Shown: in pieces, positions 1 to 64,000 of the stretch
How the letters are laid out: each line of letters starts with the position of its first letter
Numbering within the stretch: the first letter of the stretch is position 1
Assembly: GCA_944325575.1 (NCBI GenBank)
Contig: CALVAR010000009.1
Coordinates: 7,761 to 71,760 of the forward strand
Reading direction: 5' to 3'
From: Candidatus Gastranaerophilales bacterium
GTDB lineage: Bacteria; Cyanobacteriota; Vampirovibrionia; Gastranaerophilales; Gastranaerophilaceae
DNA: 64,000 nucleotides
Notes under the pieces: model-generated
What the model saw: the letters and a program-made list of their open reading frames with translations, nothing else
Database searches by the model: none
Told to the model about the DNA's origin: nothing
Translations under genes and position numbers: made by a program

Positions 1-2
1 CT

Positions 3-235
3 TTTGTTCCTAATGGATATTTACATATTATAATTACTTCTTATGATAGAAAACAATATTTATAGAGAATATTGATATTGTAAGAACAGCTTTTAAAAAC
101 ACAAAAACAATCTATGAATTTGAAATAATCGCAATATGTGTATTGCCTAATCATATTCATTTAATATTACATCCAAACAATATTGAACGATATCCGCAAA
201 TTATTTTTTCTATAAAACATTATTTTTCAAGAAAT
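3..235 (+). pseudogene. Decayed REP-associated tyrosine transposase (RAYT, IS200/IS605 TnpA-like Y1 HUH transposase). The 5' end is off-window, there is a frameshift near nt 57-65, and the 3' half is replaced by REP/repeat sequence.
   Basis: Frame 3 (nt 3-62) reads FVPNGYLHIIITSYDRKQYL and then hits TAG at 63-65. Frame 2 continues FIENIDIVRTAFKNTKTIYEFEIIAICVLPNHIHLILHPNNIERYPQIIFSIKHYFSRNVGQ. This is collinear with about residues 15-95 of the intact RAYT at 47596-48135 (VFITFVTYNRKNILIPNIDILRNCF..ITVLQNHCHMII..IKYHFSTN). The HUH motif is present (NHIHLIL); the C-terminal Tyr-motif half is absent. Confidence 0.7.
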
Positions 236-295
236 GTTGGGCAGGTATGCCCAACCGACCAGTTTAAGTCAGTAGGTTGGGCATACCTGCCCAAC
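236..295. repeat. REP doublet: two 20-nt palindromic hairpins in inverted orientation (REPIN-like)
   Basis: GTTGGGCA-GGTA-TGCCCAAC at 236-255 and GTTGGGCA-TACC-TGCCCAAC at 276-295. Each has a perfect 8-bp stem, and the loops are reverse complements of each other. The same hairpin recurs at 8922-8941 and 17051-17070. Confidence 0.75.
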
Positions 296-462
296 ACAGA
301 TGTATCCTGTCATTCTGAGGCATAAAATATGCATTGTTGTGGCATAAATATTGCTGTATTCAGAATCTTACCAGTCTGATATAAAAATCCAAAGCCGGTA
401 AGATCCTGAGCTCGCTTTGCTCCTCAGGATGACTACATTTTTACATAATACATATTATCAAT
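276..462 (+). mobile_element. Partial copy C (~187 bp) of the TIR-bounded hairpin-rich element, same orientation as copy A
   Basis: It aligns by eye to the reverse complement of 16895-17070, running from the REP hairpin through TCAGAATCTTACC..GGTAAGATCCTGAGCTCGCTTTGCTCCTCAGGATGAC to the terminal CATTTTTACATAATACATATTATCAAT. Confidence 0.7.
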
Positions 463-583
463 GTACAAATTTGTATTATTTTACATTTTTGTAATTATGC
501 CTGTCAAGTATTTTTAATTATGTAATATAAGTATTTGCTATTTTAAAATAATAGTAAATAATGAAATTAAGGAGAATTTTGTA

Positions 584-823
584 TTGATTAATAATAACAA
601 TAAAATACTGCAAAACCTTAAAGATGCTGATTGTTCGTCTGATTTGATAAAAGCCTTTTTTGATTTTGAACAGGACGGAAAAATTTTTGAACAAATTAAA
701 TTATTAAAAAAGCACAAAGCCGAATTGTTGGACAATTTGCACAAATACCAAAAACAGATAGATTGTTTGGATTTTTTAATTTTTAATCTCGAACAATCAA
801 AACAAATTAAAGGAGCAAAATAA
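584..823 (+). CDS. Small helical hypothetical protein (79 aa)
   Basis: ORF with GGAG-type RBS (aaggagaattttgta). Its stop overlaps the next start (TAATG at 821-825). I recognise no family with confidence. Confidence 0.5.
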   Translation: MINNNNKILQNLKDADCSSDLIKAFFDFEQDGKIFEQIKLLKKHKAELLDNLHKYQKQIDCLDFLIFNLEQSKQIKGAK

Positions 824-1698
824 TGGACATATTAAAAGTAACAACCCCCAGAGGACTTGAACTAAAAGGTGCAATATTCGGAAACAACAGTAATGATACA
901 GTACTTATTATGCTTACAGGGATATGCTCCAATGTATTTCAAAACGAACTTTTATACACAACAGGCAAATTATTGAGTGAAAACGGTATTACGTGTATCA
1001 TCGCCCACGCACATGATTCTTTTTCATGTTTTGCATACAGTGATTTTTCTACCGGCAAACAAAGACATGCCGGAACTTTCAACGATGATTTTAATATGGT
1101 ATACGAAGATGTTGAAACTTACGTTAAATACGCAAGAGAAATGGGCTTTGAAAATATAATCCTTGCCGGTCACTCGCTTGGTTCCAACAAAATTATTCAT
1201 TACCTCGGAAACACGCCTGATAATTTTGTGGACTATTTTATTGTGTCTTCACCGGTAGATATTATGCACTGGTGGACTGTTATGCCAAACATTGACAGCT
1301 GTTTTACAATGGCAAAAAATTGGGTTGAAGAGGGTAGAGGCGATGACATTTTACCGTTTTTATTCGGTGGATTTTCTCCAATGACGGCAAATACTGTACT
1401 TGGATTTTATAATGCGGATAATCTCAAGAACTGTCCTGTTTTAAGCGGTCAGGGAGAGACGAATTCGCTGTATAACATAAAACCGAACGGTTCTTTTGTT
1501 ATAGGTTCAAGGGATTCTGTTACAGGCGAGAGCCCCAAAAGATTTATGGAAACGCTTAATTCCTGGACAAGAGACCCCAAACATAATCAGGTGATAGAAG
1601 TAGAAAACGCTTCTCATATTTTTTTCGGCAAACACAAAGAGTATGCAGATACAATAATGGGTTGTATCGAACACTACAAATCTTTATGTGCTGTTTAA
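823..1698 (+). CDS. Alpha/beta-fold hydrolase
   Basis: Nucleophile elbow GHSLGSN (GxSxG), a length and hydrophobic beta-strand pattern typical of the fold, and a C-terminal His in NASHIFF. Confidence 0.75.
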   Translation: MDILKVTTPRGLELKGAIFGNNSNDTVLIMLTGICSNVFQNELLYTTGKLLSENGITCIIAHAHDSFSCFAYSDFSTGKQRHAGTFNDDFNMVYEDVETYVKYAREMGFENIILAGHSLGSNKIIHYLGNTPDNFVDYFIVSSPVDIMHWWTVMPNIDSCFTMAKNWVEEGRGDDILPFLFGGFSPMTANTVLGFYNADNLKNCPVLSGQGETNSLYNIKPNGSFVIGSRDSVTGESPKRFMETLNSWTRDPKHNQVIEVENASHIFFGKHKEYADTIMGCIEHYKSLCAV

Positions 1699-1742
1699 AA
1701 AATATTTTATAAATATACGTCATTTGCAGTTATAATATATGT

Positions 1743-2150
1743 ATGTTTTCAGACAGCGATATAAGTGAAATAAAAGAACAATCAATCAGATATATAATAA
1801 CAGGCGTATGGAATACTGTATTCGGCATTCTTGTTTACGCTTTATTAATAAAACTTTTGGGTGAAAATCATTACATATTGCTCGCTGTTGTATCAAATAT
1901 TATAAGCATTACAAACGCTTATATCTGTTATAAATTGTTTGTATTTAAGACAAAAGGCAATATTCTCAAAGAATATTTAAAGTGTTATGTCGTGTACGGA
2001 CTTTCGATGCTTCTCGGGCTGCTTCTTTTATATGTTTTGGTTGATATTGCCGGACTTAATCCGGTTATAGCAAATGTTATTTCCGTACTTTTGCTTACAA
2101 TCGTAAGTTTTATCGGACACAGATATTACTCATTTAAAAATAAAAGCTAA
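1743..2150 (+). CDS. GtrA-family membrane protein (polysaccharide synthesis associated)
   Basis: 135 aa with four hydrophobic helices. It carries the N-terminal RYIITGVWNTVFG and C-terminal SFIGHRYYSFK signatures typical of GtrA-like proteins. Confidence 0.6.
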   Translation: MFSDSDISEIKEQSIRYIITGVWNTVFGILVYALLIKLLGENHYILLAVVSNIISITNAYICYKLFVFKTKGNILKEYLKCYVVYGLSMLLGLLLLYVLVDIAGLNPVIANVISVLLLTIVSFIGHRYYSFKNKS

Positions 2151-3079
2151 AGCGTAGACAAAGAATTTTTTTCGTCCATAGCTGATATTATTTCGCAGCA
2201 AATATCGTTATAAGGTGTAGGGATATTGTGTTTTTTGCCGAGTTCAGAAAGATATCCTGCAAATATTTCGACCTCTGTTTTTCTTTTTGCCTCTATATCC
2301 TGAAGCATAGATGTTTTTGTCTCGGGCAGCATTGTTTTTATAACCTCTAAAACTTCCGGAATTAACTTTTCGGTATTTTTGACACCTTCCGCCTGTGCAA
2401 TCAACACAGCTTCTTGCATAAGTTTGATTGCAATATCATTAACTTTTTTGCTGCGCTGAAAATCTCCGTAGGAAGCGCCTAATAACGCCGATGCCTGATT
2501 GTATCCGACATTAACAAGGAATTTCCACCACATGGAATATTGCATGTCCTCAGGAATCGAATACGGAATTCCTGTTTTGTCAAAGAAATTTGCCACGGTT
2601 AAAACTTTATCGGATTTTTTTAAATTATTTTTTTCTCCGAAAACAGTATTGTATACTCCGTCATGTTTTATGTTTCTGCCTATTCTCGTACTTGTATGTC
2701 CAATGTAATAGGAATACAGGACTTTATCCTGACCGTATACATTTGAAATTTCTTCTTCGCTTTTTATGCCGTTTAACAGGGATAAAATTATAGTATCAGG
2801 AGCAACAAAATTCTTTATTTCCGATAAGGCAGACTCTAATCCCGAATTTTTAGTTGCTAAGATAATTAGATCAGCTTGAATGGTATTGTCTTGCGGTGTA
2901 ACAAATACAAAATCCAACTCTTTTCCATTAAAAAGAGTCGGATTTTGTGTATATTTATTTATTCGTTCTTTATCAGCAAGAATCTTAAGATTTACATCTT
3001 TTGTCTCTGAAATTTTTGCTGCATATATGGTGCCTATAGCACCTAGTCCGCAAATAACTACATTTTTGATTTCTTTCAT
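2147..3079 (-). CDS. panE: 2-dehydropantoate 2-reductase (ketopantoate reductase)
   Basis: N-terminal Rossmann motif VVICGLGAIGTIYA, LNGI motif, and C-terminal KTSMLQDIEAKRKTEVE typical of the PanE/ApbA family. Confidence 0.85.
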   Translation of the reverse strand: MKEIKNVVICGLGAIGTIYAAKISETKDVNLKILADKERINKYTQNPTLFNGKELDFVFVTPQDNTIQADLIILATKNSGLESALSEIKNFVAPDTIILSLLNGIKSEEEISNVYGQDKVLYSYYIGHTSTRIGRNIKHDGVYNTVFGEKNNLKKSDKVLTVANFFDKTGIPYSIPEDMQYSMWWKFLVNVGYNQASALLGASYGDFQRSKKVNDIAIKLMQEAVLIAQAEGVKNTEKLIPEVLEVIKTMLPETKTSMLQDIEAKRKTEVEIFAGYLSELGKKHNIPTPYNDICCEIISAMDEKNSLSTL

Positions 3080-3083
3080 ATAA

Positions 3084-3833
3084 CTATTTTATTGTAAAAG
3101 TAGCATTTACAACAGCATTAATTTTTTTGTTTTTAGCTCTTGTATCATAGATACCGTAATCAGACACATCTGTTGAATTTTTGGCAACTATCTGGAACAC
3201 ACCCATTTTAGCTGAATTCATAACACCTATATTTCCGCCTGTGCTTTTTACCATGCTCTGAGCTCTTTGTTTTGCATCTTTTGTTGCTTCAGCAAGCATT
3301 TTTACCTTTAACTCATTCAAGTTTGATACATAGTATTCAACGGTGTTTGATGTTAATTCAACATTCTTATCAACCAGTTTAACAACATCCTGTGATATTT
3401 TTGTTACAGCATCCACATCCGAAGATGAAACTTCTACATTCTGTGAAAGTCGGTATCCGTCAATAGTGTTTGAATCATAGCCGTTTGCTAGCTTTTTGTA
3501 AACAGGGTACGAAGAAACAGGCGTGAATTTTATATCTTCTTCTTTCATACCGCTTGAAATCAAAAACTCTTTTACATTTTTCTGGTCAGTATTGATTTTT
3601 GCATAACCTGATTTTAAATCATTGCTCCTAACTTCGTAATATGCTCTCCAGACAGCAAGGTCTGAAGAAATTTCTTGAGAAGCTGATCCGGTAACTGTTA
3701 TTGTCTGATTTTGCAATTTCTGGTAAGAAACAATAGCATTTGCAAGAATAAATGTTGAAATCATTGCGCCGAGTGCAATTACAATACCAAGCAGAATTAT
3801 CTGATAGTCCTTGATTTCTTTAATGTCTTTCAT
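3084..3833 (-). CDS. SIMPL-domain (DUF541) protein with N-terminal membrane anchor
   Basis: One N-terminal TM helix. The body shows the SIMPL pattern (ITVTGSAS..., AKQRAQSM..., GVFQI, NATFTI at the C-terminus). Confidence 0.6.
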   Translation of the reverse strand: MKDIKEIKDYQIILLGIVIALGAMISTFILANAIVSYQKLQNQTITVTGSASQEISSDLAVWRAYYEVRSNDLKSGYAKINTDQKNVKEFLISSGMKEEDIKFTPVSSYPVYKKLANGYDSNTIDGYRLSQNVEVSSSDVDAVTKISQDVVKLVDKNVELTSNTVEYYVSNLNELKVKMLAEATKDAKQRAQSMVKSTGGNIGVMNSAKMGVFQIVAKNSTDVSDYGIYDTRAKNKKINAVVNATFTIK

Positions 3834-3903
3834 TTTAAACTCCCTGAAATATTAACTTCAAATAAGTATAATATATTTTCTAAATTTTTGCTATTATTAT
3901 TTT

Positions 3904-4245
3904 ATGTTTAGACAAATTGTACCGATAATATTACTAACAATATCAAATATATTTATGACATTTGCATGGTACGGGCATTTGAAGTATAAAAATGCCGCGT
4001 TATGGCTTGTTATACTGGTAAGCTGGGGGATTGCATTTTTTGAATACTGTTTTCAGGTACCGGCAAACAGAATCGGATACGGATATTATGATGCCGCACA
4101 TTTAAAAACAATACAAGAAGTAATTACTCTTGTTGTATTCTGCGGATTTTCAGTGTTTTATTTAAAAGAAGAACTCAAATGGAATTATATAGTAGGATTC
4201 TTATTTATAATACTTGCAGTATTTTTTATATTTAAAAAGTGGTAA
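3904..4245 (+). CDS. DMT-superfamily small membrane protein (DUF486 family)
   Basis: SNIFMTFAWYGHLKYK, WGIAFFEYCFQVPANRIGYG and LKTIQEVITLVVF match the conserved blocks of DUF486 as I remember them. Confidence 0.75.
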   Translation: MFRQIVPIILLTISNIFMTFAWYGHLKYKNAALWLVILVSWGIAFFEYCFQVPANRIGYGYYDAAHLKTIQEVITLVVFCGFSVFYLKEELKWNYIVGFLFIILAVFFIFKKW

Positions 4246-4289
4246 ATTTCCTTTCGAAACTTACCACTTTATTAGTTATTCAAAAAGAA

Positions 4290-4913
4290 TTACTTTGCTT
4301 GTTTGTCATGACACGGACATTTGCAGTCAGCAGGTTCTTCCTTACCGGCATTTTGTTCATGGCAGCCGCATTGGCATTGAGGCGGACACATAGGTTTTGC
4401 ACAAGGTCCCATCGGTCCTTTAGGGCCGAATTTCGGTCCGCATGGTCCCATTGGAGGTGCCATTTTATCCATTTCTTCTTTTACTTCTGTTTTAATTTTT
4501 TCAAGCTCTGCCTTTTGCTCTTCTGTCAAGACAGACTCAAATTTTTGCATGCTTTGCTTTCTGATCTCTCTTTCTTTAGCAAAGAGTTCTTCCATTTTTT
4601 TCTGTTCTTTTTTAATTTTTTCTCTATATGGAGCTAAGGCTTTTTTCTCATCAGCTTTGATTTTTTCAAGCTGAGCCTTTTGTGATTCTGTCAGATTGAG
4701 TCTGTCTTCAAACTCAGCTTTTTTCTGTTCTCTCATTTTTGCATGTTCTTCAGGACTCAAAGGTTTTTTGCATTCTTTCATCGGTGCGGGTTGTCCGTCT
4801 TTGTCACATGGACCTTTTGCCGGACAATTTGCCATTGCAGGTACTGCAATCATTGCGCTGAGTGACAATGCCATTGTTCCTGTCAACACTGCTGATAATA
4901 ATGTTTTTTTCAT
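4290..4913 (-). CDS. Secreted LTXXQ-motif (Spy/CpxP/ZraP-like) periplasmic protein with Cys/Met/His-rich termini
   Basis: Signal peptide ending AMA. Two LTXXQ motifs (LTESQKAQL, LTEEQKAEL) lie in a K/E-rich helical core. There are 12 Cys residues: CPAKGPC and KEC at the N-terminus, and PPMGPCGPKFGPKGPMGPCAKPMCPPQCQCGCHE..DCKCPCHD at the C-terminus. Confidence 0.7.
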   Translation of the reverse strand: MKKTLLSAVLTGTMALSLSAMIAVPAMANCPAKGPCDKDGQPAPMKECKKPLSPEEHAKMREQKKAEFEDRLNLTESQKAQLEKIKADEKKALAPYREKIKKEQKKMEELFAKEREIRKQSMQKFESVLTEEQKAELEKIKTEVKEEMDKMAPPMGPCGPKFGPKGPMGPCAKPMCPPQCQCGCHEQNAGKEEPADCKCPCHDKQAK

Positions 4914-5146
4914 TTAATTCTCCTTTTCTTCCATAATACTCAAATTCTGCATTTTTTATTAAGTTTCTTTACATAAAAAAATTTTTTCCTAAAATGCCGA
5001 ATTTTGGTATTAACATTAAGTATAATTATCTTTTTGCATCTGTCAATGACTCTTAAATGGCATCTTTTACTTATATGTAATAATTTCGCTGTATTGCAGG
5101 TAATAATTAGTGTTAAAGATACACTGATAATTTTTTCAAATAAATA

Positions 5147-5161
5147 TACCCATGTGGGTTA
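5147..5161. promoter_or_regulatory. Candidate response-regulator operator (imperfect inverted repeat)
   Basis: TACCCA-TG-TGGGTT(A), about 75-90 bp upstream of the response-regulator start. The left half equals a NarL-type TACCCAT heptamer. A single occurrence, so weak evidence. Confidence 0.25.
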
Positions 5162-5234
5162 TATATTTTAAACAGTGCGCCTAATATAGTAGATAATTAT
5201 TATATTACTAATTTAATAATAAGGAGTTTAGATT

Positions 5235-5912
5235 TTGGAAAATGCAAAAAGAATTTCAGTATACATAGTAGAAAATTATAAATTAGTCAGAAAATCGCTT
5301 ACACACGTAATTGAAAAATCTTTAGATTTTGAAATACTGGGATGCTTTGAAACTGCAGAAGAATTTTCGAAAGTATTTAATACCAGAAAATCTGATATTG
5401 TGATTATGGATATGAGGACAGGAGAAACAAACGGATTGATGGCAGCTAAATATGTCAAAGAAATCTCACCGGAAACAAAGGTTGTAATCCTTTCCTCCCA
5501 TAAAAATGACGATGAAGTGATTGCGGCACTTGCTTTGGGTGCCAATGCCTATTGTTTAAAAGATATCGAGACTCCATCTTTGTTCAAAGTATTAAAAGAA
5601 GTTTATAAAGGAGCACTGCGGGTGCAGCCAAATGTTGCAGGTGCAGCAAATAATTTTGATGCAAAATCTGATATGTCTAATAACCTGAACCATCTTTATA
5701 CTAAAATCTCTGATGACTATAATCTTACACAAATAGAACAACAGATTATTAAATATATTGTTGATGGCAAAACGGATTTTGAAATTTCTAAGCTGATGAA
5801 TATAAGCCAACATACTGCAAAAGTTTATGTAAAAAATGTCTTGACAAAATTATCAGTGAATGACAGGGTACAGGCCTCACTAAAAGCGGCAAAGGCAAAA
5901 ATAATTCAATAG
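5235..5912 (+). CDS. Two-component response regulator, NarL/FixJ class (REC + LuxR-type HTH)
   Basis: Receiver domain with DIVIMDM phospho-acceptor region and KVVILSSH. C-terminal LTQIEQQIIKYIVDGKTDFEISKLMNISQHTAKVYVKNVLTKL is a GerE/LuxR HTH. TTG start 8 nt after AAGGAG. Confidence 0.85.
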   Translation: MENAKRISVYIVENYKLVRKSLTHVIEKSLDFEILGCFETAEEFSKVFNTRKSDIVIMDMRTGETNGLMAAKYVKEISPETKVVILSSHKNDDEVIAALALGANAYCLKDIETPSLFKVLKEVYKGALRVQPNVAGAANNFDAKSDMSNNLNHLYTKISDDYNLTQIEQQIIKYIVDGKTDFEISKLMNISQHTAKVYVKNVLTKLSVNDRVQASLKAAKAKIIQ

Positions 5913-5921
5913 GAGAATATT

Positions 5922-7571
5922 GTGTTAACCAAAAGAGTGTGCGGAAAAATACTATTTTACTTTTTATTCTTAATATTTATTACTTTTTTAATTAATTGTC
6001 CTAAAATCAACCTGTCTTCAAAAGACGCTGTAATTATATCACTTTTTGTATTCTGGATTCATTCTTTGATTGATAAAAAATATCTTTTAAACAAGTTGTC
6101 TCAAAAATTCAATAATCAAAAATCGCTTATTAACAATTTATTTATAAACTGTCCGAATCTTATATATCTAAAGGACAAAAATTTTAATTACATAGACTGC
6201 AACCCTCAAATGAAGAAATTAATATGTGTGGACGGGCAAAGTAACATTTCAGGAAAAAACGATTTTGATGTATTTCCTTCCGATGTCGCAGAAACGCTAA
6301 GACAGTATGATAAAAAAGTTATTGAAAAAGGAGAGGTCGTCTCGTATAAAATAGAAAAAAAGCTTTTCACCGGTGAGACAAAAATTTATGATACTCTTCT
6401 TGCACCGACAATGAACAAAGACAAAATATCCGGAGTGCTTGGAATAATGAGAGATATAACACAAACAGAAGCACTTAGGGAAAAATATATTATCAAAAAC
6501 GCCCAGCTAAACAGCATACTTGATAATGTACCATTTGTAATTTATCTGAAAGATATTGAAGGAAGAGTAATAGCCTGCAATAAAATTCTCGAAAATTACA
6601 TAAACCAGCCTGTCAAAAATGTTATAGGCACAAATCTTTCTGACACATTCTTAAAAGATATTTCTGACAAAATAAAAAAAGAAGATGCACAAATAATAAA
6701 AAATAAGCAGAAAATATCATACGAATCAAATTTAAATATTTACGGTAAGGAAAAAGCCTGGTATTCCGTGTCAAAATCTCCTATTTTTAATGACAGGAAT
6801 GAAGTTATCGGGATAATAGTCTATTTTATAAATATCGATGATGAAAAAAAGCTTCAGGCAAGGAAAGAGACATTTGTTGCAACACTTACTCATGATTTAA
6901 AAACTCCTACAACTGCACAGATGAATGCAATGAAGCTGCTTCTTGACGGTTCATTAGGTTCTCTAAATCCACAGCAAAAAGAAATGGTAGAGTTGACGCT
7001 TAATTCAAATATTTATATGTCCAATATGATTTCAACCATTCTTGCCACATACAAATCAGAAAGCGGTGAGGTTGTACTAAAACCTGAAGAATTTGATATT
7101 ACGGAGCTAATCAGCTCAACCTGCAAAGAAATATGCAATCTTGCACGGACAAAGGAACAAAATATTATAGTTAAGTCTTCCATAGATAACCCGTATGTAA
7201 CTGCAGATAAACTACAGATAAAAAGAGCCGTTGTAAATCTGATTTCCAACGCTATTACTTACGGCTTTGACAAAACTGATATTGAGGTAGTATTGAGAGA
7301 AGAAGACGACAGGATATTTTTAGATGTTCTAAACCATTGCAGATATATTCCGCCTGAAAGAATGAAGGAAATTTTTCTTAAATACAAATCCAGTGAAAAC
7401 GCAAAATTTAACAAAGCAAGCACAGGACTTGGACTGTACTTATCAAAACAAATTATAAATGCACACTCAGGAGAAATACATGCAAACAGCTATGAAAACC
7501 AAACCTGTGTGTTTGGCTTTAGCATACCTAAAGTTCATAAATCCATTGCAGAAGAAACAGGAGTTAATTAA
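5922..7571 (+). CDS. Sensor histidine kinase with two PAS-like domains
   Basis: N-terminal TM helices and two PAS-like segments. H-box FVATLTHDLKTPTTA; ATPase N-box VNLISNAITYG and G-box STGLGLYLSKQII. GTG start after AGGAG. Confidence 0.85.
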   Translation: MLTKRVCGKILFYFLFLIFITFLINCPKINLSSKDAVIISLFVFWIHSLIDKKYLLNKLSQKFNNQKSLINNLFINCPNLIYLKDKNFNYIDCNPQMKKLICVDGQSNISGKNDFDVFPSDVAETLRQYDKKVIEKGEVVSYKIEKKLFTGETKIYDTLLAPTMNKDKISGVLGIMRDITQTEALREKYIIKNAQLNSILDNVPFVIYLKDIEGRVIACNKILENYINQPVKNVIGTNLSDTFLKDISDKIKKEDAQIIKNKQKISYESNLNIYGKEKAWYSVSKSPIFNDRNEVIGIIVYFINIDDEKKLQARKETFVATLTHDLKTPTTAQMNAMKLLLDGSLGSLNPQQKEMVELTLNSNIYMSNMISTILATYKSESGEVVLKPEEFDITELISSTCKEICNLARTKEQNIIVKSSIDNPYVTADKLQIKRAVVNLISNAITYGFDKTDIEVVLREEDDRIFLDVLNHCRYIPPERMKEIFLKYKSSENAKFNKASTGLGLYLSKQIINAHSGEIHANSYENQTCVFGFSIPKVHKSIAEETGVN

Positions 7572-8160
7572 TTTGTGCAAGAATCTTATCCAGTCCTTTA
7601 AAATCAGAATGAATTGAGCAAAACACTTTTTGTATAGTATTTATTATCTCTTCTTTTTGCGGAACTTTATCACGATTGAAAGGTAAAAAATATAAATCCA
7701 TAGGCAGCGCACCATTTTCATTTGGATAAAAATACTTTATATCCAGTTTCTTTGCACTCATGGACTCATAAAATTTAATCCGTCTTATTGTATTTATATT
7801 TGTTTCATCAGGCTTTTCTACCTCAAGATAGATACCGTTAAAATCTTTAGCAAAATATTTTTTCAATTTTTCAAAAATCTTATGTCCGTAACCTCTGGAA
7901 TGATATTTTTTTAAAACAGCAATATAATCAAGCCATAAAGTTTTCTGTTCACAGTCCACAAATAAAATAAAATACCCAACAGCAGTATTTTCCGCCCAAG
8001 CAGAATATAAACGATATTTATCAGTTGACAATAAGTTCATAAAATTTTCAAAAGATTTCAGCTCTGTTTTTGGAAACTGCTCAAGCATATCTTTGTATAC
8101 TGTATTAAAAAAATCTTTGTTCTCCTTTTTTAAATCAATTTTTAAATCAATCATAGTCAA
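7564..8160 (-). CDS. GNAT-family N-acetyltransferase
   Basis: Acetyl-CoA binding block YIAVLKKYHSRGYGHKIFEKL (Q/RxxGxG/A-like), with size and strand pattern typical of GNAT. Confidence 0.7.
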   Translation of the reverse strand: MTMIDLKIDLKKENKDFFNTVYKDMLEQFPKTELKSFENFMNLLSTDKYRLYSAWAENTAVGYFILFVDCEQKTLWLDYIAVLKKYHSRGYGHKIFEKLKKYFAKDFNGIYLEVEKPDETNINTIRRIKFYESMSAKKLDIKYFYPNENGALPMDLYFLPFNRDKVPQKEEIINTIQKVFCSIHSDFKGLDKILAQIN

Positions 8161-8228
8161 TAAATCCTAAAAATAAGCAATATAAGTATTATATCAAAAT
8201 ATTCAGACAAATATGATATAATTTCTTT

Positions 8229-8618
8229 ATGGGGAGAAAAATATTTTTTACACTTTGTTTAATAATATTTTGCTGTGCTTTACATTTTGGAGATAAAGCC
8301 ATATCTGCATCAATGTTTGATGAAAACGGCTCATACTCCGGCAACTGGAAACAGATGACAAATGTATCATCATCATCTTCTTCAAGTAACAAATACAAAA
8401 GCAGTGATTATTCATCATCTGCATGGTATGCAAACAACAGAAAACAGCAAGCGCAAAAACAGAATACATCATTCTCAAATGAAAATTATACACAGACAAG
8501 TGCAGTGCCATTTAGATACAACACTCTTAACTATACAAGGATAAGAAAGGTCAAAGGCGGCTATGGCGATTATAATGCCAAGTGCTCTGACATTGGTGAT
8601 GTAAGCTTCTGCCACTAA
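8229..8618 (+). CDS. Hypothetical secreted Ser/Asn-rich protein
   Basis: Signal-peptide-like N-terminus MGRKIFFTLCLIIFCCALHFGDKAISA. The body is low-complexity and has no recognisable domain. Competing overlapping ORFs exist on the other strand. Confidence 0.35.
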   Translation: MGRKIFFTLCLIIFCCALHFGDKAISASMFDENGSYSGNWKQMTNVSSSSSSSNKYKSSDYSSSAWYANNRKQQAQKQNTSFSNENYTQTSAVPFRYNTLNYTRIRKVKGGYGDYNAKCSDIGDVSFCH

Positions 8619-8627
8619 GATATTTGT

Positions 8628-9037
8628 ATTGATAATATTTATTATGTAAAAATGAATATTTTGCATTCTAGAGCAGATATTTCATTTTTTCGTTCCAAGA
8701 ACTCTAAAAAATGATTAATTATCATTTTTTAGAGACTCTGCCGAATAAAAGCAACTAAATGTTGCTTTTATGAGAGGTGCTAAGTCAGATACGAAGTATC
8801 TGCGTGCCGTATAACATTGGCGGGTAGGATTTTAAGTCACTCTAAAATAAAATATCTGCTCTCTCGTTTTTTACTTAGGGAGGCATAAGGTGTTTGCTTC
8901 GGAGTGACTACGGCGCTGTCGGTTGGGCATACTTGCCCAACTCAAAAAATGTCATTCTGGTGAATTAAATATGCTTTGCTGCAAAAATATTGCTGTGTTC
9001 AGAATCTTACAAACTTGATGTGTTATCAAAAAGCCGG
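8628..9037 (-). mobile_element. Copy A of the hairpin-rich TIR element (about 410 bp, truncated at the gyrB-proximal end), inverted relative to copy B
   Basis: Reverse-complement alignment to 16955-17364. Positions 8672-8900 match the reverse complement of 17092-17320 with no mismatch (229 nt, checked by eye block by block). Flanks are about 85-90 percent identical. The terminal ATTGATAATATTTATTATGTAAAAATG is present; the last hairpin and second TIR are missing. Confidence 0.8.
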
Positions 9038-9142
9038 ATTAATATAAAAAAACTATTCTTTCTTTACAAAATAGCTCAATCTGCTTGTTTGTAGTACAAT
9101 ATTATTAAAGATAGAATTTTAGACTTAATTGGGGAAATATAA

Positions 9143-11587
<2,445 letters not shown>

Positions 11588-11607
11588 TTTTATGATTCTA
11601 TAACAAC

Positions 11608-11643
11608 AAAAGAGCTGAAAACAAAAGTTTTCAGCTCTTTTTA
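11608..11643. terminator. Bidirectional rho-independent terminator between convergent gyrB and hisD
   Basis: AGAGCTGAAAAC-AAAA-GTTTTCAGCTCT gives a perfect 12-bp stem. It is flanked by an A-run upstream and a T-run downstream. Confidence 0.7.
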
Positions 11644-11657
11644 TATATTTAAATTAT

Positions 11658-12899
11658 CTATGCTCTTATATCCGCTGCATTTTTGTGTGCCAAAAGCCCC
11701 TCATTCTCTGCAATTATTGCGGCTGTTTTAGATAGTTTTTTTGCAGCATTTTTATCAGCATACTGGTATGTCTGAACTTTTAGAAAATCAAAAACACTAA
11801 GCCCTCCGGAGTATCTTGCAACAGTATTGGTCGGAAGTGTATGATTTGTTCCTGCGCAATAGTCCCCGTAGACCTCTGCTGAATAGTTACCTAAAAACAA
11901 AGAACCGTAATTTGAAAACATATCCATTTTAGCCTGTGCATTTTCAATGCACAGCTCAAGATGTTCCGGTGCACGTTTTTCAGAAATTTCAACAGCCTGT
12001 TCAAGATTATCTGCAACAACAGCAAAAGATTTTTCATAAGAGATTTTTGCTATCTCCGAGGTTTTTAGCTGTTTTAACATCTCTTTTGCGTATTTATCAA
12101 CTTCTTTTGCAAACTTATGCGAGAAGCAAATAAGATAGGCTCGTGCATCCCTATCATGTTCACATTGGGCAAGCATATCTGCAGCTGTAAATCTTGCATC
12201 AGCGCTTTCATCAGCTATTATTAAAACCTCCGAAGGTCCTGCAAGAAAGTCTATACCGCAATCTCCGTAAATTTGCTTTTTTGCTGCCGTAACATATTTG
12301 TTTCCGGGTCCAACTATTTTATCTACCCTTTGGATGGTTTCTGTTCCGTAGGCCATTGCAGCTATTGCCTGTACCCCGCCGACCTTATAAATCTTATCTG
12401 CACCTGCCATATCACAGGCAACAATAGTCACATCTTTAATTCTTGGTGAACAAGCTATTACCTCTTTTACTCCTGCTGTTTTTGCAGGAATTATAGTCAT
12501 TACGGCTGTGCTTGGCAGGGGATAATTTCCGCCGGGGATATAGCAGCCGGCTCTTTTTAGCGGAATAATTCTGTGCCCGAGTTTTATTCCGTCATATTCT
12601 GTGTCCAAATTTTTTAAACATTCAAGCTGCTTTTGGGCAAATAATTTTACATTATCGATTGCCGTTTTTATTGCATCAATAGTTTTTTTATCAACATTTT
12701 TATAGGCTTTTTTTATTTCATCTTTTGAAACTTCAAGAGAGTCAAGCAATCCGTCTCCGAACTGTCTGGAATATTTTATAAGCGCACCGTCTCCGCTTTT
12801 TTTTACATCGTCAATGATATCATTCACGCTCTTAATTGTTTCAAATTCAATATTTGCAAAAAATTCATCGGGAATTTCATTGTAGTTAAATATATTCAT
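11658..12899 (-). CDS. hisD: Histidinol dehydrogenase
   Basis: LAGPSEVLIIAD, QCEHD and GDYCAGTNHTLPT (Zn/substrate motifs) with the overall HisD length. The start overlaps the rnpA stop (ATGA-type 4-nt overlap). Confidence 0.9.
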   Translation of the reverse strand: MNIFNYNEIPDEFFANIEFETIKSVNDIIDDVKKSGDGALIKYSRQFGDGLLDSLEVSKDEIKKAYKNVDKKTIDAIKTAIDNVKLFAQKQLECLKNLDTEYDGIKLGHRIIPLKRAGCYIPGGNYPLPSTAVMTIIPAKTAGVKEVIACSPRIKDVTIVACDMAGADKIYKVGGVQAIAAMAYGTETIQRVDKIVGPGNKYVTAAKKQIYGDCGIDFLAGPSEVLIIADESADARFTAADMLAQCEHDRDARAYLICFSHKFAKEVDKYAKEMLKQLKTSEIAKISYEKSFAVVADNLEQAVEISEKRAPEHLELCIENAQAKMDMFSNYGSLFLGNYSAEVYGDYCAGTNHTLPTNTVARYSGGLSVFDFLKVQTYQYADKNAAKKLSKTAAIIAENEGLLAHKNAADIRA

Positions 12900-13258
12900 T
12901 TTATCCTCTCTACAATTTTATAAAAAGAATTTTCAATGTCTTTTAGTTTTAAAGAGTAATGTTTCTCAGAAATTTTGGGCATAACAATAAAAGACATATA
13001 TTTATTCAAATTGCCAAGCTTTTCGTTTTTTATAGCAAGTCTTATGCATTCTCGCAAAAGTCTCTTTATCCTGTTTCGTTTAGTAGAACGTTTATGATAT
13101 TTTTTGCTTACTACAAAACCGAATTTTGAAGGAACGCTGATGTCCTTTTTTTCTCTGCCTATATACACCGTCATAACAGAATCAGAGAGAATCTTGTGAT
13201 TTTTATATGTGGCATCAAATGCCTTTGTATTTTTAAGTCTGTATTTTTTAGGAAGCAT
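12896..13258 (-). CDS. rnpA: Ribonuclease P protein component
   Basis: 120 aa, basic, with KRSTKRNRIKRLLRE (the RNR motif). It lies immediately downstream of rpmH, as in most bacteria. Confidence 0.9.
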   Translation of the reverse strand: MLPKKYRLKNTKAFDATYKNHKILSDSVMTVYIGREKKDISVPSKFGFVVSKKYHKRSTKRNRIKRLLRECIRLAIKNEKLGNLNKYMSFIVMPKISEKHYSLKLKDIENSFYKIVERIK

Positions 13259-13286
13259 AATTACAATTGAACTCTAAAATTAAAAA

Positions 13287-13321
13287 AGACCTGCATAATG
13301 TTAGATGGCAGGTCTTTTTTT
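13287..13321 (-). terminator. Intercistronic hairpin/attenuator between rpmH and rnpA
   Basis: AGACCTGC(13287-13294)...GCAGGTCT(13308-13315) forms an 8-bp stem with a 13-nt loop. A/T runs on both sides give a hairpin plus U-tract on either strand. Confidence 0.5.
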
Positions 13322-13347
13322 AAACTTTTTAAGACTGAAACAGCTGA

Positions 13348-13500
13348 CTAAGCTCTTTTCTTAGCCTGAATAGCCAGTCTGTGACGACCTTTTGCTCTTC
13401 TTCTGTTCATAACAGTTCTGCCGCCGGGTGTAGCCATTCTTGCTCTAAAACCGCTGACGTTCTGTCTTTTTCTTTTTGTTCCTTCTAATGTACGTCTCAT
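13348..13500 (-). CDS. rpmH: 50S ribosomal protein L34 (below the ORF-track length cut-off)
   Basis: Manual translation of the minus strand gives [50 protein letters not shown] (50 aa). It has the canonical GFRARMAT and RRRAKGR blocks, and GGAG lies upstream. Confidence 0.95.
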
Positions 13501-13604
13501 TTTATTGCTCCTTGAATTAATTTTTTTGCGTTATATCATGATAAAAAAGACACAGACAATTGTCAAATACAGACAGAATAAGAGTTAATAAAGGTTTACA
13601 CAAT

Positions 13605-14417
13605 ATGGATAAAACAATAGGGTTTATAGGTGCTGGAAAAATGGCAACAGCTATTATAAAAGGCTTATTAAAATCAGGTCTTTTTGATAAAAATCATATA
13701 ATAGCTTCCGAGCCCAATAAAGACTATGCGCACAAAATAGAAAAAGAACTTGGCATAAAAATGGTGCACAATAACCGTGAAGCAGCTGCAGAAGCTGATA
13801 TCATACTGCTTGCTGTAAAGCCATTTGTTGTAAAAGAAGTTTTGACGGAAATTGAAGACAGAATTGACTCCTCTAAAGTCATCATTACAATAGCTGCAGG
13901 AATTTCATCTTCTAGAGTAGAAGAAATACTGGAAAAAGAAGCAAGAGTTATAAAAGTTATGCCAAATACTCCTGCACTTCTGGCAGAAGGAATGAGCGCT
14001 GTGTGCAAAGGTGAACACGCTACGCAAGAGGATTTTGAAACGGTTATAAAAATATTTGAAAGTGTAGGAAAAGTAATCAAAGCAAGAGAAGAGGATATCG
14101 ACGCTATTACAGGTGTAAGCGGCTCCGGTCCGGCTTTTTATTACTATATAATTGATGCGATTGCAAAAGCAGGTGAAAAACTAGGACTTGATTACAAAAC
14201 AGCCCTGATGCTTTCTGCACAGACCGCTCTCGGCTCTGCAAAAATGATTTTGGAATCCGGTGTTGAACCGCAGCAGCTTATTACAAATGTTACTACCCCC
14301 GGAGGTACAACTGCCGAGGGTAATAAGGTCTTAGACGAAAGTAATATATCTGATATTCTTTTTGAAACTGTTGAAAAAACCGCTGAGAAGTCAAAACTTA
14401 TGTCAAAACAGCTTTAA
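13605..14417 (+). CDS. proC: Pyrroline-5-carboxylate reductase
   Basis: IGFIGAGKMATAI Rossmann motif, AVKPF, MPNTPA, and C-terminal VTTPGGTTAEG. I prefer ATG at 13605 over the TTG at 13560 because the Rossmann motif starts 5 residues later. Confidence 0.9.
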   Translation: MDKTIGFIGAGKMATAIIKGLLKSGLFDKNHIIASEPNKDYAHKIEKELGIKMVHNNREAAAEADIILLAVKPFVVKEVLTEIEDRIDSSKVIITIAAGISSSRVEEILEKEARVIKVMPNTPALLAEGMSAVCKGEHATQEDFETVIKIFESVGKVIKAREEDIDAITGVSGSGPAFYYYIIDAIAKAGEKLGLDYKTALMLSAQTALGSAKMILESGVEPQQLITNVTTPGGTTAEGNKVLDESNISDILFETVEKTAEKSKLMSKQL

Positions 14418-15286
14418 CAGGGCGATTTGCCTACTACAAGTTTGTCAAATCCAAGTTGGTCTTTCATTGATGTTTCTGTGTATGTTTTGCCGTCTTTTTC
14501 ATACGTGAATGTTTTAATATGTTCCTGTGCTTTTGCTTTATCTTCCGCACTGTTAAAGTAATATCTTGAGCCATTATAATCAATGTAGTATTCTGTTTGT
14601 TGTCCCCACTCGGGTTTAATCTCCGCTGTACCGCAGGTACGTTTTGCCCATCCTTTTTCATTTTCCATTCGAGCTTTGCTGTAATCGGAATAATTATCAA
14701 AATAATATCTTGTTCCGTCAGGAGAGTCCAGATATAGTTCGGTTCTTTTGCCGTCTTTCATATTTACGGATTCGTCCGGTTCATCGATATAAGGAATTTT
14801 GTTTCCTGCCAGATCAAAATTTGGATCTTTCAATGCGGGATTATGCGGCTCTGCTGCAGTTTGCCCTGAAGGTTTGTCAGCTTTGTTAAAATTTGCGAAA
14901 TTTTCGTCTCTGTCTGATGTTGATTTATTTGGGTTGGTATTATTGTGTGTTTCATTATAATTATTTGCAGGATTATCTGGTATTGCTCCGTCATTACCTG
15001 TGCTTTCTTCTGTTTCAGAATTCTCTGTCTTCCCTGTGTTCAATATAGATATTAGCTTTTCAAGCAATGATTCAAGATAAGAGATCAAATCTCCAAGAAT
15101 GCCTTGATTAGAATTATCTTGATTTTGTTTATTTTCAGGTTCTTCTGATTCTAATTCAGTCTCCATATCGCTAGAAACACTGCTTTGAAATTCTAATAAA
15201 TCACCTTCATCAGCAATTTGACAGCTTTGTGCTTGAACCTCCTGCTGAATGTAAGATTTAGCAATTTCCATTTTTTTGATTTCCAT
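14414..15286 (-). CDS. Hypothetical acidic/Asn-rich protein with C-terminal YYF repeats
   Basis: Long ORF. The N-terminal half is acidic and low-complexity. The C-terminal part has two similar units, DGTRYYFDNYSDYSKA and NGSRYYFNSAEDKAKA. No signal peptide seen. Confidence 0.5.
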   Translation of the reverse strand: MEIKKMEIAKSYIQQEVQAQSCQIADEGDLLEFQSSVSSDMETELESEEPENKQNQDNSNQGILGDLISYLESLLEKLISILNTGKTENSETEESTGNDGAIPDNPANNYNETHNNTNPNKSTSDRDENFANFNKADKPSGQTAAEPHNPALKDPNFDLAGNKIPYIDEPDESVNMKDGKRTELYLDSPDGTRYYFDNYSDYSKARMENEKGWAKRTCGTAEIKPEWGQQTEYYIDYNGSRYYFNSAEDKAKAQEHIKTFTYEKDGKTYTETSMKDQLGFDKLVVGKSPC

Positions 15287-15535
15287 AGCCTACCATCCTT
15301 TTTATTACTGTAACCATATCTTTTTCAATTATATAATCGTTATATTGTTTTTTTACCTTTAGGAAATATTAGATTTCGTTACAAATTTTTACACAGGCAA
15401 TTTTGAACTTAGCCTTTTTGGACTAATTCGCTTTAATAATTCAGGCAATAAATATTGAAGCTAATTTATTTATTCTGTTTATATGACGCTTATTTATAAG
15501 CAGCAATTTTAGAAATAAATAAGAAAGGTAAACAA

Positions 15536-16843
15536 ATGACTTTTAACCCGTTATTAGAAAAAGGAACACCGATAGACAAACAAATACGAAGCTGGCACGA
15601 AATAGCAAAAAAGCCGTTTAATAAAACAGATGTAGACTGTTACACAAGAACAAGACAAATACTTATGAACGGTATCGAGGTAGAAGCTTGGAATTTTAAA
15701 CACAATTTTGCAAGAAACTGCTCCGATACAGAGGTTAATAAATTTATTGCCCAGACAAGACGTATCGAAGATATGCAGCAGACAACAGTTAACTGGCTGA
15801 CTCCTGCTGACCAGTCTGTTCTTGAAACGACTCTCGGATATGAACAGGTTGCTGTGGATTTAACTGCCTGGATGGCACAAAATGAGCCTGATGATTATGT
15901 AAAAGAAACTTTTGATTTTGGTTTGTTAGAAGATTTTGACCATCTTTACAGATACAGCCAGTGGGCATATCTTGAGCACGGAATAAGCCCTAATGATATT
16001 GTACAGGGGCAGACAGATATTATGCTCAGCAGACCGACGCAAAATCACCACAATGACAACCGCATAAGGCTAAGAAAGCCCTACGACAAAGCAACTGCAC
16101 ACCCTCAGACAAAGGTAAATATCTATACTCTTGTTGCAGGCGAGCAGCAGACACACAATTATTATGCGGAACACGGTATGGAATACGGAAATCAATGCAT
16201 AAGAGAAACTTATGCGGAAATCAAAGACGTGGAAGAAGAACACGTTACTATGTATGAATCCTTAATTGACCCGACAGAATCCTTATACGAAAAACTGCTT
16301 TTACATGAGTTTGTGGAAGTCTGTACATACTACAACTGTATGGAAGACGAAGAAAACGACAGAATCAAAAAAATCTGGGAAATGTTCCTTGATTATGAGA
16401 TAGGTCATTTACAAATTGCAGCTGATTTATTCAGAAAATATGAAAAAAGAGATCCTGAAGAAGTAATCGGCACAAAAGTCGTACTCCCTTGCCGGTTTAT
16501 GTCACAAAAAGAATATGTCACAAATATTCTGGAAAACGAGATACAGAAACGACTTGATGCACAAATGGGATATACTGAAATTGATAACCTGCCGGATAAT
16601 TGGCCGAGCTATGATGTTCAGGAAAAAGTAGGTGAAGACGGTTCTCCTACTGAAATGACAATTCAGGTTATTTCAACGGCAAAAGGCAGGGATCTTGTTA
16701 TTGCAGACAAAAAGCTGAAGAAAAAACAGGTTGAACTTCTGGAAAAAGGTCTGGAAGATATTGCGCAGGCTCCTGATACGGTTTCGATAGAGGAACTTCA
16801 TGCAATGATGGATGAAGAAGAAATAGAACACGAATGTGTATAA
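15536..16843 (+). CDS. Hypothetical protein, possibly a tandem ferritin-like (di-iron four-helix-bundle) protein
   Basis: The ORF is clear (RBS aagaaaggt). Glu/His-containing helices recur (GIEVEAW, GYEQVAVD, GEQQTHNYY, VEEEHVTMYE, YEIGHLQIAADL). The family assignment is tentative. Confidence 0.45.
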   Translation: MTFNPLLEKGTPIDKQIRSWHEIAKKPFNKTDVDCYTRTRQILMNGIEVEAWNFKHNFARNCSDTEVNKFIAQTRRIEDMQQTTVNWLTPADQSVLETTLGYEQVAVDLTAWMAQNEPDDYVKETFDFGLLEDFDHLYRYSQWAYLEHGISPNDIVQGQTDIMLSRPTQNHHNDNRIRLRKPYDKATAHPQTKVNIYTLVAGEQQTHNYYAEHGMEYGNQCIRETYAEIKDVEEEHVTMYESLIDPTESLYEKLLLHEFVEVCTYYNCMEDEENDRIKKIWEMFLDYEIGHLQIAADLFRKYEKRDPEEVIGTKVVLPCRFMSQKEYVTNILENEIQKRLDAQMGYTEIDNLPDNWPSYDVQEKVGEDGSPTEMTIQVISTAKGRDLVIADKKLKKKQVELLEKGLEDIAQAPDTVSIEELHAMMDEEEIEHECV

Positions 16844-16858
16844 CCTAACAAGAATAAT

Positions 16859-16890
16859 AAGCCCCCTGATAAAACTATCAGGGGGCTTAT
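16859..16890 (+). terminator. Terminator-like hairpin after the 15536-16843 gene
   Basis: GCCCCCTGAT-AAAACT-ATCAGGGGGC, a perfect GC-rich 10-bp stem. The U-tract is weak (TTATATA). Confidence 0.55.
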
Positions 16891-16894
16891 ATAC

Positions 16895-17364
16895 TGATAA
16901 TATTTATTATGTAAAAAATGTCATCCTGAGGAGCAAAGCGAGCTCAGGATCTTACCGGCTTTGGATTTGTGTATCGGCCTGGTAAGATTCTGAACATAGC
17001 AATATTTTTGCAGCAAAGCACATTTAATGCTTCAGAATGACATTTGTTGAGTTGGGCAGGTATGCCCAACCGACAGCGCCTTAGTTACTCAGAAGCAAAC
17101 ACCTTATGCCTCCCTAAGTAAAAAACGAGAGAGCAGATATTTTATTTTAGAGTGACTTAAAATCCTACCCGCCAATGTTATACGGCACGCAGATACTTCG
17201 TATCTGACTTAGCACCTCTCATAAAAGCAACATTTAGTTGCTTTTATTCGGCAGAGTCTCTAAAAAATGATAATTAATCATTTTTTAGAGTTCTTGGAAC
17301 GAAAAAATGAAATATCTGCTATCGAATGCGAAATATTCATTTTTTCATAATAAATATTATCAAT
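16895..17364 (+). mobile_element. Copy B: full-length ~470-bp TIR-bounded, hairpin-packed non-coding element (MITE-like)
   Basis: Left end TGATAATATTTATTATGTAAAAAATG; reverse complement of the right end TTGATAATATTTATTATGAAAAAATG. Internal inverted repeats: ATCCTGAG/CTCAGGAT, ATCTTACC/GGTAAGAT, ATTCTGAA/TTCAGAAT, the REP GTTGGGCA-GGTA-TGCCCAAC (17051-17070), CAGATAC/GTATCTG, AAAGCAAC/GTTGCTTT, the 14-bp CTCTAAAAAATGAT/ATCATTTTTTAGAG, and AGCAGATATTT/AAATATCTGCT. No ORF of 60 aa or more lies inside. Confidence 0.85.
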
Positions 17365-17426
17365 ATATCTTATATTTATATTTTTAATGTTAAAATAAAC
17401 AAAAGAGTTAAGGAGAGAATTGATTT

Positions 17427-18755
17427 ATGACTACTGCTAACCAATCATTAAAACCAATAACAACAAAAATAAATGAAAAGGGACATATAGAAATAGGCGG
17501 ATGTGATCTTGTTGAACTGGCTGATAAATATGCTACACCATTATATGTTTTTGACGAAGCGACAATAAGAACAATTGCCCGCCAATACAAAAGCGCATTT
17601 GCTTCATATGATAAGGTTAGTATGTTATATGCATCAAAAGCTTTTATGACAAAAGCAATTGTGCGAATCCTTGACGAGGAGGGATTCGGCTTTGATATGG
17701 TCTCAGGCGGTGAAATTTATACAGCGCATAAAGCCGGTGCTGATATGAAAAAATGCCTTTTTAACGGTAATAATAAGTCATATGATGAACTGCAGATGGC
17801 AGTGGAACTCGGTGTGGGGCTTATATCTGTTGATAATTTTTTAGAACTTGCGTTGCTAAATGATGTAGCAAAGTCTAATAATAAAGTTGTTGATATTCTT
17901 TTAAGAGTTACACCGGGTATTGAGTGTCATACTCATGAATATATACAAACAGGACACTTGGATTCAAAATTTGGCTTTGATTTAACGCAAGTTGATTCTG
18001 CAGTAGAACTTATTGTTGATGAATATAAAAATCTGAATCTTGTAGGGCTGCATGCACATATAGGTTCGCAAATTTTTGAGACCTCAATATATTATGACGA
18101 GGTCGAAGTCTTATTAAAAGAAATGGGCAGATTAAAAGAAAAATATGGTCTAAATCTGACTCATATAAATCTTGGAGGAGGCCTTGGCATTAAGTATACA
18201 GAAGATGATATGCCGCCTTCGATTAATGAAATTGCTGAAAAAATAATTTCTTCAATAAAAGCAAATGCGCCAAAATATAACCTTGATGAACCGGAAATAC
18301 ATATTGAGCCGGGCAGAAGTATAATAGGCACATCCGGCGTTACTTTATACACTGTCGGCAGTTCAAAACAGGTTCCTAAAGGCAGAAAGTATGTCGCAGT
18401 AGACGGCGGTATGGCGGACAATCCAAGACCAAGCTTGTATCAGGCTGTTTATACTGCAGATGTTGCAAACAGGCCAAGTGATGCTAAAACTGAAACTGTT
18501 ACAATTGCTGGTCGATTCTGTGAGTCAGGCGATATTTTGATAAAAGATGCAGAAATGCCGCCTCTCGAAGAGGGTGATATACTCTGTTTCTATGATACAG
18601 GTGCTTACGGTTATTCTATGTCCAGCAATTACAATCGTGTACTAAAACCTGCTGCGGTACTTGTAAATAACTCACAATCTGATATTATTATAGATAGAGA
18701 AAGCTACGAGCATCTGGTTTCATTGGATAGGATACCTGAAAGATTAAAGGATTAA
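17427..18755 (+). CDS. lysA: Diaminopimelate decarboxylase
   Basis: PLP-dependent fold-III decarboxylase blocks: YASKAF (PLP Lys), HAHIGSQ, NLGGGLGI, EPGRSI, CESGD, TGAYGYSMSSNYN. AAGGAG RBS. Confidence 0.93.
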   Translation: MTTANQSLKPITTKINEKGHIEIGGCDLVELADKYATPLYVFDEATIRTIARQYKSAFASYDKVSMLYASKAFMTKAIVRILDEEGFGFDMVSGGEIYTAHKAGADMKKCLFNGNNKSYDELQMAVELGVGLISVDNFLELALLNDVAKSNNKVVDILLRVTPGIECHTHEYIQTGHLDSKFGFDLTQVDSAVELIVDEYKNLNLVGLHAHIGSQIFETSIYYDEVEVLLKEMGRLKEKYGLNLTHINLGGGLGIKYTEDDMPPSINEIAEKIISSIKANAPKYNLDEPEIHIEPGRSIIGTSGVTLYTVGSSKQVPKGRKYVAVDGGMADNPRPSLYQAVYTADVANRPSDAKTETVTIAGRFCESGDILIKDAEMPPLEEGDILCFYDTGAYGYSMSSNYNRVLKPAAVLVNNSQSDIIIDRESYEHLVSLDRIPERLKD

Positions 18756-18764
18756 GGCAAATAA

Positions 18765-19688
18765 GTGATAGGCGAAATTAAGGACATTCTGTTAAATCAA
18801 CTTAAAACTCTTCATTTGACCCTTAACTGGGTGAATGTTTTAGAAGTGCTTATTATCGTTGCATTTATTTTTCTGATTTATCAAAAATTTATCAAAGGTA
18901 CACAATCAGAAAAGTTGGTTAAGGGTATTTTTATACTGCTGTTTGCCTGGTTGTTCTCGGAAATTTTGATAAAATTTAACCTTCTTATTTTAGGTGTTTT
19001 CTTAAGAACCATGGTTAGTGTAATAATGTTTGGTGCCGTTATTATATTCCAGCCTGAAATAAGAAAATTTCTCGGGTATTTGGGACAGTCAAATATATTC
19101 CATGCACACCTAAAAAAAAGAAACCTTAAGGATGTACAAAAGGTTAATGTTTTAAAAGAACTAATAGAAAGTGTAAAGTATCTTTCAAAAACACGTACCG
19201 GTGCTTTGATGGTGCTTGAACGTGATGAAGATGTAAACAGTTATTCTGATGTGGGTACACAGCTTGATGCTATATTATCTACAGAGCTTCTGCTTACTAT
19301 ATTCCATCCTAATACACCTCTTCATGACGGGGCTGTGGTTATATCAGGTGATTCCATTCGTTCTGCAGGTGTATTGCTGCCTCTTACTGAGGACCCTAAA
19401 TTAAGCTGGAAATACGGGACAAGACACAGGGCTGCAATCGGTATGAGTGAGGTTTCGGATTCCGCATGTCTTGTTGTTTCTGAAGAAACGGGTGATGTAT
19501 CGATTGCACTTGACGGTACTTTAAAGAAATATGATGATATAACTCTTTTGAAAAAAGATTTAGAAATCCTTCTCGGCTACGAAGACGAGGATGTTGTTGA
19601 AGAAAATAAAACTGTTTTTAACTTCATTAAAATAAAGACCAAAAAGCAGTCTTCTTCCGATAAAAAAAGTGATAAGATGTCAAAATAG
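18765..19688 (+). CDS. cdaA: Diadenylate cyclase CdaA (membrane-anchored DAC domain)
   Basis: Three N-terminal TM helices, then DAC-domain motifs TRTGALMVLERD, PLHDGAVVI, GTRHRAAIGMSEVSD and VVSEETGDVS. GTG start. Confidence 0.88.
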   Translation: MIGEIKDILLNQLKTLHLTLNWVNVLEVLIIVAFIFLIYQKFIKGTQSEKLVKGIFILLFAWLFSEILIKFNLLILGVFLRTMVSVIMFGAVIIFQPEIRKFLGYLGQSNIFHAHLKKRNLKDVQKVNVLKELIESVKYLSKTRTGALMVLERDEDVNSYSDVGTQLDAILSTELLLTIFHPNTPLHDGAVVISGDSIRSAGVLLPLTEDPKLSWKYGTRHRAAIGMSEVSDSACLVVSEETGDVSIALDGTLKKYDDITLLKKDLEILLGYEDEDVVEENKTVFNFIKIKTKKQSSSDKKSDKMSK

Positions 19689-19693
19689 ATAAA

Positions 19694-20302
19694 ATGAATC
19701 CTATAGAAGCAATATACAAAAATAAAATTGTAGCTGTAATCAGAGCTGAAAACGCTTCTGAGGCCATTGAAAAAGCAAAGGCAATGGCTGACGGAGGTAT
19801 AAAGGTTTTTGAAATTACGATTGAAAACCGAGGATTAGTTTCTGCCATAAATGAACTGAAAAATATCCCTGATATAACCGTAATGGCCGGCAATGTAATA
19901 ACTTCAATGCAGGCACAGGAGGCTATTGATAACGGAGCACAGGCAATTGTTTCACCTGTATTCCAGAACGGTTTGTTAAAGTATTGCACGGGCTGCAAGG
20001 TTCCTCATATTGTAACTGTATCAACATCAAATGAGGCTTATAATGCTTGGAAGTCAAGAATACCGGTAATAAAATTGTTCCCTGCCAAATCTATGGGGCA
20101 GGTAGAATATCTTGAGGATCTTTTAAGACCAATGCCGTTTTTAAATCTTATGCCTTCCGGCGGATTAAGTATAGAAGACTTTGTTGATTACCTGCACGCA
20201 GGTGCTGTAGCTGTCGGCATAGGAAGAAGTCTGTATAAAAACGCAAATTTAAAAGAAATTACGGAACGCGCAAGATATGCCGTTTCTCAATTAAAACATT
20301 AA
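19694..20302 (+). CDS. eda: KDPG / 4-hydroxy-2-oxoglutarate aldolase family protein
   Basis: KIVAVIRA..A..A.A...GGIKVFEITIEN N-terminal pattern, the Schiff-base Lys context VIKLFPA, and PSGG..... near the C-terminus. Confidence 0.8.
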   Translation: MNPIEAIYKNKIVAVIRAENASEAIEKAKAMADGGIKVFEITIENRGLVSAINELKNIPDITVMAGNVITSMQAQEAIDNGAQAIVSPVFQNGLLKYCTGCKVPHIVTVSTSNEAYNAWKSRIPVIKLFPAKSMGQVEYLEDLLRPMPFLNLMPSGGLSIEDFVDYLHAGAVAVGIGRSLYKNANLKEITERARYAVSQLKH

Positions 20303-21417
20303 TCAACTATTTCCATTATGCTTTTAGCTCTGCAAGCCCATGTATGTTTTTCTTTTGTAATATTAAAAGCTTTATCCGCCATTTGGGTACGCTCATCTTC
20401 ATTTGCGAGATAATATGCTGCCTTATCAGCAATGTCGTCAAAAGAAGAATGATTAAAATATCCGAAAGAATCAGCAAATTCAGCTTTTAAGGATGGAGAG
20501 TCGCTTACAAGTGAAAACGTACCGACAGCGGATGCATTTAAAATTGTATGATGAATGCCCAGACCCTGCTGCATCGGATGGCAGTACAAAGAAATTTTGG
20601 ACTTATTCATAATATCAATACTTTCTTCTATACTGCATTGTCCCATATATTTAGCTTTCCCTTTAATATATTTTTCCCAAGGTCCGTTTCCGTAAATTCT
20701 GACATCAAAATCGGAAAGTTTTTGTATCATTTGGGCTTTTTGTTCATACATAGCCAATTCGGAAATATTTGTAAATAGCAAAAGATATTGTTCAATGTCC
20801 AAAGTTAAGCCGTAGGAATCTGTTACTGCACTTGCAATCTGCCAGAAGGTATGATTTGGATTCTTCATTGTCAGTTCATAAATCTGCATCATCAAATTGA
20901 ATACAAGTTCCGGCATGGTTTCTTTTAATTTTTTAAATTTTTCATCAATATCTATCATTGGTGAAAAATATACAATGTCGATTTCTTTTTTTGAATGTGT
21001 ATTTTGCCATAAATCCAAATCTACAGCCTGAGGAATATAGCCGTGTTTTAACTCGGGAAGATATTTTGTAAGAGCCGGTATATCTGAAGGAGTAGTTTCA
21101 AAAACCACAAATTTATCAAATGAAACAAATTGTTTAATAGTATCAAAGTTTTTTGCAAATACAGACTCACTCGACCACATGACATTTGTTATATTGTTGC
21201 TCAGTATATGCTGCCAGTGTTCTATTCCGGCATTATCGAATCCTATAGCAATATTAAACGGTATTTTGTCCGCATTACATTCCTCTGTTGTATATGCTTT
21301 TATACCTATTTGTCTGAATCCGTTTAATAATCCGTCAGAAAAAGAGGATAATATATTAAAACTGTTATTTTGTTCGTTTGTTTTATGCACTGCAACGATG
21401 ATATCTTCTTTTTCCAT
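20299..21417 (-). CDS. Glycosyltransferase-like protein (CgeB/DUF3880-type, GT-B-like C-terminal half)
   Basis: The size and C-terminal pattern (RIYGNGPW..., LGIHHTILNASAVGTF.., HTWACRA) resemble CgeB-family proteins. This assignment is from memory only. Confidence 0.45.
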   Translation of the reverse strand: MEKEDIIVAVHKTNEQNNSFNILSSFSDGLLNGFRQIGIKAYTTEECNADKIPFNIAIGFDNAGIEHWQHILSNNITNVMWSSESVFAKNFDTIKQFVSFDKFVVFETTPSDIPALTKYLPELKHGYIPQAVDLDLWQNTHSKKEIDIVYFSPMIDIDEKFKKLKETMPELVFNLMMQIYELTMKNPNHTFWQIASAVTDSYGLTLDIEQYLLLFTNISELAMYEQKAQMIQKLSDFDVRIYGNGPWEKYIKGKAKYMGQCSIEESIDIMNKSKISLYCHPMQQGLGIHHTILNASAVGTFSLVSDSPSLKAEFADSFGYFNHSSFDDIADKAAYYLANEDERTQMADKAFNITKEKHTWACRAKSIMEIVD

Positions 21418-21505
21418 ATCTCCTCCAATATCAGATTTATAAAAATATCATCCTATAATATATGCATTTTGTCGAATAAGCAATGTTTTTTAATAATTTC
21501 GGGAT

Positions 21506-21862
21506 TTAGGCTGATTTTAAAAGTTTTAATCGTCTGTATACAATACTTCGTTTGTCATCGATAAAGTCATTTTCATCCAGATAAATATTTGTATATTTGT
21601 CAGAATTTGAAATAAAAAGCATCATATATACGTCAACGGCTACGTTGAAAAGAGAAATCTTTTGTTTAAAAGCACACTCCTGAAGAAATAAGAGAAGATC
21701 ATAATTAATTGAGCTTACACTCTCAAGATTAATACCGATACGCTTTCTTCCCGCTTTTGCTTTATAAAGTTTTTTTAGTTCCTTAAGTTCAGATTGAGAT
21801 ACAACATTCCCTGTAATATCTGCAATACAAACTCCGTCAACATCCCTGATATCCATGTTCAT
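21506..21862 (-). CDS. STAS-domain-like protein (anti-sigma-factor-antagonist fold)
   Basis: 118 aa. The pattern IADITGNV....ELKELK......RIGINLESVSSINYDLLLFL resembles SpoIIAA/STAS proteins. No partner kinase or phosphatase is adjacent. Confidence 0.4.
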   Translation of the reverse strand: MNMDIRDVDGVCIADITGNVVSQSELKELKKLYKAKAGRKRIGINLESVSSINYDLLLFLQECAFKQKISLFNVAVDVYMMLFISNSDKYTNIYLDENDFIDDKRSIVYRRLKLLKSA

Positions 21863-21955
21863 CCCTGACTGTTTGTATGTGTTTTCCCTAACATTTATAT
21901 AATATCAGGTTGCGAAGTTTATTTAATTATATGAAAGTATTTTCTCTTTATAACT

Positions 21956-22768
21956 TTAGTTGCAGATATTTTTACCTTCGCTGTTGTACATTTTACTTCT
22001 AAAGTCTTTTATCTGCTCTATTTGTATTGAATAATCATCTGAAAGCAGCGAATTTGTATTGTTTATAAATGAATCAAGCATTTTGTTTATATTTTTATAG
22101 TTTAAAGATACCATATCATTTGCCATTACAGTATTTGAAAGAGCAAGACGCGTCATATCTCTAAAACCGCTTGATGCCATTTTTAATGCAAGTGTGTTAT
22201 TCATTGCAGTTTTCATCAAAGCTTGAGCTAAAACCATAGGCATGTGGCTTATCAATGCAGCTGCTTCGTCATGTTCTTTTGCATTTGCCGCTATCGGTGT
22301 TGCTCCAGTATCCTTTATTATTTTTATTAGTGTTTTTAAAGAGCTCTCCGGCGTATCTTCAAAAGGGGTTAATATCCATTTTGCGCATTCAAAAAGTTCT
22401 TTAAAAGAAGAATCAAAACCGCTGTGTTCAGTCCCTGCCATCGGATGTGTACCGATGAAGGTATAAGGGCGTTTTTTGTTCATTACAAATTCTTTCAGGC
22501 TGCATACATCAGCAACTATTGTTTCCTCCGGCAATATTTCCTCTAGTCTGTCAAGTACGTCTAATGTTGCGCTCATAGGCGAACATACAAAAATTACATT
22601 ACAGTCTTTTAAGTCTTCTATTTTGTCAGATATGTAAGGCGAATATTTTTTTGCTTCTTCTATTGCATTTTTGTTTCTTGTGACCGCAGCAACTTCATAA
22701 CCCATGTTAACAAGAGCTTTAAATAGTGATCCGCCTATTAATCCTAATGAGATAATACCTATTTTCAT
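21956..22768 (-). CDS. tyrA: Prephenate dehydrogenase
   Basis: MKIGIISLGLIGGSL Rossmann motif, DVCSLK, and GTHPMAGTEHSG catalytic His block. Confidence 0.85.
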   Translation of the reverse strand: MKIGIISLGLIGGSLFKALVNMGYEVAAVTRNKNAIEEAKKYSPYISDKIEDLKDCNVIFVCSPMSATLDVLDRLEEILPEETIVADVCSLKEFVMNKKRPYTFIGTHPMAGTEHSGFDSSFKELFECAKWILTPFEDTPESSLKTLIKIIKDTGATPIAANAKEHDEAAALISHMPMVLAQALMKTAMNNTLALKMASSGFRDMTRLALSNTVMANDMVSLNYKNINKMLDSFINNTNSLLSDDYSIQIEQIKDFRSKMYNSEGKNICN

Positions 22769-22791
22769 AGACCGATTATATCACATTTTTA

Positions 22792-24162
22792 TTATATTTT
22801 TGCGCCCACAGCTTTATAAAGAGCAATATAATCAATTAATCTCTGCGCTTTTGAGTTATCTTTTTCTGTTATCAGGCTCAATAGAGTTTCTTGAAACTGA
22901 ATCTTTTCCAGATAGGAGATTATTCCCGCTTTTTCTCTTTCTATAATCAAATTAAAATTATCAGACTGGAGTTTTACTTTTTTATTATTGCTGTTATCTT
23001 TTTGTGTATCAAATTTAATCATACACATAGCGTCATTAATTTCTTGAATCGCCGTTAAATCCGCTTGTTTGTATGCTTCAAACATCTGCTCATAAATGAT
23101 TTTTTTCTTTTTTAAATTTGCGCTCAAATTTCCGCCCGTGAACACTTTTTGCATTGCTGCAACTCCGACAAGAGCAAAAATATTGTCCCAGTTAAATAAT
23201 TCTTTTAACAAGAGTGCATTATATCCTGCAGAACCTATTATCGGGATTGTCGGCAAAAATTCTTTGCGTGCTATTCGTACATCGATTTTGGCTTTTTGCA
23301 GATCAGCTTCCGCTTTCATTAAATCGGGACGAAAGAAAACGACCTCGGAGGAAATGCATTCGGGAATATTTCCATAGTATTCAAGTGAATCAAAATCCCC
23401 ACGTTCTAAATTTTGTGCATCTGCCGGACACTCATCAATAAAAACTGCAAGCTGATGAAGATACAGACTCTGCTGTCTTTTTAAATCATTTAATTCGATT
23501 TGAGATTCTGTATGAAGTCTGTCCGTATAAGTGACATCGTACACGGAAGCAAGCCCTGCATCGTGTCTGTCCTTTGTAAGCTCCCATATCTTTTTCCGTA
23601 TATTATTAATTTTTTCCTGATTTTTTATTACCTTATCCAGTTTCACTATATTTATATATAATGATGCCACATCTGCTGCAAGAGTGATGTCTGCTGCTTT
23701 TTCTTCATATTGAGCGGCCTCAAATTCTTTTTTTGATGATTTTGTTTTGTCATGGTTTTTCAAAAAAATGTCCGCTTCATATTGTGCAAATAATGGTATT
23801 GCATATAGATTTGTCCGAACTGTAGCTGTTTCAATATCAAAAAATTGATTTTGTGCCGTTTTTATTCTTGCAAATGTAGGTGAAATCATCAAAGACGGAA
23901 ATTCTTTTGATTGCGTAACTTTTACCATCTGTCTGTATTCTTCTGTTTTTAGTGCTGCTTTTTTGATTTCATGATTATTTGCAAGTGCTCTGCATATATA
24001 GTCTTTTAAATACGGATCTGAAAAATTCTCCCACCAGGTTATATTTATCCGGATAAGTCTTGATTCTGCATTGGAAGCAAAGCAATTTTGCGGATTTATT
24101 AATGTCATAGCAAATAATAAAAAAATATATGTTATTATTTTTATAAAATTTTTATCAAACAT
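22792..24162 (-). CDS. TolC-family outer-membrane efflux protein
   Basis: Signal peptide followed by the two-fold repeated long coiled-coil/beta pattern typical of OEP family proteins. It is divergent from the MarR-EmrA-EmrB operon. Confidence 0.8.
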   Translation of the reverse strand: MFDKNFIKIITYIFLLFAMTLINPQNCFASNAESRLIRINITWWENFSDPYLKDYICRALANNHEIKKAALKTEEYRQMVKVTQSKEFPSLMISPTFARIKTAQNQFFDIETATVRTNLYAIPLFAQYEADIFLKNHDKTKSSKKEFEAAQYEEKAADITLAADVASLYINIVKLDKVIKNQEKINNIRKKIWELTKDRHDAGLASVYDVTYTDRLHTESQIELNDLKRQQSLYLHQLAVFIDECPADAQNLERGDFDSLEYYGNIPECISSEVVFFRPDLMKAEADLQKAKIDVRIARKEFLPTIPIIGSAGYNALLLKELFNWDNIFALVGVAAMQKVFTGGNLSANLKKKKIIYEQMFEAYKQADLTAIQEINDAMCMIKFDTQKDNSNNKKVKLQSDNFNLIIEREKAGIISYLEKIQFQETLLSLITEKDNSKAQRLIDYIALYKAVGAKI

Positions 24163-24237
24163 TTTTAAGTTGTCTTTTTAAAAAGGTTATGTTAGTATGA
24201 CAATTGTTAGTATGATAACAGTTAGTAAGGATTAGAG

Positions 24238-24708
24238 TTGAAAAAAATTAATAATACAAATATCGATTTAGGTTTGGAAATGGCTTTGACTGCTTCTGCA
24301 TATCGTGCTGCAGGACAGAAGACTTTAAAAGTTCACGGTTGTGATAATATCACCAGAGAACAGCTTGGTATATTACTCTTGTTGACACTGGAAGACGGAT
24401 TGTATCAAACCCAGATAGCTAATATATTGGGTAAAGACAGGCCAAATATCACAAGGATGATTGATATTCTGGAAACTAATGATTATATCAGAAGAGAAAA
24501 GGACCAAAATAACAGAAGAATTTTAAAAGTTTATTTAACGGATAAAGGCAGGGAAAAGGCAAGTATAGCAAAACCGTTAAAAGACAGAATGAATGCTGCT
24601 CAGTATAAAGATATGACAGATGATGAAATTATGACACTTATTAATCTTTTGAGAAAAGTGCGTAAAAACATAGAAACAGAATACAAAATAAATAACGAAG
24701 AGGTATAA
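24238..24708 (+). CDS. MarR-family transcriptional regulator
   Basis: Winged-helix block ITREQLGILLLL....LYQTQIANILGKDRPNITRMIDILE..DYIRREKD..NRRI. TTG start after AAGGA. Confidence 0.85.
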   Translation: MKKINNTNIDLGLEMALTASAYRAAGQKTLKVHGCDNITREQLGILLLLTLEDGLYQTQIANILGKDRPNITRMIDILETNDYIRREKDQNNRRILKVYLTDKGREKASIAKPLKDRMNAAQYKDMTDDEIMTLINLLRKVRKNIETEYKINNEEV

Positions 24709-24709
24709 G

Positions 24710-25726
24710 ATGGAAGAGAATAATAAACAAGATGACGCAATGCCTGATGTTAATACAAAAACATCAAGAAAAAAAAGAACAAAAAAAGTTGTAAAGAAGA
24801 GATTTTTAATCCCTACTCTTGTAGTTTTGGTGTTGTGCCTGCTTGGATGGCTTTATTTTTCTACTTTTGAAACAACAGATGATGCTTTTGTTGAAGGACA
24901 TATAATAAGAGTCAGCCCTAAAGTAACGGGTATTATTGAAAAATTATACGTAGATGATAACGAACATGTAAAAAAAGGGCAGTTGCTTGTAACAATAGAT
25001 GACAGAGATTATAAAGTAAGATATGAACAGGCAAAAGCTGCTTATGAGATGGCTTTATATAAACAAAAATCCGCAGTCGTTGACAAAAATGCTGCAGAAA
25101 CAGATTTGAAAATGGCTCAGCAGGATTTTGACAGATACAAAAACCTCTACGAAAAGGGTGCTGTATCTCAACAGGAATATGACAGAGCAAAGTCTAAATA
25201 CGATCTTGCAAAAGCAAACTATGCAACAGCACAGCAGCAGGTGTTTTCTAAAGAAAAAAATAAGGTTGCTGACGCAGAATTAAAAAGACTCGAAGCTGTA
25301 ATGAACCAGACAAAACTTGAACTTTCATATACAAAAATATATGCATCGGAAGACGGCAAGATAACTAACCGTTCCGCTGAAGAAGGCGCATATATAAATG
25401 CAGGTGCACCATTGTTTTCTATAGTACCTGATAAAAGATGGGTTGTTGCAAACTTTAAAGAAACACAGCTGAACAAAATAAGAGTCGGTCAAAAAGTTAA
25501 AATTAAAGTAGATGCCTATCCGAGTCTTAAATTAATGGGTGTCGTTGACTCAATACAATCAAGCACAGGTGCTAAAGCAAGTATGTTCCCTCCGGAAAAT
25601 GCTGTTGGCAGTTATGTAAAAGTTGTTCAGCGTGTTCCTGTAAAAATAGTATTTACTTCAAAAATAGATCCGCAATACAGCATCGAACCCGGTATGAGTG
25701 TTGTACCTAAGGTTTATGTAAAATAA
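24710..25726 (+). CDS. HlyD/EmrA-family periplasmic adaptor (membrane fusion protein)
   Basis: N-terminal TM anchor, TDDAFVEGHIIRVSPKVTGIIEKLYVDDNEHVKKGQLLVTIDDRDY lipoyl-like hairpin, a long coiled coil, and C-terminal beta-barrel (VKVVQRVPVKI). Confidence 0.85.
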   Translation: MEENNKQDDAMPDVNTKTSRKKRTKKVVKKRFLIPTLVVLVLCLLGWLYFSTFETTDDAFVEGHIIRVSPKVTGIIEKLYVDDNEHVKKGQLLVTIDDRDYKVRYEQAKAAYEMALYKQKSAVVDKNAAETDLKMAQQDFDRYKNLYEKGAVSQQEYDRAKSKYDLAKANYATAQQQVFSKEKNKVADAELKRLEAVMNQTKLELSYTKIYASEDGKITNRSAEEGAYINAGAPLFSIVPDKRWVVANFKETQLNKIRVGQKVKIKVDAYPSLKLMGVVDSIQSSTGAKASMFPPENAVGSYVKVVQRVPVKIVFTSKIDPQYSIEPGMSVVPKVYVK

Positions 25727-25731
25727 TTAAA

Positions 25732-25774
25732 ATTGAGCAGTCGCATTATATTACATATACGGCGACTGCTCAAT
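25732..25774 (+). other. Intercistronic 13-bp perfect stem-loop between emrA-like and emrB-like genes
   Basis: ATTGAGCAGTCGC (25732-25744), a 17-nt loop, then GCGACTGCTCAAT (25762-25774). No U-tract follows, so it is not a classical terminator. Confidence 0.6.
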
Positions 25775-25790
25775 TGGATTAAATATAAAA

Positions 25791-27383
25791 ATGAGTAATG
25801 AAGCCATAATAACCGAAAATTTAGAAAAGCCGAAAAAAAATCCATGGTATAGTGCAAGTGCAGTAATGCTTACAATCTTTATGGTTGTATTGGATTCGTC
25901 AATTGCAAACGTTGCTTTGCCTCATATTGCAGGATCTTTTTCCGCAACACGTGATGAGTCTACATGGGTTTTAACAAGCTACCTTGTTGCAAACGGTGTA
26001 ATAATTCCGTCTACTGCATGGTTCTCTACCTTACTCGGACGTAAAAACTTTTTACTTTTATCTACATTTATGTTTACCATTGCATCTGCATTATGCGGTA
26101 TGGCAACAAGTATGACAATGCTTATTATAGCCCGTGTAATTCAAGGTATAGGCGGTGGTGCGATTATGCCTATATCTCAGGCAGTTATGATGGAAGAATT
26201 TCCGCCGGAAGAACGTGGCGTGGCAATGTCAGTATTCGGCTTTGGCGTTATTTTTGCTCCGATTATAGGACCGACTCTTGGCGGCTGGATTACAGATACG
26301 TATTCATGGCATTGGATTTTCCTTATAAATGTACCCATAGGTTTTATCTCATTATGGCTTATCCAAAAGTTTATAGAAGATCCTCCGTATGCCAAAAAAG
26401 GGAAAGTTCAGTCCGTTGACTACTGGGGCTTTATATTTTTAACAATATGGCTTTTTGTGTTACAGATAATTCTAGATAACGGACAAAAGTGCGACTGGTT
26501 TGGCGCAAGATGGGTAAGATGGTCAGCTACGCTGGTTGTAATTACTTTTCTTGCATTTATTATAAGAGAACTTGTTGTAAAAGAACCAATTGTTGATTTG
26601 CGGGTATTTAAGGATAAAAATTTTGCAATCGGTACGGTATTGCACTTTGTTATCGGAGCTGTTTTGTACTCTACACTTGCTATTTTACCGTTATTTTTAC
26701 AGCAGTTAATGGGATATACAGCTACACTGAGCGGTCTTGCAATAAGCCCGAGAGGTTTTGGTTCACTTGCCGGATTAATCATCTGTGCAGTGCTTGCAAA
26801 TAGAGTGGATCAACGTTGGGTTATGGCTGTGGGAATGCTTATACTTGCATTTTCGAATATTCTTTTTGGAACTTTAAATCTGCAGATAGCTATGGGGAAT
26901 ATTATTTTGCCTAATATTATATGCGGAGCTGCATTTTCTGTGGTTATGATTCCTTTGATGACAATTGCTTTTGTTACATTGAAGAATAATCAAATGACAA
27001 ATGCTACAGGCGTATTTAACCTTGCCAAGAGTGTCGGAGGTGCAATCGGTACATCAGCTGTTTCGACAATGGTTTCGAGAATGAGCCAGGTTCATCAGAC
27101 ACACTTGATTAGGAATCTAACATACTCTCATCCCGGATTTACCGAAAAGCTGGGTGCGCTTCAGTCAGGTATTGCAACTATGTCAGGACATGCACTATCT
27201 GCAGCAAAGGCCAATGTGGTGGTATACAAACAACTGGTACAGCAGTCAACCCTTATGGCATATATGGATTGTTTCAAAATATATGCAGCATTACTGGTTA
27301 TTTTGACACCGATGATTTTCCTGTTCCAGAAAGTAAAATATAAAAAGAATAAACAGCAAAAGGCAGAAAATCCTTCTGCTTAG
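25791..27383 (+). CDS. DHA2-family MFS multidrug efflux transporter (EmrB/QacA type, 14 TMS)
   Basis: LDSSIANVALPHI, motif A-like GRKN, motif C-like region, and length/hydropathy consistent with 14 TMS. Confidence 0.88.
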   Translation: MSNEAIITENLEKPKKNPWYSASAVMLTIFMVVLDSSIANVALPHIAGSFSATRDESTWVLTSYLVANGVIIPSTAWFSTLLGRKNFLLLSTFMFTIASALCGMATSMTMLIIARVIQGIGGGAIMPISQAVMMEEFPPEERGVAMSVFGFGVIFAPIIGPTLGGWITDTYSWHWIFLINVPIGFISLWLIQKFIEDPPYAKKGKVQSVDYWGFIFLTIWLFVLQIILDNGQKCDWFGARWVRWSATLVVITFLAFIIRELVVKEPIVDLRVFKDKNFAIGTVLHFVIGAVLYSTLAILPLFLQQLMGYTATLSGLAISPRGFGSLAGLIICAVLANRVDQRWVMAVGMLILAFSNILFGTLNLQIAMGNIILPNIICGAAFSVVMIPLMTIAFVTLKNNQMTNATGVFNLAKSVGGAIGTSAVSTMVSRMSQVHQTHLIRNLTYSHPGFTEKLGALQSGIATMSGHALSAAKANVVVYKQLVQQSTLMAYMDCFKIYAALLVILTPMIFLFQKVKYKKNKQQKAENPSA

Positions 27384-27411
27384 TTGTTAATAAAGTACAA
27401 GAGGTCTCTAA

Positions 27412-28164
27412 ATGCAAAAAACATCTTGTGTATATTCAAAAGAATATGAAATAAAATATTATGAACAAAATGTTTGTGGTGATTTAAAAGAATCCTCTTT
27501 GCTGAATTTTTTGCAGGATATTGCCACACTCAGCGCAGAGTCTTTAGGATTCGGCCCGAGTTTTGTTTTTGCAAATAAATACGCCTGGGTTGTTTTAAAG
27601 TATCATATTGAACTATACAAAGAAATAAAAAACTTTGGATCTTTGACTATAAAAACTGAGCCCAGAGGTACATCAAAACTATATGCATTCAGAGATTTTG
27701 AACTGTATACAAAAAATAACGAGCTTGTCGGAAGGGTCGTTTCAGCATGGGCGCTAATAGATATGGAATCAAGAAAACTTCTGCCCGTTCAAAAAATACT
27801 TGACGGATATATGCCTGTCTATCAAAAACAAGATACTGACCTTGAATATAATAAGATAATTCTTCCTGAATATGCTGATTATCAAAAAGAATTTGACGTA
27901 AGATTTGATGATATTGATGTTAATCACCATGCAAATAATTGTAACTATATTATTTGGGCACTGGAAACACTCGATAATCAATTCAGATTGGAACATAGAC
28001 CACAGGTAATAGATATAAAATACAGAAAGGAGATATCTGTTGGTGCAAAAGTATTATCAATTGCACAGAAACTGCAGGTAAACGGTAAAATTTATACAAG
28101 ACATTTAATCAAAGATCTTGATAGAGATGAAGAGTTAACTTCCTTGCTTATACAATGGACATGA
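27412..28164 (+). CDS. Acyl-ACP thioesterase
   Basis: Double hot-dog layout. YEIKYYEQNVCGDLKESSLLNFLQD in the N-domain and RFDDIDVNHHANNCNYIIWALE in the C-domain (catalytic N/H/C region of the FatA/B-like family). Confidence 0.8.
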   Translation: MQKTSCVYSKEYEIKYYEQNVCGDLKESSLLNFLQDIATLSAESLGFGPSFVFANKYAWVVLKYHIELYKEIKNFGSLTIKTEPRGTSKLYAFRDFELYTKNNELVGRVVSAWALIDMESRKLLPVQKILDGYMPVYQKQDTDLEYNKIILPEYADYQKEFDVRFDDIDVNHHANNCNYIIWALETLDNQFRLEHRPQVIDIKYRKEISVGAKVLSIAQKLQVNGKIYTRHLIKDLDRDEELTSLLIQWT

Positions 28165-28234
28165 TAAAATTCCAATAATCGTAACATAAGATATAAAGAT
28201 TGATTTTTTTAGAAAAACATAAGATAATAAAACC

Positions 28235-30244
28235 ATGAAAAAAGAATTAACTATAGCATTATCATTAGTATTGGCAATGTCTTCGGGCATAAATTTGACA
28301 GCATCAGCTAAAATGTCTCCCGAAGCTTATAAATTGTTTCAAGAAACCAATATATTAGAAAAAGACTGCAATTACTCGCTAGCAATAGATAAGATAAAAA
28401 AGGCAATTGAACTTTCGCCTGACGAAGCTATCTTATATATTAAGCTTGGCGGAATATATTCTGAAATGGGTGACTGGCAGAATGCTCTTGTTGCATACAA
28501 AAAGGCTGTTAAGATAAAACCGAATGACGCTGTTGTTTATATAAGTATCGGTAATATTCTTCAGCAGCAGCATGATTATGATAATGCGTTTGCAGCTTAC
28601 AATCAGGCTTTGACTATTTTTCCGGAGTACAAGTACAATTATCTCAATCTTGCAAATGTTAAATTTTTGCAGGGCGATAATCAGGAAGCAATTAAGTATT
28701 TTAAGACATTTCTCGGATATTATCCTGATAACGTAGAAGCAAGAGAAAATCTTGCGTCTATATATTTAAAACTTGATAAGTATCAGGATGCAGCTGATGA
28801 ATATGCAACTCTGTATACAAAAAATCCTGCAGGATTTAATGAATATGCCAATTACGGTCTTGCACTGCTTCGTTCAGGTGATTATACAAACGCTGTAGAA
28901 ATGTTTAAAAAAGCAGTGAGAATAGACCCCAACGATTATGCCTCTCATGGAAATATGGCACTGGCATATGTAAGATTATCAAAAGATGAGCTTGCACTCA
29001 TTGAATTTAGAAATGCATTTACGATTAAGCCGGATCTTGATGATTTGAAATTTGATTATGCAAATCTGCTGGCTGATATGGGCAAAACACAAGATGCAAT
29101 TAATATGTATAAAGAGTACATTCAATACAAGCCCAAAGATGCTATGGCTTATTATAATCTCGGTTTAATATACCAAAAAAATACAAGATATAATGAGGCT
29201 ATTGAGGTATATAAGAAGGCTCTTGAAATTGAACCGGCAAATGTGGATGCAAAAAAAGAACTGGCAAGAACCTATCACCTGTGCAAGAATTATACTGAAG
29301 CAATAAAGCTTTATGATGAACTTCTTGCTATTGATAAAAATGACTATAATGTGTTGTTTAATAAAGCACTGGCATTGCATGCAACAGGTAATTATGAAAG
29401 CGCAATAGCTATATATAAAAATCTTTATTCACAAAGAACAGAACCTAAAGTAAGAGAATATCTCGGAAAAGCCTATATCTCTCAGGGTGATGTATATATG
29501 AAAAACGGTCAGCAGAAAAAGGCTCTTAACTCATATGAGCAGGCATCTTTATTGAATGCAAATGATAATGATGCGGTAAAGGCACTTGCCGATGCATATG
29601 ATTCAATGGGAATAAAAAATAAAGCTATAGAAAAATATGAAAAAGCTCTGGAGATTAATCCAGAAGACGTAAATACGCTCGTTGGATACGGTAATATTCT
29701 TTCTAAATATGACAGAAATCAAGAAGCCGTTGATGTTTTTAATAAGGCTCTGTCTATAGACAGTAAAAATCCTGAAGCACACAGCGCTCTTGCTGATGCA
29801 TATATGAAAGAAAAAGATTATGATAAAGCAATTTTAGAATATCAAAAAGCAATAGAACTTGAACCAAAAGACGAAGCTTCTATAATAAAACTCGGCAATG
29901 CGTATAAAGCAAAATCTGATACCAAAAGTGCTCTTGCTCAGTATGAAAAAGTAGTGTTTATGAATATGAAAAATACTGATGCACTTTTCAATGCAGGATT
30001 ATGTTATGCTGAGTTAAATGAGCAGGCTAAAGCAAAAAAATCATTCAGCAGCGTTATAGCTATTGATCCTAATTATGCTTATGCTTATTATGCGCTTGCA
30101 ATGGCTTTTGAAAATGAGAAAAACTATACTGCCGCAATTTCTAACTACGAAAAATTTATGAATTTAACTACTGATAATGATATGAAATCACAGGTTAAAA
30201 ATCAGATTGAATACTTGAAAAATAAAATCAATGAGAAAAATTAG
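28235..30244 (+). CDS. Secreted tetratricopeptide-repeat (TPR) protein
   Basis: Signal peptide, then about 17 tandem 34-aa units with the A..Y..AL...P...A TPR pattern throughout. Confidence 0.8.
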   Translation: MKKELTIALSLVLAMSSGINLTASAKMSPEAYKLFQETNILEKDCNYSLAIDKIKKAIELSPDEAILYIKLGGIYSEMGDWQNALVAYKKAVKIKPNDAVVYISIGNILQQQHDYDNAFAAYNQALTIFPEYKYNYLNLANVKFLQGDNQEAIKYFKTFLGYYPDNVEARENLASIYLKLDKYQDAADEYATLYTKNPAGFNEYANYGLALLRSGDYTNAVEMFKKAVRIDPNDYASHGNMALAYVRLSKDELALIEFRNAFTIKPDLDDLKFDYANLLADMGKTQDAINMYKEYIQYKPKDAMAYYNLGLIYQKNTRYNEAIEVYKKALEIEPANVDAKKELARTYHLCKNYTEAIKLYDELLAIDKNDYNVLFNKALALHATGNYESAIAIYKNLYSQRTEPKVREYLGKAYISQGDVYMKNGQQKKALNSYEQASLLNANDNDAVKALADAYDSMGIKNKAIEKYEKALEINPEDVNTLVGYGNILSKYDRNQEAVDVFNKALSIDSKNPEAHSALADAYMKEKDYDKAILEYQKAIELEPKDEASIIKLGNAYKAKSDTKSALAQYEKVVFMNMKNTDALFNAGLCYAELNEQAKAKKSFSSVIAIDPNYAYAYYALAMAFENEKNYTAAISNYEKFMNLTTDNDMKSQVKNQIEYLKNKINEKN

Positions 30245-30668
30245 TAAAAATTTAAAATACATTTTGGCTTCATTGTGCTTGTTTTCATTAATTTTTGTAT
30301 GCGGTTTCGGCTTTCGCTGCAGAAAACATAAAGCGTTACTTCTTTTTAACAGTCAGCCCATTACAAACCAGACTATTAACAATGCCGGCAGAAACTTTAA
30401 GGCCGGTGAAAATGTCTATTATATCCTTTTAAACGAAGAGGGCTTTAAAGATAATTTCATACGTGTACAAATAGTGAAAAAAGAAGAAAAAACTCACCAC
30501 TGGGGCTATAATATATACTGGTCAAAGGATTTTGAAATTGATACATCCTTGAATTATTTTAAATCCTATTTTGTAATAGATGAGCCGGGATATTATTTTA
30601 TGCAGATTTTTTCTTTTGATGATTTTGATTGGCCGATTATACGCAATGATTTTTGGATTAAACCATAG
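30231..30668 (+). CDS. Hypothetical membrane-anchored or lipoprotein-like protein
   Basis: The ORF overlaps the TPR gene end by 14 nt. It has an N-terminal hydrophobic segment with Cys (LFSLIFVCGF). No known domain recognised. Confidence 0.45.
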   Translation: MRKISKNLKYILASLCLFSLIFVCGFGFRCRKHKALLLFNSQPITNQTINNAGRNFKAGENVYYILLNEEGFKDNFIRVQIVKKEEKTHHWGYNIYWSKDFEIDTSLNYFKSYFVIDEPGYYFMQIFSFDDFDWPIIRNDFWIKP

Positions 30669-31075
30669 TGCTGAAAAATATATATTTGTATCTTAAATTT
30701 TATTATCAAAAATTTTTTACCTCAAAATATGAAATTGAGGGGAAATGCAATCAATGCGGGGAGTGCTGTAAAAATATAGTTTTTATGATTGAAGACAACT
30801 ATGTATGTGATGAAAAACAGTTTGAAGATTTAAAACAATTTGATAAAAAATATCACCATTTTGATATCGCAGGAAAAAATGATAAAGGTGTTTTGCTTTT
30901 CAGGTGCAAATCACTTGATAATAATAACAGATGCAAAGATTATTTCTGGCGTTCAATATATTGCAGAGCATATCCTAAAGTCATTGATAAAATAAGACTT
31001 GGGGGATGTGAAACTTTCGATACCTGCGGTTATAAAATTAAAATCAATAAAGATTTTAAAAATTATTTGAAATAG
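30668..31075 (+). CDS. YkgJ-family cysteine-cluster protein (UPF0153)
   Basis: CNQCGECCKN (CxxCxxCC) plus downstream Cys residues (FRCK, RCKDY, YCRAYP). GTG start overlapping the upstream stop. Confidence 0.7.
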   Translation: MLKNIYLYLKFYYQKFFTSKYEIEGKCNQCGECCKNIVFMIEDNYVCDEKQFEDLKQFDKKYHHFDIAGKNDKGVLLFRCKSLDNNNRCKDYFWRSIYCRAYPKVIDKIRLGGCETFDTCGYKIKINKDFKNYLK

Positions 31076-31227
31076 TTAAAAAGAACATTACAAAAGCTTT
31101 ACATTGTTTGTAATTCAAGCAATTTTCAACTTCGTTTTGTTTTATTAGTTGTGTGTGAAGTATAGCAGGAGTTTATGCTATTCTGCTTTGAATAGGCTTG
31201 TGCTAAAAAAATGAAAGGTCATTCGGG

Positions 31228-31788
31228 TTGATTATCAAAAACAAAGCAATTAAGAGTGTTCTTGATTTTTCGGGCAAATATCTGCATGCACCGGAGCAGC
31301 GTATTATTCTGGGCGCTACTGCTTTGGCTACCCAGCCTTTGATTGACTTAAAAAATAAAAATGTTGATGAAGAAACACGAAAAACTTCTGTTGCAAGAAC
31401 TATTGCAAAGATTATTGCGGGCACTTTGGTCGGTGTTGCCGTAAGATATGCAGGCATAGCTTTTGTAAGAAGGTATACAAAATACACTCCCGTTATTAAT
31501 GCTCAGGGCTTAGTAGAAAAGTTAATACCTCAAAAAGGCAGAAGCTTTTTTGTTCCGTTGTTTACAAAGAAGTTAAAACCGGGTCAGGAATCTATTTTCC
31601 CTATTTCCAAGAAAGCTCTTGATAAAAGAATTGAAAAGTACATAAAAGCCATGGGAACTCTGGCTGCAACAATAGCTATGATAGGAACAAATTTCCTATG
31701 CGATGCGCCTTTGACAAAATGGATGACAAATATATTCGTAAAAAAAATTGAAAAAGATAAAACAATAAAAGAATCGGAGGGCAGATAG
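31228..31788 (+). CDS. Hypothetical membrane protein (paralogue of the next gene)
   Basis: ORF with TTG start and two hydrophobic helices (IIAGTLVGVAVRYAGIAFV; MGTLAATIAMIGTNFL). No family recognised. The start is uncertain. Confidence 0.45.
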   Translation: MIIKNKAIKSVLDFSGKYLHAPEQRIILGATALATQPLIDLKNKNVDEETRKTSVARTIAKIIAGTLVGVAVRYAGIAFVRRYTKYTPVINAQGLVEKLIPQKGRSFFVPLFTKKLKPGQESIFPISKKALDKRIEKYIKAMGTLAATIAMIGTNFLCDAPLTKWMTNIFVKKIEKDKTIKESEGR

Positions 31789-31789
31789 T

Positions 31790-32530
31790 ATGCAGACTCC
31801 GAAGTTTATGCAAAATTTTATTCAGTATATGTTTGATCATTACTCAAAAGATGGCGGCAAGCTTCTTGTTCATATGGGTGCACTAGGTACTTTGTTCGGT
31901 TCTGTTGCTCAATTAATGGCTGTTGCAACAGACAAAAAACTTGATAAGGATCAAAAGAAATTTTTGCTTCCGCAAGAGGGTGCTGATGCCGTTGTAAGTG
32001 TATTTATGACTTATACTGTATGTGATTTAATAAAAAAATTGGGTGATAAAATAGTCGAAAGCGGCAAATTATTAACAGATGAAGTCGCGGATAAGATTAT
32101 AAAAATAAAACCTGACATTGCTGCTAATATCAATGAATGGAAGAAAATAATTACTCCTGCTGATTTAAAGAAGTTTAAATTATCTCAGCTGTTAAAAGAA
32201 CCTAAACTAATCAAGGCTTTTCAAAATTACGATGATACTGCACTTTCTAAAATAAAACCGGCTGTAAACGCAGCACTTGAGACCTTTGAAACACATAAAA
32301 ACAATGTTGGTATTATATCTACAATTGCTGCATCAGTGCTTGCTATTAATGTAATTACTCCGTATGTAAGGAATATTATAGCTGCAAAACTTCAAAAAAG
32401 GGCATTAAAACAAGAGGCTGTTGAAATAAGAAAACGCCAGATAACTGAAAATATTACACAAAAAAGACCGCTGCCTCCGTCATTTAAAGCTTTCAGAAAT
32501 TATAATCCCTATCACAACATTTCTGTTTAA
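31790..32530 (+). CDS. Hypothetical membrane protein (paralogue of the previous gene)
   Basis: The ATG lies 1 nt after the upstream stop. It has the same layout as 31228-31788 with a longer hydrophilic insert. GGAGG RBS. Confidence 0.5.
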   Translation: MQTPKFMQNFIQYMFDHYSKDGGKLLVHMGALGTLFGSVAQLMAVATDKKLDKDQKKFLLPQEGADAVVSVFMTYTVCDLIKKLGDKIVESGKLLTDEVADKIIKIKPDIAANINEWKKIITPADLKKFKLSQLLKEPKLIKAFQNYDDTALSKIKPAVNAALETFETHKNNVGIISTIAASVLAINVITPYVRNIIAAKLQKRALKQEAVEIRKRQITENITQKRPLPPSFKAFRNYNPYHNISV

Positions 32531-32599
32531 TTATGATTGAAGCTAAGATATGTTTTTTATAAACTAAAGAAAATCGAGTTATTTATAGAGGAAGTATTT

Positions 32600-33874
32600 A
32601 TGTTGTTCTTTAGTTTTGTGTACAATATTGTTTTGATTTTTGCAGCAATCTTACTTTTGCCTGTCATTCTGATTGCATTAATAGTGGTGCCGAAATTTAG
32701 AGCAGGATTATGGACAAAACTGGGATTTTACAGAAATATAAATTTGGATAAAAACAAAGAAACAATATTTTTCCATGCAGTATCCGTTGGAGAAGTTAAT
32801 GCAATAGAGGCTCTTGTCAAAAAAACGAGAGAGGCCTTTCCTGACGTAAACATAGTACTTTCAACCACTACAAAAACAGGACAGGAAATAGCACACAAAA
32901 AACTTTCTGATACTGTTAATATCATCACTTATTTCCCTTTTGATTTTTTCTTTAGCATAAATTCCTTCTTAAACACTATTAAACCAAACAAAATTATAAT
33001 TGCTGAAACTGAAATATGGCCGGATTTTGTTTATCTTGCAAAAAGAAGGAATATTCCCGTTTATATAATAAACGGCAGACTTTCTCCTCATTCGTATAAA
33101 GGTTATAAGAAATTTTCTTTCTTTTTTAAGCCTGTACTTGCTCAGTATAAGGGTATCTTTATGCAGACAAATGATGATGTGCAAAGAATTATAGATGTCG
33201 GTGCAAAACCTGAAATTACAAAATTTATGGGAAATTTAAAATTTGATATAAAGCCGACAATGAATAAAGCACAAGTTACTCAACTTGCAAACGAACTAAA
33301 GCTTAACGGTGCCAAAATGATAGCGGCAGCAAGTACGCATAAAGGTGAAGATGAAATTATTTTAGATGCTTATAAAGAACTAAAGAAGGATTTTCCTGCA
33401 TTAAAACTTCTTCTTGCTCCCAGACATCCAGAAAGATACGAAAAGGTAACCGAATTATTGAAAAAGTCGGGCTTTAAATACGGTAAAAGAAGCAATAACG
33501 ATACTTTTGCAGATAATGATATAATTATGCTGGATACAATGGGTGAACTGATGAAAATGTTTTCTGTATGCCATTTTGCATATATTGGCGGCAGTTTTTC
33601 AAAAACCGGCGGACATAACCCTTTGGAAGCAAATATCTGGGGCAAACCTGTTTTATCCGGAGATTGTGTATTTAATTTTAAAGATATATATGCCTATCTT
33701 ACAAAAACCAATGCTGCAAAATTATGCTCAACGCCTGCTGAACTTTTGCAAGGAATGAAAAGGCTTTTAGAAGATGAATGCTTTTATAAAACCGCTTGTT
33801 GCGATACACGTAAGATTTTTGAAGAAAACTCCGGTGCGGTTGATTTTGTTATCAATGTTTTGAATGACCATTGA
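32600..33874 (+). CDS. waaA: 3-deoxy-D-manno-octulosonic acid (Kdo) transferase
   Basis: FFHAVSVGEVNA, LSTTTKTGQE, ETEIWP, LAPRHPERY and GGSF...GGHNPLE blocks. I prefer ATG 32600 (MLFFSFVYN.., a TM helix) over the TTG at 32537. Confidence 0.88.
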   Translation: MLFFSFVYNIVLIFAAILLLPVILIALIVVPKFRAGLWTKLGFYRNINLDKNKETIFFHAVSVGEVNAIEALVKKTREAFPDVNIVLSTTTKTGQEIAHKKLSDTVNIITYFPFDFFFSINSFLNTIKPNKIIIAETEIWPDFVYLAKRRNIPVYIINGRLSPHSYKGYKKFSFFFKPVLAQYKGIFMQTNDDVQRIIDVGAKPEITKFMGNLKFDIKPTMNKAQVTQLANELKLNGAKMIAAASTHKGEDEIILDAYKELKKDFPALKLLLAPRHPERYEKVTELLKKSGFKYGKRSNNDTFADNDIIMLDTMGELMKMFSVCHFAYIGGSFSKTGGHNPLEANIWGKPVLSGDCVFNFKDIYAYLTKTNAAKLCSTPAELLQGMKRLLEDECFYKTACCDTRKIFEENSGAVDFVINVLNDH

Positions 33875-33901
33875 TATTCAAAAGTATGATAAGATAGATT
33901 T

Positions 33902-36409
33902 ATGCAAGAAAGCTATCTTAAAGACAATTCCGATATATCTTATACTTTTCCTTTCTCTTTGAACGGAGAATATCTTGACAGCCTTTTAAATTTTTATTCT
34001 TCAAAAGAGCAAATTTGCCTTTTGGAAGGACAATCCGGTTCATTTAAAACAGAACTGTTGAAGTATTCTCTCAATTATCTTAAAGACAATGTACTTTTGT
34101 TTAAGTTCAAATGTTTTGAAGGCAGTACGCTTGATGATATTTTTCTTGCATTTTTTGAAGATTTAAAAAAATATTCACAGCAAAAAAAAATTTCTGTTAC
34201 TAAAATTGAAACTACCTCACTTTCAAAAAGGATAAATACTTATCTCAATCATATATCATTGCCTTGTTTGATAGTTATTGATTCTCTTGAAAACGTATTT
34301 AAGAAAAGCAATAAATCAGAACAGAATGAAATACTATCATACATAAAACATTTGAATTCAATGAATAAATTTAAAATTGTTTTGATTTCTTCTTTTTTTG
34401 AAACTGATTTTCAATCCGAATTTGAAAATAAGGTCAATATAAGAATACAGGCGTTTGATAAAGAACAGGTTAAAAAATATTTTGAACATTATTCAATTTT
34501 ATTTGAACCTGACGATTTGGAAAGCTTTTTTAATATAACAAGGGGAAATACTCTTTATGCACAAATAACTGTGGATCTGATAACAACTCTAAAAATAAAC
34601 ATATCCTCTTTACTTTATGAATTCTCTAATAAAAGAATATCGTTTGAAGATTTTCTTCTGCAAAAAGTTGTGACCTTTATTCCTGAAACTGTAAAAAAAT
34701 ACTTGTATACATTGTCTTTGTTTAACCTTGGTATTACGGAACAGTATTTGCTTTCTCAGAATTTTTTTACAAAAGACCAGATTCTTTATCTAACAGAAAA
34801 ATCGTTCTTTTCTGATGAATATGGCTTTTTATTTTTGAAACCATATTTAAAAAAATATTTACAAAGCTTTATAGCTCATTTTGAAAAGATTAAAATACAT
34901 AAATACTGGAGAGATTTTTATTCTTCACAACTTCCGCTGGCTCCCAATCATCGTGCAATTTTAATATCCAGAAATACAATGAGAACACAGATTGAGTATC
35001 ATTCAACTTTTATTATCGAAAAAGCTCATAGCGAAAAGAAACAGGCTGATATGTCACTAATGAGCTATTTAAACAGTAATATTACCGCCTGGAATATTAA
35101 AAACACCAATATAGATGAATCGGAAGAAAATGATGAGCCTAAACAACCTCAGGAACATAAAAAACGCCCTGTGCCGCCAAAGAGTCTTCAAAACAGAGAC
35201 AAAAGATTTGAAAAATATGCTTTAACGAAAGATGAAATATCTCTTTTGAGTCTTCCCGTTGATATGCAAAAAAAAGAAGAAACCGCAACAAAGGAAAAAC
35301 TATACAGAACTTTCGAGCAAAAAGAGGAAGCTTTGGCTTCGGAAAAAAGCGAAAAGTCTTTAAAAGATATTTTCGACAAAGCATGTGAGTTAGAAAATTC
35401 TCATGATTTTGAAGCAGCCTATACTCTATATTGTTCTATGCTTTCATTGAAATCAAACGACGCATTTCAGGACTATGAACCTTTAATAATAGAAAAACTG
35501 GCTTTTTGTTCAAAAAAAATGAATAAAACCACAGATGCGATTGATTTTTATAATAAACTTACAGAGATTTATACTGCCAGAAATAACTCGGAAAAGGTTA
35601 ATGAGGTTAGGTTAAAGATAGCTGCAATTTATAAAGAAACATACAAAATTAACCACGCAAGAGTCATTTTTGAAAATTTTGTAAATAAAAAAACACAGGC
35701 GTCTGACAATATTGTGTTTCATTCTTATGTTGAACTTGCAGAAATTGAAGAAGATTTATCAAATACGGAAAAAGCAGTGGAATATTACAAGAAAGCGTTT
35801 GCACTGCTTGATTCTCCGCTTAATTTGGAAGAAAATTATCTTGCACGGGCTTATTTTAAATATGCATTAATACTCGATGATTATAACCGAACTCAGGCAG
35901 CTCTGGATTTCTATCAAAAAAGTGTAAATGCTGCATCTGATAATTGTATATATAAGTCTGCAGCTTATACCAATATTGCTGAAATTATAAAGGAATCCGG
36001 AAATCTAAAAATGGCTTCTGATTATTATAAAATGGCTCTAAAAACTGATATTACGCAGTCTAATTATGAGGGCGTTTATTATATATGCCTGAAACTTGCA
36101 CATTTGTATGAATCATTTGGTCCCAAACAAGTTCTTAATTGGCTGTTAAAGTCTCTTTCTGCTGCAAAAAGGTCGGGTGAATATCTTTATATTACAAATG
36201 CCTATATAGAGGCTGGTGATTATTATAATGATAATGCTAATTATGAAAAGGGCTTTAAGGCATATCTTCTGGCTCATAAGAATATTAAGAAGACGGAACA
36301 TTCTCAAGAAGAGAATAAATCACTTGTTATGCGTATTGATGACATAAAGAAAAAACTATCAAAAGAACAGATTTTAAAAATAGAAAAAGAAGTGAATCAG
36401 GATGATTGA
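33902..36409 (+). CDS. Large P-loop-like NTPase domain + C-terminal TPR protein (STAND-like architecture, deviant Walker A)
   Basis: N-terminal LLEGQSGSFKTELL (Walker-A-like, Phe in place of the second Gly), LIVIDSLEN (Walker-B-like), a K/E-rich linker, then TPR-like repeats in the last ~330 aa. Confidence 0.55.
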   Translation: MQESYLKDNSDISYTFPFSLNGEYLDSLLNFYSSKEQICLLEGQSGSFKTELLKYSLNYLKDNVLLFKFKCFEGSTLDDIFLAFFEDLKKYSQQKKISVTKIETTSLSKRINTYLNHISLPCLIVIDSLENVFKKSNKSEQNEILSYIKHLNSMNKFKIVLISSFFETDFQSEFENKVNIRIQAFDKEQVKKYFEHYSILFEPDDLESFFNITRGNTLYAQITVDLITTLKINISSLLYEFSNKRISFEDFLLQKVVTFIPETVKKYLYTLSLFNLGITEQYLLSQNFFTKDQILYLTEKSFFSDEYGFLFLKPYLKKYLQSFIAHFEKIKIHKYWRDFYSSQLPLAPNHRAILISRNTMRTQIEYHSTFIIEKAHSEKKQADMSLMSYLNSNITAWNIKNTNIDESEENDEPKQPQEHKKRPVPPKSLQNRDKRFEKYALTKDEISLLSLPVDMQKKEETATKEKLYRTFEQKEEALASEKSEKSLKDIFDKACELENSHDFEAAYTLYCSMLSLKSNDAFQDYEPLIIEKLAFCSKKMNKTTDAIDFYNKLTEIYTARNNSEKVNEVRLKIAAIYKETYKINHARVIFENFVNKKTQASDNIVFHSYVELAEIEEDLSNTEKAVEYYKKAFALLDSPLNLEENYLARAYFKYALILDDYNRTQAALDFYQKSVNAASDNCIYKSAAYTNIAEIIKESGNLKMASDYYKMALKTDITQSNYEGVYYICLKLAHLYESFGPKQVLNWLLKSLSAAKRSGEYLYITNAYIEAGDYYNDNANYEKGFKAYLLAHKNIKKTEHSQEENKSLVMRIDDIKKKLSKEQILKIEKEVNQDD

Positions 36410-37124
36410 AAAAGAACAAATTGAACTAATCGAAAAATTGACGGGTAATAAGCTTACAAAATTAGCCGAACAGCAACTCAATGATTTTACACAAATTTTT
36501 AAAATTTATAATTCTCATACAAATCTTGTAAGTAAAAATGATGAAAAAAATCTCTTTGAAAAGCATATTTATGATTCATTAAATTTATGCTTATTCCTTG
36601 AAAAGTATAATATAAAGACAAATGCAAAAATTTTGGATATAGGAACAGGCGGAGGGTTTCCCTCTATTCCGTTAAGTATTCTTTATCCTGATATACAGAT
36701 ATATCCTCTTGATTCTATAGCAAAGAAAATTGGCTTTGTGGAACTTGTTCAAAAAGAATTGAGACTGGACAATTTGCATCCCATCTGTAAAAGAGCAGAA
36801 GAAATAGATGATAATTATAGAGATTATTTTGACGTAGTTACATCCCGCGCTGTTGCTTCATTAAATATTCTTTTGGAATATTCCGTACCATATGTTAAGG
36901 TAAACGGTTACTTTGTTGCATTTAAGTCAAAAGGTGCTGATGAAGAACTCGTTTTGGCACAAAATGCCTTATCTGTTTTAAAATGCAAAACGGTAGATCG
37001 TATCCAATACAATCTGCCGTCTTTAGAAATGTACAATAGAGAATTAGTAGTTATAGAAAAACAGGAGTCTACTTCCCGCATTTATCCGAGAAAATCCGGT
37101 CAGGCTAAGAAAAATCCTCTTTAG
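36402..37124 (+). CDS. rsmG: 16S rRNA (guanine527-N7)-methyltransferase
   Basis: NLVS....EKHIYDSL, ILDIGTGGGFPSIPL SAM motif, DVVTSRAVA. The start overlaps the upstream gene by 8 nt. Confidence 0.9.
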   Translation: MIEKEQIELIEKLTGNKLTKLAEQQLNDFTQIFKIYNSHTNLVSKNDEKNLFEKHIYDSLNLCLFLEKYNIKTNAKILDIGTGGGFPSIPLSILYPDIQIYPLDSIAKKIGFVELVQKELRLDNLHPICKRAEEIDDNYRDYFDVVTSRAVASLNILLEYSVPYVKVNGYFVAFKSKGADEELVLAQNALSVLKCKTVDRIQYNLPSLEMYNRELVVIEKQESTSRIYPRKSGQAKKNPL

Positions 37125-38801
37125 CTATCCCATTGCTGCAAATCGTTCTTCCGGTTTTTCTTTTTTGACAATAACATATTTTTGTTCAGATGTTTCCGGC
37201 TGTATGAATCCTACAGGTCTTCTTTTTGTACCTCCTGATGCTTTTATATTCTGGCTTATGTATTTATCAAGACCTTTATAAAAATCTTCTTCTGTCAGTA
37301 TTATATTTTTTATGTCTTCTTCTTTAATAAGATCCTGTTCAATTTTTTCAAATATGTTGAGTCTTTCAAATGCCATATCATAAGCATTGTCGTTAATACA
37401 TTTTAAGTCGGAACCGTTCAAGCCCTTATCAAAAAGTTTTTTTGCAAATTTATTTTTATCAAAATTCTTATCAATATTAAAATTCTTGAGCTGCTTCTCC
37501 AGAATATCCTTAATATCATCTAAACTCGGCGCCTTTATTTCCAATTGCTTTCCGAGTCTTCCTCCTCTTACAACGGCATCATCCAGCATTTCTATTTTGT
37601 TTGTTGTAGAGATAACAAAAACCTGCTCATTATTTTTTTCCAAATCACTCAACAGAGATAATATCTGGTTAAGTTCATCCGCTGCATACGGCTGTAGTGA
37701 GCTTCTCTGCTTAAAAACAGCATCACATTCATCTACAAGAATTATGCTGGGCTGATTGTCAATTGCATCTTGAAACAGTTTTCTCCAGTTTGCTTCTGTC
37801 TGTCCTACGAGTCCGCCTCTTAGAGAACCTGCATTTACTTCAAAATAGGCGGCCCCTGCATCGTTAGCAAGAGCTTTTGCCACAAATGTTTTGCCGGTGC
37901 CGGGAGGACCGTATAAAATAATACCGTGGTTAAGATTTCTGTTCGCATACAAGTCGGGCCTTTTTATAGGGTAGAGGATATTTCTTTTAAGCTCTTTTAT
38001 GACATCTTTCATCCCGCCTACATCGGCAAGCCCGAATGTTTTAGCTGCAGATTCATCCGTAAACAAATCTTTGAATGTCTTTTTGTTTATATTATCAATG
38101 GATTTTTTTACATCATCAGTTTTATTAATAGGAATGGCAAATTGAGGTCTGAGCATACTGAGATTTTCGCTTGATTTTTCTTTTATACTAAATTGAAAGG
38201 TATTGTCCGGAAATTTTAGTATATCCATACCCAGATTTTCACCAATATGTACTTTTGCATCCTCTTGCAGCCATATGCTGCTTTTGGGGCCTACAAGATA
38301 GTTTTTCTTTTCTAAATTTGTTATCAGTATCGGATTTTCTCCCAGATTAATTAGGCCGGGGGCCAAATCTGTTCTTACAACCGCAATTGCTTCAGGTATA
38401 TTTTCTTCCGGAACAAAAAATATTCGTTTTATAACTTCATCAAAAACACCTGACGCTTTATTCAAAAGAGTTTGTGCTGTTTTTTTATTTTTGGCTGCTA
38501 CTATTACATCAGATGAGCCTATAATTTCATACAAGGATGCTAGTCTTTCTTCAAAAGGAATCCTTTTTATAACAGAAGGAACAATAGATCCTATTTTTTC
38601 TATGCCCTTAAAAGAAACATTATTTTTTTTATTTACAAGCAGATGACCGTAGTTGTAATCTATAAGCTGGTTAGTTTGCAGTTGATTTAGCATAGGAACA
38701 TTACGTGATTGAATATTGCTTTTTAGCACATTTTTTGACTCGTCCGTTTGTGTCTTTTTTGAATATTGTGTCTTAAAAGCATTGATGGAAGTAATTTTCA
38801 T
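37125..38801 (-). CDS. Classic-clade AAA+ ATPase with ~260-aa unknown N-terminal domain
   Basis: GIILYGPPGTGKTFVAKALA (Walker A), SIILVDECDAV (Walker B), second region of homology VISTTNKIEMLDDAVVRGGRLG. The N-terminal region has no motif I recognise. Confidence 0.8.
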   Translation of the reverse strand: MKITSINAFKTQYSKKTQTDESKNVLKSNIQSRNVPMLNQLQTNQLIDYNYGHLLVNKKNNVSFKGIEKIGSIVPSVIKRIPFEERLASLYEIIGSSDVIVAAKNKKTAQTLLNKASGVFDEVIKRIFFVPEENIPEAIAVVRTDLAPGLINLGENPILITNLEKKNYLVGPKSSIWLQEDAKVHIGENLGMDILKFPDNTFQFSIKEKSSENLSMLRPQFAIPINKTDDVKKSIDNINKKTFKDLFTDESAAKTFGLADVGGMKDVIKELKRNILYPIKRPDLYANRNLNHGIILYGPPGTGKTFVAKALANDAGAAYFEVNAGSLRGGLVGQTEANWRKLFQDAIDNQPSIILVDECDAVFKQRSSLQPYAADELNQILSLLSDLEKNNEQVFVISTTNKIEMLDDAVVRGGRLGKQLEIKAPSLDDIKDILEKQLKNFNIDKNFDKNKFAKKLFDKGLNGSDLKCINDNAYDMAFERLNIFEKIEQDLIKEEDIKNIILTEEDFYKGLDKYISQNIKASGGTKRRPVGFIQPETSEQKYVIVKKEKPEERFAAMG

Positions 38802-38846
38802 CTGTAAGTTCCCCTTATATTGTCTATGAACAAAGCATAAAATTTC

Positions 38847-38879
38847 AAAAAAAAACCGCTTGTCTTTTCAGACTCGCGG
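38847..38879 (-). terminator. Terminator-like hairpin + U9 tract on the minus strand, ~45 nt upstream of the AAA+ gene start
   Basis: Minus strand reads CCGCGAGTCT-GAAA-AGACAAGCGG followed by TTTTTTTTT. The stem is 4 bp, a 2x2 internal loop, then 4 bp. Confidence 0.45.
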
Positions 38880-39351
38880 ATGCAATTTTATAGATAAAGT
38901 GTGTTTTTAACAATTATTCAACACTGTTACATACGCAAGTCTAAAGCTGCTTTTTCGTATTGAGCGCATAATCAAAGTTATAGCGGACAATACAACATTA
39001 ATAAGTTCGACCGGCCAATGAAAACAGTGTTTGTAAGATTTGATAGTTTTATACAATTATTGTTTACCCCATTTATGAGTCATTCATAAATACTACATTT
39101 GTAAATGTATTATATATAAAACTACACTATGTTTTGTTTTTCGTCAACACCCTGTTATCCATGTAGTAATTTGTTAAAAATAGCGAATTTACATAAAATC
39201 TTATTAAAATAGCAAAGTTTTTATCAATTTTTTTTATATTTTAAGTAATTTTTTTATAAAAATTAAAAATAATAGTATATTTTTAAGATTATTATTGTAT
39301 ATTTGACACTTTATTTTTGTTACATTTCTTAACAATTAGTCGGGCCAAAAT

Positions 39352-40047
39352 TTATGCATTTGCATATTCTTGTTGATTCTGTTTTTCGTTATCACTATCT
39401 TCTGTCTCTATATAATTATAGTTGCACATTTGTGCGACAGATTTGCCCCACTGTTCAATAATTTCATCCTGAGATAGTTCATACGAGATGGGTTTTCCTA
39501 TTTGTACAATAACTTTTGCTCCAAACGGAATCCAATTATATTTTTCGCATCCGGTAATAGAAATAGGAAGAATATCCCATTTTGCGGCTTTTGCTATTAC
39601 AGCAAAGCCCTTGTTTATTTTTTCAATGGTTTTATTCCTTCTTATACCTCCCTGTGGAAAGATTCCAAGAAGCCAATTTGTTTTGTATAAATCTTTTACT
39701 GTTTTAATAGTTGATACTTCGAGTTTTTCTCTGTTTACGGCAAATGCACCAAGCCAATCCATGTTGAATCTAAAAAGAAATCCGCTGTCTTCAAACAGCT
39801 CTTTTTTTGCCATATAAGCAATTGGTTTTCTAATAGCCACAGAAACAAGAAACGGATCTAAATAAGAAATATGATTGGCTGCGCAGATGAATTTTTTACC
39901 TTTTGGAATATTTTCTCTGCCTCTTATTTCAAACTTATAAAAAAACCAAAATATCGGAATGGCAATAAAAAAGCACCACAAAGCCTGATATAACAGTCTT
40001 ATAATATTAAATTCATTTGAATATCTTCTTGCATAATTCCTTGTCAT
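39352..40047 (-). CDS. plsC: 1-acyl-sn-glycerol-3-phosphate acyltransferase family protein
   Basis: AANHISYLDPF (HX4D), FPQGGIR, ILPISITG blocks. Confidence 0.8.
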   Translation of the reverse strand: MTRNYARRYSNEFNIIRLLYQALWCFFIAIPIFWFFYKFEIRGRENIPKGKKFICAANHISYLDPFLVSVAIRKPIAYMAKKELFEDSGFLFRFNMDWLGAFAVNREKLEVSTIKTVKDLYKTNWLLGIFPQGGIRRNKTIEKINKGFAVIAKAAKWDILPISITGCEKYNWIPFGAKVIVQIGKPISYELSQDEIIEQWGKSVAQMCNYNYIETEDSDNEKQNQQEYANA

Positions 40048-40076
40048 TCAATACCCCTAATTCCAGTTATAAAAAA

Positions 40077-40733
40077 CTATTCTAGTACATATTCTTTTCC
40101 TGTTAAATCTGATATGACATCACACCATTGCTGCATCATATCGTCTATATTGTCGCTGTATGGGATTAATTTCCCTATTTTTATTGTTAAATTTGATGAG
40201 AAAGGCCATTTGGGTTTTTCATCTGCACCTATAATTGCAACAGGGAGTATGCCTGTTTTTGTAGCTTTGGCAAATGAAGCAAACCCTTTCGAGATTTTTT
40301 CTATCCTGTCTCCGGAATCTCTTGTCCCTTGCGGGAAAAGCCCAAGCATCCATTTTGTGTTTTTTATATTTAATGCTGTTTTAATAGTGGATACTTCTAC
40401 TTTATCTCTTCTTACAGCAAAAGCCCCGCAAAAATCCATCAGCAGTCTTGAAAAAAACTTTTCAAATAATTCTTCTTTTGCCATAAAAGCAATAGGCAAA
40501 TCCAATGCAAAGGGTAGTAAGAAAGGATCTCTGCCGGAAATATGATTTGCCGCTACGATAAACTTATCCTCATCAGGTATATTTTCTTTACCTTCAACTT
40601 TATAGTTGTACATCAATTTTATATAAGCACCAAAAAATATATTACAGGTCAACCACTGGAAAAAAGTCCTGAACTTATTATAAAATTTGACGTCTCTTTT
40701 TGAAAAAGCACTCATTTGTAATTTCCTCAACAA
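40077..40733 (-). CDS. plsC: 1-acyl-sn-glycerol-3-phosphate acyltransferase family protein (tandem paralogue)
   Basis: AANHISGRDPF (HX4D), FPQGTRD, ILPVAIIG blocks. It is collinear with the neighbouring paralogue. Confidence 0.8.
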   Translation of the reverse strand: MLRKLQMSAFSKRDVKFYNKFRTFFQWLTCNIFFGAYIKLMYNYKVEGKENIPDEDKFIVAANHISGRDPFLLPFALDLPIAFMAKEELFEKFFSRLLMDFCGAFAVRRDKVEVSTIKTALNIKNTKWMLGLFPQGTRDSGDRIEKISKGFASFAKATKTGILPVAIIGADEKPKWPFSSNLTIKIGKLIPYSDNIDDMMQQWCDVISDLTGKEYVLE

Positions 40734-40797
40734 GTCTTTTAAAGTACTTTATACTATTGTAGCAAAAATAGTTTGTTAAAGCCAATAAGCCTGTTGT

Positions 40798-41877
40798 CTA
40801 TAATTTCATTGCTTTAAGGATATCAGCAAGCTCAGATGATGTCTTTTTTACTTCACATCCGGAGTATTTAATTGCTGAGTCGGGATCTTTCAAGCCGTTT
40901 CCGGTGAGTATACATACGATTTTTTTACCATTTTCAATAAGTCCGAGTTTTTGGGCTTTTATAACACCTGCAACAGATGCTGCACTTGCAGGTTCTGCCA
41001 ATATTCCCTCGCAAGAAGCTATAAGTTTATATGCTTCTATAATCTGTTCATCATTTACAAAATCAATGATACCTCCTGACTTATCACGTGCATTTTCTGC
41101 TTGTTTCCAGCTTGCTGGGTTGCCTATTCTTATTGCTGTTGCTATAGTTTCGGGCTTCATAATCCTTTCCCCTTTCACTATTGCGGCAGCACCTTCCGCT
41201 TCAAACCCCATCATTTTGGGAATATGTGTAGATTTGCCGATAGAAAAGTATTCTTCATAACCTTTAAAATATGCTGTTATGTTTCCGGCATTTCCGACAG
41301 GTATAAAGTGATAATCGGGTGCATCACCAAGTGCATCGCAGATTTCAAATGCGCCGGTTTTTTGACCTTCTATTCTGTAAGGATTAACTGAGTTTACAAG
41401 AGTAACAGGATATTTTTCCGAAATTTCTATTACTCTCTCCAGTGCTTCATCAAAATTGCCTTTTATTGCAATAATTTCAGCTCCGTACATCATAGCCTGC
41501 GAAAGCTTGCCAAGAGCAATATATCCGTCGGGTATGAGCACATAAGTTTTGAGACCTGCTTTTGCTCCGTATGCGGCCGCTGCAGCGGAAGTATTTCCTG
41601 TTGAAGCACAAATAATAGCTTTTGCTCCGGCTTCTTTGGCCTTTGTAACAGCCATTGTCATTCCTCTGTCTTTAAAACTGCCTGTCGGGTTTGCACCTTC
41701 AAATTTCAGATAGATTTCGCAATCAAGTCCGATTTTTTTTGCCAGATTATCAGCCTTTATTAATGGTGTATTACCTTCATTAAGCGTTACAATTTCGGTT
41801 GTATCGCTTACGGGGAGATATTCTCTGTATCTGTTTATCAAGCCGTTGTAATGACCTGATTGTTGAAATTTACTCAT
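40798..41877 (-). CDS. thrC: Threonine synthase
   Basis: PLP-Lys block [24 protein letters not shown], and the C-terminal GNGLKDP block. Confidence 0.93.
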
Positions 41878-41882
41878 TTTAT

Positions 41883-43160
41883 TTACTCCATTACTCTTAT
41901 TATGTTATTTATTTTCAGGATATTTGAATTTTTTTCAAGTTCACTGATTGCGGATTTAATATTTTGTTCTTTACAGGATTCTGTTATTACAACTATATCA
42001 GCTGTGTTTTCAACATCAATGCCCTTTTGCAGTACGCTTGCAAGGCTGATATTATGCCTTCCGCATATCTCTCCTATACTTCCTATCACACCCGGCGTGT
42101 TGGATGCCGTAATAGCAATATAATACTTATTTTGCGTATCATTTATATCTACTTGCAGTGCATTTACATTATGAGCACATTTCATTAAAGGCAGCATTTC
42201 ATTTGAACCGATACTTTTACTAATAGCAAGAATATCACCCAGAACGGAACTTGCTGTCGGGAACATGCCTGCCCCGGGGCCTGCAAACATTACCCTGCCG
42301 ACAGGAAAACCTTCCAATACTACACTGTTTGTTACACCGTTTATACTTGCCAGACAGTCTTTTATAGGAACAAGCATCGGATGTACTCTTACATCAGCCT
42401 TGTTGTCCTCTGTAAGTTTTGCGAGCGCTATAAGTTTTATTCTGTAGCCCAGATCTTTTGCAAATTTCATATCCCTTGCACAAATTTTTGTTATACCTTC
42501 TCTGTAGATTTTATTTATATCGACTCTTTGATTAAGCGCTATAGTTGCAAGAGTAGCAATTTTGTAAGCGGAATCAAAGCCTTCTACATCTCCAGTCGGA
42601 TCTGTTTCGGCGTATCCCAGTTTTTGTGCTTCTTTTAGAACTTCTTCATAGGAGACGCCGTCTTTTTCCATTTTTGTTAGAATATAATTTGTTGTGCCGT
42701 TCAGTATAGCTTCTATAGTGTGTATTTTATTGCCTGCCAGAGTGGTTTTTATAGGCATAATTATCGGAATGCCTCCGGCTATAGCAGCTTCATATAAGAT
42801 AACGGTATTATTTTCATTTGCCAGATTAAAAAGTTCCTGACCTTTTTTGGCAAGAAGCTCTTTATTGGCCGTAACTATATGCTTGCCGTTTAGAATAGCC
42901 GTTTTTAATAAATCATAAGCCGGCTCTACTCCGCCTATTACTTCTACTACTATATCCACTTCAGGATTATTGACTATTTCATACGGATTGTCCGTCAGCA
43001 GGGATTCATCAAGATTTTCGATATCTCTTTTTTTGTTGAGATTTTTAACTGCAATTTTAGCTATTTCAATATTATCAAAGTTTTTTAAAACTTTTACTAC
43101 ACCGGTACCGACAGTACCAAGACCAATCAATCCTATTTTTACTTTAGTATTATGTTCCAT
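41883..43160 (-). CDS. hom: Homoserine dehydrogenase (with C-terminal ACT domain)
   Basis: [13 protein letters not shown] Rossmann motif, [38 protein letters not shown], and an ACT-like tail ([22 protein letters not shown]). Confidence 0.93.
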
Positions 43161-43244
43161 TAACTTTCCCCGTGATATTTAATATTATTATATGTAATTA
43201 AACCATAAAAACACAAAGAAAATAGAGTGTTTTGTTGGAACAAT

Positions 43245-43282
43245 AAACAAAAAAAATAAAGGGCACTTATTGTGCCCTTAAA
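43245..43282 (-). terminator. Rho-independent terminator for the 43332-44612 gene (minus strand)
   Basis: AAGGGCAC (43259-43266) / GTGCCCTT (43272-43279). On the minus strand it is followed by TTTATTTTTTTT. Confidence 0.6.
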
Positions 43283-43331
43283 ACCTACCATACCTTATTA
43301 TAAACCGAGGAATAAATTAATTTTATTTATA

Positions 43332-44612
43332 TTATGCTTCTCTGCCGTATATTGCTTCTTCTGTTTCAGCTATTACTTTTCTGAGGTTATCAAAAGCTGT
43401 TATACATTTACCTTTTGGCGATTCTGCACTGTCTTTTTCTCCAAGTGCATTATTAGCATCTGTAAGAGACTGCATAGCTGCATTCATTTGAGCGACAGCT
43501 GCGTCAAGTGCTGCTTTTTGTTCATCTGTACAGCTTGACAGATTTTTGATATCTATTACTCTTTCGTTTAATTTTTCAACTACTTTATCAAGTACCGGTT
43601 TGGCGTTATCATGTCCAAACGGATTATTTGATTCACCTGAATTGTCATAGTGGTCAAAATCACCCCAGAATTTCTTAATCCAGGTATTGCCATCAGGATC
43701 AATTTTATCATATGCATCTAAGAACTCAATAATATTATATTTACTTGTTTCTTCTAATGAACTTCTTAATTTTGATTTATTTGTTGCCGGACCGTCCATT
43801 GCTATATATGATAATTCTGCAGCACCGCTCATATCAGCAACATGTCCGTCTGTATAATTGGGTGATCTTGTTGCTTTTGTGGGTTGGGTTGGCTCTGTAG
43901 GTTCTGTTGGTTCATCGCCAATTTTGCCTGTATGAGCTTGTATAATTTTCTTTAATGTAATAAAGTCGTCTCTGTCGATTTTTCCTGTTTTGGCATATTT
44001 ACCGGCTATTTCACGGATTTTATTAAATTCTTCTTCACTTAATTCAGGATTTTCATTTGTCATATAATCGTTAATCAAATCCATCAATCTTTGAAGCATA
44101 GTTACTTCTGTTCCGTCTTCAAGTTTGATTTTTTCATCAAACGCGGATTTCCATTTCGGGTCAGCACCTAATCTTCCGATGAATGAAGATACATCTGATT
44201 CGTCTATTTTAGATGCAAAGCCTGAATTATTATTGTTACCGTTATTTACGGAACCGTTATTATTTGCATTATTAACCGGGAAGAAATTATTCCAGTTTAT
44301 ATTATTATTAGTGCCTGAAGAAAGACCCATCATCATGTTTTGATACCATGCTGACATATTTGCCATATAACTATTTAAAACAGGCATCCATTTGGAATTA
44401 AGAATCGCTACCTGATTTACAAGGTTGTTGGTATTAACATCAAAATTGAATAATCCTATATCATTCAATATACCAATTGAGTCTTGAGGATACATTCCGG
44501 AAAGATCATAAGACCATAAGCTTGTCGGCATTGCACTGTATCCTGTAGCTATTGTATCAGGTATCCAGTAATTACTATTTCCGTTAATTCCAATTCCGTT
44601 AACCGTAGTCAT
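43332..44612 (-). CDS. Hypothetical Asn-rich protein
   Basis: Long ORF with RBS (aggggac). It has an N-rich low-complexity tract, a PTEPTEPTQPT linker and a helical C-terminal half. No signal peptide or known domain recognised. Confidence 0.5.
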   Translation of the reverse strand: MTTVNGIGINGNSNYWIPDTIATGYSAMPTSLWSYDLSGMYPQDSIGILNDIGLFNFDVNTNNLVNQVAILNSKWMPVLNSYMANMSAWYQNMMMGLSSGTNNNINWNNFFPVNNANNNGSVNNGNNNNSGFASKIDESDVSSFIGRLGADPKWKSAFDEKIKLEDGTEVTMLQRLMDLINDYMTNENPELSEEEFNKIREIAGKYAKTGKIDRDDFITLKKIIQAHTGKIGDEPTEPTEPTQPTKATRSPNYTDGHVADMSGAAELSYIAMDGPATNKSKLRSSLEETSKYNIIEFLDAYDKIDPDGNTWIKKFWGDFDHYDNSGESNNPFGHDNAKPVLDKVVEKLNERVIDIKNLSSCTDEQKAALDAAVAQMNAAMQSLTDANNALGEKDSAESPKGKCITAFDNLRKVIAETEEAIYGREA

Positions 44613-44845
44613 AATCTTGTCCCCTAATATTCCTTTAAAATTGTTTCCTCGAAAATAAAGACTTTTATTATTCAGTCTTTTTGAATTCCTCGTTCCTGTA
44701 TTAATATAAAAAATTTTTCTGTTTAAAAATTGCCTTTTGAGAACAGAATCTGTTTACAAAACTTAACATAACCTTTAAGATGTCTGTAATTGTTTTCATG
44801 CTAGAATCTTACATGTAATTGTTATAAATAAGAGGTTAGTAAATT

Positions 44846-46525
44846 ATGACAGAATTATCACCTTTACAAAAAGCAAGATTGGCTTTTAAACCGGTATTGC
44901 CCTCTACTCTGGCTGCAGGTATTAAAAAAGTTGCAGTTATAGAAGGCGACAAAACAGAGTGTGTAAAAGATCAAGAACAAATTAAAAGACTTTTTGAAAA
45001 CACATACGGAAAATGTACTGTTACTTTTAAATCCGGTGATGAACAAAGTTTTGCAGCAAGAAATGTGGGCGTAATCCTATCAGGCGGTCAAGCTCCCGGC
45101 GGCCACAATGTTGTTGCAGGTCTGTACGATGCACTAAAACAGGCTAATCCCGAAAGCAAATTATACGGTTTTCTTGGCGGACCTTCCGGTATTATCGATG
45201 GCGAATATATAGAATTAACCGATGAAATTATTGATGCATACAGAAACACCGGCGGTTTTGATATCATAGGTTCCGGCAGAACAAAACTCGAAACAGAAGA
45301 ACAGTTTGAAAAATCTCTGGCAAACTGCAAAAAGCTAAATATTTCAGGCATTGTTATTATTGGCGGTGACGACTCTAATACAAATGCCGCAATGCTTGCT
45401 GAGTGGTTTGTTTCTAAAAATGCAGGTATTCAGGTTATCGGCTGTCCAAAGACAATTGACGGTGACTTGAAAAATGACCAGATTGAAATTTCATTTGGCT
45501 TTGATACAGCAACAAAAACTTATGCCGAACTTGTCGGTAATATCCAAAGAGACGTTAATTCTGCAAAGAAATACTGGCATTTTGTTAAAGTTATGGGAAG
45601 AAGCGCTACCCATGTAGCTCTGGAAGTAGCTTTACAAACACAGCCGAATATTACTTTAATTTCCGAAGAAGTTGAAGAAAAGAAAATGTCATTGAGACAG
45701 ATTGTTGATTATATGGCTGATATCATTGCAAGACGTGCAAATGACGGCAAAAACTTTGGCGTTGCATTGATTCCTGAAGGGTTAATCGAGTTTATCCCTG
45801 AAATGAAAACAATGATTGCAAACCTCAATGATGTAATGTCAACTTTGGAACAGGATGCTTCTTACAATAAACTTACTGTTCCAGCTGACAGATTTAACTT
45901 TATTGAAAGCAGACTTGAGCCTGATAATGCAAAAGTTTTTGAATCTCTTCCTGTATTGATTAAAGCACAGCTGCTTATGGACAGAGACCCTCACGGAAAT
46001 GTACAGGTTTCTAAGATAGAAACAGAAAAACTCTTAATCGAAATGATTAAGGTGAAACTCGACGAAATGAAAGCCCAGGGCGAATTTATGGGCAAATTCT
46101 CTGACCAGTGCCATTTCTTTGGTTACGAAGGCAGATGTGCATTCCCGTCTAACTTTGATGCTAATTACTGCTATGCATTGGGCTACAATGCTTATGCTTT
46201 AATCCAATCAGGTTTGACAGGATATCTTTCTTCCGTAAGAAATCTCACAGCTCCTTCTACAGAATGGATCGCTGGTGGTGTACCTCTTACGATGATGATG
46301 AATATGGAAAGACGTCACGGTCAAATGAAACCGGTTATTCAAAAAGCACTGGTGAGATTGGACGGACCTGTGTTCAAGAAACTCGAAGCAAACAGAGAAA
46401 ACTGGGCTATGAACGACGAATACGTTTTCCCGGGCTCTATTCAATACTGGGGTCCAAGCGAGGTTTGTGATATCACTACACAAACTCTTAAACTGGAAAG
46501 AGAAGCAGCATTGGCTTCTGTATAA
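44846..46525 (+). CDS. pfp: Diphosphate--fructose-6-phosphate 1-phosphotransferase (PPi-dependent PFK, long type)
   Basis: [25 protein letters not shown] (Asp where ATP-PFKs have Gly), PKTIDGD (Lys typical of PPi enzymes), VMGRSA. 559 aa. Confidence 0.92.
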
Positions 46526-46542
46526 AACAGTACGGAATATAA

Positions 46543-46578
46543 AACAAAAGCGGATAATTATATCCGCTTTTGTTTTAT
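46543..46578 (+). terminator. Rho-independent terminator after pfp
   Basis: AAAGCGGATA-ATTA-TATCCGCTTT, a perfect 10-bp stem, followed by TGTTTTATT. Confidence 0.7.
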
Positions 46579-46608
46579 TATAATATCTGTTAATCTTAAG
46601 TAGTATTT

Positions 46609-46806
46609 ATGAAATATAGCAAAAAACAAAATGAAAACTGGAAAATTTGCAGCTTTTGCAAATACATAAAAAGATGTTCCGTCGGTCAGGACCGTATAAA
46701 GGATCTTGCTGACAATCCAGTGGCATATAATGACATAGGCTGTTTTAATTATGAAATTTATAAGACGTCTGTGAATACATCAAAGCAGCTCGGTCTGTTT
46801 AAATAA
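46609..46806 (+). CDS. Small Cys-containing hypothetical protein (65 aa)
   Basis: ORF only. It has a CSFCKYIKRC motif and is followed by a hairpin terminator. Weak evidence for coding. Confidence 0.3.
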   Translation: MKYSKKQNENWKICSFCKYIKRCSVGQDRIKDLADNPVAYNDIGCFNYEIYKTSVNTSKQLGLFK

Positions 46807-46807
46807 A

Positions 46808-46835
46808 AAGCCCTCTTTAAAAAGAGAGCTTTTTA
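46808..46835. terminator. Bidirectional hairpin between convergent small ORFs
   Basis: AGCCCTCTT-TAAA-AAGAGAGCT (one mismatch), flanked by an A-run and a T-run. Confidence 0.5.
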
Positions 46836-46839
46836 TTTG

Positions 46840-47124
46840 TTATTCTTGATATTCAGATAGTGCATCGTTAAATGAAGCTTCATCAACTGCACCGTCATCA
46901 TCCGTATCAAAATCGACTGCGCTGAAGCACATTTTTAGTCTTGTAAGTTCAATACCGGACAATTTTCCGTCATTGTCCACATCAAAACTTTCAAATTTAT
47001 TGTCTTTAACAAGTTGTTTCATTTTTTCAGTCTGTTTATCAGCTGCGTCTGTTTTTGCAGCGCTTGGTGCTGCTGTGTTGATAGAATTAATCGGATCCAT
47101 ATTAGCTCTCCTTATTTTTTGCAT
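46840..47124 (-). CDS. Small EF-hand-type calcium-binding protein
   Basis: Two Ca-loop-like motifs, DVDNDGKLSGIE and DFDTDDDGAVDE (DxDxDG pattern). RBS AGGAG. Confidence 0.55.
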   Translation of the reverse strand: MQKIRRANMDPINSINTAAPSAAKTDAADKQTEKMKQLVKDNKFESFDVDNDGKLSGIELTRLKMCFSAVDFDTDDDGAVDEASFNDALSEYQE

Positions 47125-47303
47125 AACAAAATTACTACATTATTATAAAAAATTTTTATTATCTTGAATTTCAAGAAATTACCCAAAATTTACAAAAGTA
47201 TGCCAAAATAAGAAACCTAAATACTGCTTGACATGTCAGTGTGTGCCCGATACTATATATATTGCGGATGATTTTGGTATCCGGTAAATAAAAAACTGAA
47301 TAT

Positions 47304-47379
47304 TGGGGCGTCGCCAAGTGGTAAGGCAGCTGGTTTTGGTCCAGCCATTCCGGAGGTTCGAATCCTTCCGCCCCAGCCA
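47304..47379 (+). tRNA. tRNA-Gln (anticodon UUG), CCA encoded
   Basis: Acceptor stem TGGGGCG/CGCCCCA with U1-A72 and discriminator G (typical of bacterial tRNA-Gln). Anticodon stem GCTGG/CCAGC with loop TTTTGGT (anticodon TTG). T-arm GGAGG-TTCGAAT-CCTTC. 3' CCA present. Confidence 0.9.
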
Positions 47380-47383
47380 AAAA

Positions 47384-47410
47384 AAGCTCTCGTAAGAGGG
47401 CTTTTTTGTT
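47384..47410 (+). terminator. Terminator after tRNA-Gln
   Basis: AGCTCTC-GTAA-GAGGGCT (one G-U pair) followed by TTTTTTGTTTTT. Confidence 0.6.
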
Positions 47411-47490
47411 TTTACTGAAGGATTCTTCGAATCCCCTCTCGAAAAACGATACTCAATCGTTTTTCTCGGCAGAGTGCCCCAGAAAAATAA

Positions 47491-47516
47491 AAAGGTCTAC
47501 AATGTAGACCTTTTTA
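47491..47516. terminator. Bidirectional hairpin downstream of the RAYT gene
   Basis: GGTCTAC-AAT-GTAGACC with an A-run upstream and TTTTTATTTT downstream. Confidence 0.5.
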
Positions 47517-47552
47517 TTTTTCTATTGGACGTTGGATGAGAACCGTAGTTGT

Positions 47553-47577
47553 GTAGGGTGCAATTTATTGCACCACC
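47553..47577. repeat. REP hairpin (family 2), left flank of RAYT
   Basis: GTAGGGTGCAATTTATTGCACCACC; the hairpin is GGTGCAAT/ATTGCACC. It matches the reverse complement of 48141-48165 at 24 of 25 positions. Confidence 0.8.
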
Positions 47578-47595
47578 AATATTCAAACAATCGAT

Positions 47596-48135
47596 TTATT
47601 CATAATCGAGTTGTTGAATTTTATATTTATCATCGATATTACACCAATTTGTATCATAACAATTGTTTTTGACAAATTTTTTAAAAGAAGAATATAACCA
47701 ATCTTTTGGTGCTATATTGTAATGCTTAAATGAATTGTAATGAATATAATCAATGTGCTTGTTTAAATCTTCTTCATCCCTTATTATATGGTCATAATAT
47801 CTTCTTTGCCAAACGCCTTTCTCACCTCTTTTTAGCGCAGACTCCGACAGATTGTTACAAATATATTTATCAGGAATATTTGTAGAAAAATGATACTTAA
47901 TTGTTCTCATTATTTTAGGAATATCTTCTGCGCACCGTGGCGATATTATCATATGACAGTGGTTTTGTAATACGGTTATTGCAATGATTTGAAATTTGTA
48001 TTTACATTTTGCATGTATAAAACAATTTCTTAAAATATCAATGTTAGGAATCAGGATATTTTTTCTGTTGTAAGTAACAAAAGTTATAAATACGGGATTT
48101 TGTGAATTAATAAAATAACGTCTGTAATTGCTCAT
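47596..48135 (-). CDS. REP-associated tyrosine transposase (RAYT; IS200/IS605 TnpA-like Y1 HUH enzyme), apparently intact
   Basis: 179 aa. HUH motif in TVLQNHCHMII and Tyr motif in IDYIHYNSFKH. It is flanked on both sides by inverted copies of a 25-nt palindromic REP. Confidence 0.85.
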   Translation of the reverse strand: MSNYRRYFINSQNPVFITFVTYNRKNILIPNIDILRNCFIHAKCKYKFQIIAITVLQNHCHMIISPRCAEDIPKIMRTIKYHFSTNIPDKYICNNLSESALKRGEKGVWQRRYYDHIIRDEEDLNKHIDYIHYNSFKHYNIAPKDWLYSSFKKFVKNNCYDTNWCNIDDKYKIQQLDYE

Positions 48136-48140
48136 AAAAT

Positions 48141-48165
48141 CATTTTACAAGATGGTGCAATAAAT
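48141..48165. repeat. REP hairpin (family 2), right flank of RAYT
   Basis: GATGGTGCAATAAATTGCACCCTAC, the inverted partner of 47553-47577. Confidence 0.8.
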
Positions 48166-48524
48166 TGCACCCTACATACTGTAAGCTCAATACTTGACAA
48201 GTATGCGATTGTAGTAAATAATGTAAATACAGGGTGGCAGCTTGCCAAGCTAGCCAACAGCCCTTAGAGGTTTGAACGGTTCTTATCTATTTTGATGAGA
48301 GCCGTTTCTTAATATGAATAGAATCAATAACAATAATATTAAAGTTAAATTGATATTTTCCATATCAGCCCCCTTTCTAGCGGGAACCAACCCGAGGTTT
48401 GAATTAAGTTGTGGTTGTTCCGTTTCGAAAGAGCTGTCTTTTAACCCTGCAGGTATATAATACTATAACCCGCCTTGTGTAGTCTATTCTTGCGCCAATG
48501 TGATTTTAGCTGTGTAGCAGTGCA

Positions 48525-48547
48525 GAGTGCAATAAATTGCACCCTAC
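48525..48547. repeat. Third REP (family 2) copy, same orientation as 48141-48165
   Basis: GAGTGCAATAAATTGCACCCTAC followed by the short tandem GGGCTACGGGC. It sits 21 nt from the stop of the last glycan-locus gene. Confidence 0.7.
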
Positions 48548-48568
48548 GGGCTACGGGCAAAGACAAAT

Positions 48569-49486
48569 TTAATAAAATTTAAGAAATTGATACTTCTCTG
48601 AATATATTATCAACTGAGTTTTTGATGCTTCTTGATAAAATTTACCATACTTAATATTATTAGAATCTAGTTTTTCAAATATTAATTTTGCAGTATTTTT
48701 TTCGCCAATTCGTTCTGCGTCGTCAAGTATAATAATAAAATCATTAGCTAAATTTTGCGGAATTAAATCCAGAATATTTGTTCTCGGATAAGTTCTGTTA
48801 AAGCCAAACGGACCATCTATAATAATTAAATCATATTGCACGTTTTCTGTAATTTCCTGTAAGTTGTAATATTTATCATTAGCAGAGTTATTTAAATCAA
48901 ATGATTCTAAGTCTCTTTTAATAATATTTATATTTTCAGCTTCCGGCAGCTCCTCTTTCATTATATTTATCCAATTTTCATCGTGGTCAATAGTTTGAAG
49001 ATTACAATTTGGATTTTTAAATTTTGCATATTGCGCGGTAAGTTTTGTAGTTTGCCCCAATCCAAACTCGAGAATATTCTCTGGTTGTATCTTATCTAAA
49101 ATAATAAGTAAAATATACAAAAATGAATAAGTCGCTGCTCCCTTTGTGGGTATAAACTCTTTATTCTTAATCCAGTCTTTGTTTTGAATCAGATTATTGA
49201 AAATCATTCCTTTAAAGAGTTCTTCATTTTGTTTTTGTATACATTTTAAATATAATTCGATTTTTGTATTAGCTATATTAGAAAAAGTATTGAAATCTTC
49301 TTTCATTGAAGATAGTTTGTCAAATACTGAATTTTCAAGATTCTTGAATTTGTACTCAATAAATGCCTGTTTTTGTTTTTCTTTAATCAGTGTTTTATTT
49401 CTGAGTTTAATTTTTATTCCGCAGATAGTGATTATCTTGTGAATATTTCGATTTTTGACGGAAAAGATTGTTTCTAAAATTTTCAT
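48569..49486 (-). CDS. Class I SAM-dependent methyltransferase-like protein with N-terminal IFSxKN..GIKIK motif
   Basis: ENILEFGLGQTT (motif I-like), DLIIIDGP (post-I/II-like), IIILDDAERIGE. The N-terminus is MKILETIFSVKNRNIHKIITICGIKIKLRNK. Confidence 0.6.
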   Translation of the reverse strand: MKILETIFSVKNRNIHKIITICGIKIKLRNKTLIKEKQKQAFIEYKFKNLENSVFDKLSSMKEDFNTFSNIANTKIELYLKCIQKQNEELFKGMIFNNLIQNKDWIKNKEFIPTKGAATYSFLYILLIILDKIQPENILEFGLGQTTKLTAQYAKFKNPNCNLQTIDHDENWINIMKEELPEAENINIIKRDLESFDLNNSANDKYYNLQEITENVQYDLIIIDGPFGFNRTYPRTNILDLIPQNLANDFIIILDDAERIGEKNTAKLIFEKLDSNNIKYGKFYQEASKTQLIIYSEKYQFLKFY

Positions 49487-49489
49487 TAT

Positions 49490-51697
49490 TTATTCCTTAT
49501 ATTCTAAAATTTCTTTCAGATTTTTTATTGACGTTTGATAAAGGCTGTCCGAATAATTTTTTAAACTATTTTGCATCATATTGTAGTCATTAGCCGGCAT
49601 ATCTATGGCTTTTTTCAACACCTCAGTAAAATCACTATTCTTTTCATAAATTATGCTGTTTTCATCGTTAAATCCGTGTAAGGTCGCAAATTTTTTGTTT
49701 ATTAAACAAGGCTTTGCAAATCCATAAATAAGTTGAAACGAACCAGATGTTCCTGTTGTAATATACCTGTCGTGTTCGGGATTGTCCGGGTCTAGCAAAG
49801 CTAGGAAAAAGTCTGCTTTTTCAAGCTCTTTATACATTTGCTGATAATCTAATCTCCCCTTAAAATCGATAAACGGTCTGATATTCTCCGGAATTGAGTT
49901 CAAGGTACCAGTTCTGGCAATTACTGTTATTTTAAAGTTAGTAATACCTTGTTGTAATAGCTCTCCGACTGAATCTAACAACAAGTTATGATTTTTTCTT
50001 TTATCTTCAATATTGCCAATTACAATAAAATTTGTAATATCATTTTTTCCAGTTATTGCTATATCTCCAAAATAGTGAGAATTTACAACTTTGTATTTAT
50101 CACTGTTCGTTATTGGTAAATTTGCTATTAGTAAATTTCTATAAGAATTATTTCTAAAAGTTCCGGGTCTGTGGTTCATTAAAATCAGTTTATCTTTAAA
50201 TTTTTCCAGCTCTAAATAATTACTTATTGGTATTAATTTTTTAGTTATCGGATCACCGATATATTCTGTATTTATATATATATATTTATATGCTTTAATA
50301 TAATCTGTTTTAAAAAAGTGCCACATTATGTGTGCTGGCATATGATAAACATCTGTTTTTGCATTGTTAAAATTATCAAAAAGTCCCAGCTTATATTCCG
50401 ATTCAGTTATAATGACATCAGTATGGAAACCTAAATCAATAAAATATTTTGCAATTCCGGGCAAAACTTCTCCATGATAATTATTAGGTTCTATAAGTAA
50501 AACAGTATTATCTTTAATGTTTTGATTTATATATTGTTTTAATATTGCTCTTTCTTGCTTTTTAAGAGGTTTTATAAATTTGAATTTTTTGCAACTAATT
50601 GTTAGAATTTTGTAAATGTCTATATTTTCAACAGTAAAAATATTTTTTAATAAATTATTTTTTCTTAGTTTAATCTTTATACCAAAGATTGTTATAATTT
50701 TATGTCGTTTATCATAAGAATTTTTTATTGAAAAAATTTTTTCAATAAAAGACATCGAAGTTTTTTCCGTATTATTTAGAATTCGGCTACAAGAATCCTT
50801 AATACCCGATAATAAAAATTCTTGATTATATCTTTCTTCGTTAAATATCTTTTTTATCTCTTTTTTGTATGTTTTTATAAATTTTTCTCTTCCGATTTGA
50901 TCTAACCTATTATAATTCCAGGTATATTTATCAATCTTTAATGCATTAACAATGAGCATTTTTTCTGGATCTGAAGCATATCTATTTTCTAGTTCATGTA
51001 TTTCATCACACACACAAAATATCTTATTATTGCTTTTCACTGAGGAATTAGTATTATTTGTTCTATAATGATAAAATGCATTCTCTAAATACATAACTTT
51101 TTGGGCAGAAAATATAGTTTTAATTCCAAAACTGGTATCTTGAAAAGATGCTCCCGGAGTTTCTAAAAATCTAATTTTATTTTGTTTTAAAAATTCTATT
51201 TTGTATATTGACGCCCAAATACTCAATGCGCCTCTAAATGTTTTGACATAATTATTAGGATTTATTACTTTTTCATAAATTTCTATTTTGTTAAAAGTTT
51301 CACAAAATTCATTTGTAATATTTGGGGTATCAGAATATCTATAATAATTTCCCTTTATAAAATCTAAATCAAACTCTTTAGCTTTATTATAAAGAGTTTC
51401 ATACATATTAAGCTCAATATAGTCATCTGGTTCAACTATACCTAAATATTCACCTGTAGCACTATCGATACCCGTGTTCATTGAATGACCGTAGCCAGAA
51501 TTAGGCTTATCTATAATTTTTATTCTTGCATCTTTGGACGCATATTCTTTTAAGATTTCAAGTGAATTATCTGTAGAACCGTCATTAACACAAATTATCT
51601 CTATATCTTTCAATGTTTGGTTAACAACGCTATCAAGACATTGCCTGAGATATAGCTCTACATTATATACAGGTATTATTACTGAAACCTTTGGCAT
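49490..51697 (-). CDS. Bifunctional glycosyltransferase: N-terminal GT2 (GT-A) + C-terminal GT-B-like domain
   Basis: MPKVSVIIPVYNVELYLRQCLDSVVNQTLKDIEIICVNDGSTDNS and EPDDY (DxD) for GT2. Two copies of the linker motif lie at aa 316-377. The C-terminal ~350 aa has a Rossmann-like alternating pattern (FIVIGNIEDKRKNH.., TTGTSGS). Confidence 0.8.
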   Translation of the reverse strand: MPKVSVIIPVYNVELYLRQCLDSVVNQTLKDIEIICVNDGSTDNSLEILKEYASKDARIKIIDKPNSGYGHSMNTGIDSATGEYLGIVEPDDYIELNMYETLYNKAKEFDLDFIKGNYYRYSDTPNITNEFCETFNKIEIYEKVINPNNYVKTFRGALSIWASIYKIEFLKQNKIRFLETPGASFQDTSFGIKTIFSAQKVMYLENAFYHYRTNNTNSSVKSNNKIFCVCDEIHELENRYASDPEKMLIVNALKIDKYTWNYNRLDQIGREKFIKTYKKEIKKIFNEERYNQEFLLSGIKDSCSRILNNTEKTSMSFIEKIFSIKNSYDKRHKIITIFGIKIKLRKNNLLKNIFTVENIDIYKILTISCKKFKFIKPLKKQERAILKQYINQNIKDNTVLLIEPNNYHGEVLPGIAKYFIDLGFHTDVIITESEYKLGLFDNFNNAKTDVYHMPAHIMWHFFKTDYIKAYKYIYINTEYIGDPITKKLIPISNYLELEKFKDKLILMNHRPGTFRNNSYRNLLIANLPITNSDKYKVVNSHYFGDIAITGKNDITNFIVIGNIEDKRKNHNLLLDSVGELLQQGITNFKITVIARTGTLNSIPENIRPFIDFKGRLDYQQMYKELEKADFFLALLDPDNPEHDRYITTGTSGSFQLIYGFAKPCLINKKFATLHGFNDENSIIYEKNSDFTEVLKKAIDMPANDYNMMQNSLKNYSDSLYQTSIKNLKEILEYKE

Positions 51698-51722
51698 CGT
51701 TTTTCTCCCTATTACAAACTAT

Positions 51723-53594
51723 TTATTTACTCAAAATTTTTACAGCAACCTGCTCATGCGTATAAACATAACCGATATACTCATATCCTAGCCCCTGAAA
51801 ATTTATAAACTCCTGAAAGGCTTTAAATTCGTGTTCTTGCCAATTGGGATAATTAAAATACTCATCAAAAACAATAATTGTACCAGGAACAATTTTCTCC
51901 TTTAAATTATCAAAAATAGTTTTTGTTGAAGAATATAAGTCACAATCAACATGTATAAAAGCACAATTTTCTGAATTATTTTGATTAAATTCTGGCAGCG
52001 TGTCGTTGAACCAACCTTTAATCAGGGTAACATTTTTATTAACAATAGGAAGTTCAGCAACCTTGAATATTCCTTCTTCAAAACCGCTGCGCCAATCTTC
52101 AGGTAAACCTTCAAAACTATCAAAACCATATACTGTTTTATCGCTTACAATATTTGATATATGGTTAATAGTTTTACCGGAATATACGCCAAATTCTAAA
52201 TATAAGCCGCCAATAGTTACCTGCTTAAGTGCATATGTTAACAAATCTAGATTATTTTTAAAATAATGGACTTTAGGCATATTTTGAATTATATAATTTG
52301 CAGTCTCAATACCCGCAACATCAAATAAATGTTTTCTGATATTCTGTATTGGTTCTTCTGTTACATATTTTTTTAATTGTCTAAGCTCCCAATTATTTAT
52401 GTCCAATTTTTGATTTATGCAATCTAATAGATGTTTTTTTGTTTTGAATTTTATTTTCATTCCTAAACATCTTATTACTTTATGTGCTGATTCATTTTTT
52501 ATAGAAAAAATATTTTGAAGGAATTCTTTTAGCATATTATCTCCTCTTTTTATTTTTATCCTTATCCCCCAAACAGTTATAATTTTGTGTTTTCTATCAA
52601 ACGAATTCTTGAGTGAAAAAATTCGTTCAAACCACTTTTTATACATATATTTTTCAAAAGCAATGGTCTTTAACCATTCATAATGATTTTTATCAAAAAA
52701 ATATTCTTCCGGTTTTTCATATATTTTTAATATAGGAAAGGTTTCGCGCTTTAATCTTTTTATTACAGCTTTGCTTGATTCAGGAGAAATAGTATTTATT
52801 TGCCACCTACAAAAATCTACAATTCTGTTAATAAAGCTTTGTTCGAGAATATTATACAAACCCGCTTTTTCTAAATTTCTTTTTAATGCGTTAGTTGCGT
52901 CTATAAAACAAAATGGAGCTTTATCTCTTGTTCTGGATAACTGATTCTGTCTATGTTGTCTGTGAGTAACAAATATTTTATTTATATAAGATACTCTTTG
53001 GGCAAGAGCTAATGCCATAAAAACAAAAAGCATATCATTTGTGCTGCGTAAGTTTTGAAATTTTAAATTGTTTTTTAACACGAATTCTCTTTTGAATAAT
53101 TTATCCCAACTCCAACCAACAGTAAACTGAAAAACATACAAAGGAAAATCTGAGACAGAAAAAACTTTTTTTGATGGTAACAAATCTTTTTTTATAGACG
53201 TATTATCGTATATTTTTTGTAAACGCATATCAAAATCTTGCGAATCACATATACAAATGTCTAAATTATATTTTTTAGCTTCATTTAGCATATTTTCCAG
53301 CATATCCAATTCAAAAAAATCATCGCTGTCTAAAATTGAGAGATATTCTCCTTGCGCAATTTCCAAACCTTTGTTCCTTGCCGCACCGGCACCTTTATGA
53401 TCTTGCTGCAGTACGGTTATTCTGCTGTCTTTTTTAGCATACTCATTGCAGATAGAAAGGCTGGAATCTGTCGAGCCGTCGTCTACAAGTATTATCTCAA
53501 TATCCTTTAATGTCTGATTAACAACGCTGTTCAGACATTCTCGCAGATATTTTTCGACGTTGTAAACAGGTATAATTACTGAGACTTTAGGCAT
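51723..53594 (-). CDS. GT2 glycosyltransferase fused to a TylF/MycF-like O-methyltransferase
   Basis: MPKVSVIIPVYNVEKYLRECLNSVVNQTLKDIEIILVDDGSTDSS and DSDDF for GT2. Two linker motifs lie at aa 321-385. The C-terminal LEFGVYSGKTINHI, GFDSFEGLPEDW and IHVDCDLYSST match the TylF-type methyltransferase pattern. Confidence 0.8.
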   Translation of the reverse strand: MPKVSVIIPVYNVEKYLRECLNSVVNQTLKDIEIILVDDGSTDSSLSICNEYAKKDSRITVLQQDHKGAGAARNKGLEIAQGEYLSILDSDDFFELDMLENMLNEAKKYNLDICICDSQDFDMRLQKIYDNTSIKKDLLPSKKVFSVSDFPLYVFQFTVGWSWDKLFKREFVLKNNLKFQNLRSTNDMLFVFMALALAQRVSYINKIFVTHRQHRQNQLSRTRDKAPFCFIDATNALKRNLEKAGLYNILEQSFINRIVDFCRWQINTISPESSKAVIKRLKRETFPILKIYEKPEEYFFDKNHYEWLKTIAFEKYMYKKWFERIFSLKNSFDRKHKIITVWGIRIKIKRGDNMLKEFLQNIFSIKNESAHKVIRCLGMKIKFKTKKHLLDCINQKLDINNWELRQLKKYVTEEPIQNIRKHLFDVAGIETANYIIQNMPKVHYFKNNLDLLTYALKQVTIGGLYLEFGVYSGKTINHISNIVSDKTVYGFDSFEGLPEDWRSGFEEGIFKVAELPIVNKNVTLIKGWFNDTLPEFNQNNSENCAFIHVDCDLYSSTKTIFDNLKEKIVPGTIIVFDEYFNYPNWQEHEFKAFQEFINFQGLGYEYIGYVYTHEQVAVKILSK

Positions 53595-54657
53595 TGTTGT
53601 TCCTCTTGTATAAATAGTTATTAAAACAGCGTACAGATTTCTCGTGTCTGTTAAATCGAATACTTATAAACTCTTTCCTGTATATAGATAATTTTTCTAT
53701 TATCAAAGCCAAAAGAGGGAAACATATTAAAAGTTTGAAAAATTTTCGTTCTTCATCTTTTATATATTGATTTGTTTCAACAATATCAGACGACATATTG
53801 TTTATCATTTGCTTTATCAAGCTAAATGCATCTTTTAAATCCTTTATCTTTAACATCCCTAGCACAATATGGATATAGGCAATTTCTCTTTTATACAAAC
53901 ACGCCAATACATTGGCATCCTTTATATCCTGTTGAGTCAGCCATTGGTGAATCTCATTGCTTCTTTTAAACGGGATGTTGTAATCCCTCAGCTGCATTGC
54001 TTCTGTAAAATAAAATTTTCTGTATTTATAAAGTGACTCATCAACATAAACAATTCTATCCGCCAAACACATTGTCTGAACCTGAAAAAGGTTGTCAGTC
54101 CAGCTTGCACCTTTATCTGTTAAAAATTTTATATTATGTTTCTTCAAAAAATCTGATTTATAAATACAGCTCCAGATACTGGGATGAAAATACAAGAACT
54201 CGGGATGCTGATAAATGTTAAAAACACCTTGAGGCAATTCAAATTTTTCATTCCAATTTATTTTTCTGAATTCAGGCGGTTGAAAACATTCCAATACTTC
54301 TTCATATTTGCATTTAGCTATTTCTGCGTTGTTTTCATCAGCTGTTTTTACAAGCTTTTCATACATGTCAGGCTCTATGTAATCATCCGTCTCAACAATG
54401 CCGATGTAGTCACCTGTTGCCGCTTCTATTCCTGCGTTTACGGCTTTCCCATATCCGCCGTTTACCTGATGAATCGGTTTTATTCTCGGATCTTTTGCTG
54501 CATATTCATCCATTATTTTTCCGCAGTTGTCAGGAGAGCCGTCATCAACAGGAATTATTTCAATATCCGTCAGCGTTTGATTGATTACGCTTTCTATGCA
54601 TTGTCGAAAATATTTTTCTACATTATATGTCGGCATTATGATTGAAACTTTAGGCAT
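53587..54657 (-). CDS. GT2-family glycosyltransferase
   Basis: MPKVSIIMPTYNVEKYFRQCIESVINQTLTDIEIIPVDDGSPDNC, ETDDY. I prefer the ATG at 54657, which gives the MPKVS N-terminus shared by all GT2 genes in the locus, over the longer ORF to 54729. Confidence 0.8.
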   Translation of the reverse strand: MPKVSIIMPTYNVEKYFRQCIESVINQTLTDIEIIPVDDGSPDNCGKIMDEYAAKDPRIKPIHQVNGGYGKAVNAGIEAATGDYIGIVETDDYIEPDMYEKLVKTADENNAEIAKCKYEEVLECFQPPEFRKINWNEKFELPQGVFNIYQHPEFLYFHPSIWSCIYKSDFLKKHNIKFLTDKGASWTDNLFQVQTMCLADRIVYVDESLYKYRKFYFTEAMQLRDYNIPFKRSNEIHQWLTQQDIKDANVLACLYKREIAYIHIVLGMLKIKDLKDAFSLIKQMINNMSSDIVETNQYIKDEERKFFKLLICFPLLALIIEKLSIYRKEFISIRFNRHEKSVRCFNNYLYKRNNNA

Positions 54658-54740
54658 GTTGAATAACTCTCTAACTCCCTGTGTGATATAAACATACTTT
54701 TTTATAATAATCGTATGTAAACAATACATGAAAGTTTATA

Positions 54741-54780
54741 ATAAAAAAAGAAATATTTATATCAAATATAAATATTTCTT
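54741..54780 (-). terminator. Rho-independent terminator after ugd (minus strand)
   Basis: AGAAATATTTATAT-CAA-ATATAAATATTTCT gives a 14-bp stem, followed on the minus strand by TTTTTTT. Confidence 0.6.
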
Positions 54781-54815
54781 AAGTAAAATTTTTGATTTTT
54801 ATAAATTTTGAGTAT

Positions 54816-56141
54816 CTAACAGCAGGTCAATGGAGCCAGCTGTTTTTTCCCTATAGAGTAGTATTCAAAGCCTCTTTGCGCCAATCTTTTTGCATCATAC
54901 TGATTTCTGCCGTCAAAGATAACCGGCTCTTTGAGCAGTGATTTAATCCTATCAAAATCAGGACGTCTAAATTCATTCCACTCTGTCAGCAAGAGCATGC
55001 AGTCAGCATCCTCTAATGCTGCATACGCTGATTTTGCATAAGTTATTTTATTGCCAAAAATCATTTCTGCACAGTCAAAGGCTTTGGGGTCGTATGCCTG
55101 AACCTTTGCACCTCTTTCCAAAAGTGCATTGATAATAGTAATAGCAGGTGCCTCTCTCATGTCGTTTGTTTTGGGTTTAAAGGCAAGTCCCCATACGCCG
55201 AAAGTCTTTCCTGAGAGATTTTCGCCGAATCTGTTTAATATTTTTCTGATAAAAATCTGACGCTGTTCTTTGTTTACTTCATCAGCGCTTTGGAGCAGCT
55301 TGTAGTCGCACCCATTGTCTTTTGCTGTTTTTAATAATGCCTTCACGTCTTTAGGGAAGCAGCTTCCGCCGTAGCCCAAACCGGGGAACAAGAACTGCGA
55401 GCCGATTCTCTTGTCAGCACACATTCCGATTCTTACCATTTCTGCGTCTGCCCCGACTTTTTCACATATATTTGCTATTTCGTTTGCATAAGAAATCTTT
55501 ACTGCCAAAAACGAATTAGCTGCATATTTTGTCATTTCTGCAGATTTTACATCCATTATGATAACAGGATTGCCTGTTCTCAAAAACGGTGCGTACAGTT
55601 CCTGCATAATTTCTGTTGCGCGCTGGGAGTTTGAGCCTATTACAACTCTGTCAGGCTTCAAAAAGTCGTCAACGGCTGCGCCTTGTTTTAGGAACTCAGG
55701 ATTTGAAACAACGTCAAACTCTTCATTGGTTTGAGATTTAATTATTTCGGTAACTTTTTCCGCAGTGCCGACAGGAACTGTGGATTTGTCAATGATAACT
55801 TTGTATCCGTTTAATGCCTGCCCTATTGATTTTGCAACGTCATAAACATATTGAAGATCAGCAGAACCGTCTTCGCCCTGGGGTGTACCCACAGCAATAA
55901 AGCATACAAGCGATTTTTGCACCGCCATAGCAAGGTTGTCGGTGAAGGTTAAGCGCCCTTCAGAAACATTTACCTTAATCAGCTCATCCAATCCGGGTTC
56001 GTATATAGGAACAATGCCTTTTTCCAGCTTGGCAAGTTTTTCTGTGTCTTTGTCCACACAAATAACGTCGTTTCCCATCTCAGCAAGGCAAGTACCTGCT
56101 ACCAAACCTACATACCCTGTTCCTATAACACAAATTTTCAT
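54816..56141 (-). CDS. ugd: UDP-glucose 6-dehydrogenase
   Basis: MKICVIGTGYVGLV NAD motif, catalytic GGSCFPKD, and LAFKPKTNDMREAP C-terminal domain block. Confidence 0.93.
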   Translation of the reverse strand: MKICVIGTGYVGLVAGTCLAEMGNDVICVDKDTEKLAKLEKGIVPIYEPGLDELIKVNVSEGRLTFTDNLAMAVQKSLVCFIAVGTPQGEDGSADLQYVYDVAKSIGQALNGYKVIIDKSTVPVGTAEKVTEIIKSQTNEEFDVVSNPEFLKQGAAVDDFLKPDRVVIGSNSQRATEIMQELYAPFLRTGNPVIIMDVKSAEMTKYAANSFLAVKISYANEIANICEKVGADAEMVRIGMCADKRIGSQFLFPGLGYGGSCFPKDVKALLKTAKDNGCDYKLLQSADEVNKEQRQIFIRKILNRFGENLSGKTFGVWGLAFKPKTNDMREAPAITIINALLERGAKVQAYDPKAFDCAEMIFGNKITYAKSAYAALEDADCMLLLTEWNEFRRPDFDRIKSLLKEPVIFDGRNQYDAKRLAQRGFEYYSIGKKQLAPLTCC

Positions 56142-56223
56142 TTATTACTCTCCATAATTGTTATTACTCAAATTTTAGCACAAAACTATTTTTTAATAGT
56201 ATGGTTCAATAAATTACAACATA

Positions 56224-56293
56224 CTATGCAAAATTATTGCGTCATCCTGAGGGTGAAACCCGAAGGATCTAAAGAGAGTAAAGTGCAATAAAT
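56224..56293. repeat. Degenerate scar containing pieces of both repeat families
   Basis: TATGCAAAATTATTGCGTCATCCTGAGGGTGAAACCCGAAGGATC resembles the TIR plus first hairpin of the 470-bp element (TATGTAAAAAATGTCATCCTGAGG...). It is followed by AGTGCAATAAAT, half of REP family 2. Confidence 0.5.
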
Positions 56294-56358
56294 ACAGTAT
56301 ACATGATATTTACAAGCAATAAATACTCAAAAGAAATATTACAGACCGAATTATAAAT

Positions 56359-57285
56359 TTATTTCTTTTTTATAAAAATGTTCCCGCCTAAATTGGGCAT
56401 ATTGTCTTCCACATTGATATAATTTAAGTATGTTCCCCAAAATTCAATACTAAACTTATCGTTATACATTAGAAAAGCTCTTAATAAATAATCTTCATTC
56501 CAAGCTCTATTTTCTTTTATCCATTGTGTTGGATATTCAAAGGGATAAAATATATCGTGAAAATGTACAATTACTCCTTTATTAAGTCTGGGTAGTATTT
56601 CAAAAATAATTTTATTTACATCGCTGTTTAATTTGCTAATATGTGTTGAATCAACTATTAATAGATCATTTTCTTCTAAAGTATCGAACAGTTCTAATGA
56701 AACATCCTGTAGTCTTGTTTTTATAAGCTTTATTTCTTTATCCAAATTATCCCCAAAAGTTTCATATAACCTTGTCGGCCATGGTTCAATAGAAGTAATT
56801 TCTACCGTATTATCCATATAGAGTTTGTTTATATCACTTACAAGACTTGTTGAATATCCCGAACCTATTTCAATAATTCGTTTTGGTTTGTAATGCAGTA
56901 TAAAACAATATAATGAAGTTGCACAACCTCGTGGGTATTGACCATTGTCGCAAAAATATTTAAGATTTTCTGTTTTTGTATCATTCCATATGAAATTTTT
57001 AAAATAATTTTTGAATAAATAATATGTTTGAATTTGTTGTTCAGTATTAAGATTAATAGCGGGTAATGGCCGATTTATATCATATTTTTCAAGATGTTCT
57101 GATATATCCATATCAGATGGAACTGGGGAATAAAAATGTCCTTCTTCAAACATGGCAGGATGATTTTGTGTAAAATTTTGTTTTATTAATGTATCTTGTT
57201 TATATTGATTTTGTAGCTTTTTGTGAATAAAGCAGTAAGGTAATATTTTTGAAACTTCTTTACAAATTTTTTTTAATTTATTCAT
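56359..57285 (-). CDS. Class I SAM-dependent methyltransferase (Methyltransf_24-like)
   Basis: RIIEIGSGYSTSL (motif I), LLIVDSTH, VIVHFHDI. Confidence 0.65.
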   Translation of the reverse strand: MNKLKKICKEVSKILPYCFIHKKLQNQYKQDTLIKQNFTQNHPAMFEEGHFYSPVPSDMDISEHLEKYDINRPLPAINLNTEQQIQTYYLFKNYFKNFIWNDTKTENLKYFCDNGQYPRGCATSLYCFILHYKPKRIIEIGSGYSTSLVSDINKLYMDNTVEITSIEPWPTRLYETFGDNLDKEIKLIKTRLQDVSLELFDTLEENDLLIVDSTHISKLNSDVNKIIFEILPRLNKGVIVHFHDIFYPFEYPTQWIKENRAWNEDYLLRAFLMYNDKFSIEFWGTYLNYINVEDNMPNLGGNIFIKKK

Positions 57286-57297
57286 TTTATACCCTTT

Positions 57298-59427
57298 CTA
57301 TATACATTGCGCAATTAAAACTGTTTCCAGAACAATATTTAAGTCCTTTGGCTTTATTATTTTAAATTTATAACCCAAATTTAAATTATCAATTATCGGT
57401 TTAATGTATTTAAAATCCTGAGAATTATGGTATATACTTATTAATAAGTCAGGTCTTTGCGTTTTAATTGTATTCATTGCACCTCTTATAACGCTTTGTT
57501 CAAATCCTTCTACATCAATTTTTATTAAGCCTACTTGAATATTATTTTGGGCAACATAATTATCAAGTGTATCTGTATGTACGGGATATTCGTCAACGGA
57601 TGTAAAAATTGGTAATATTGAAGAATCAGATTCTCCCAAAGAGACATAAAAAGTTATTTCACTGATTTCATCAGATAATGCGTAATTGTTAGCTTTTATA
57701 TTCTTTAAGTTATTAAGTTCTATAGTTTTTAGTAAGCTTGTGTAATTTTTTTTACTCGGCTCAAATGTATGCACGGTAGAATTTGTTAATGGAGATAATA
57801 CGGGCAAAGAATCCCCAATAAATCCACCAATGTCTATAATATCTAAATTTTCATAATATTGTTTTTTAAATTTATTAATACAATGTTTGTTATAATATAC
57901 AGATGGTTCAAATCTATCTAAAGGTAGTAAATATTGGTCATATGCCCATAGTCCATCTGTTATTTTAATAATTTTAGAATAAAATTTTTCATAGAGTTCA
58001 ATAATTAAATTTTTATATTCTTCATTAATTTGTTTAGGTATATCATTGTTGATTTCGTTTATGTAATTAATTATTTCGTTAACTTGGATTATAGAGTCAT
58101 GGTCTAAACCCTTAATTAGATTCTTGTATTCCTGTTCAGTTATTGTAAAATTTTTGAAATAATGTTTTAAAAAAAAGATTTCTTGTAATTTTAATTTTTC
58201 ATATTCTGTTTTTATAAAGTTATCTATGCGACTTAGTTGTTTTGGCTTATCATTTATTGCATTACTTGTTTTAATATATTCTGTTAATCTTTTATTGCTT
58301 TGTTTTATATCCTTAATCTCATCAATAATAAGTTGAATTTTATTTAGAAGAATTGACATTTTATTCTTTATTTTAATTTTAAAAAATAAAAAGGTTAAAA
58401 CTTTATAATCTTTAATATTTTTTATTGAAAATATGTTTTGTAAAAAAGAATTATATAGTTTATTTTCTATATACGCCTCAAGTTTTTTATATTTTTTTGC
58501 TTTTATTAATTTGAGAATATAGAGATCCGGAGTTTTCAAATCATTTAAATGAATGTTATTTAAAATATTGTTGCACAAATTGTAAGCATATTTTCTTTCT
58601 TCTTTATTATTTAAATGGTGATATGTTGCAACAAACTCCCTATTTAATAATTCTAGAATAAATTTATTTTTATTTACTTCTATATTTTGTTGTTTTAAAA
58701 AATTAAAAACATCTAATACCATTAATATACGGTCATATAAAATTTTATTAATACAATGTTTGCTATAAACATTTGATATTATTGAATCCTCTAAAATTCT
58801 ATAATTATAAAGCATTTCTTGGAATCCAAAATATGTTTTTGAACATAACAAATATTTTATGATAAAAGAGGCGTCTTCACAGCTATATAAATTTTCCGGA
58901 AATCTAATTTTATTATTTTCAATGATATCTTTTTTAAATAGCTTTAACCATAAAGCATAATTTATATTGGAAATTAATGCGGAACTTACTTTTTGTAACC
59001 CAAGTATTTTATTAGAAAAATAATGTTCTGTATCTTTTGTTCTTTGTGTTTCAATATCCGAAATTATATTACAATCGCATGATACCAAGTCTGCATCTGT
59101 TTCTTTTACTGCATCTAGCATTTTTTTACACATATCAGCTTCATACCAGTCGTCGCTGTCACAGAACATAATATATTGTCCGTTGGATTCTTCCAGCGCT
59201 TTATTTCTTGCAACTGCAGGTCCTGAATTTTTTTGTAAAAATATTTTTACTCTTGAATCTTTTTGTGCATATTCATCTAAAATTATATGTGAATTATCTG
59301 TTGAACCATCATTTACACATAATACTTCTATATTTTCATAACTTTGATTTATAAGTGAATCTAAGCATTTTCTTAAATACTTTTCTGAATTATATACAGG
59401 TACAATTATAGAAATCATTTCTGACAT
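57298..59427 (-). CDS. GT2 glycosyltransferase fused to an FkbM-family methyltransferase
   Basis: ISIIVPVYNSEKYLRKCLDSLINQSYENIEVLCVNDGSTDNS and DSDDW for GT2. The linker motif lies at aa 327-356. The C-terminal IIDIGGFIGDS, NNYALSDE and LIKIDVEGFEQSVIRGA are FkbM hallmarks. Confidence 0.8.
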   Translation of the reverse strand: MSEMISIIVPVYNSEKYLRKCLDSLINQSYENIEVLCVNDGSTDNSHIILDEYAQKDSRVKIFLQKNSGPAVARNKALEESNGQYIMFCDSDDWYEADMCKKMLDAVKETDADLVSCDCNIISDIETQRTKDTEHYFSNKILGLQKVSSALISNINYALWLKLFKKDIIENNKIRFPENLYSCEDASFIIKYLLCSKTYFGFQEMLYNYRILEDSIISNVYSKHCINKILYDRILMVLDVFNFLKQQNIEVNKNKFILELLNREFVATYHHLNNKEERKYAYNLCNNILNNIHLNDLKTPDLYILKLIKAKKYKKLEAYIENKLYNSFLQNIFSIKNIKDYKVLTFLFFKIKIKNKMSILLNKIQLIIDEIKDIKQSNKRLTEYIKTSNAINDKPKQLSRIDNFIKTEYEKLKLQEIFFLKHYFKNFTITEQEYKNLIKGLDHDSIIQVNEIINYINEINNDIPKQINEEYKNLIIELYEKFYSKIIKITDGLWAYDQYLLPLDRFEPSVYYNKHCINKFKKQYYENLDIIDIGGFIGDSLPVLSPLTNSTVHTFEPSKKNYTSLLKTIELNNLKNIKANNYALSDEISEITFYVSLGESDSSILPIFTSVDEYPVHTDTLDNYVAQNNIQVGLIKIDVEGFEQSVIRGAMNTIKTQRPDLLISIYHNSQDFKYIKPIIDNLNLGYKFKIIKPKDLNIVLETVLIAQCI

Positions 59428-59433
59428 GATTGC

Positions 59434-61257
59434 TTATTTTTTCCTCCTCAATTTTATTTTTATTCCGAGTATAGTTATGATTTTGTGTGTATTTATGTTT
59501 TTTATAGAGAATATTTTTTCTAAAATAGAATATCCAAAATCTGTCTTGTCCAGATATTTAAAATATTCTTTGCCTACAGAAAGGTCATATTTGCAATTCC
59601 AAGGTTTGCTGGGTGAAGAATAGTGGATGATTACAGGGTTTTTAACTATATCTGCGTATTCTTGTTTAGAAATTGTTTTTAATACAAAATCTTTGTCTTT
59701 CAGAAAAGAAAATTGTAAGTTATATTTTTGAGAAATAAATTTTATTTTATCCTTTAAAGTGTAATTTAATACACATTGATCTACCCAGGTGATTTTATTT
59801 TCATTTTGCAGCTTTATAGTATTTTGGAATAAATTATCAACAATATTATCCTCATTCATTTTTGTAATATTGAATAACATCACACCGGAATTAAAATATT
59901 TATTTACCGCCAATTTTTCTTTAACACCGCAATATTCTACGCATGGTGCCATATCTTCTACTGCTGCTGCATAGTAATTTGTTATATCTGTTTCAAAGAA
60001 ACTTTTTAATGATTTTTTTACAATCACATCACAGTCTAAATATAAAACTTTTTCTAAATGTTTAAATAATTGCGGAATAAGAAATCTGTAATATGCATTT
60101 ATGCTTATATGTTCACAACCATCCGAAATAGGACACATATTAAAATCATTTCTATCAATAGCAATAAATGCTATATTAAAATCTTTTAATTTTTTTAATT
60201 TTGTAAGTTTTTGTTTATAATCCTCATTTATTCCGCTGGTTAAAATATAAAAATTAAACTTTTCTTCTTTATTTGAGTTAATTAGTATAGATGCCATTGT
60301 AGCAGCAAGATGAGGAACATAATTGTTGTCAGAAGAAAAAACTATATTTAATGTGTTTTTATCTGTATTGAAATTTTTCCAGATTTCGCAGGAATTATTA
60401 TTTGCAAATTGCAAATTATATTGTTTTTTCTGATAATCTATTACATCTTTAAAATAATTTGCCCAATGTTCACCGTAATATTTTTTGAAATATATTGCAA
60501 GTTCATCACATTCATTTTCTTTTAACAAATATTGCCATCTATGTGTAAGTAAATTAAAAATATCAAAAATCCTTTTTTTAGATTCACTGTTAATTTTAAC
60601 TGCACCAATATTAGGGAATTGTACATTGTCATTGTATTTTATAAAATTTCCTTGTATTAATTTAGTGCCTTGTAAAACGCTTAAAAGCATATTGTTAGTG
60701 TATTGCATTTTTGACCATTGTTCATCTCTAACAAAAGCATGTAAATTTGTATCATGAAAGACTATTACTGCATCATCTTTTATAAATGGCAAAATCATTA
60801 ATAAATCTAATATTTCCCCCGGATTTGAATGTACAGTATCAATTAGAACAAAATCGATTCCATTTCCAATTTGTTCAATAAACTTGTATGCCATTGCGCC
60901 GGTGAATAGACTCCATTTGTCCTTTAATTCCGGATAATTATCAACATAAAAACCGCTTTGCTTTCCTTTTATTCGATAATGATTTGTATTGTAATCAATA
61001 GAATATAGTTTTGCGCTGCTGTTATTTTTTATGGCATTTAATATAATTATAGAAGACGCGCCGCTGCAAACTCCGAGTTCTAAAATTTTTGTAGGTTGAT
61101 ATCTCAGTAATAATGAATTTAAAAATTCTCTCTCTTCTTTTAACATTTCAGAGAATTGTTCATAACTGTTATCTAAGTTATATAGAACTTGGTTTTCTGT
61201 TTCTATTGGATAAATTAACTCCATATACTTATTTTCACAATTAATTGCAGCTGACAT
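59434..61257 (-). CDS. SAM-methyltransferase (N-terminal) fused to a GT8-family glycosyltransferase, ending in the IFSIKN..GIKIK motif
   Basis: ILELGVCSGASS and VLIDTVHSNPG for the methyltransferase. LNIVFSSDNNYVPHLAATMASIL, YLDCDVIV (DxD) and YFNSGVMLFN for GT8. The C-terminal 31 aa are SILEKIFSIKNINTHKIITILGIKIKLRRKK. Confidence 0.8.
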   Translation of the reverse strand: MSAAINCENKYMELIYPIETENQVLYNLDNSYEQFSEMLKEEREFLNSLLLRYQPTKILELGVCSGASSIIILNAIKNNSSAKLYSIDYNTNHYRIKGKQSGFYVDNYPELKDKWSLFTGAMAYKFIEQIGNGIDFVLIDTVHSNPGEILDLLMILPFIKDDAVIVFHDTNLHAFVRDEQWSKMQYTNNMLLSVLQGTKLIQGNFIKYNDNVQFPNIGAVKINSESKKRIFDIFNLLTHRWQYLLKENECDELAIYFKKYYGEHWANYFKDVIDYQKKQYNLQFANNNSCEIWKNFNTDKNTLNIVFSSDNNYVPHLAATMASILINSNKEEKFNFYILTSGINEDYKQKLTKLKKLKDFNIAFIAIDRNDFNMCPISDGCEHISINAYYRFLIPQLFKHLEKVLYLDCDVIVKKSLKSFFETDITNYYAAAVEDMAPCVEYCGVKEKLAVNKYFNSGVMLFNITKMNEDNIVDNLFQNTIKLQNENKITWVDQCVLNYTLKDKIKFISQKYNLQFSFLKDKDFVLKTISKQEYADIVKNPVIIHYSSPSKPWNCKYDLSVGKEYFKYLDKTDFGYSILEKIFSIKNINTHKIITILGIKIKLRRKK

Positions 61258-62314
61258 CTTTATTTGTAAACCTTTCTCTCAACAATTTAGTCCATCTTTT
61301 TACTCTAAATTTTTTACCGAACAGAATAAAAGTTTTGTCTGTATCTGTGGTGCGAATATCAAACATATCAAAGAAGGTTTTGTGCTCATATTTAAAAAGC
61401 AGGTGTTTTAGCTTTTGGTAATTAGACATTTTTAATAATTCCAATAGCTCAAATTGTCCTTTTACAAACACCAAAAATTCTTCTATATCCCTTTTGTATT
61501 TCTTCCTTTGCTCTTCATCCTCTGCATAACGCCAATAGTGTATAGAACCTCCGAGGATATGATTTGTTGTAGCTGTTTTTAGTCTTTGTGAGATATTCTT
61601 ATACTTATCTGTTGTACAAAGATATCTGTAAGCTGTTAAATCATTTTGTATGCAATTGTCATGGTTTGTTGCCGCATCTTTCCTGTACTGTGTATAAAAA
61701 TACAGACCCTCTGGTATAAAAGAATAATCTGGTTTTGCATAATATGACAAAAGGCAGAATATTATATCTTCCGCATTTTTTATTCCTTCAGGGAATCTTA
61801 TATTATTCTTAATTAAAAAATCTTTTTTAAAAGCTTTGTCCCAAATGAAAATCTGTAAAGCAAGCCAATTTTTTAAATTAATCTTTAAATTGCGCTCAAG
61901 TCTGTTTAATAAATAAACATATTCATCCGTTTTAACAATTTTTCCGTCAGAAAGAGAATTGTGCCCCCACATTACAATATCGGGATGCTCTGTGTTGATT
62001 TTTTCAACAACCTTTTCACACAGAGTCAAATCATACGTGTCATCAGGATCAATAAACATGATGTATTCGCCTTCTGACGCATTTATGCCCGCATTTCTTG
62101 CAGCGGAAACGCCTTGATTTTGTTGGTCAATTATTTTAATTCTGTTATCTTTTTGTGCATAATCCTTTAAAATTTGCAAAGAATTGTCCGTTGACCCGTC
62201 ATTTATGCAAATAATTTCAATATCAGAAAATGTTTGATTAATAACACTTTCCATAGCAGCCGGAAGATAGTCCTGTACATTATATGTCGGCATTATTATT
62301 GATATCTTAGGCAT
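61241..62314 (-). CDS. GT2-family glycosyltransferase
   Basis: MPKISIIMPTYNVQDYLPAAMESVINQTFSDIEIICINDGSTDNS, DPDDT. The start at 62314 is preferred by analogy with the other GT2 genes; it overlaps the XRE gene stop by 8 nt. Confidence 0.8.
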   Translation of the reverse strand: MPKISIIMPTYNVQDYLPAAMESVINQTFSDIEIICINDGSTDNSLQILKDYAQKDNRIKIIDQQNQGVSAARNAGINASEGEYIMFIDPDDTYDLTLCEKVVEKINTEHPDIVMWGHNSLSDGKIVKTDEYVYLLNRLERNLKINLKNWLALQIFIWDKAFKKDFLIKNNIRFPEGIKNAEDIIFCLLSYYAKPDYSFIPEGLYFYTQYRKDAATNHDNCIQNDLTAYRYLCTTDKYKNISQRLKTATTNHILGGSIHYWRYAEDEEQRKKYKRDIEEFLVFVKGQFELLELLKMSNYQKLKHLLFKYEHKTFFDMFDIRTTDTDKTFILFGKKFRVKRWTKLLRERFTNKDVSCN

Positions 62315-62657
62315 GTTGGTCGGCTCTCCTCTTAGACAAAATTTCAAGCATTTTAAGGCTTGTCAAAACATCCTCAGAACTCATATTCTTTAATAATTCC
62401 AAAATTTTAGCTTCATTTTCGCTGGTTGTATGCTCCGATATCATCAATACATCCGAGAGATCAAATTTGAGTACTTCAGATAGTTTCAGATAGGTAATAA
62501 ACTTTGGCATATATGTGCCGTCTTCGAGTTTGCCTATATGCCGTGTGCTAAGACCTGTTTTTTGTGCAAGCTGCTCTTGTGTCATATTCAGTGCTTTTCT
62601 CTGCTTTTTTATCAAAAAAGATAATGCCTCAGCCGCAGATTTTTCGTCTATCACCAA
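62307..62657 (-). CDS. XRE-family HTH transcriptional regulator, first gene of the glycan operon
   Basis: LIKKQRKALNMTQEQLAQKTGLSTRHIGKLEDG is a classic HTH_3 motif. TTG/GTG start. The stop overlaps the first GT2 gene. Confidence 0.75.
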   Translation of the reverse strand: MVIDEKSAAEALSFLIKKQRKALNMTQEQLAQKTGLSTRHIGKLEDGTYMPKFITYLKLSEVLKFDLSDVLMISEHTTSENEAKILELLKNMSSEDVLTSLKMLEILSKRRADQHA

Positions 62658-62686
62658 TATTTCCCCTGAATTTATTAATGAATTTC

Positions 62687-62825
62687 GTTACCTTGTTGGT
62701 ATGGCATGAGGATAGCAGAAATATAAGAAAAAGTATATGTTTTTCATTGATTTTTTATTTACAAAAGGTAACTAATTACGCTGTTTATGATGTAAATATT
62801 AGCAATTAACATATAAAAAGGTAAT
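62687..62825. promoter_or_regulatory. Divergent promoter region with three copies of an 8-nt operator-like half-site
   Basis: GTTACCTT (62687-62694), AAGGTAAC (62765-62772, its inverse) and AAGGTAAT (62818-62825), all between the two divergent XRE genes. Confidence 0.25.
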
Positions 62826-62846
62826 AAAAATCATTAAGGGTTTTTG

Positions 62847-63188
62847 ATGAATAAAAAAGATGTCGGAAGGAAAATCAAAGAGTTTAGAAATCTGCAGGGG
62901 TTGACGCAGGCAGAGCTGGCAGAAGCCGTGCATATGCATGAAAAACAAATTTCCCGTATAGAGGCGGGTGTCCATTTCCCCACATTTGATAATTTTATGA
63001 AGATTTTGACTGTACTCAATGTAGAAATGAAAGACTTTGATATGTCTCAAAAGGTAGAAAAAAATTCTTTAAGAAAAAAGACCCTAAAGATTATTCAAAG
63101 AGCCAATAACAAAGAATTAAAATTTTATGCATCCGTACTGGAAGCGATGCAAAAATGCCTGGACGAAACAGAAGAAACTGTCAAATAA
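62847..63188 (+). CDS. XRE-family HTH transcriptional regulator (divergent paralogue)
   Basis: IKEFRNLQGLTQAELAEAVHMHEKQISRIEAG is an HTH_3 motif. The post-HTH segment (P.F..F.K.L..L) matches that of the divergent neighbour. Confidence 0.75.
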   Translation: MNKKDVGRKIKEFRNLQGLTQAELAEAVHMHEKQISRIEAGVHFPTFDNFMKILTVLNVEMKDFDMSQKVEKNSLRKKTLKIIQRANNKELKFYASVLEAMQKCLDETEETVK

Positions 63189-63248
63189 AATATTTTCCTA
63201 TATTTAACTTATTTATATAAAGATTTTATTAAAATTTGCCTTATTTTA

Positions 63249-63277
63249 TTGACACGAGCACAAAATAAAAATATGCT
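63249..63277 (+). promoter_or_regulatory. Candidate sigma-70-type promoter for the amidotransferase gene
   Basis: TTGACA, a 17-nt spacer, then TATGCT, about 30 nt upstream of the ATG at 63307. Confidence 0.3.
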
Positions 63278-63306
63278 AAAAACACAGTGAATTAAGGTAT
63301 AGTTAC

Positions 63307-64000
63307 ATGTGTCGAATAGGTGCCATTAAATCAAAAAGGTATTTACACCCGTCAAAAGCATTAGAACTAATGCGTTCTCAGCAAAAGGGACATGATAATT
63401 CAGGATTTGCTTTTGTAATGCAGGATTTGGGCGGAGTCTTTGAAAACTATAAAGAACTTCCCATTTTATCCATGGCCTGTACAAATGAGGGTATGCATAT
63501 TGCGGAAGATATTCTGCACAGCATCGGTTTTGTCAGAATTATGCAGTGGGCGCCGGATGTTCGAAATGATATAACAGGTTTAAATATAGAGCCGATGCCG
63601 AACTATGTTTTTCAGGTATTTAATTATCCTCATTCATACAAATATGCCCCGCAAGAAGAAAAAGAAGCTCTTCTTTTAAATACCCGCCTAAAATTGAGAA
63701 AAGCTCTCGAACAGGCTGATGAAGGGTATGTATATTCTTTCTGGCCCGATGTATTGATGTTGAAGGAAATAGGTGATCCTCGTGATATAGGTACATATTT
63801 CGGTCTTTGGCAAGAAAATAAAGATTTTTGTGCCAAAATTATCACAGCGCAGTGTAGACAAAATACAAACTATGATATTGTCCGTTATGCTGCGCACCCG
63901 TTCTTCCTGCAGGGGTATACTGCTCTTGCTAACGGAGAAAATACTTTTTACGAAAAGAACAAACTGTTTCAAAAAAAACTGCATAAGGGATATATCGGTT
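63307..64000 (+). CDS. Class II (Ntn) glutamine amidotransferase domain protein (GlxB / glutamate-synthase domain-1-like), 3' end off-window
   Basis: Manual translation of frame 1 gives MCRIGAIKSKRYLHPSKALELMRSQQKGHDNSGFAFVMQD...AQCRQNTNYDIVRYAAHPFFLQGYTALANGENT with no stop to nt 64000. It has the N-terminal catalytic Cys2, and the RQNT/HPF/NGE blocks typical of the family. It is absent from the ORF track because it runs off the window. Confidence 0.8.
   Translation, partial: MCRIGAIKSKRYLHPSKALELMRSQQKGHDNSGFAFVMQDLGGVFENYKELPILSMACTNEGMHIAEDILHSIGFVRIMQWAPDVRNDITGLNIEPMPNYVFQVFNYPHSYKYAPQEEKEALLLNTRLKLRKALEQADEGYVYSFWPDVLMLKEIGDPRDIGTYFGLWQENKDFCAKIITAQCRQNTNYDIVRYAAHPFFLQGYTALANGENTFYEKNKLFQKKLHKGYIG

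Follow-up and report, generated by a model that had tools for sequence, protein, structure and literature searches.

A probable mosaic of nested non-coding mobile repeats upstream of lysA in a Gastranaerophilales genome

Introduction

Bacterial MITEs include the Correia elements of Neisseria, the pneumococcal RUP and the cyanobacterial Nezha, while the BIMEs of E. coli are mosaic clusters of intergenic repeats. The Gastranaerophilales are a non-photosynthetic lineage of cyanobacteria. In REP/REPIN-RAYT systems, a short imperfect palindrome with an unpaired GTAG-type tag is present in multiple copies, and the RAYT gene lies between inverted REPs (PMC3116915, PMC3733652). REPs may be parts of longer structures. 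In A. variabilis, GTAG-15 REP dimers lie inside long TATAGGA..TCCTATA palindromes, and the mosaic intergenic regions of Neisseria have REP-like units interspersed with other repeats (PMC3733652). In addition, some RAYT-like genes are flanked by families of terminal inverted repeats, or TIRs (Di Nocera et al. 2013, PMC3733652).

Here, we analyse an element situated upstream of lysA in a stretch of 64,000 nt with the G+C content of 33% (the window). A sequence-only reading had described it as a non-coding, TIR-bounded unit of ~470 bp (16895-17364) packed with nested hairpins, resembling either a MITE or a structured RNA. We estimate the probability at about 0.7 that the element is a mosaic of several nested non-coding mobile repeats, at the level of DNA, and that it is neither a single structured RNA nor a hybrid transposon of a new type. 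It is modular, its copies are polymorphic, empty sites exist in relatives, and its REP is linked to a RAYT; the Rfam searches and copy comparisons described below yielded neither a match to an RNA family nor a compensatory change.

Like bacterial MITEs, the element is shorter than 600 bp, intergenic, non-coding (in particular, free of transposase ORFs) and multi-copy at several unrelated loci. It has TIRs of ~25-30 nt and a long stem-loop fold, adjoins promoters and terminators, and is present or absent between close relatives. Its inside, unlike that of bacterial MITEs, is made up of nested repeats of other families and is not a deleted IS; in the fetched loci we saw only a handful of copies and identified neither a target-site duplication nor a cognate transposase. 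The likeness to REP/REPIN-RAYT systems concerns a multi-copy, tagged 20-nt palindrome and a RAYT placed between inverted REPs, with a REPIN-like inverted doublet at 236-295. Here, however, just the REP unit of the element belongs to such a system, and the neighbouring cognate RAYT has decayed into a pseudogene. Finally, as in the mosaics of A. variabilis and Neisseria and in the BIMEs, a REP lies within a longer inverted-repeat frame and several families are interleaved, although, unlike the A. variabilis palindromes, the frame also occurs free of REPs, and the REP position is variable, not central. The element had been called an unusual hybrid, but both REPs in long palindromes and mosaic repeat clusters have already been described (PMC3733652).

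A literature search for repeats in Melainabacteria found no paper. The kinds of repeats are known (a MITE-like frame and a GTAG-type REP), and, as far as the literature was searched, the lineage appears to be new for the REP-RAYT class. This analysis documents, for gut Melainabacteria, an uncultured lineage, a MITE-like family defined by its TIRs as well as REP-RAYT systems with two types of REP and with two RAYTs, of which one is intact and the other decayed.

Structure of the element at lysA

The copy at lysA (copy A) spans 480 bp, from 16889 to 17368, between a hairpin at the 3' side of a 435-aa ORF and lysA (Table 1). Its terminal arms (16889-16917 and 17340-17368) are 29 nt long and 93% complementary, slightly longer than the ~26 nt described before. 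The TIR core TTGATAATATTTATTATG occurs four times in the window at no more than one mismatch; shuffles yield 0.92 matches at up to three mismatches. The longest ORF within the element has 49 aa, in agreement with the reported absence of ORFs of 60 aa or more. All hairpins listed by the sequence-only reading were found between 16889 and 17368, and the 11-bp long-range pair turned out to be larger, with arms of 20 nt (17129-17148 and 17304-17323) matching at 90%. The spacing of 62 nt between the end of the element and the ATG of lysA (17427) is also as given. By contrast, the hairpin upstream of the element, taken for a terminator, has no T-run on the plus strand. The same hairpin is found immediately 5' of the TIR in two comparison loci, L151 and L206 (L-numbers denote fetched loci).

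Table 1. Features of the lysA element, its copies and its surroundings (window coordinates).
Feature	Position	Strand	Remarks
RAYT pseudogene and REP type 1	1..259	+	REP at 236-259
Copy C	272..460	-	Left TIR and left block as far as the REP; without backbone
Copy B	8627..9061	-	Right TIR, backbone, three-hairpin block, REP, GTCATTCTG hairpin
15-bp-stem hairpin, left flank	16857..16890	+	3' of the 435-aa ORF; context
Left TIR, core CTGATAATATTTATTATGTAAAAAATG	16889..16920	+	TIR also in L064, L106, L150, L151, L206
GTCATCCTGAGG...CTCAGGATC hairpin, GTCATYCTGAR family	16920..16950	+	Identical in copy C and L151
Hairpin ATCCTGAG / CTCAGGAT	16923-30 / 16943-50
Hairpin ATCTTACC / GGTAAGAT	16949-56 / 16981-88 (feature 16949..16988)	+
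Second GTCATYCTGAR-family hairpin, GTCATTCTGAAG...GTTCAGAATC	16987..17042	-	Paralogue of 16920-16950; minus strand also GTCATTCTGAAG..TTCAGAATC
Hairpin ATTCTGAA / TTCAGAAT	16987-94 / 17031-38
REP palindrome	17051-17070
REP type 1	17051..17074	-	Minus strand: GTCG + GTTGGGCATACCTGCCCAAC, GTAG/GTCG-tagged palindrome
Backbone, left part	17083..17172	+	Includes 5' arm of long-range stem (17129-17148)
Three-hairpin block, 123 nt	17173..17295	+	The L150 backbone has 15 nt (AAGGGCGGATTTTTC) here instead
Hairpin CAGATAC/GTATCTG (hp1)	17190-17206
Hairpin in central block	17221-17247
14-bp palindrome	17258-17290
Backbone, right part	17296..17339	+	3' arm of long-range stem (17304-17323); Bk3 in L150 and L151
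Right TIR	17340..17368	-	Homology to element-free L134 resumes within, ~17347
Putative extended -10 of lysA, TGTTAAAAT	17388..17396	+	Outside the element, between it and the RBS

A BLASTN search with the element within the 64,000-nt window recovered two of the three further copies that had been proposed. The truncated copy reported at 8628-9037 (copy B) matches 16982-17365 at 96% on the minus strand (8627-9010) and, in the comparison with an empty site, reaches 9061 in decayed form, its left end being decayed and without the left TIR. It occupies the intergenic region that separates a 129-aa ORF from gyrB, and its orientation relative to the downstream gene is opposite to that of copy A. The partial copy reported at 276-462 (copy C) matches 16895-17074 at 85%, also on the minus strand (272-460), and is situated between the promoter of a hydrolase operon and the RAYT pseudogene. 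The supposed scar at 56224-56293, however, shares only a 12-nt hairpin arm with the element. It is a stand-alone hairpin GTCATCCTGAGGGTGAAACCCGAAGGATC (GTCATCCTGAGG..GGATC) of a separate small repeat family, and a nearly identical unit is contained in the element of L064.

A TIR frame around different interiors

The frame of the element has inverted repeats of ~30 nt (..TATAyTGATAATATTTATTATGTAAAAAATGAAT) and a backbone of ~250-370 bp, the arms of which pair with each other. The left part of the backbone also holds AAAATCCTACCCGC, the opening half of a small hairpin. Its segments Bk1 and Bk2 were found in copy B and twice in each of L151 and L150; overall, the backbone is available in only ~6 copies, which stem from two to three genomes closely related to each other. 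In L151, a close relative, the complete TIR-to-TIR unit (8089-8465, ~370 bp) has a REP outside its left TIR. Its left arm contains 58 nt that are extra relative to the window, and GAGGGGCATAAGGT in this arm pairs with ACCTTATGCCTCCCT in the backbone. L150 carries a TIR-bounded, REP-free unit (405-832) with a further nested inverted repeat of 30 nt. The assembly of L151 and L150 is apparently rich in indels, as no ORF exceeds 269 aa across the stretch of L151 collinear with the region of the 813-aa gyrB of the window. L206 has the left TIR after the same hairpin as in the window, followed by a different interior.

Two elements from another MAG/species share with the window element only the TIR core TTGATAATATTTATTATGTAAAA. 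One of them is complete from TIR to TIR (L064, 3255-3859), the other is cut off at the contig end (L106); their interiors are homologous to one another and unrelated to the interior of the window element. Apart from the loci in the window (lysA, gyrB and hydrolase/RAYT), elements are situated at gap, lysR and other genes in MAGs. A scan of a metagenome collection for the TIR returned 67 stretches, with further parts of the element only in L150 and L151. Three stretches are solo TIRs flanked by TA (L147, L166 and L169), and the rest are chance matches, mostly within genes. BLASTN of the element against plasmid and phage collections gave no match. No autonomous IS or transposase ORF between these TIRs was found in the fetched loci (~1.8 Mb) or by exact-pattern scans. 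The flanks offer candidate target-site duplications for copy A (CTT) and the first L150 copy (TA), and none for L064 and the second L151 copy, with the outer TIR edge uncertain by 5-7 nt. A Fur-type box or a promoter was also considered for the TIR and rejected, as the half-sites do not fit and no gene lies downstream of the TIR of copy B.

We suggest that the frame would be a MITE-like non-autonomous element moved in trans by a transposase recognizing the TIRs. Alternatively, there might be no transposon at all, and the element would be a palindromic patchwork similar to BIMEs, made by recombination through segmental duplication and gene conversion, its TIRs being another repeat unit or a preferred target. 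The failure to find target-site duplications and a transposase is in line with such an origin, as are the solo TIRs just mentioned, a solo TIR-like sequence in L134, the retention of one TIR each by copies B and C, and junctions between modules that vary among copies. A. variabilis provides a parallel, since its REP dimers within long palindromes are never found alone (PMC3733652). However, the interiors between the same pair of TIRs of ~24-30 nt are unrelated from one species to another (L064 and L106 vs. the window and L150), which is the signature of a transposase-defined family, and filled and empty insertions are seen at otherwise conserved intergenic sites. We consider a pure patchwork unlikely.

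In the left block of the element (16920-17082), two paralogous GTCATYCTGAR hairpins are accompanied by a third hairpin and the REP. The stems of the two paralogues differ on both arms, and the second paralogue occurs in all three copies of the window (A, B and C), in L150 and twice in L151. Under the MITE-like reading, this block of ~160 nt would have replaced ~58 nt near the left end of the frame.

Empty sites and rearrangements

The closest relatives by LysA and GyrB are MAG-type assemblies of Gastranaerophilales/Melainabacteria. The intergenic region upstream of gyrB has the length of 83-97 bp in nine relatives whose GyrB is 96-97% identical, as opposed to 527 bp in the window. All nine keep the neighbours (a 126- or 116-aa ORF, then gyrB), the insertion accounts for ~440 of the 527 bp, and homology at the empty site resumes exactly at CTTTACAAA (window position 9062). 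At lysA, orthologues of 86-98% identity are free of the element; the neighbouring gene is different there and divergently transcribed. One of them, L134 (LysA 98% identical), retains an 18-mer similar to the right TIR with three mismatches, and its homology to the window extends to ~17347, inside this TIR. Hence, the empty site at lysA is untidy rather than clean. A non-coding, TIR-bounded, multi-copy unit that is missing from orthologous sites in relatives agrees with the MITE-like option of the earlier description.

The copies coincide with breaks in both assemblies and gene order. In the sample ERZ28614069, all four scaffold ends (window positions 8724, 8905, 17052 and 17167) fall within copies B or A. 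In L206, with GyrB 99% identical, synteny breakpoints at ~484 and ~9062 adjoin copies C and B, respectively. In the mosaic that we propose, the copies would have become substrates of homologous recombination and deletion, yielding the truncated copies B and C and the breakpoints of rearrangements. Short-read scaffolds break at such repeats, and synteny breakpoints fall beside them, which matters for the quality of MAGs and for the reading of gene order in this group.

The REP unit and RAYT genes

The REP makes up ~5% of the 470-bp element. In the canonical orientation it reads GT(A/C)G-GTTGGGCATACCTGCCCAAC, and in the fetched loci the tag is GTAG in 81 and GTCG in 55 of 153 cases (together 136/153). 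The REP hairpin GTTGGGCAnGTATGCCCAACC was found in more than 120 stretches among the matches listed, almost all of them from gut and rumen MAGs of Gastranaerophilales/Melainabacteria, with at least 7-8 stretches per MAG. Among these >120 matches listed, only L064 and L106 also have the TIR. REP sequence strings do not appear in the main text of PMC3733652; judged by its tag and palindrome, the REP fits the GTAG-tagged super-family described there.

The same REP adjoins a fragment of a RAYT gene at 1-236, as had been observed from the sequence. In a contig of the same population that reaches beyond the window start (L202), the pseudogene starts at 5163, that is, 16 nt before the window. A stop codon and a frameshift interrupt it, and it breaks off after the HUH motif. 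It scores 37.4 bits with the Pfam profile Y1_Tnp and 56.3 bits with the NCBIfam profile REP_Tyr_transpos, the latter over 86 of 146 positions. The order in L202 is REP (minus strand, 5113-5137), RAYT, REP (plus strand, 5414-5437) and REP (minus strand, 5450-5474). No TIR is present on the far side of the pseudogene in L202, and we therefore rejected the idea that a large TIR transposon with the RAYT inside it ends at copy C. An intact RAYT is located elsewhere in the window, and its REP differs from REP type 1.

The element had been suggested to be mobilized by, or derived from, a RAYT-type enzyme. This would make the whole 470-bp unit a single REPIN-like element, the TIRs being part of the RAYT substrate (similar to a 'TIRtron'). 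The REP embedded in the element, the pseudogene beside copy C and the intact RAYT in the window speak for this, and families of TIR repeats have been described, as have RAYT-like genes with long TIRs on their flanks (PMC3733652). However, the pseudogene is flanked by REPs, not by a TIR, and its far side is TIR-free, while the intact RAYT has a different REP. Moreover, the REP and the TIR backbone occur independently: REP-free TIR backbones exist (L151, 8089-8465; L150, 405-832), and REPs are overwhelmingly TIR-free among the matches listed. Where both are present, the position and orientation of the REP vary among TIR elements, and the REP-backbone junction of copies A and B differs from that in the first L151 copy, where the REP is tandemly duplicated, and from that in the second L150 copy. 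Mobilization of the entire unit by a RAYT is thus quite improbable. In the nested mosaic, REP units would have moved separately, by a RAYT acting on single-stranded hairpins; RAYT (HUH/Y1) transposases have this class of REP as their substrate.

RNA structure and the expression of lysA

We further considered that the element might function at the RNA level, as a structured non-coding transcript or as a leader regulating a gene in cis, for instance lysA, with its hairpins representing selected RNA helices. Its predicted structure is indeed very strong (-156 kcal/mol, z = -11.1 for the plus strand; all 100 shuffles fold less well, on either strand), lysA follows immediately downstream, and hairpin stems of paralogous modules differ on both sides. 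However, the opposite strand folds equally well or better (-171 kcal/mol, z = -12.1), and copy B runs antisense to gyrB. The element is missing upstream of lysA in the relatives with 86-98% identical LysA. Comparison of copy A with copies B and C and with both L151 copies revealed no compensated substitutions, 13 that break pairs and three that keep them, which is a weak test given the closeness of the copies and provides no sign of the selected RNA structure that had been suggested.

Searches against Rfam point in the same direction. At the gathering score, only tRNA was found in the window and nothing in L151, and ARAGORN predicted only tRNA-Gln. With E-values up to 10, nothing credible was seen for Rfam families including the lysine riboswitch, leaders, tmRNA and omega-RNA. 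The best E-value, 1e-3, came from the flanking hairpin, the best local matches were terminator-like artefacts of at most 33 bits, and IS605-orfB-I scored 16 bits versus the 94 needed. With no Rfam match, equal folding of both strands and a multi-way junction arising from a nested replacement (see below), a functional RNA is a highly implausible reading.

It had also been argued that transcription of lysA must start in the element or read through it. Yet a putative extended -10, TGTTAAAAT, lies downstream of the element, 30 nt before the ATG, and element-free relatives have TGTTACAAT, TGCTAAAAT and TGGTACAAT at its position. As this putative -10 is conserved and downstream of the element, neither read-through nor an internal start would be required. 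We infer that lysA has its own promoter downstream of the element, and that the element, placed between the hairpin of the upstream gene and the predicted core promoter of lysA, is probably not needed for lysA expression. This removes a false lead, namely that of a lysA riboswitch or of a hybrid transposon.

The central block and a tRNA-associated module

The central block of 123 nt contains hp1 (17190-17206), a module of the form CCTCTC-hairpin-CGGCAGAGT (17215-17257) and the 14-bp palindrome. Both copies of L150 read ..AAAATCCTAC(C/T)CGCAAGGGCGGATTTT (..CGCAAGGGCGGATTTTTCGGAACG..) at this place, while the window has AAAATCCTACCCGC, the 123 nt and GGAACG. The long-range stem encloses three hairpins, an arrangement that had been compared to a multi-way junction; since L150 has a 15-nt hairpin half instead, these hairpins represent a nested replacement and not a designed junction. 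In our scheme, the block would have replaced 15 nt in the central hairpin of the frame as the third insertion, and the long-range stem of the frame closing around it would give the appearance of a junction. The block is homologous to sequence in L006 and L120; its exact 20- and 26-mers gave no matches in the viral and genome collections.

The module of the central block is the most unusual lead of this analysis, and one separate from the element. We found 12 distinct relatives of it in other loci, with stems of 8-12 bp and with changes on both sides at six stem positions. Such paired changes could reflect selection on the hairpin or dyad-symmetric protein sites. Among the 12 modules (window and genome-scan loci), seven are situated at most 160 nt from a tRNA or tmRNA gene, and in six of these seven cases a direct repeat of the gene end, 10-21 nt long, begins no more than 4 nt after the module. 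The module at tRNA-Gln in the window is located in a duplicated T-arm/acceptor fragment (47435-47475), and only 7 nt (GCCCCAG) recur there. In two IMG/VR contigs (L216 and L219), a 5' fragment of tRNA-Leu is duplicated in tandem and contains the module in place of its D-loop, with the direct repeat of ~27 nt in L216.

It is possible, if rather doubtful, that the central block represents an undescribed family of miniature elements of ~45 nt (CCTCTC, a hairpin of 8-12 bp, CGGCAGAGT) that insert into duplicated fragments of tRNA or tmRNA genes beside the intact gene and are followed by direct repeats of 10-27 nt. If so, the 470-bp unit would be a landing pad that has recorded three non-autonomous mobile elements with different mechanisms, and one of the three would be of a new kind.

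In two IMG/VR contigs, the module beside tRNA-Leu is accompanied by a large serine recombinase, the two integrases being 26% identical to each other. We considered whether serine-integrase prophages use the module as their att site and rejected this, as the module sits on the far side of the tRNA from the integrase. No integrase was found near the remaining copies of the module, and the association between the two probably runs through the tRNA. Tandem arrays of the module were observed at tmRNA in L006 and at tRNA-Pro in L120.

A REPtron and a hairpin module at RNA genes

Apart from the REP hairpin inside the 470-bp element (type 1), the window carries REPs of a second type. They are 24 nt long, GTAG-tagged and form a perfect inverted pair around an intact RAYT of 179 aa. 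This locus, adjoining tRNA-Gln, is a complete REPtron.

A module of 41–45 nt, CCTCTC-hairpin-CGGCAGAGT, adjoins tRNA and tmRNA genes. It is housed in a duplicated gene-end fragment, and after the module comes a direct repeat of the tRNA or tmRNA gene end, which measures 7 nt at the tRNA-Gln of the window compared with 10–27 nt at other loci. Both sides of the stem vary from locus to locus, and at one tmRNA and one tRNA-Pro the module forms tandem arrays. Comparison of the module with Rfam gave no match.

Coordinates of the repeats and associated genes
Feature	Location	Strand	Details
Intact RAYT	window 47596-48135	minus	NCBIfam REP_Tyr_transpos, 122.5 bits (cutoff 80)
Second-type REPs	both sides of RAYT, window 47552-48176		TGTAGGGTGCAATTTATTGCACCA
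CCTCTC-hairpin module	window 47435-47475; also L004, L006, L013, L080, L114, L120, L216, L219		
Motif GTCTTGGATTATTG(A/G)CG(T/G)TCACAA	L202 4408-4717; L006 3088-3115; L150 5040-5075		
Large serine recombinases	L216 264-2903; L219 2300-3889		two IMG/VR proviruses
Free-standing hairpin GTCATCCTGAGGGTGAAACCCGAAGGATC	window 56236-56275; L064 3757-3790		
177-nt segments	window 51516-62309		five copies
L-numbers denote compared loci or contigs.

Each of the two IMG/VR proviruses has a recombinase gene whose 3′ end overlaps a tRNA gene: L216 has tRNA-Leu(tag) at this place, L219 has tRNA-Ala. The recombinases share only 26% identity; in L216, an S24 repressor comes after the gene.

A further shared motif, GTCTTGGATTATTG(A/G)CG(T/G)TCACAA, adjoins incomplete duplicates of the 3′ ends of tRNA-Asp and tmRNA. 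For instance, the same-population contig reaching past the window start (L202) has a second copy of CCTCGTCGGTCCCGCCA about 230 nt past tRNA-Asp.

Other repeats

The hairpin GTCATCCTGAGGGTGAAACCCGAAGGATC is a member of the GTCATYCTGAR palindrome family, with 47 matches in 873 kb of Gastranaerophilales loci, and also occurs within TIR elements.

Upstream of lysA in relatives (L122–L131 and L134), many short-read contigs stop within a divergent gene. Its product starts with MGL(A/S)ASQARLL, and the gene is probably repeated within these genomes. In another compared locus (L209), the neighbourhood of gyrB includes a large ORF with a flagellin domain.

The five diverged 177-nt segments in the window (69–71% identity) are located at the termini of successive large ORFs (380–735 aa) on the minus strand, which suggests a family of paralogous genes in tandem.

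Follow-up and report, generated by a model that had tools for sequence, protein, structure and literature searches.

The lipooligosaccharide (LOS) outer-core loci of Campylobacter jejuni, Neisseria and Haemophilus are clusters of cytoplasmic glycosyltransferase (GT) and sugar-modifying genes that include no gene for an initiating transferase, a flippase or a polymerase. They encode GT2 and GT8 family enzymes, have low GC and consist of recombining cassettes in a conserved frame. In the WbdD-type coiled-coil terminators of O-antigen synthesis, a methyltransferase is attached to a long helix. Surface-glycan determinants are usual targets of host immunity and phages. Gut Melainabacteria (Gastranaerophilales) are common in herbivores and in non-industrialised human guts and have yet to be cultured; to our knowledge nothing is known of their surface chemistry, and a search of the literature brought up no account of glycan loci in this group. 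WsaE of Geobacillus stearothermophilus carries SAM O-methyltransferase and GT2-type domains on one polypeptide; it is soluble, is encoded in a tightly packed, low-GC glycan locus and acts on a rhamnan in a Wzm/Wzt ABC-transporter pathway, where methylation caps the chain (PMC2943079). In E. coli, the soluble GT2 enzyme WaaH (YibD) decorates the LPS core with glucuronate at heptose III, using UDP-glucuronate from Ugd (bioRxiv 10.1101/536201, citing Klein et al.).

The locus described here lies in a 64,000-nucleotide stretch of DNA (the window) from a gut Gastranaerophilales MAG, which is 2.02 Mb in size, is 99.4% complete and contains genes for LPS. Positions 48569-62657 are filled by ten minus-strand ORFs (Table 1). 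Nine encode enzymes, in agreement with the nine co-oriented genes of the original prediction; the tenth encodes an XRE regulator. The domain tally is five GT2, one GT8, one GT-B and five SAM methyltransferase domains plus ugd. Pfam scans and structure predictions uphold the predicted content of at least seven GT domains, five methyltransferase domains and ugd, and all family assignments held, including two that are weak by HMM; this supports a role in glycan biosynthesis. GT2 is matched in five proteins with Pfam E values of 1e-34 to 1e-41 and GT8 in the 607-aa fusion at 6.6e-50, while the FkbM domain also matches TIGR01444 (E 2.7e-30). Methyltransf_24 is above its Pfam cut-off in the 308-aa protein and in the N-terminal half of the 607-aa fusion, and TylF/Methyltransf_24 is found in the 623-aa fusion.

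Table 1. Features of the glycan locus and its borders (positions in the window)
Feature	Position	Strand	Description
tRNA-Gln	47304..47379	+	ARAGORN; borders locus on the pfp side
IS200-like/RAYT element	47552..48547	-	transposase gene 47596-48135, Y1_Tnp E 2.4e-11
305-aa methyltransferase	48569..49486	-	beta-meander motif, helix, class I SAM O-methyltransferase domain distantly like plant GXM/DUF579
735-aa fusion	49490..51697	-	GT2, two tandem motif copies, then GT-B (family without Pfam or NCBIfam model)
623-aa fusion	51723..53594	-	GT2, two tandem motif copies, helical linker, TylF/Methyltransf_24 O-methyltransferase
GT2 beside ugd	53587..54729	-	one C-terminal hydrophobic segment; 94.7% identical in nearest species
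ugd, UDP-glucose 6-dehydrogenase	54816..56141	-	all three UDP-glucose dehydrogenase domains; 42% GC
gap upstream of ugd	56142..56358		217 nt; degenerate REP-like copy 56204-56224
308-aa Methyltransf_24 methyltransferase	56359..57285	-	Pfam above cut-off
709-aa fusion	57298..59427	-	GT2, one motif copy, long low-complexity linker, FkbM-family methyltransferase
607-aa fusion	59434..61257	-	Methyltransf_24 methyltransferase, retaining GT8, C-terminal motif copy
GT2	61241..62347	-	degenerate C-terminal motif copy
XRE-family HTH regulator (HTH_3)	62307..62657	-	first cistron of leftward operon; 72% identical in nearest species
divergent XRE-family HTH regulator	62844..63188	+	96% identical in nearest species

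Only cytoplasmic transferases and modifying enzymes are found in the locus by Pfam/NCBIfam scans of the ten genes and hydropathy analysis. The hydropathy scan predicted no membrane segment in seven of the nine enzymes and no polytopic protein; the exceptions are the GT2 beside ugd, with its single segment, and the 607-aa fusion, whose methyltransferase domain contains two hydrophobic stretches. Within each cassette, genes overlap or are at most 25 nt apart. The GT2 N-termini had been called near-identical. Four of the five do begin MPK(V/I)S; the first 60 residues are however 56-81% identical pairwise, and beyond them identity is 24-34%. Probable true starts of two GT2 genes are the MPKVS codons near 54657 (53587-54729) and MPKIS near 62314 (61241-62347). 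A promoter and terminator scan of this AT-rich DNA found promoter-like sites no more often than in shuffled sequence.

GC is 29.0% in the locus (27.7% without ugd), whereas equally large windows average 35.6% (SD 1.5) across the genome; no other 14-kb window has a GC content as low. GC3 of the seven lowest locus genes is 0.17-0.23, against 0.30 (SD 0.04) genome-wide. The locus is more AT-rich than the genome at large, with the exception of ugd; by eye it had been judged more AT-rich than the flanking core genes. On the left, the RAYT transposase gene has inverted 24-nt REP copies on both sides and a third copy at 48527-48547 (repeats I7, I15 and D7); this element marks where the variable region is bounded. 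The idea that the locus is a prophage or seroconversion module was rejected, since phage and integrase genes are absent and a RAYT with REPs is all that is present.

Genus members were compared using ugd, in place of pfp, as the synteny anchor. The locus is kept downstream of pfp in one of ten genus members; other contigs mostly end or differ. ugd is present in 26 of the 28 genomes of the genus. It is a core gene of the genus and the anchor of the locus, and together with the adjacent GT2 gene it forms a conserved backbone. Genus members share 89-97% identity in pfp and 67-97% in ugd. In comparison with the nearest species, identity is 90% over 53367-56194, which covers ugd and the adjacent GT2, and 84% over 62302-63191; the right edge of the ugd-GT2 block is at about 56200. 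The cassettes 56195-62301 and 48569-53366 are exchanged relative to this species, and at their edges identity drops to about 45% within 100 nt. The first 76 or so codons of the 623-aa fusion are inside the conserved block. The description of the locus as a mosaic is justified by these sharp recombination edges, one of which falls within a GT2 gene, in its conserved 5' portion. The GT and methyltransferase cassettes on either side of ugd-GT2 are thus replaced between species. The Methyltransf_24-GT8 fusion has a best genus match of 52% over half of its length, and low-GC GT and methyltransferase genes of differing content adjoin ugd in 12 of the 15 genus members that were inspected. A divergent XRE pair is likewise found at the head of two related loci. 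The locus is atypical in composition and is not conserved core, and the family assignments are intact; neither of the two grounds named for rejecting the original prediction therefore applies.

Enzyme content, missing initiation, flippase and polymerase genes, the GT2 and GT8 families, low GC and a conserved frame are all shared with LOS outer-core loci, and as in those loci content varies within the frame, here between species. Several features differ. The heptosyltransferase, sialic-acid genes and homopolymeric phase-variation tracts are missing (a search of the locus for such tracts found none). Methyltransferases are far more numerous, and most are fused to transferases. The recurrent junction motif of about 30 aa and the Melainabacteria lineage also set this locus apart from them, and lipid A-core attachment is here presumed from the genes.

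The absence of initiation and export genes noted in the original prediction extends beyond the window. Whole-genome family scans placed no Bac_transf, Glycos_transf_4, Wzy_C, Polysacc_synt, ABC2_membrane, ABC_membrane or NTP_transferase gene on its contig. Bac_transf was not found anywhere in the 99.4%-complete genome, and neither was ABC2_membrane (Wzm-type exporter), in a search whose control was positive in 14 of 14 genomes. Single Wzx-like, WecA-like and Wzy_C/WaaL-like genes are present, no two of them on one contig. Since genes for an initiating transferase, a flippase and a polymerase are all missing from it, the locus is not a Wzx/Wzy-dependent O-antigen or capsule cluster. The organism makes LPS with a lipid A-Kdo core: a WaaA Kdo transferase gene is found in the window (32537-33874), five GT9 heptosyltransferase-family genes are present in the genome, and the Wzy_C/WaaL-like gene is in keeping with this. 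Two MsbA-type transporters are encoded outside the locus. At least five other GT loci, likewise chiefly of soluble enzymes, give the genome a scattered, LOS-like layout. Five relatives encode, beside ugd, a polytopic membrane protein about 500 aa long, whose distant paralogue in this genome (29-32% identity) is PMT_2/ArnT-like. Such a protein beside ugd fits periplasmic decoration of LPS with uronate.

Among NCBIfam models, the GT8 and GT2 domains come nearest to LPS-core enzymes, in every case under the equivalog cut-off. GT8 is closest to PRK15171, an LPS 3-alpha-galactosyltransferase. The GT2s score best against PRK10073, which we take to be the E. coli YibD/WaaH model. The likeness to the Ugd and WaaH pair lies in soluble GT2s, ugd alongside and this best model; in contrast to WaaH, the locus GT2s, at 130-154 bits, fall far short of the 423-bit equivalog cut-off.

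The locus is probably the species-variable part of an LPS-linked glycan pathway in gut Gastranaerophilales. Its product is best read as an oligosaccharide that varies between species, is O-methylated, probably contains glucuronate and is assembled in the cytoplasm on an acceptor linked to LPS; we infer the acceptor, the product, the order of reactions and the role of methylation. The seven GT domains (five GT2, one GT8 and one GT4-like GT-B) would add sugars singly on the inner side of the cytoplasmic membrane. Glucuronate from the resident Ugd would probably be among these sugars; its use by the locus transferases is suggested by linkage to ugd, which as a core gene may also serve other pathways. 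The five SAM-dependent O-methyltransferase domains would methylate the added sugars, and three of them share a polypeptide with the glycosyltransferase that presumably acts before them. The enzyme families make a heavily O-methylated, glucuronate-containing glycan a reasonable expectation; methylation could also be partly chain-capping and not dense. The lipid acceptor would be encoded elsewhere in the genome. It may be lipid A-core, in the manner of LOS, flipped by an MsbA-type transporter. Alternatively, it may be an undecaprenyl-linked primer made by the WecA-like enzyme, in which case the Wzx-like protein would flip the product and the WaaL-like protein would ligate it. The ugd-GT2 pair and the XRE regulator pair would form the fixed frame, and exchange of the two cassettes between species by recombination would alter the surface glycan. 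A point against LPS linkage is that no waa or GT9 gene is found inside the locus.

The same enzymes might instead build an undecaprenyl-carried oligosaccharide for proteins (flagellin, pilin, S-layer or SLH) or for capsule or exopolysaccharide, with the Wzy_C protein as a PglL-type O-oligosaccharyltransferase; indeed, Wzy_C could be a protein O-oligosaccharyltransferase instead of WaaL. The WecA-like, Wzx-like and Wzy_C genes are single copies apart from the LPS genes, and a related locus of another Melainabacteria genome adjoins an SLH-domain protein and flagellar export genes. Flagella are frequent in Gastranaerophilales (bioRxiv 10.64898/2026.04.24.720558), and WsaE, the best-studied GT-methyltransferase fusion, acts on an S-layer glycan (PMC2943079). 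However, flagellin, pilin and S-layer genes are absent beside the locus and the genome has no ABC2-type exporter; the curated models nearest to the GT8 and GT2 domains describe LPS-core enzymes, and ugd is linked to ArnT-like proteins in relatives. This alternative is therefore considered unlikely, though it is the strongest of those weighed against LPS linkage.

An intracellular polymethylated polysaccharide, comparable to the mycobacterial methylmannose and methylglucose polysaccharides, would need neither lipid carrier nor exporter, which agrees with the lack of export and initiation genes in the locus and with the ratio of five methyltransferase to seven transferase domains. Structurally, the GT-B domain also comes closest to an enzyme of methylmannose polysaccharide (MMP) synthesis, ManT (7qsg), but at 10% identity the likeness is that of GT4 folds in general. 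No stretch of the genome deviates more in composition than this locus, which is exchanged with sharp edges between sister species; the pattern is typical of exposed structures and not of a cytoplasmic polymer with a housekeeping role. Seven different transferases with three folds point to a heteroglycan instead of a homopolymer, and no MMP-type hydrolase was seen. Mycobacterial MMP clusters are conserved housekeeping loci that pair a ManT-type GT4 with cognate 1-O and 3-O methyltransferases and a hydrolase; the present locus departs from them in its methyltransferase families and its hypervariability, the ManT likeness being at fold level. An intracellular product is consequently very improbable. 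Slightly less probable still is that the methyltransferases are chiefly chain terminators of an ABC-transporter-dependent O-antigen pathway, with the 305-aa protein setting chain length: its predicted single 70-residue helix recalls coiled-coil rulers and methyl capping is established for the GT-fused methyltransferase of WsaE (PMC2943079), but the genome has no Wzm-type (ABC2_membrane) permease, no kinase domain is present, and five methyltransferases of four families are more than capping requires.

The two domains that are weak by HMM were assigned by structure. In the C-terminal half of the 735-aa protein, Glyco_trans_1_4 is matched at E 0.006 (17 bits, cut-off 27), and sequence-profile matches to the PDB are marginal (E 0.035 or worse). 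Its AlphaFold model (pLDDT 88) matches the GT4-type GT-B enzymes ManT, PimA, BshA, MshA and WaaG with probability 1.0 and TM 0.55-0.64; the domain is thus GT4-like in fold alone, as sequence does not place it in GT4 (Glycos_transf_1). The family comprises about 1,500 cluster representatives. It has unusual invariant histidines, some members are fused to cytidylyltransferases, and it may transfer a phospho-group instead of a sugar.

The 305-aa protein matches IRX15/GXM under the cut-off (E 2.7e-4) and has marginal sequence-profile matches to the PDB. Its model (pLDDT 94.5) matches cation-dependent class I O-methyltransferases and consists of a three-strand beta meander (residues 8-29), the single long helix and the catalytic domain. 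In its family, the model for plant GXM (DUF579; Pfam PF21729) gives the most consistent matches (26 of 35 members, compared with 12 of 35 for Methyltransf_24). A GXM-like methyltransferase in a locus with ugd suggests uronate methylation. Unlike the situation in plants, the context is bacterial, and the matches stay under the Pfam cut-off (best E 5.8e-6) and cover the SAM-binding N-terminal part only. The predicted long helix is shared with WbdD; in contrast to WbdD, there is no kinase domain, the genome has no ABC2 exporter and the helix is N-terminal of the catalytic domain.

Domain scans found four two-domain fusions with the domain orders claimed: GT2-GTB, GT2-TylF, GT2-FkbM and MT-GT8. 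Three are GT-methyltransferase fusions similar to WsaE, and in their translations the SAM-binding glycine motifs (ILELGVCSG, YLEFGVYSG, IIDIGGFIG) and the transferase acidic motifs (SDD, PDD, DCD) are intact. Unlike WsaE, they are found in a genome without a Wzm-type transporter, and the methyltransferases of the locus belong to the Methyltransf_24, TylF, FkbM and GXM-like families. Read by eye, the linker of the 709-aa fusion is helical. Unfused versions of the fused transferase-methyltransferase pairs are present elsewhere in the genome.

The junction motif, a beta meander of about 30 aa, has eight copies; a search with an HMM built from these found it in this genome solely at this locus. 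PF22674 (C2185-like_N) was rejected as the junction motif because a direct scan of the window proteins gave no match; it appears in annotations of homologues, where it looks like a distinct Rossmann-like piece at the N-terminus. A tentative possibility is that the locus is a domain-shuffling system which diversifies surface glycans, with modules that share the motif, recombine at conserved joints and dock through it. New genes and fusions would then arise by recombination at GT2 5' ends and at motif-coding segments; one exchange edge was mapped to the former. The tandem double motifs in two fusions would be joining scars between a GT2-motif gene and a motif-helix-enzyme gene, and the motif might allow modules to dock together as an assembly line.

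The kind of locus is ordinary, and the general picture of how such loci work is unchanged; its new detail lies in the lineage, in the enzyme modules and in the sharp points of exchange. Gut Melainabacteria would carry a fast-evolving, species-specific surface-glycan determinant, comparable to those of well-studied mucosal bacteria. The locus is also a source of candidate enzymes for unusual O-methylated, uronate-containing sugars, and it exposes an unmodelled GT-B family. The natural fusions and their unfused counterparts may guide the matching of transferases with modifying enzymes. In an exact-protein look-up of ugd, the sole other scaffold was 100% identical and is probably from the same source.

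The locus is occupied by ten ORFs (window 48569-62657), all on the minus strand and transcribed from right to left (see table). Genes overlap or lie no more than 25 nt apart inside each block; larger spacers (86 and 217 nt) are found only at ugd. The glycosyltransferase and methyltransferase families of the original prediction are borne out: the strong assignments are all above Pfam cut-offs with concordant NCBIfam matches, and the two weak ones are supported by structure prediction.

Genes of the locus, in transcription order (window positions), and polytopic proteins near ugd in related loci (positions in each locus)
Feature	Position	Strand	Basis or remark
XRE-type regulator	62307-62657	-	first in transcription order
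GT2	61241-62347	-	Pfam/NCBIfam
Methyltransf_24-GT8 fusion	59434-61257	-	Pfam/NCBIfam
GT2-FkbM fusion	57298-59427	-	Pfam/NCBIfam
Methyltransf_24 protein	56359-57285	-	Pfam/NCBIfam
217-nt gap upstream of ugd	56142-56358		
ugd	54816-56141	-	Pfam/NCBIfam
GT2	53587-54729	-	Pfam/NCBIfam
GT2-TylF fusion	51723-53594	-	Pfam/NCBIfam
GT2 + GT-B-like fusion, 735 aa	49490-51697	-	GT2, Pfam/NCBIfam; GT-B, predicted structure
305-aa methyltransferase-like protein	48569-49486	-	sub-cut-off IRX15/GXM match; predicted structure
~500-aa polytopic protein	L024:10733-12253		membrane prediction
~500-aa polytopic protein	L027:7717-9252		membrane prediction
~500-aa polytopic protein	L031:2473-4005		membrane prediction
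~500-aa polytopic protein	L022:16374-17855		membrane prediction
~500-aa polytopic protein	L023:4712-6280		membrane prediction

For the 305-aa protein, a match below cut-off was obtained to IRX15/GXM, a model of plant glucuronoxylan methyltransferases; across its family, 26 of 35 members match this model and 12 of 35 match Methyltransf_24. Its predicted structure (pLDDT 94.5) contains a three-strand beta meander (8-29), a single helix (31-101) and a Rossmann domain, which matches cation-dependent class I O-methyltransferases. Given these family and structural matches, all five predicted methyltransferase domains are supported. Each methyltransferase family in the locus has members known to O-methylate sugars; their substrates include a macrolide deoxysugar (TylF), Nod-factor fucose (the FkbM-family NoeI) and glucuronate (GXM). 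Beyond domain identity, the functions given for the locus are predictions.

In the 735-aa protein, the predicted GT-B-like domain takes up the last 351 residues (window 49493-50545). Its match to Pfam Glyco_trans_1_4 is below threshold (E 0.006), while an AlphaFold model built from a 19-sequence alignment (pLDDT 88, pTM 0.88) matches the GT4-type transferases ManT, PimA, BshA, MshA and WaaG (probability 1.0, TM 0.55-0.64, ~10% identity). The GT-B fold is thus confirmed, in a family for which Pfam and NCBIfam have no model. More than 140 homologues were found, most without any Pfam annotation; fusion partners elsewhere are GT2, GT4, GT8, GT10 or cytidylyltransferase domains. Among 1.84 billion cluster representatives searched by profile, 1,463 belong to the family at E <= 0.001, and 972 of them reach E <= 1e-10. 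His, Asn and Asp are frequent among the invariant residues (E19, N21, H24, E26, H125, N155, H157, D245, D252, H258, R260); because of these residues and the cytidylyltransferase fusions of some relatives, phospho-transfer instead of glycosyl transfer is conceivable for the domain.

A motif of ~30 aa (IFSIKN..HKIITI.GIKIKLR) occurs in eight copies in the locus, each at a domain junction or terminus; there is no copy in the rest of the genome. In the 305-aa protein model it forms the three-strand meander ahead of the long helix. The variable loci of relatives contain it in the arrangements GT2-motif, Methyltransf_24-motif, GT8-motif and motif-FkbM. Two fusions have tandem double copies of unlike types: the first is lengthened by an insertion of two residues, and the second is similar to the motif found ahead of methyltransferase domains. 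This may be the trace of a GT2-motif gene joined to a motif-helix-enzyme gene. Two of the genome's other glycosyltransferase loci, on contigs C4 and C21, contain unfused versions of the pairings fused here: the neighbours GT2 and FkbM, and likewise Methyltransf_24 and GT8, on C4 (C4:91008-94829), and GT8, FkbM and GT2 on C21 (C21:131-4021).

The locus is the lowest-GC 14-kb window of the 2.02-Mb genome. Its GC content is 29.0% (27.7% without ugd) against a mean of 35.6% (SD 1.5) in windows of equal size, and for most enzyme genes GC3 lies at 0.17-0.23, compared with 0.30 (SD 0.04) genome-wide; ugd has 42% GC. The AT-richness read by eye, with ugd as the exception, therefore holds. A tRNA-Gln and a RAYT transposase with REP copies mark the left border. 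Further left, a 426-aa ORF between hom-thrC and pfp (window 43332-44612) has no Pfam match at E <= 1e-5. On the right, an ORF starting MCRIGAIK (window 63307-63999) runs past the window end, and its in-window part has no Pfam match; in L124, a scaffold of identical sequence, the whole gene codes for 369 aa and precedes Glu_synthase and GXGXG-domain genes. The ORF probably encodes the amidotransferase subunit of a split glutamate synthase, which would make the right flank core metabolism. The divergent XRE-family regulator pair (window 62307-63188) also heads glycosyltransferase operons in related loci L021, L120 and L124, with a separate transferase operon behind each regulator in L120; the pair apparently serves related glycan loci as a conserved control or border element.

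Far from being conserved core, the locus varies within the genus. The pfp gene is 89-97% identical (18-27 species genomes), and 26 of 28 genomes carry ugd (67-97% identity); the best match of the Methyltransf_24-GT8 fusion within the genus is 52% over half its length, and its best full-length relative among 5.8 billion proteins is 40% identical. Low-GC transferase/methyltransferase genes flank ugd in 12 of the 15 members examined, with content differing between members and also including GT61, WbsX, radical SAM/B12, ATP-grasp and further methyltransferase genes. In more distant Gastranaerophilales, ugd stands on its own.

The nearest species retains ugd (96%), the adjacent GT2 (94.7%) and the rightward (96%) and leftward (72%) XRE regulators, and has other genes at both intervening positions. 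At DNA level, 53367-56194 is 90% identical and 62302-63191 is 84% identical; identity drops to ~45% within 100 nt at every edge of these blocks. The left edge falls ~76 codons into the GT2-TylF gene, within the GT2 5' segment; this is the most conserved part of the GT2 paralogues (first 60 residues 56-81% identical, remainder 24-34%). The ugd gene is part of a fixed frame and no insert. Between the same two species, conservation of the C4 glycan locus reaches 98%; cassette replacement is therefore local and recent. Most of the genus lacks the C4 locus. The only other contig found with the locus has identical sequence.

Five species of the genus encode a ~500-aa protein with 8-10 predicted membrane segments that adjoins ugd or lies a few kb away; those of L024, L027 and L031 have no Pfam match. 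The genome studied here has only a 29-32% identical paralogue, which matches PMT_2 (C21:6725-8167). The protein is a candidate periplasmic uronate transferase of ArnT-like type.

On the most economical reading of the locus, a methylated hetero-oligosaccharide is built up step by step in the cytoplasm on a lipid-linked acceptor whose genes lie outside the locus; the acceptor would be either lipid A-core or a carrier primed by WecA. The assembly (38 contigs, 99.4% complete) contains single Wzy_C (WaaL-like), Wzx-like and, besides MraY, WecA-like genes, two MsbA-type half transporters, and six sugar-nucleotidyltransferase genes, all on contigs other than the window's; Bac_transf genes and ABC-2 (Wzm) permeases were both absent in a whole-genome family scan. 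Four observations speak for a product linked to LPS: the organism has an LPS gene set (WaaA Kdo transferase in the window, five GT9 heptosyltransferase-family genes in the genome); the curated NCBIfam models nearest to the GT8 and GT2 domains, all matched below equivalog cut-off, are LPS-core enzymes; a polymerase and an ABC-2 exporter are lacking; and polytopic proteins adjoin ugd in five relatives, with a distant PMT_2/ArnT-like paralogue here. A glycan attached to protein or made as a capsule is less favoured. An intracellular polymethylated polysaccharide and methyl capping within an ABC-dependent pathway are the least likely.

Glycan loci of such logic are well known. WsaE is a known transferase-methyltransferase fusion (PMC2943079). 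No such glycan locus was found in the literature for the Gastranaerophilales lineage; what is new here is this lineage, the dense and varied set of fused methyltransferases, the mapping of the cassette edges, the GT-B family without a model and a junction motif restricted to the locus within its genome.

The genome has at least five further glycosyltransferase loci, encoding mainly soluble enzymes. Its second most AT-rich part includes another run of soluble glycosyltransferase-like genes with low GC (25-31%; C8:62498-69764). In the related metagenomic locus L120 (L120:12246-16022), a TupA-type ATP-grasp gene, two radical SAM genes and one more methyltransferase gene lie directly upstream of ugd, with DegT aminotransferase, dehydratase/epimerase and nucleotidyltransferase genes downstream; this gene set hints at uronate amidation and C-methylation in sister loci.

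Follow-up and report, generated by a model that had tools for sequence, protein, structure and literature searches.

Introduction

TagA is held at the membrane by a conserved appendage at its C-terminus and is released once the appendage is removed (PMC6493773), and terminal membrane-targeting helices are also listed for TagB, MinD, FtsA and PBPs (PMC6493773). In TarS, a helical bundle (residues 217–319) is followed by a linker (residues 320–352) made up of an alpha-helix and two antiparallel beta-strands (PMC5156392). Here we describe a motif of ~32 residues that recurs in a 64,000-nucleotide stretch of Gastranaerophilales DNA (the window). As with the TagA-type appendages, it is short, conserved, terminal, and both hydrophobic and basic, and it is found on soluble-fold enzymes that need a lipid-linked acceptor. 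Those appendages, however, are amphipathic alpha-helices each belonging to one enzyme family, whereas the motif is one conserved sequence, present at either terminus in more than 15 unrelated enzyme families and predicted to form a helix and a three-stranded beta-sheet. The motif does not form an amphipathic helix of the MinD, FtsA and TagA type, as only residues 2–8 are predicted to be helical and residues 9–32 are predicted to form three beta-strands.

The GT2 modules of the window are TarS/TarP/RmlT-like in Foldseek searches (E values of 1e-15 to 1e-21; TarS residues 1–349 at 9e-19). The window GT2 model has a helical bundle at 229–311 and the motif at 319–351, and the TarS linker and the motif share both their position and their order of secondary structure after the GT-A helical bundle. 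However, TarS runs on into a 220-residue trimerisation domain, whereas the motif proteins either end or continue as a different enzyme, and the motif is also found on non-GT2 enzymes. No sequence homology of TarS to the motif was found with phmmer, whose alignment reaches no further than about residue 260, and no TarS, TarP or RmlT chain was matched by a profile built from the helical bundle and the motif.

The docking domains of PKS and NRPS systems are short terminal elements that occur in complementary N/C pairs. The motif similarly stands at the C-terminus of one enzyme and the N-terminus of the following one, and is kept at fused junctions, but complementary pairing of this kind was rejected because the N- and C-terminal copies belong to the same sequence family: N-terminal, C-terminal and internal copies have an identical per-position consensus, and a classifier reached an AUC of 0.67, versus 0.48 with permuted labels. 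The MARCKS effector domain and cationic amphipathic beta-hairpin peptides, which are eukaryotic or secreted, resemble the motif in that its charge is interleaved with Phe, Ile and Leu and its I-K-I-K strand has a cationic and a hydrophobic face; these segments have no conserved fold signature such as the F-S-x-K-N...H-K...G of the motif, and homology is unlikely.

Copies of the motif in the window

The motif has the consensus xFLxxIFSIKN..HKIITILGIKIKxKRK on the minus strand, and the coordinates of its copies and of the genes that carry them are given in Table 1. The initial annotation had listed eight copies, and all of its strings are present, in frame and at the coordinates it gave; they are not equivalent, however, and the window total is six canonical and three diverged copies (one of these HMM-detectable, at 17.9 bits), including a ninth that was missed. 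A first HMM, made from seven window copies, was searched against all 64 kb of the window translated in six frames; it scored those seven at 48–58 bits with the next best match anywhere in the window at 12.7 bits. A broader HMM, made from 442 instances drawn from other sequences, gave 38–52.5 bits for six of the window copies. Every copy is either terminal in its protein or flanked by two catalytic domains, just as had been proposed.

Table 1. Positions of the motif copies and of the cluster genes that carry them.
Feature	Position	Strand	Remarks
Nine-gene low-GC glycan-tailoring cluster	48569..62347	-	ORF list, Pfam
ORF, 305-aa methyltransferase-like protein	48569-49486	-	
Motif copy, extreme N-terminus (aa 1-32), 305-aa protein	49391..49486	-	49.7 bits, 442-instance HMM
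ORF, 735-aa GT2 + GT-B-like protein	49490-51697	-	
Motif copy aa 314-347, right after GT2 module, 735-aa protein	50657..50758	-	52.5 bits
Second, diverged tandem copy aa 348-377, ahead of GT-B-like module, 735-aa protein	50567..50656	-	17.9 bits; NIFTVEN..YKILTISCKKFKFIKP, conserved S, K, G replaced by T, E, C
ORF, 623-aa GT2 + TylF protein	51723-53594	-	
Motif copy aa 318-351, after GT2 module, 623-aa protein	52542..52643	-	45.3 bits
Second tandem copy aa 356-387, ahead of TylF methyltransferase module, 623-aa protein	52434..52529	-	48.3 bits
ORF, 380-aa GT2	53587-54729	-	
Degenerate ninth copy aa 351-376, C-terminus of 380-aa GT2	53602..53679	-	RKEFISIRFNRHEKSVRCFNNYLYKR; positional homology
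ORF, 709-aa GT2 + FkbM protein	57298-59427	-	Modules from Pfam
Single motif copy aa 325-357, between GT2 and FkbM modules, 709-aa protein	58357..58455	-	38.1 bits
ORF, 607-aa Methyltransf_24 + GT8 protein	59434-61257	-	GT8 Pfam match stops at aa 554
Motif copy, extreme C-terminus (aa 576-607), 607-aa protein	59437..59532	-	52.2 bits
ORF, 368-aa GT2	61241-62347	-	
Diverged copy aa 323-352, near C-terminus of 368-aa GT2	61292..61381	-	1.3 bits, 442-instance HMM

The diverged copy of the 368-aa GT2 aligns column for column with the canonical motifs of full-length homologues (P0216, L035, L014 and L038) and represents a conserved diverged subtype, FFxxFDIRTT..DK.Y.V.GKK..VKR, common to its close relatives L071, L048 and L063. 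The degenerate ninth copy is not matched by the 442-instance HMM, and is the positional homologue of a second subtype, KKLFSIRxN....V.LFGKQI, which can itself be aligned with the canonical motif. Two GT2-TylF homologues with the architecture of the 623-aa protein, P0268 (46% identical) and P0307 (41%), have one copy only at the GT2/TylF junction. The cluster encodes seven glycosyltransferase domains, five methyltransferase domains and one UDP-glucose dehydrogenase as assigned by Pfam, and has a GC content of 24–30% compared to 32–38% in the rest of the window. Only two of its genes lack any form of the motif, those encoding the dehydrogenase (54816-56141) and a 308-aa methyltransferase (56359-57285).

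An independent module outside known families

The motif is an independent module, separate from the GT2 fold, as the initial annotation had supposed. The canonical form is present in only 18 of 120 GT2 homologues, and in the AlphaFold2 GT2 model the pLDDT is 85–98 up to about residue 310 and then 37–55 over the motif. Within single ORF families, 59 of 110 and 15 of 28 members carry it. The possibility that it is simply the last strands, or the end, of the GT2 fold is contradicted both by the 102 homologues without it and by the copies on GT8 and at the N-terminus of methyltransferase and radical SAM proteins.

Nor does it have a counterpart in Pfam-A, NCBIfam or the PDB, in line with the initial annotation, which knew of no named domain. 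Scans of the eight proteins with Pfam-A (2025 copy) and NCBIfam 20.0 gave catalytic-domain matches only, all ending before the motif, and the precomputed Pfam lists of motif-bearing matches added no family, with matches of 36–120 aa having no Pfam entry. No PDB sequence was matched by a motif profile at E<=10, Foldseek gave no match below E=1, and a full-text literature search on motif strings found no relevant paper.

Sequence, charge and predicted fold

Several polar and other residues are nearly invariant (S9 at 98%, N12 at 95%, K18 at 98% and G24 at 97%), and F8, S9 and K18 are at 98–99% across phyla, although this conservation partly reflects selection bias, the instances having been chosen by HMM; H17 and T21 are further conserved polar positions. 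The median net charge is +8 per copy. The beta-type hydrophobic moment is 0.93 for the last strand, and the helical moment of the basic segment is low (0.24–0.30). The first copy of the 623-aa protein (52542..52643) is predicted by AlphaFold2, run on a deep alignment, to form a short helix (2–8) and a three-stranded beta-meander (strands 9–13, 19–24 and 27–32) with pLDDT 79–91, so that the beta-hairpin suggested previously is predicted as part of a larger unit. In this prediction the hydrophobic face of the sheet is exposed and lysines line the opposite face. In a tandem-copy model (pTM 0.49) the second copy is drawn as a helix and the two copies are not confidently packed. The diverged subtypes keep the fold residues and have largely lost the polybasic third strand. 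Copies within a locus are no more similar to each other than those of different genomes (0.515 versus 0.504), and no covariation was seen.

Distribution and partner enzymes

A profile search identified 1150 protein clusters with the motif, mostly from gut metagenome-assembled genomes of Gastranaerophilales and several other phyla. The motif recurs in AT-rich, host-associated bacteria, as the initial annotation had suggested. Its partners are GT2, GT8, RgpF, DUF4422, FkbM, TylF, class I methyltransferases, radical SAM, GT1/4, GT29, TagF-like, MptE-like, TupA ATP-grasp and other enzymes. GT2 and GT8 enzymes carry it at their C-terminus, and methyltransferases, radical SAM, TagF-like, GT29 and MptE-like enzymes at their N-terminus; in fusion proteins it stands between the modules. 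No nucleotide-sugar enzyme family checked within the same loci carries it, there being no copies in 4,6-dehydratase/epimerase (29 ORFs), DegT (11), UDP-glucose dehydrogenase (7), sugar nucleotidyltransferase (6), cytidylyltransferase (6) or FdtA families. Transmembrane-like segments are present in 2 of 97 and 4 of 141 carrier proteins, compared to 43 of 346 other ORFs. At least two copies are found in 44 of 80 loci, with a maximum of six in 11 kb, and single-copy loci and single-copy fusions also keep the motif; one protein (P0121) has a four-fold array, and there are free-standing motif ORFs of 37 aa. Enzymes encoded in related loci include TagF-like, cytidylyltransferase, UDP-glucose dehydrogenase, pyruvyl-transferase and TupA-like types, and a small tyrosine-recombinase family is present in nine such loci.

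Domain junctions and breakpoints

The motif had also been proposed as a seam for domain shuffling. Homology breakpoints of fusion proteins fall at motif edges in 67 of 100 cases, versus 21 of 100 for random positions, and in related genomes the GT2-motif unit of the window is linked to four different partner domains. Homology of the 735-aa protein to the orthologous GT2-motif units of L009 and L004 (76–78% amino acid identity) stops at or just after its first copy (50657..50758), and the motif and methyltransferase of the 305-aa protein are 63% identical to residues 326–635 of a GT2-motif-methyltransferase fusion of L003. L003 and L016 contain unfused pairs, a GT-motif protein beside a motif-methyltransferase protein, and fused tandem versions exist alongside. 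A seam at which modules are swapped is thus supported descriptively by the breakpoints and the partner exchange.

The DNA does not extend this to recent homologous recombination at the motif within the window. The window copies share 59–75% nucleotide identity, about half of the identical residues using the same codon, and no longer high-identity DNA repeat was found among them; with this synonymous codon turnover, conservation is at the peptide level. All window copies are in direct orientation and the ORFs and Pfam matches of the cluster include no recombinase gene, and shufflon-like or site-specific recombination sites were rejected on these grounds together with the low DNA identity.

Possible roles of the motif

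The motif probably holds enzymes of surface sugar chains at the membrane or to each other. We tentatively favor, at somewhat below even confidence, a portable tag that places soluble glycan-tailoring enzymes at the cytoplasmic membrane, the site of the lipid-linked acceptor. The motif would be a mobile mini-domain of ~32 residues, complete in itself, with a short amphipathic helix and, after it, an antiparallel three-stranded beta-meander. Each enzyme cassette would have its own copy, at the C-terminus in GT-A enzymes and at the N-terminus in tailoring enzymes. Touching the anionic surface of the membrane or of the acceptor by both electrostatic and hydrophobic contacts, the motif would keep at the cytoplasmic membrane face those enzymes that work on the growing lipid-linked glycan, among them glycosyltransferases, methyltransferases, radical-SAM, ATP-grasp and TagF-like enzymes. 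Where neighboring genes fuse, the tags, single or tandem, would sit exactly at the junctions, making the motif a visible seam of shuffling. We infer such membrane or acceptor targeting because the motif is independent of GT2 and fused to many families, is confined to acceptor-acting enzymes and missing from the nucleotide-sugar families, combines its +8 charge with an amphipathic last strand and a predicted helix and three strands, is carried by proteins that seldom have transmembrane-like segments, and is fully conserved inside covalent fusions, where linking partners would be superfluous. The same consensus at all positions, the lack of within-locus likeness and the spread over several phyla suggest a single common target, and the TagA appendage provides a precedent (PMC6493773). 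Several features count against a localisation tag. The near-invariant S9, N12, K18 and G24 go beyond the specificity usually seen in a generic membrane anchor, and the polybasic third strand is largely lost in the diverged subtypes. To our knowledge, bacterial membrane-targeting tags are amphipathic helices, not beta-sheets. The tandem and four-fold arrays and the free-standing ORFs fit a protein-protein role equally well or better, and the closest solved GT2 relatives (TarS, TarP, RmlT and CgT) are multi-subunit assemblies.

A strong rival, though in itself unlikely, is homotypic docking or oligomerisation, in which the sheets of different enzymes pair through their hydrophobic faces to form a multi-enzyme complex and the tandem copies in fusions are the covalent form of that pairing. 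The very strong conservation, the exposed hydrophobic face, the multiple copies in many loci, the unfused pairs beside fused tandem versions, the arrays and free-standing ORFs, and the trimerisation of TarS by its C-terminal domain, with a helix and two-strand linker at the same post-bundle position, are all consistent with this, but a charge of about +8 per copy disfavors self-association unless neutralised, the terminal copies are not complementary types, copies within a locus do not covary, single-copy fusions and loci retain the motif, and the tandem model has no confident packing. Binding of a specific phosphate-bearing acceptor rather than bulk membrane, such as undecaprenyl-(pyro)phosphate-linked intermediates or a nascent anionic polymer (teichoic- or teichuronic-like), would account for the conserved polar S9, N12, H17, K18 and T21, and the enzymes encoded in related loci suggest anionic polymers; basic grooves in the C-terminal domains of TarS have been proposed as binding sites for poly-ribitol-phosphate (PMC5156392). 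This we regard as quite improbable, as a binding pocket cannot be deduced for a unit of 32 residues and the partner families have very different substrates. That the motif does nothing of its own as a protein, being a shufflon-like DNA site, a remnant of gene fusion or just the last part of the GT2 fold, would fit its presence at every junction, the coincident breakpoints and the recombinase family of related loci, but is largely refuted and highly improbable given the DNA divergence with synonymous codon turnover, the lack of a longer repeat, the direct orientation, the cluster without a recombinase, the conservation of F8, S9 and K18 across phyla, and the copies on non-GT2 folds and at N-termini. 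A wider and decidedly doubtful reading is that of a universal assembly tag for modular glycan assembly lines, one sheet-forming unit of 32 residues by which any glycosyltransferase or tailoring cassette would plug into a membrane-bound multi-enzyme complex. Present at the start or end of every cassette, it would also serve as an in-frame seam for combinatorial swapping between gut genomes, a functional analogue, for surface-glycan diversification, of PKS docking domains or cohesin-dockerin.

Implications

The surface glycans of uncultured gut bacteria, especially the Melainabacteria (Gastranaerophilales), face the host. The motif is a sharp sequence marker for enzymes acting on the lipid-linked glycan, and it shows the limits of their modules. 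It merits its own family entry in domain databases, and would improve the annotation of more than 1000 protein clusters now called only 'glycosyltransferase' or 'hypothetical'. If it is indeed a membrane or assembly tag across phyla, it would be a compact, transferable handle to localise or co-assemble engineered glycosylation enzymes. The coincidence of breakpoints with the motif offers a concrete and testable picture of how glycan loci diversify by cassette exchange.

The motif-bearing gene cluster

Nine co-directional genes on the minus strand occupy positions 48569–62347 of the window, with a GC content of 24–30% compared with 32–38% in the remainder, and together they encode seven glycosyltransferase domains, five methyltransferase domains and one UDP-glucose dehydrogenase. 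Genes for an initiating phosphoglycosyltransferase, a flippase, a polymerase or an ABC exporter are absent from the cluster. The window is chromosomal, containing gyrB, hisD, a TolC-like gene and the gene for the Kdo transferase WaaA, and the last two imply a host with two membranes; the cluster may produce an LPS-linked glycan with heavy O-methylation. Gene overlaps are listed at 61241–61257 (17 nt) and 53587–53594 (8 nt), with other junctions 3–25 nt apart, and at both overlaps the downstream ORF probably begins further in, at an internal ATG codon; the close spacing suggests translational coupling along the cluster. Past its downstream (tail) end lies an IS200-like Y1 transposase gene, and the low GC of the 48500–62400 region is consistent with a horizontally acquired island. 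Two divergent XRE-type HTH genes are situated at the cluster head, and a close homologue of about 115 amino acids (…LSTRHIGKLEDGTYMPK…) adjoins motif-rich glycan loci in 14 of the 79 related genome loci, suggesting a dedicated regulator. A 94-aa ORF carries two DxDxDG-type (EF-hand or dockerin-like) calcium-binding repeats, DVDNDGKLSGIE… DFDTDDDGAVDE.

Features of the window discussed in the text
Feature	Position	Strand	Basis
GT2, 368 aa	61241–62347	-	Pfam
Methyltransf_24 + GT8, 607 aa	59434–61257	-	Pfam
GT2 + FkbM, 709 aa	57298–59427	-	Pfam
Methyltransf_24, 308 aa	56359–57285	-	Pfam
UDP-glucose dehydrogenase, 441 aa	54816–56141	-	Pfam
GT2, 380 aa	53587–54729	-	Pfam
GT2 + TylF, 623 aa	51723–53594	-	Pfam
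GT2 + weak GT1-like, 735 aa	49490–51697	-	Pfam
Methyltransferase-like, 305 aa	48569–49486	-	Pfam
Eighth motif copy (368-aa GT2)	61292–61381
Ninth motif copy (end of 380-aa GT2)	53602–53679
TolC-like gene	22792–24162
Kdo transferase WaaA	32537–33874
ORF with calcium-binding repeats, 94 aa	46840–47124	-
IS200-like Y1 transposase	47596–48135	-
XRE-type HTH gene	62307–62657	-
XRE-type HTH gene	62844–63188	+

Copies of the motif in the window

The motif is a basic and hydrophobic segment of about 32 residues at termini and fusion points of these enzymes, of which the initial annotation had described eight copies. All of the quoted peptides translate from the window at their assigned positions, and when the entire window is translated in six frames and searched with an HMM built from seven of them, these seven score 48–58 bits and the next best match 12.7 bits. 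With a broader HMM from 442 instances, all from sequences other than the window, six canonical copies score 38–52.5 bits; the score is 17.9 bits for the second copy in the 735-aa protein and 1.3 bits for the eighth copy. Aligned with full-length homologues, the eighth copy nevertheless matches their canonical motifs column by column, and it belongs to a conserved diverged subtype. A ninth, degenerate copy closes the 380-aa GT2 and represents a second subtype that is also alignable to the canonical motif, so that each GT-A module of the cluster ends in some version of the tail.

The copies share 59–75% nucleotide identity, use the same codon at only about half of their identical residues, and show no DNA repeats above 75% identity between them. 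This low identity and codon turnover indicate that selection acts on the peptide; the identity values exclude that the motif DNA was recently duplicated or subject to gene conversion.

Sequence, predicted fold and family status

The logo of the 442 instances is KSFLEKIFSIKNSNKKHKIITILGIKIKFKRK. Conservation, somewhat inflated as the instances were picked by HMM, is highest at F8 (99%), S9 and K18 (98% each), G24 (97%) and N12 (95%), followed by K28 (88%), I7 (86%), K26 (84%), T21 (76%) and H17 (71%, plus 14% Y). The median net charge is +8, and the hydrophobic moment of the last strand is 0.93 at 180 degrees versus 0.30 at 100 degrees; from the residue alternation we infer one hydrophobic face (I/V22, 24, 27, 29, 31 and F9) and one cationic face. 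An AlphaFold2 model of a tandem motif, using a 104-row alignment with almost all rows on copy 1, predicts for that copy (pLDDT 79–91) a short helix at residues 2–8 and strands at 9–13 (FSLKN), 19–24 (HKIITV) and, after a W-G turn, 27–32 (IRIKIK), in line with the beta-hairpin proposed from the sequence. The long helix modelled for copy 2 is unreliable because there is almost no alignment depth on it.

The initial annotation had allowed that the motif might be simply the last strands of the GT2 fold, and this is contradicted by two observations: only 18 of 120 homologues of the 623-aa protein have the canonical motif, and in the AlphaFold2 model of the GT2 module, including its helical bundle, pLDDT is 85–98 up to about residue 310 and falls to 37–55 across the motif region. 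Nor does the motif lie within a described domain, as Pfam-A and NCBIfam matches all stop short of it and a profile search of PDB sequences at E≤10 returned nothing. Foldseek with the motif mini-model gave no match below E=1, tblastn of plasmids with the consensus gave nothing, and a full-text literature search with motif strings found no relevant paper, only one unrelated vaccine paper. PF27807.1 appears in the precomputed annotation of two triple-GT2 proteins (P0252 and P0345), and PF27807 is not listed in that of canonical motif carriers. The initial observation is confirmed and extended: the motif is a real mini-domain, widely distributed on enzymes of glycan assembly and matched by no entry of Pfam-A, NCBIfam or the PDB.

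Distribution, architecture and partner enzymes

A profile of 35 positions, run against 1.84 billion representative proteins, matches 1150 protein clusters at E≤1e-3, of which 54 reach E≤1e-10; a two-unit concatenated profile matches short proteins only. Scanning one genome per species with a pattern from a tight four-sequence alignment yields 79 loci, mostly from Candidatus Gastranaerophilales, Vampirovibrio or Melainabacteria gut metagenome-assembled genomes, with the remainder from gut Alphaproteobacteria, Mailhella, Fusobacterium, Bacteroidaceae, Bacilli, Clostridia, Gammaproteobacteria and Thermodesulfobacteriota. The nearest relatives of the window among these are Gastranaerophilales, and the window itself is known from metagenome assemblies only. 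Adding L001, in which the cluster of the window recurs in a metagenome, gives 80 loci that contain 162 motif copies in 1.12 Mb; at least two copies are present in 44 of the 80, and one locus has six in 11 kb.

Motif position in 130 classified proteins among the best 150, and in complete ORFs of the loci
Position	Best-150 sample	Locus ORFs
Extreme C-terminus	50	65
Extreme N-terminus	22	29
Single internal	5	37
Two internal (often directly tandem in best-150 sample)	23	5
Internal + C-terminal	23	1
N-terminal + internal	6	0
Four in tandem	1	0

Among 95 carriers the Pfam partners are GT2 (46), GT8 (18), RgpF (6), DUF4422, FkbM and radical SAM (4 each), GT1/GT4, Methyltransf_24 and Methyltransf_23 (3 each), and GT29, TOD1 and TagF-like (2 each), and GT-D, GT32, Caps_synth and DUF1796 are also seen. 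N-terminal motifs occur on FkbM, TylF, class I methyltransferase, radical SAM, MptE-like, TagF-like and GT29 enzymes, and the motif also precedes TupA-like ATP-grasp modules. Its presence is patchy inside single ORF families (59 of 110 members in one, 15 of 28 in another), and no copy was found in the nucleotide-sugar enzyme families of the same loci, namely 4,6-dehydratase/epimerase (29 ORFs), DegT (11), UDP-glucose dehydrogenase (7), nucleotidyltransferase (6), cytidylyltransferase (6) and FdtA. Transmembrane-like segments are rare in carriers (2/97 and 4/141, versus 43/346 other ORFs). No universal neighbouring partner or scaffold gene was found near motif loci, the commonest non-enzyme neighbours being XRE-type HTH regulators, present in 14 loci, and an MsbA-like ABC transporter, present in 8.

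Free-standing 37-aa ORFs consisting of the motif only are present in loci L082–L084 and L085 (3001–3114 in each) and L086 (1784–1897). One such ORF, P0098, is conserved on 10 contigs or more, flanked by a pyruvyl-transferase/TPP-enzyme gene on one side and an MsbA-like ABC transporter on the other; another, P0061, overlaps a GT2-GT1 stop codon and an RgpF start codon, with the three in different reading frames and translationally coupled.

Several other contexts were observed. The short ORFs P0106 (from a Mailhella MAG), P0111 (70 contigs) and P0114 have a motif-like start, MKKILETIFSVKN…, followed by (IY)n of variable length, and may be a truncated gene beside a variable TA-rich repeat. P0026, a predicted protein of 118 aa, has a canonical motif joined in frame to a segment whose precomputed Pfam label, PF02547, points to the C-terminal portion of QueA; among the contexts seen, it alone clearly lies outside glycan synthesis, and it may reflect a recombination scar or an artefact of gene calling. 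A small (about 180 aa) Phage_integrase-family protein occurs in nine related glycan loci (e.g. L030|+|0|1637) and is absent from the window; a role in controlling the inversion or phase variation of these loci is conceivable.

The motif as a seam between modules

The GT2-motif unit of the window's 735-aa protein (aa 1–346), which is followed there by a second motif and a GT-B-like domain, has relatives, some close and some more distant, joined to different partners: a 700-aa protein of locus L004 (76% identity to the unit; GT2-motif-motif-TupA ATP-grasp), a 636-aa protein of L009 (78%; GT2-motif-radical SAM) and a 635-aa protein of L003 (50%; GT2-motif-methyltransferase). The methyltransferase part of the L003 fusion, including the motif, shares 63% identity with the free-standing 305-aa protein of the window. 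L003 and L016 also contain unfused neighbours, 'GT-motif' then 'motif-methyltransferase', with overlapping stop and start codons, an arrangement that accounts for the tandem copies in fusions.

Breakpoints were compared in pairs of motif proteins, each ≥450 aa long, whose sequences match over one module (≥45% identity) before diverging. In 67 of 100 cases, against 21 of 100 for random positions, homology stops no more than 20 residues from where a motif ends (median -1), and in 25 of 49 it starts no more than 20 residues from a motif start, the pairs not being mutually independent. The modules are thus [GT-A-motif] and [motif-tailoring enzyme], and simple fusion of adjacent genes is sufficient to account for the pattern. 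The idea of a domain-shuffling seam is supported, at a descriptive level, by the position of the breakpoints; recent homologous recombination is not supported, since the copies are too dissimilar in their DNA. That the motif has no function of its own, or acts only at DNA level, is highly improbable, and the same low identity weighs against it.

Possible roles of the motif

N-terminal, C-terminal and internal copies have one common consensus (classifier AUC 0.67, versus 0.48 with permuted labels), which rules out complementary N-type and C-type copies. Copies in one locus resemble each other no more than they resemble copies elsewhere (0.515 versus 0.504, the observed value being reached in 139 of 2000 permutations), and co-evolution of copies within loci is likewise ruled out. 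The shared consensus, the lack of any extra likeness within loci and the lack of a universal partner gene point to one common, phylum-independent target.

The main rival to a localisation role is homotypic docking or oligomerisation, which we regard as rather unlikely. In its favour, conservation of polar residues is unusually sharp, the hydrophobic face is exposed on the predicted sheet, and arrays, tandem copies and free-standing motif ORFs (P0098 and P0061) occur. The Foldseek neighbours of the GT2 modules are TarS, TarP, RmlT and CgT, and in TarS residues 320–352, after the helical bundle, form a helix and two antiparallel strands that lead into a trimerisation domain (PMC5156392). The motif shares this position after the bundle and the combination of helix and strands; sequence homology between the motif and the TarS linker was looked for and none was detectable. 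Specific binding of a lipid carrier or polyanion seems distinctly improbable.

We tentatively favour, with slightly less than even confidence, a localisation tag for an anionic membrane or acceptor surface, because the motif is confined to acceptor-acting enzymes, is charged and amphipathic, is retained in covalent fusions and shows the signs of a common target. A precedent is TagA, in which removal of a C-terminal appendage frees the enzyme from the membrane (PMC6493773). The motif can be placed among the terminal localisation or docking tags already known; by analogy with the TagA appendage in its role of membrane localisation, its inferred biochemical function would be to bring these enzymes to the anionic membrane or acceptor surface.
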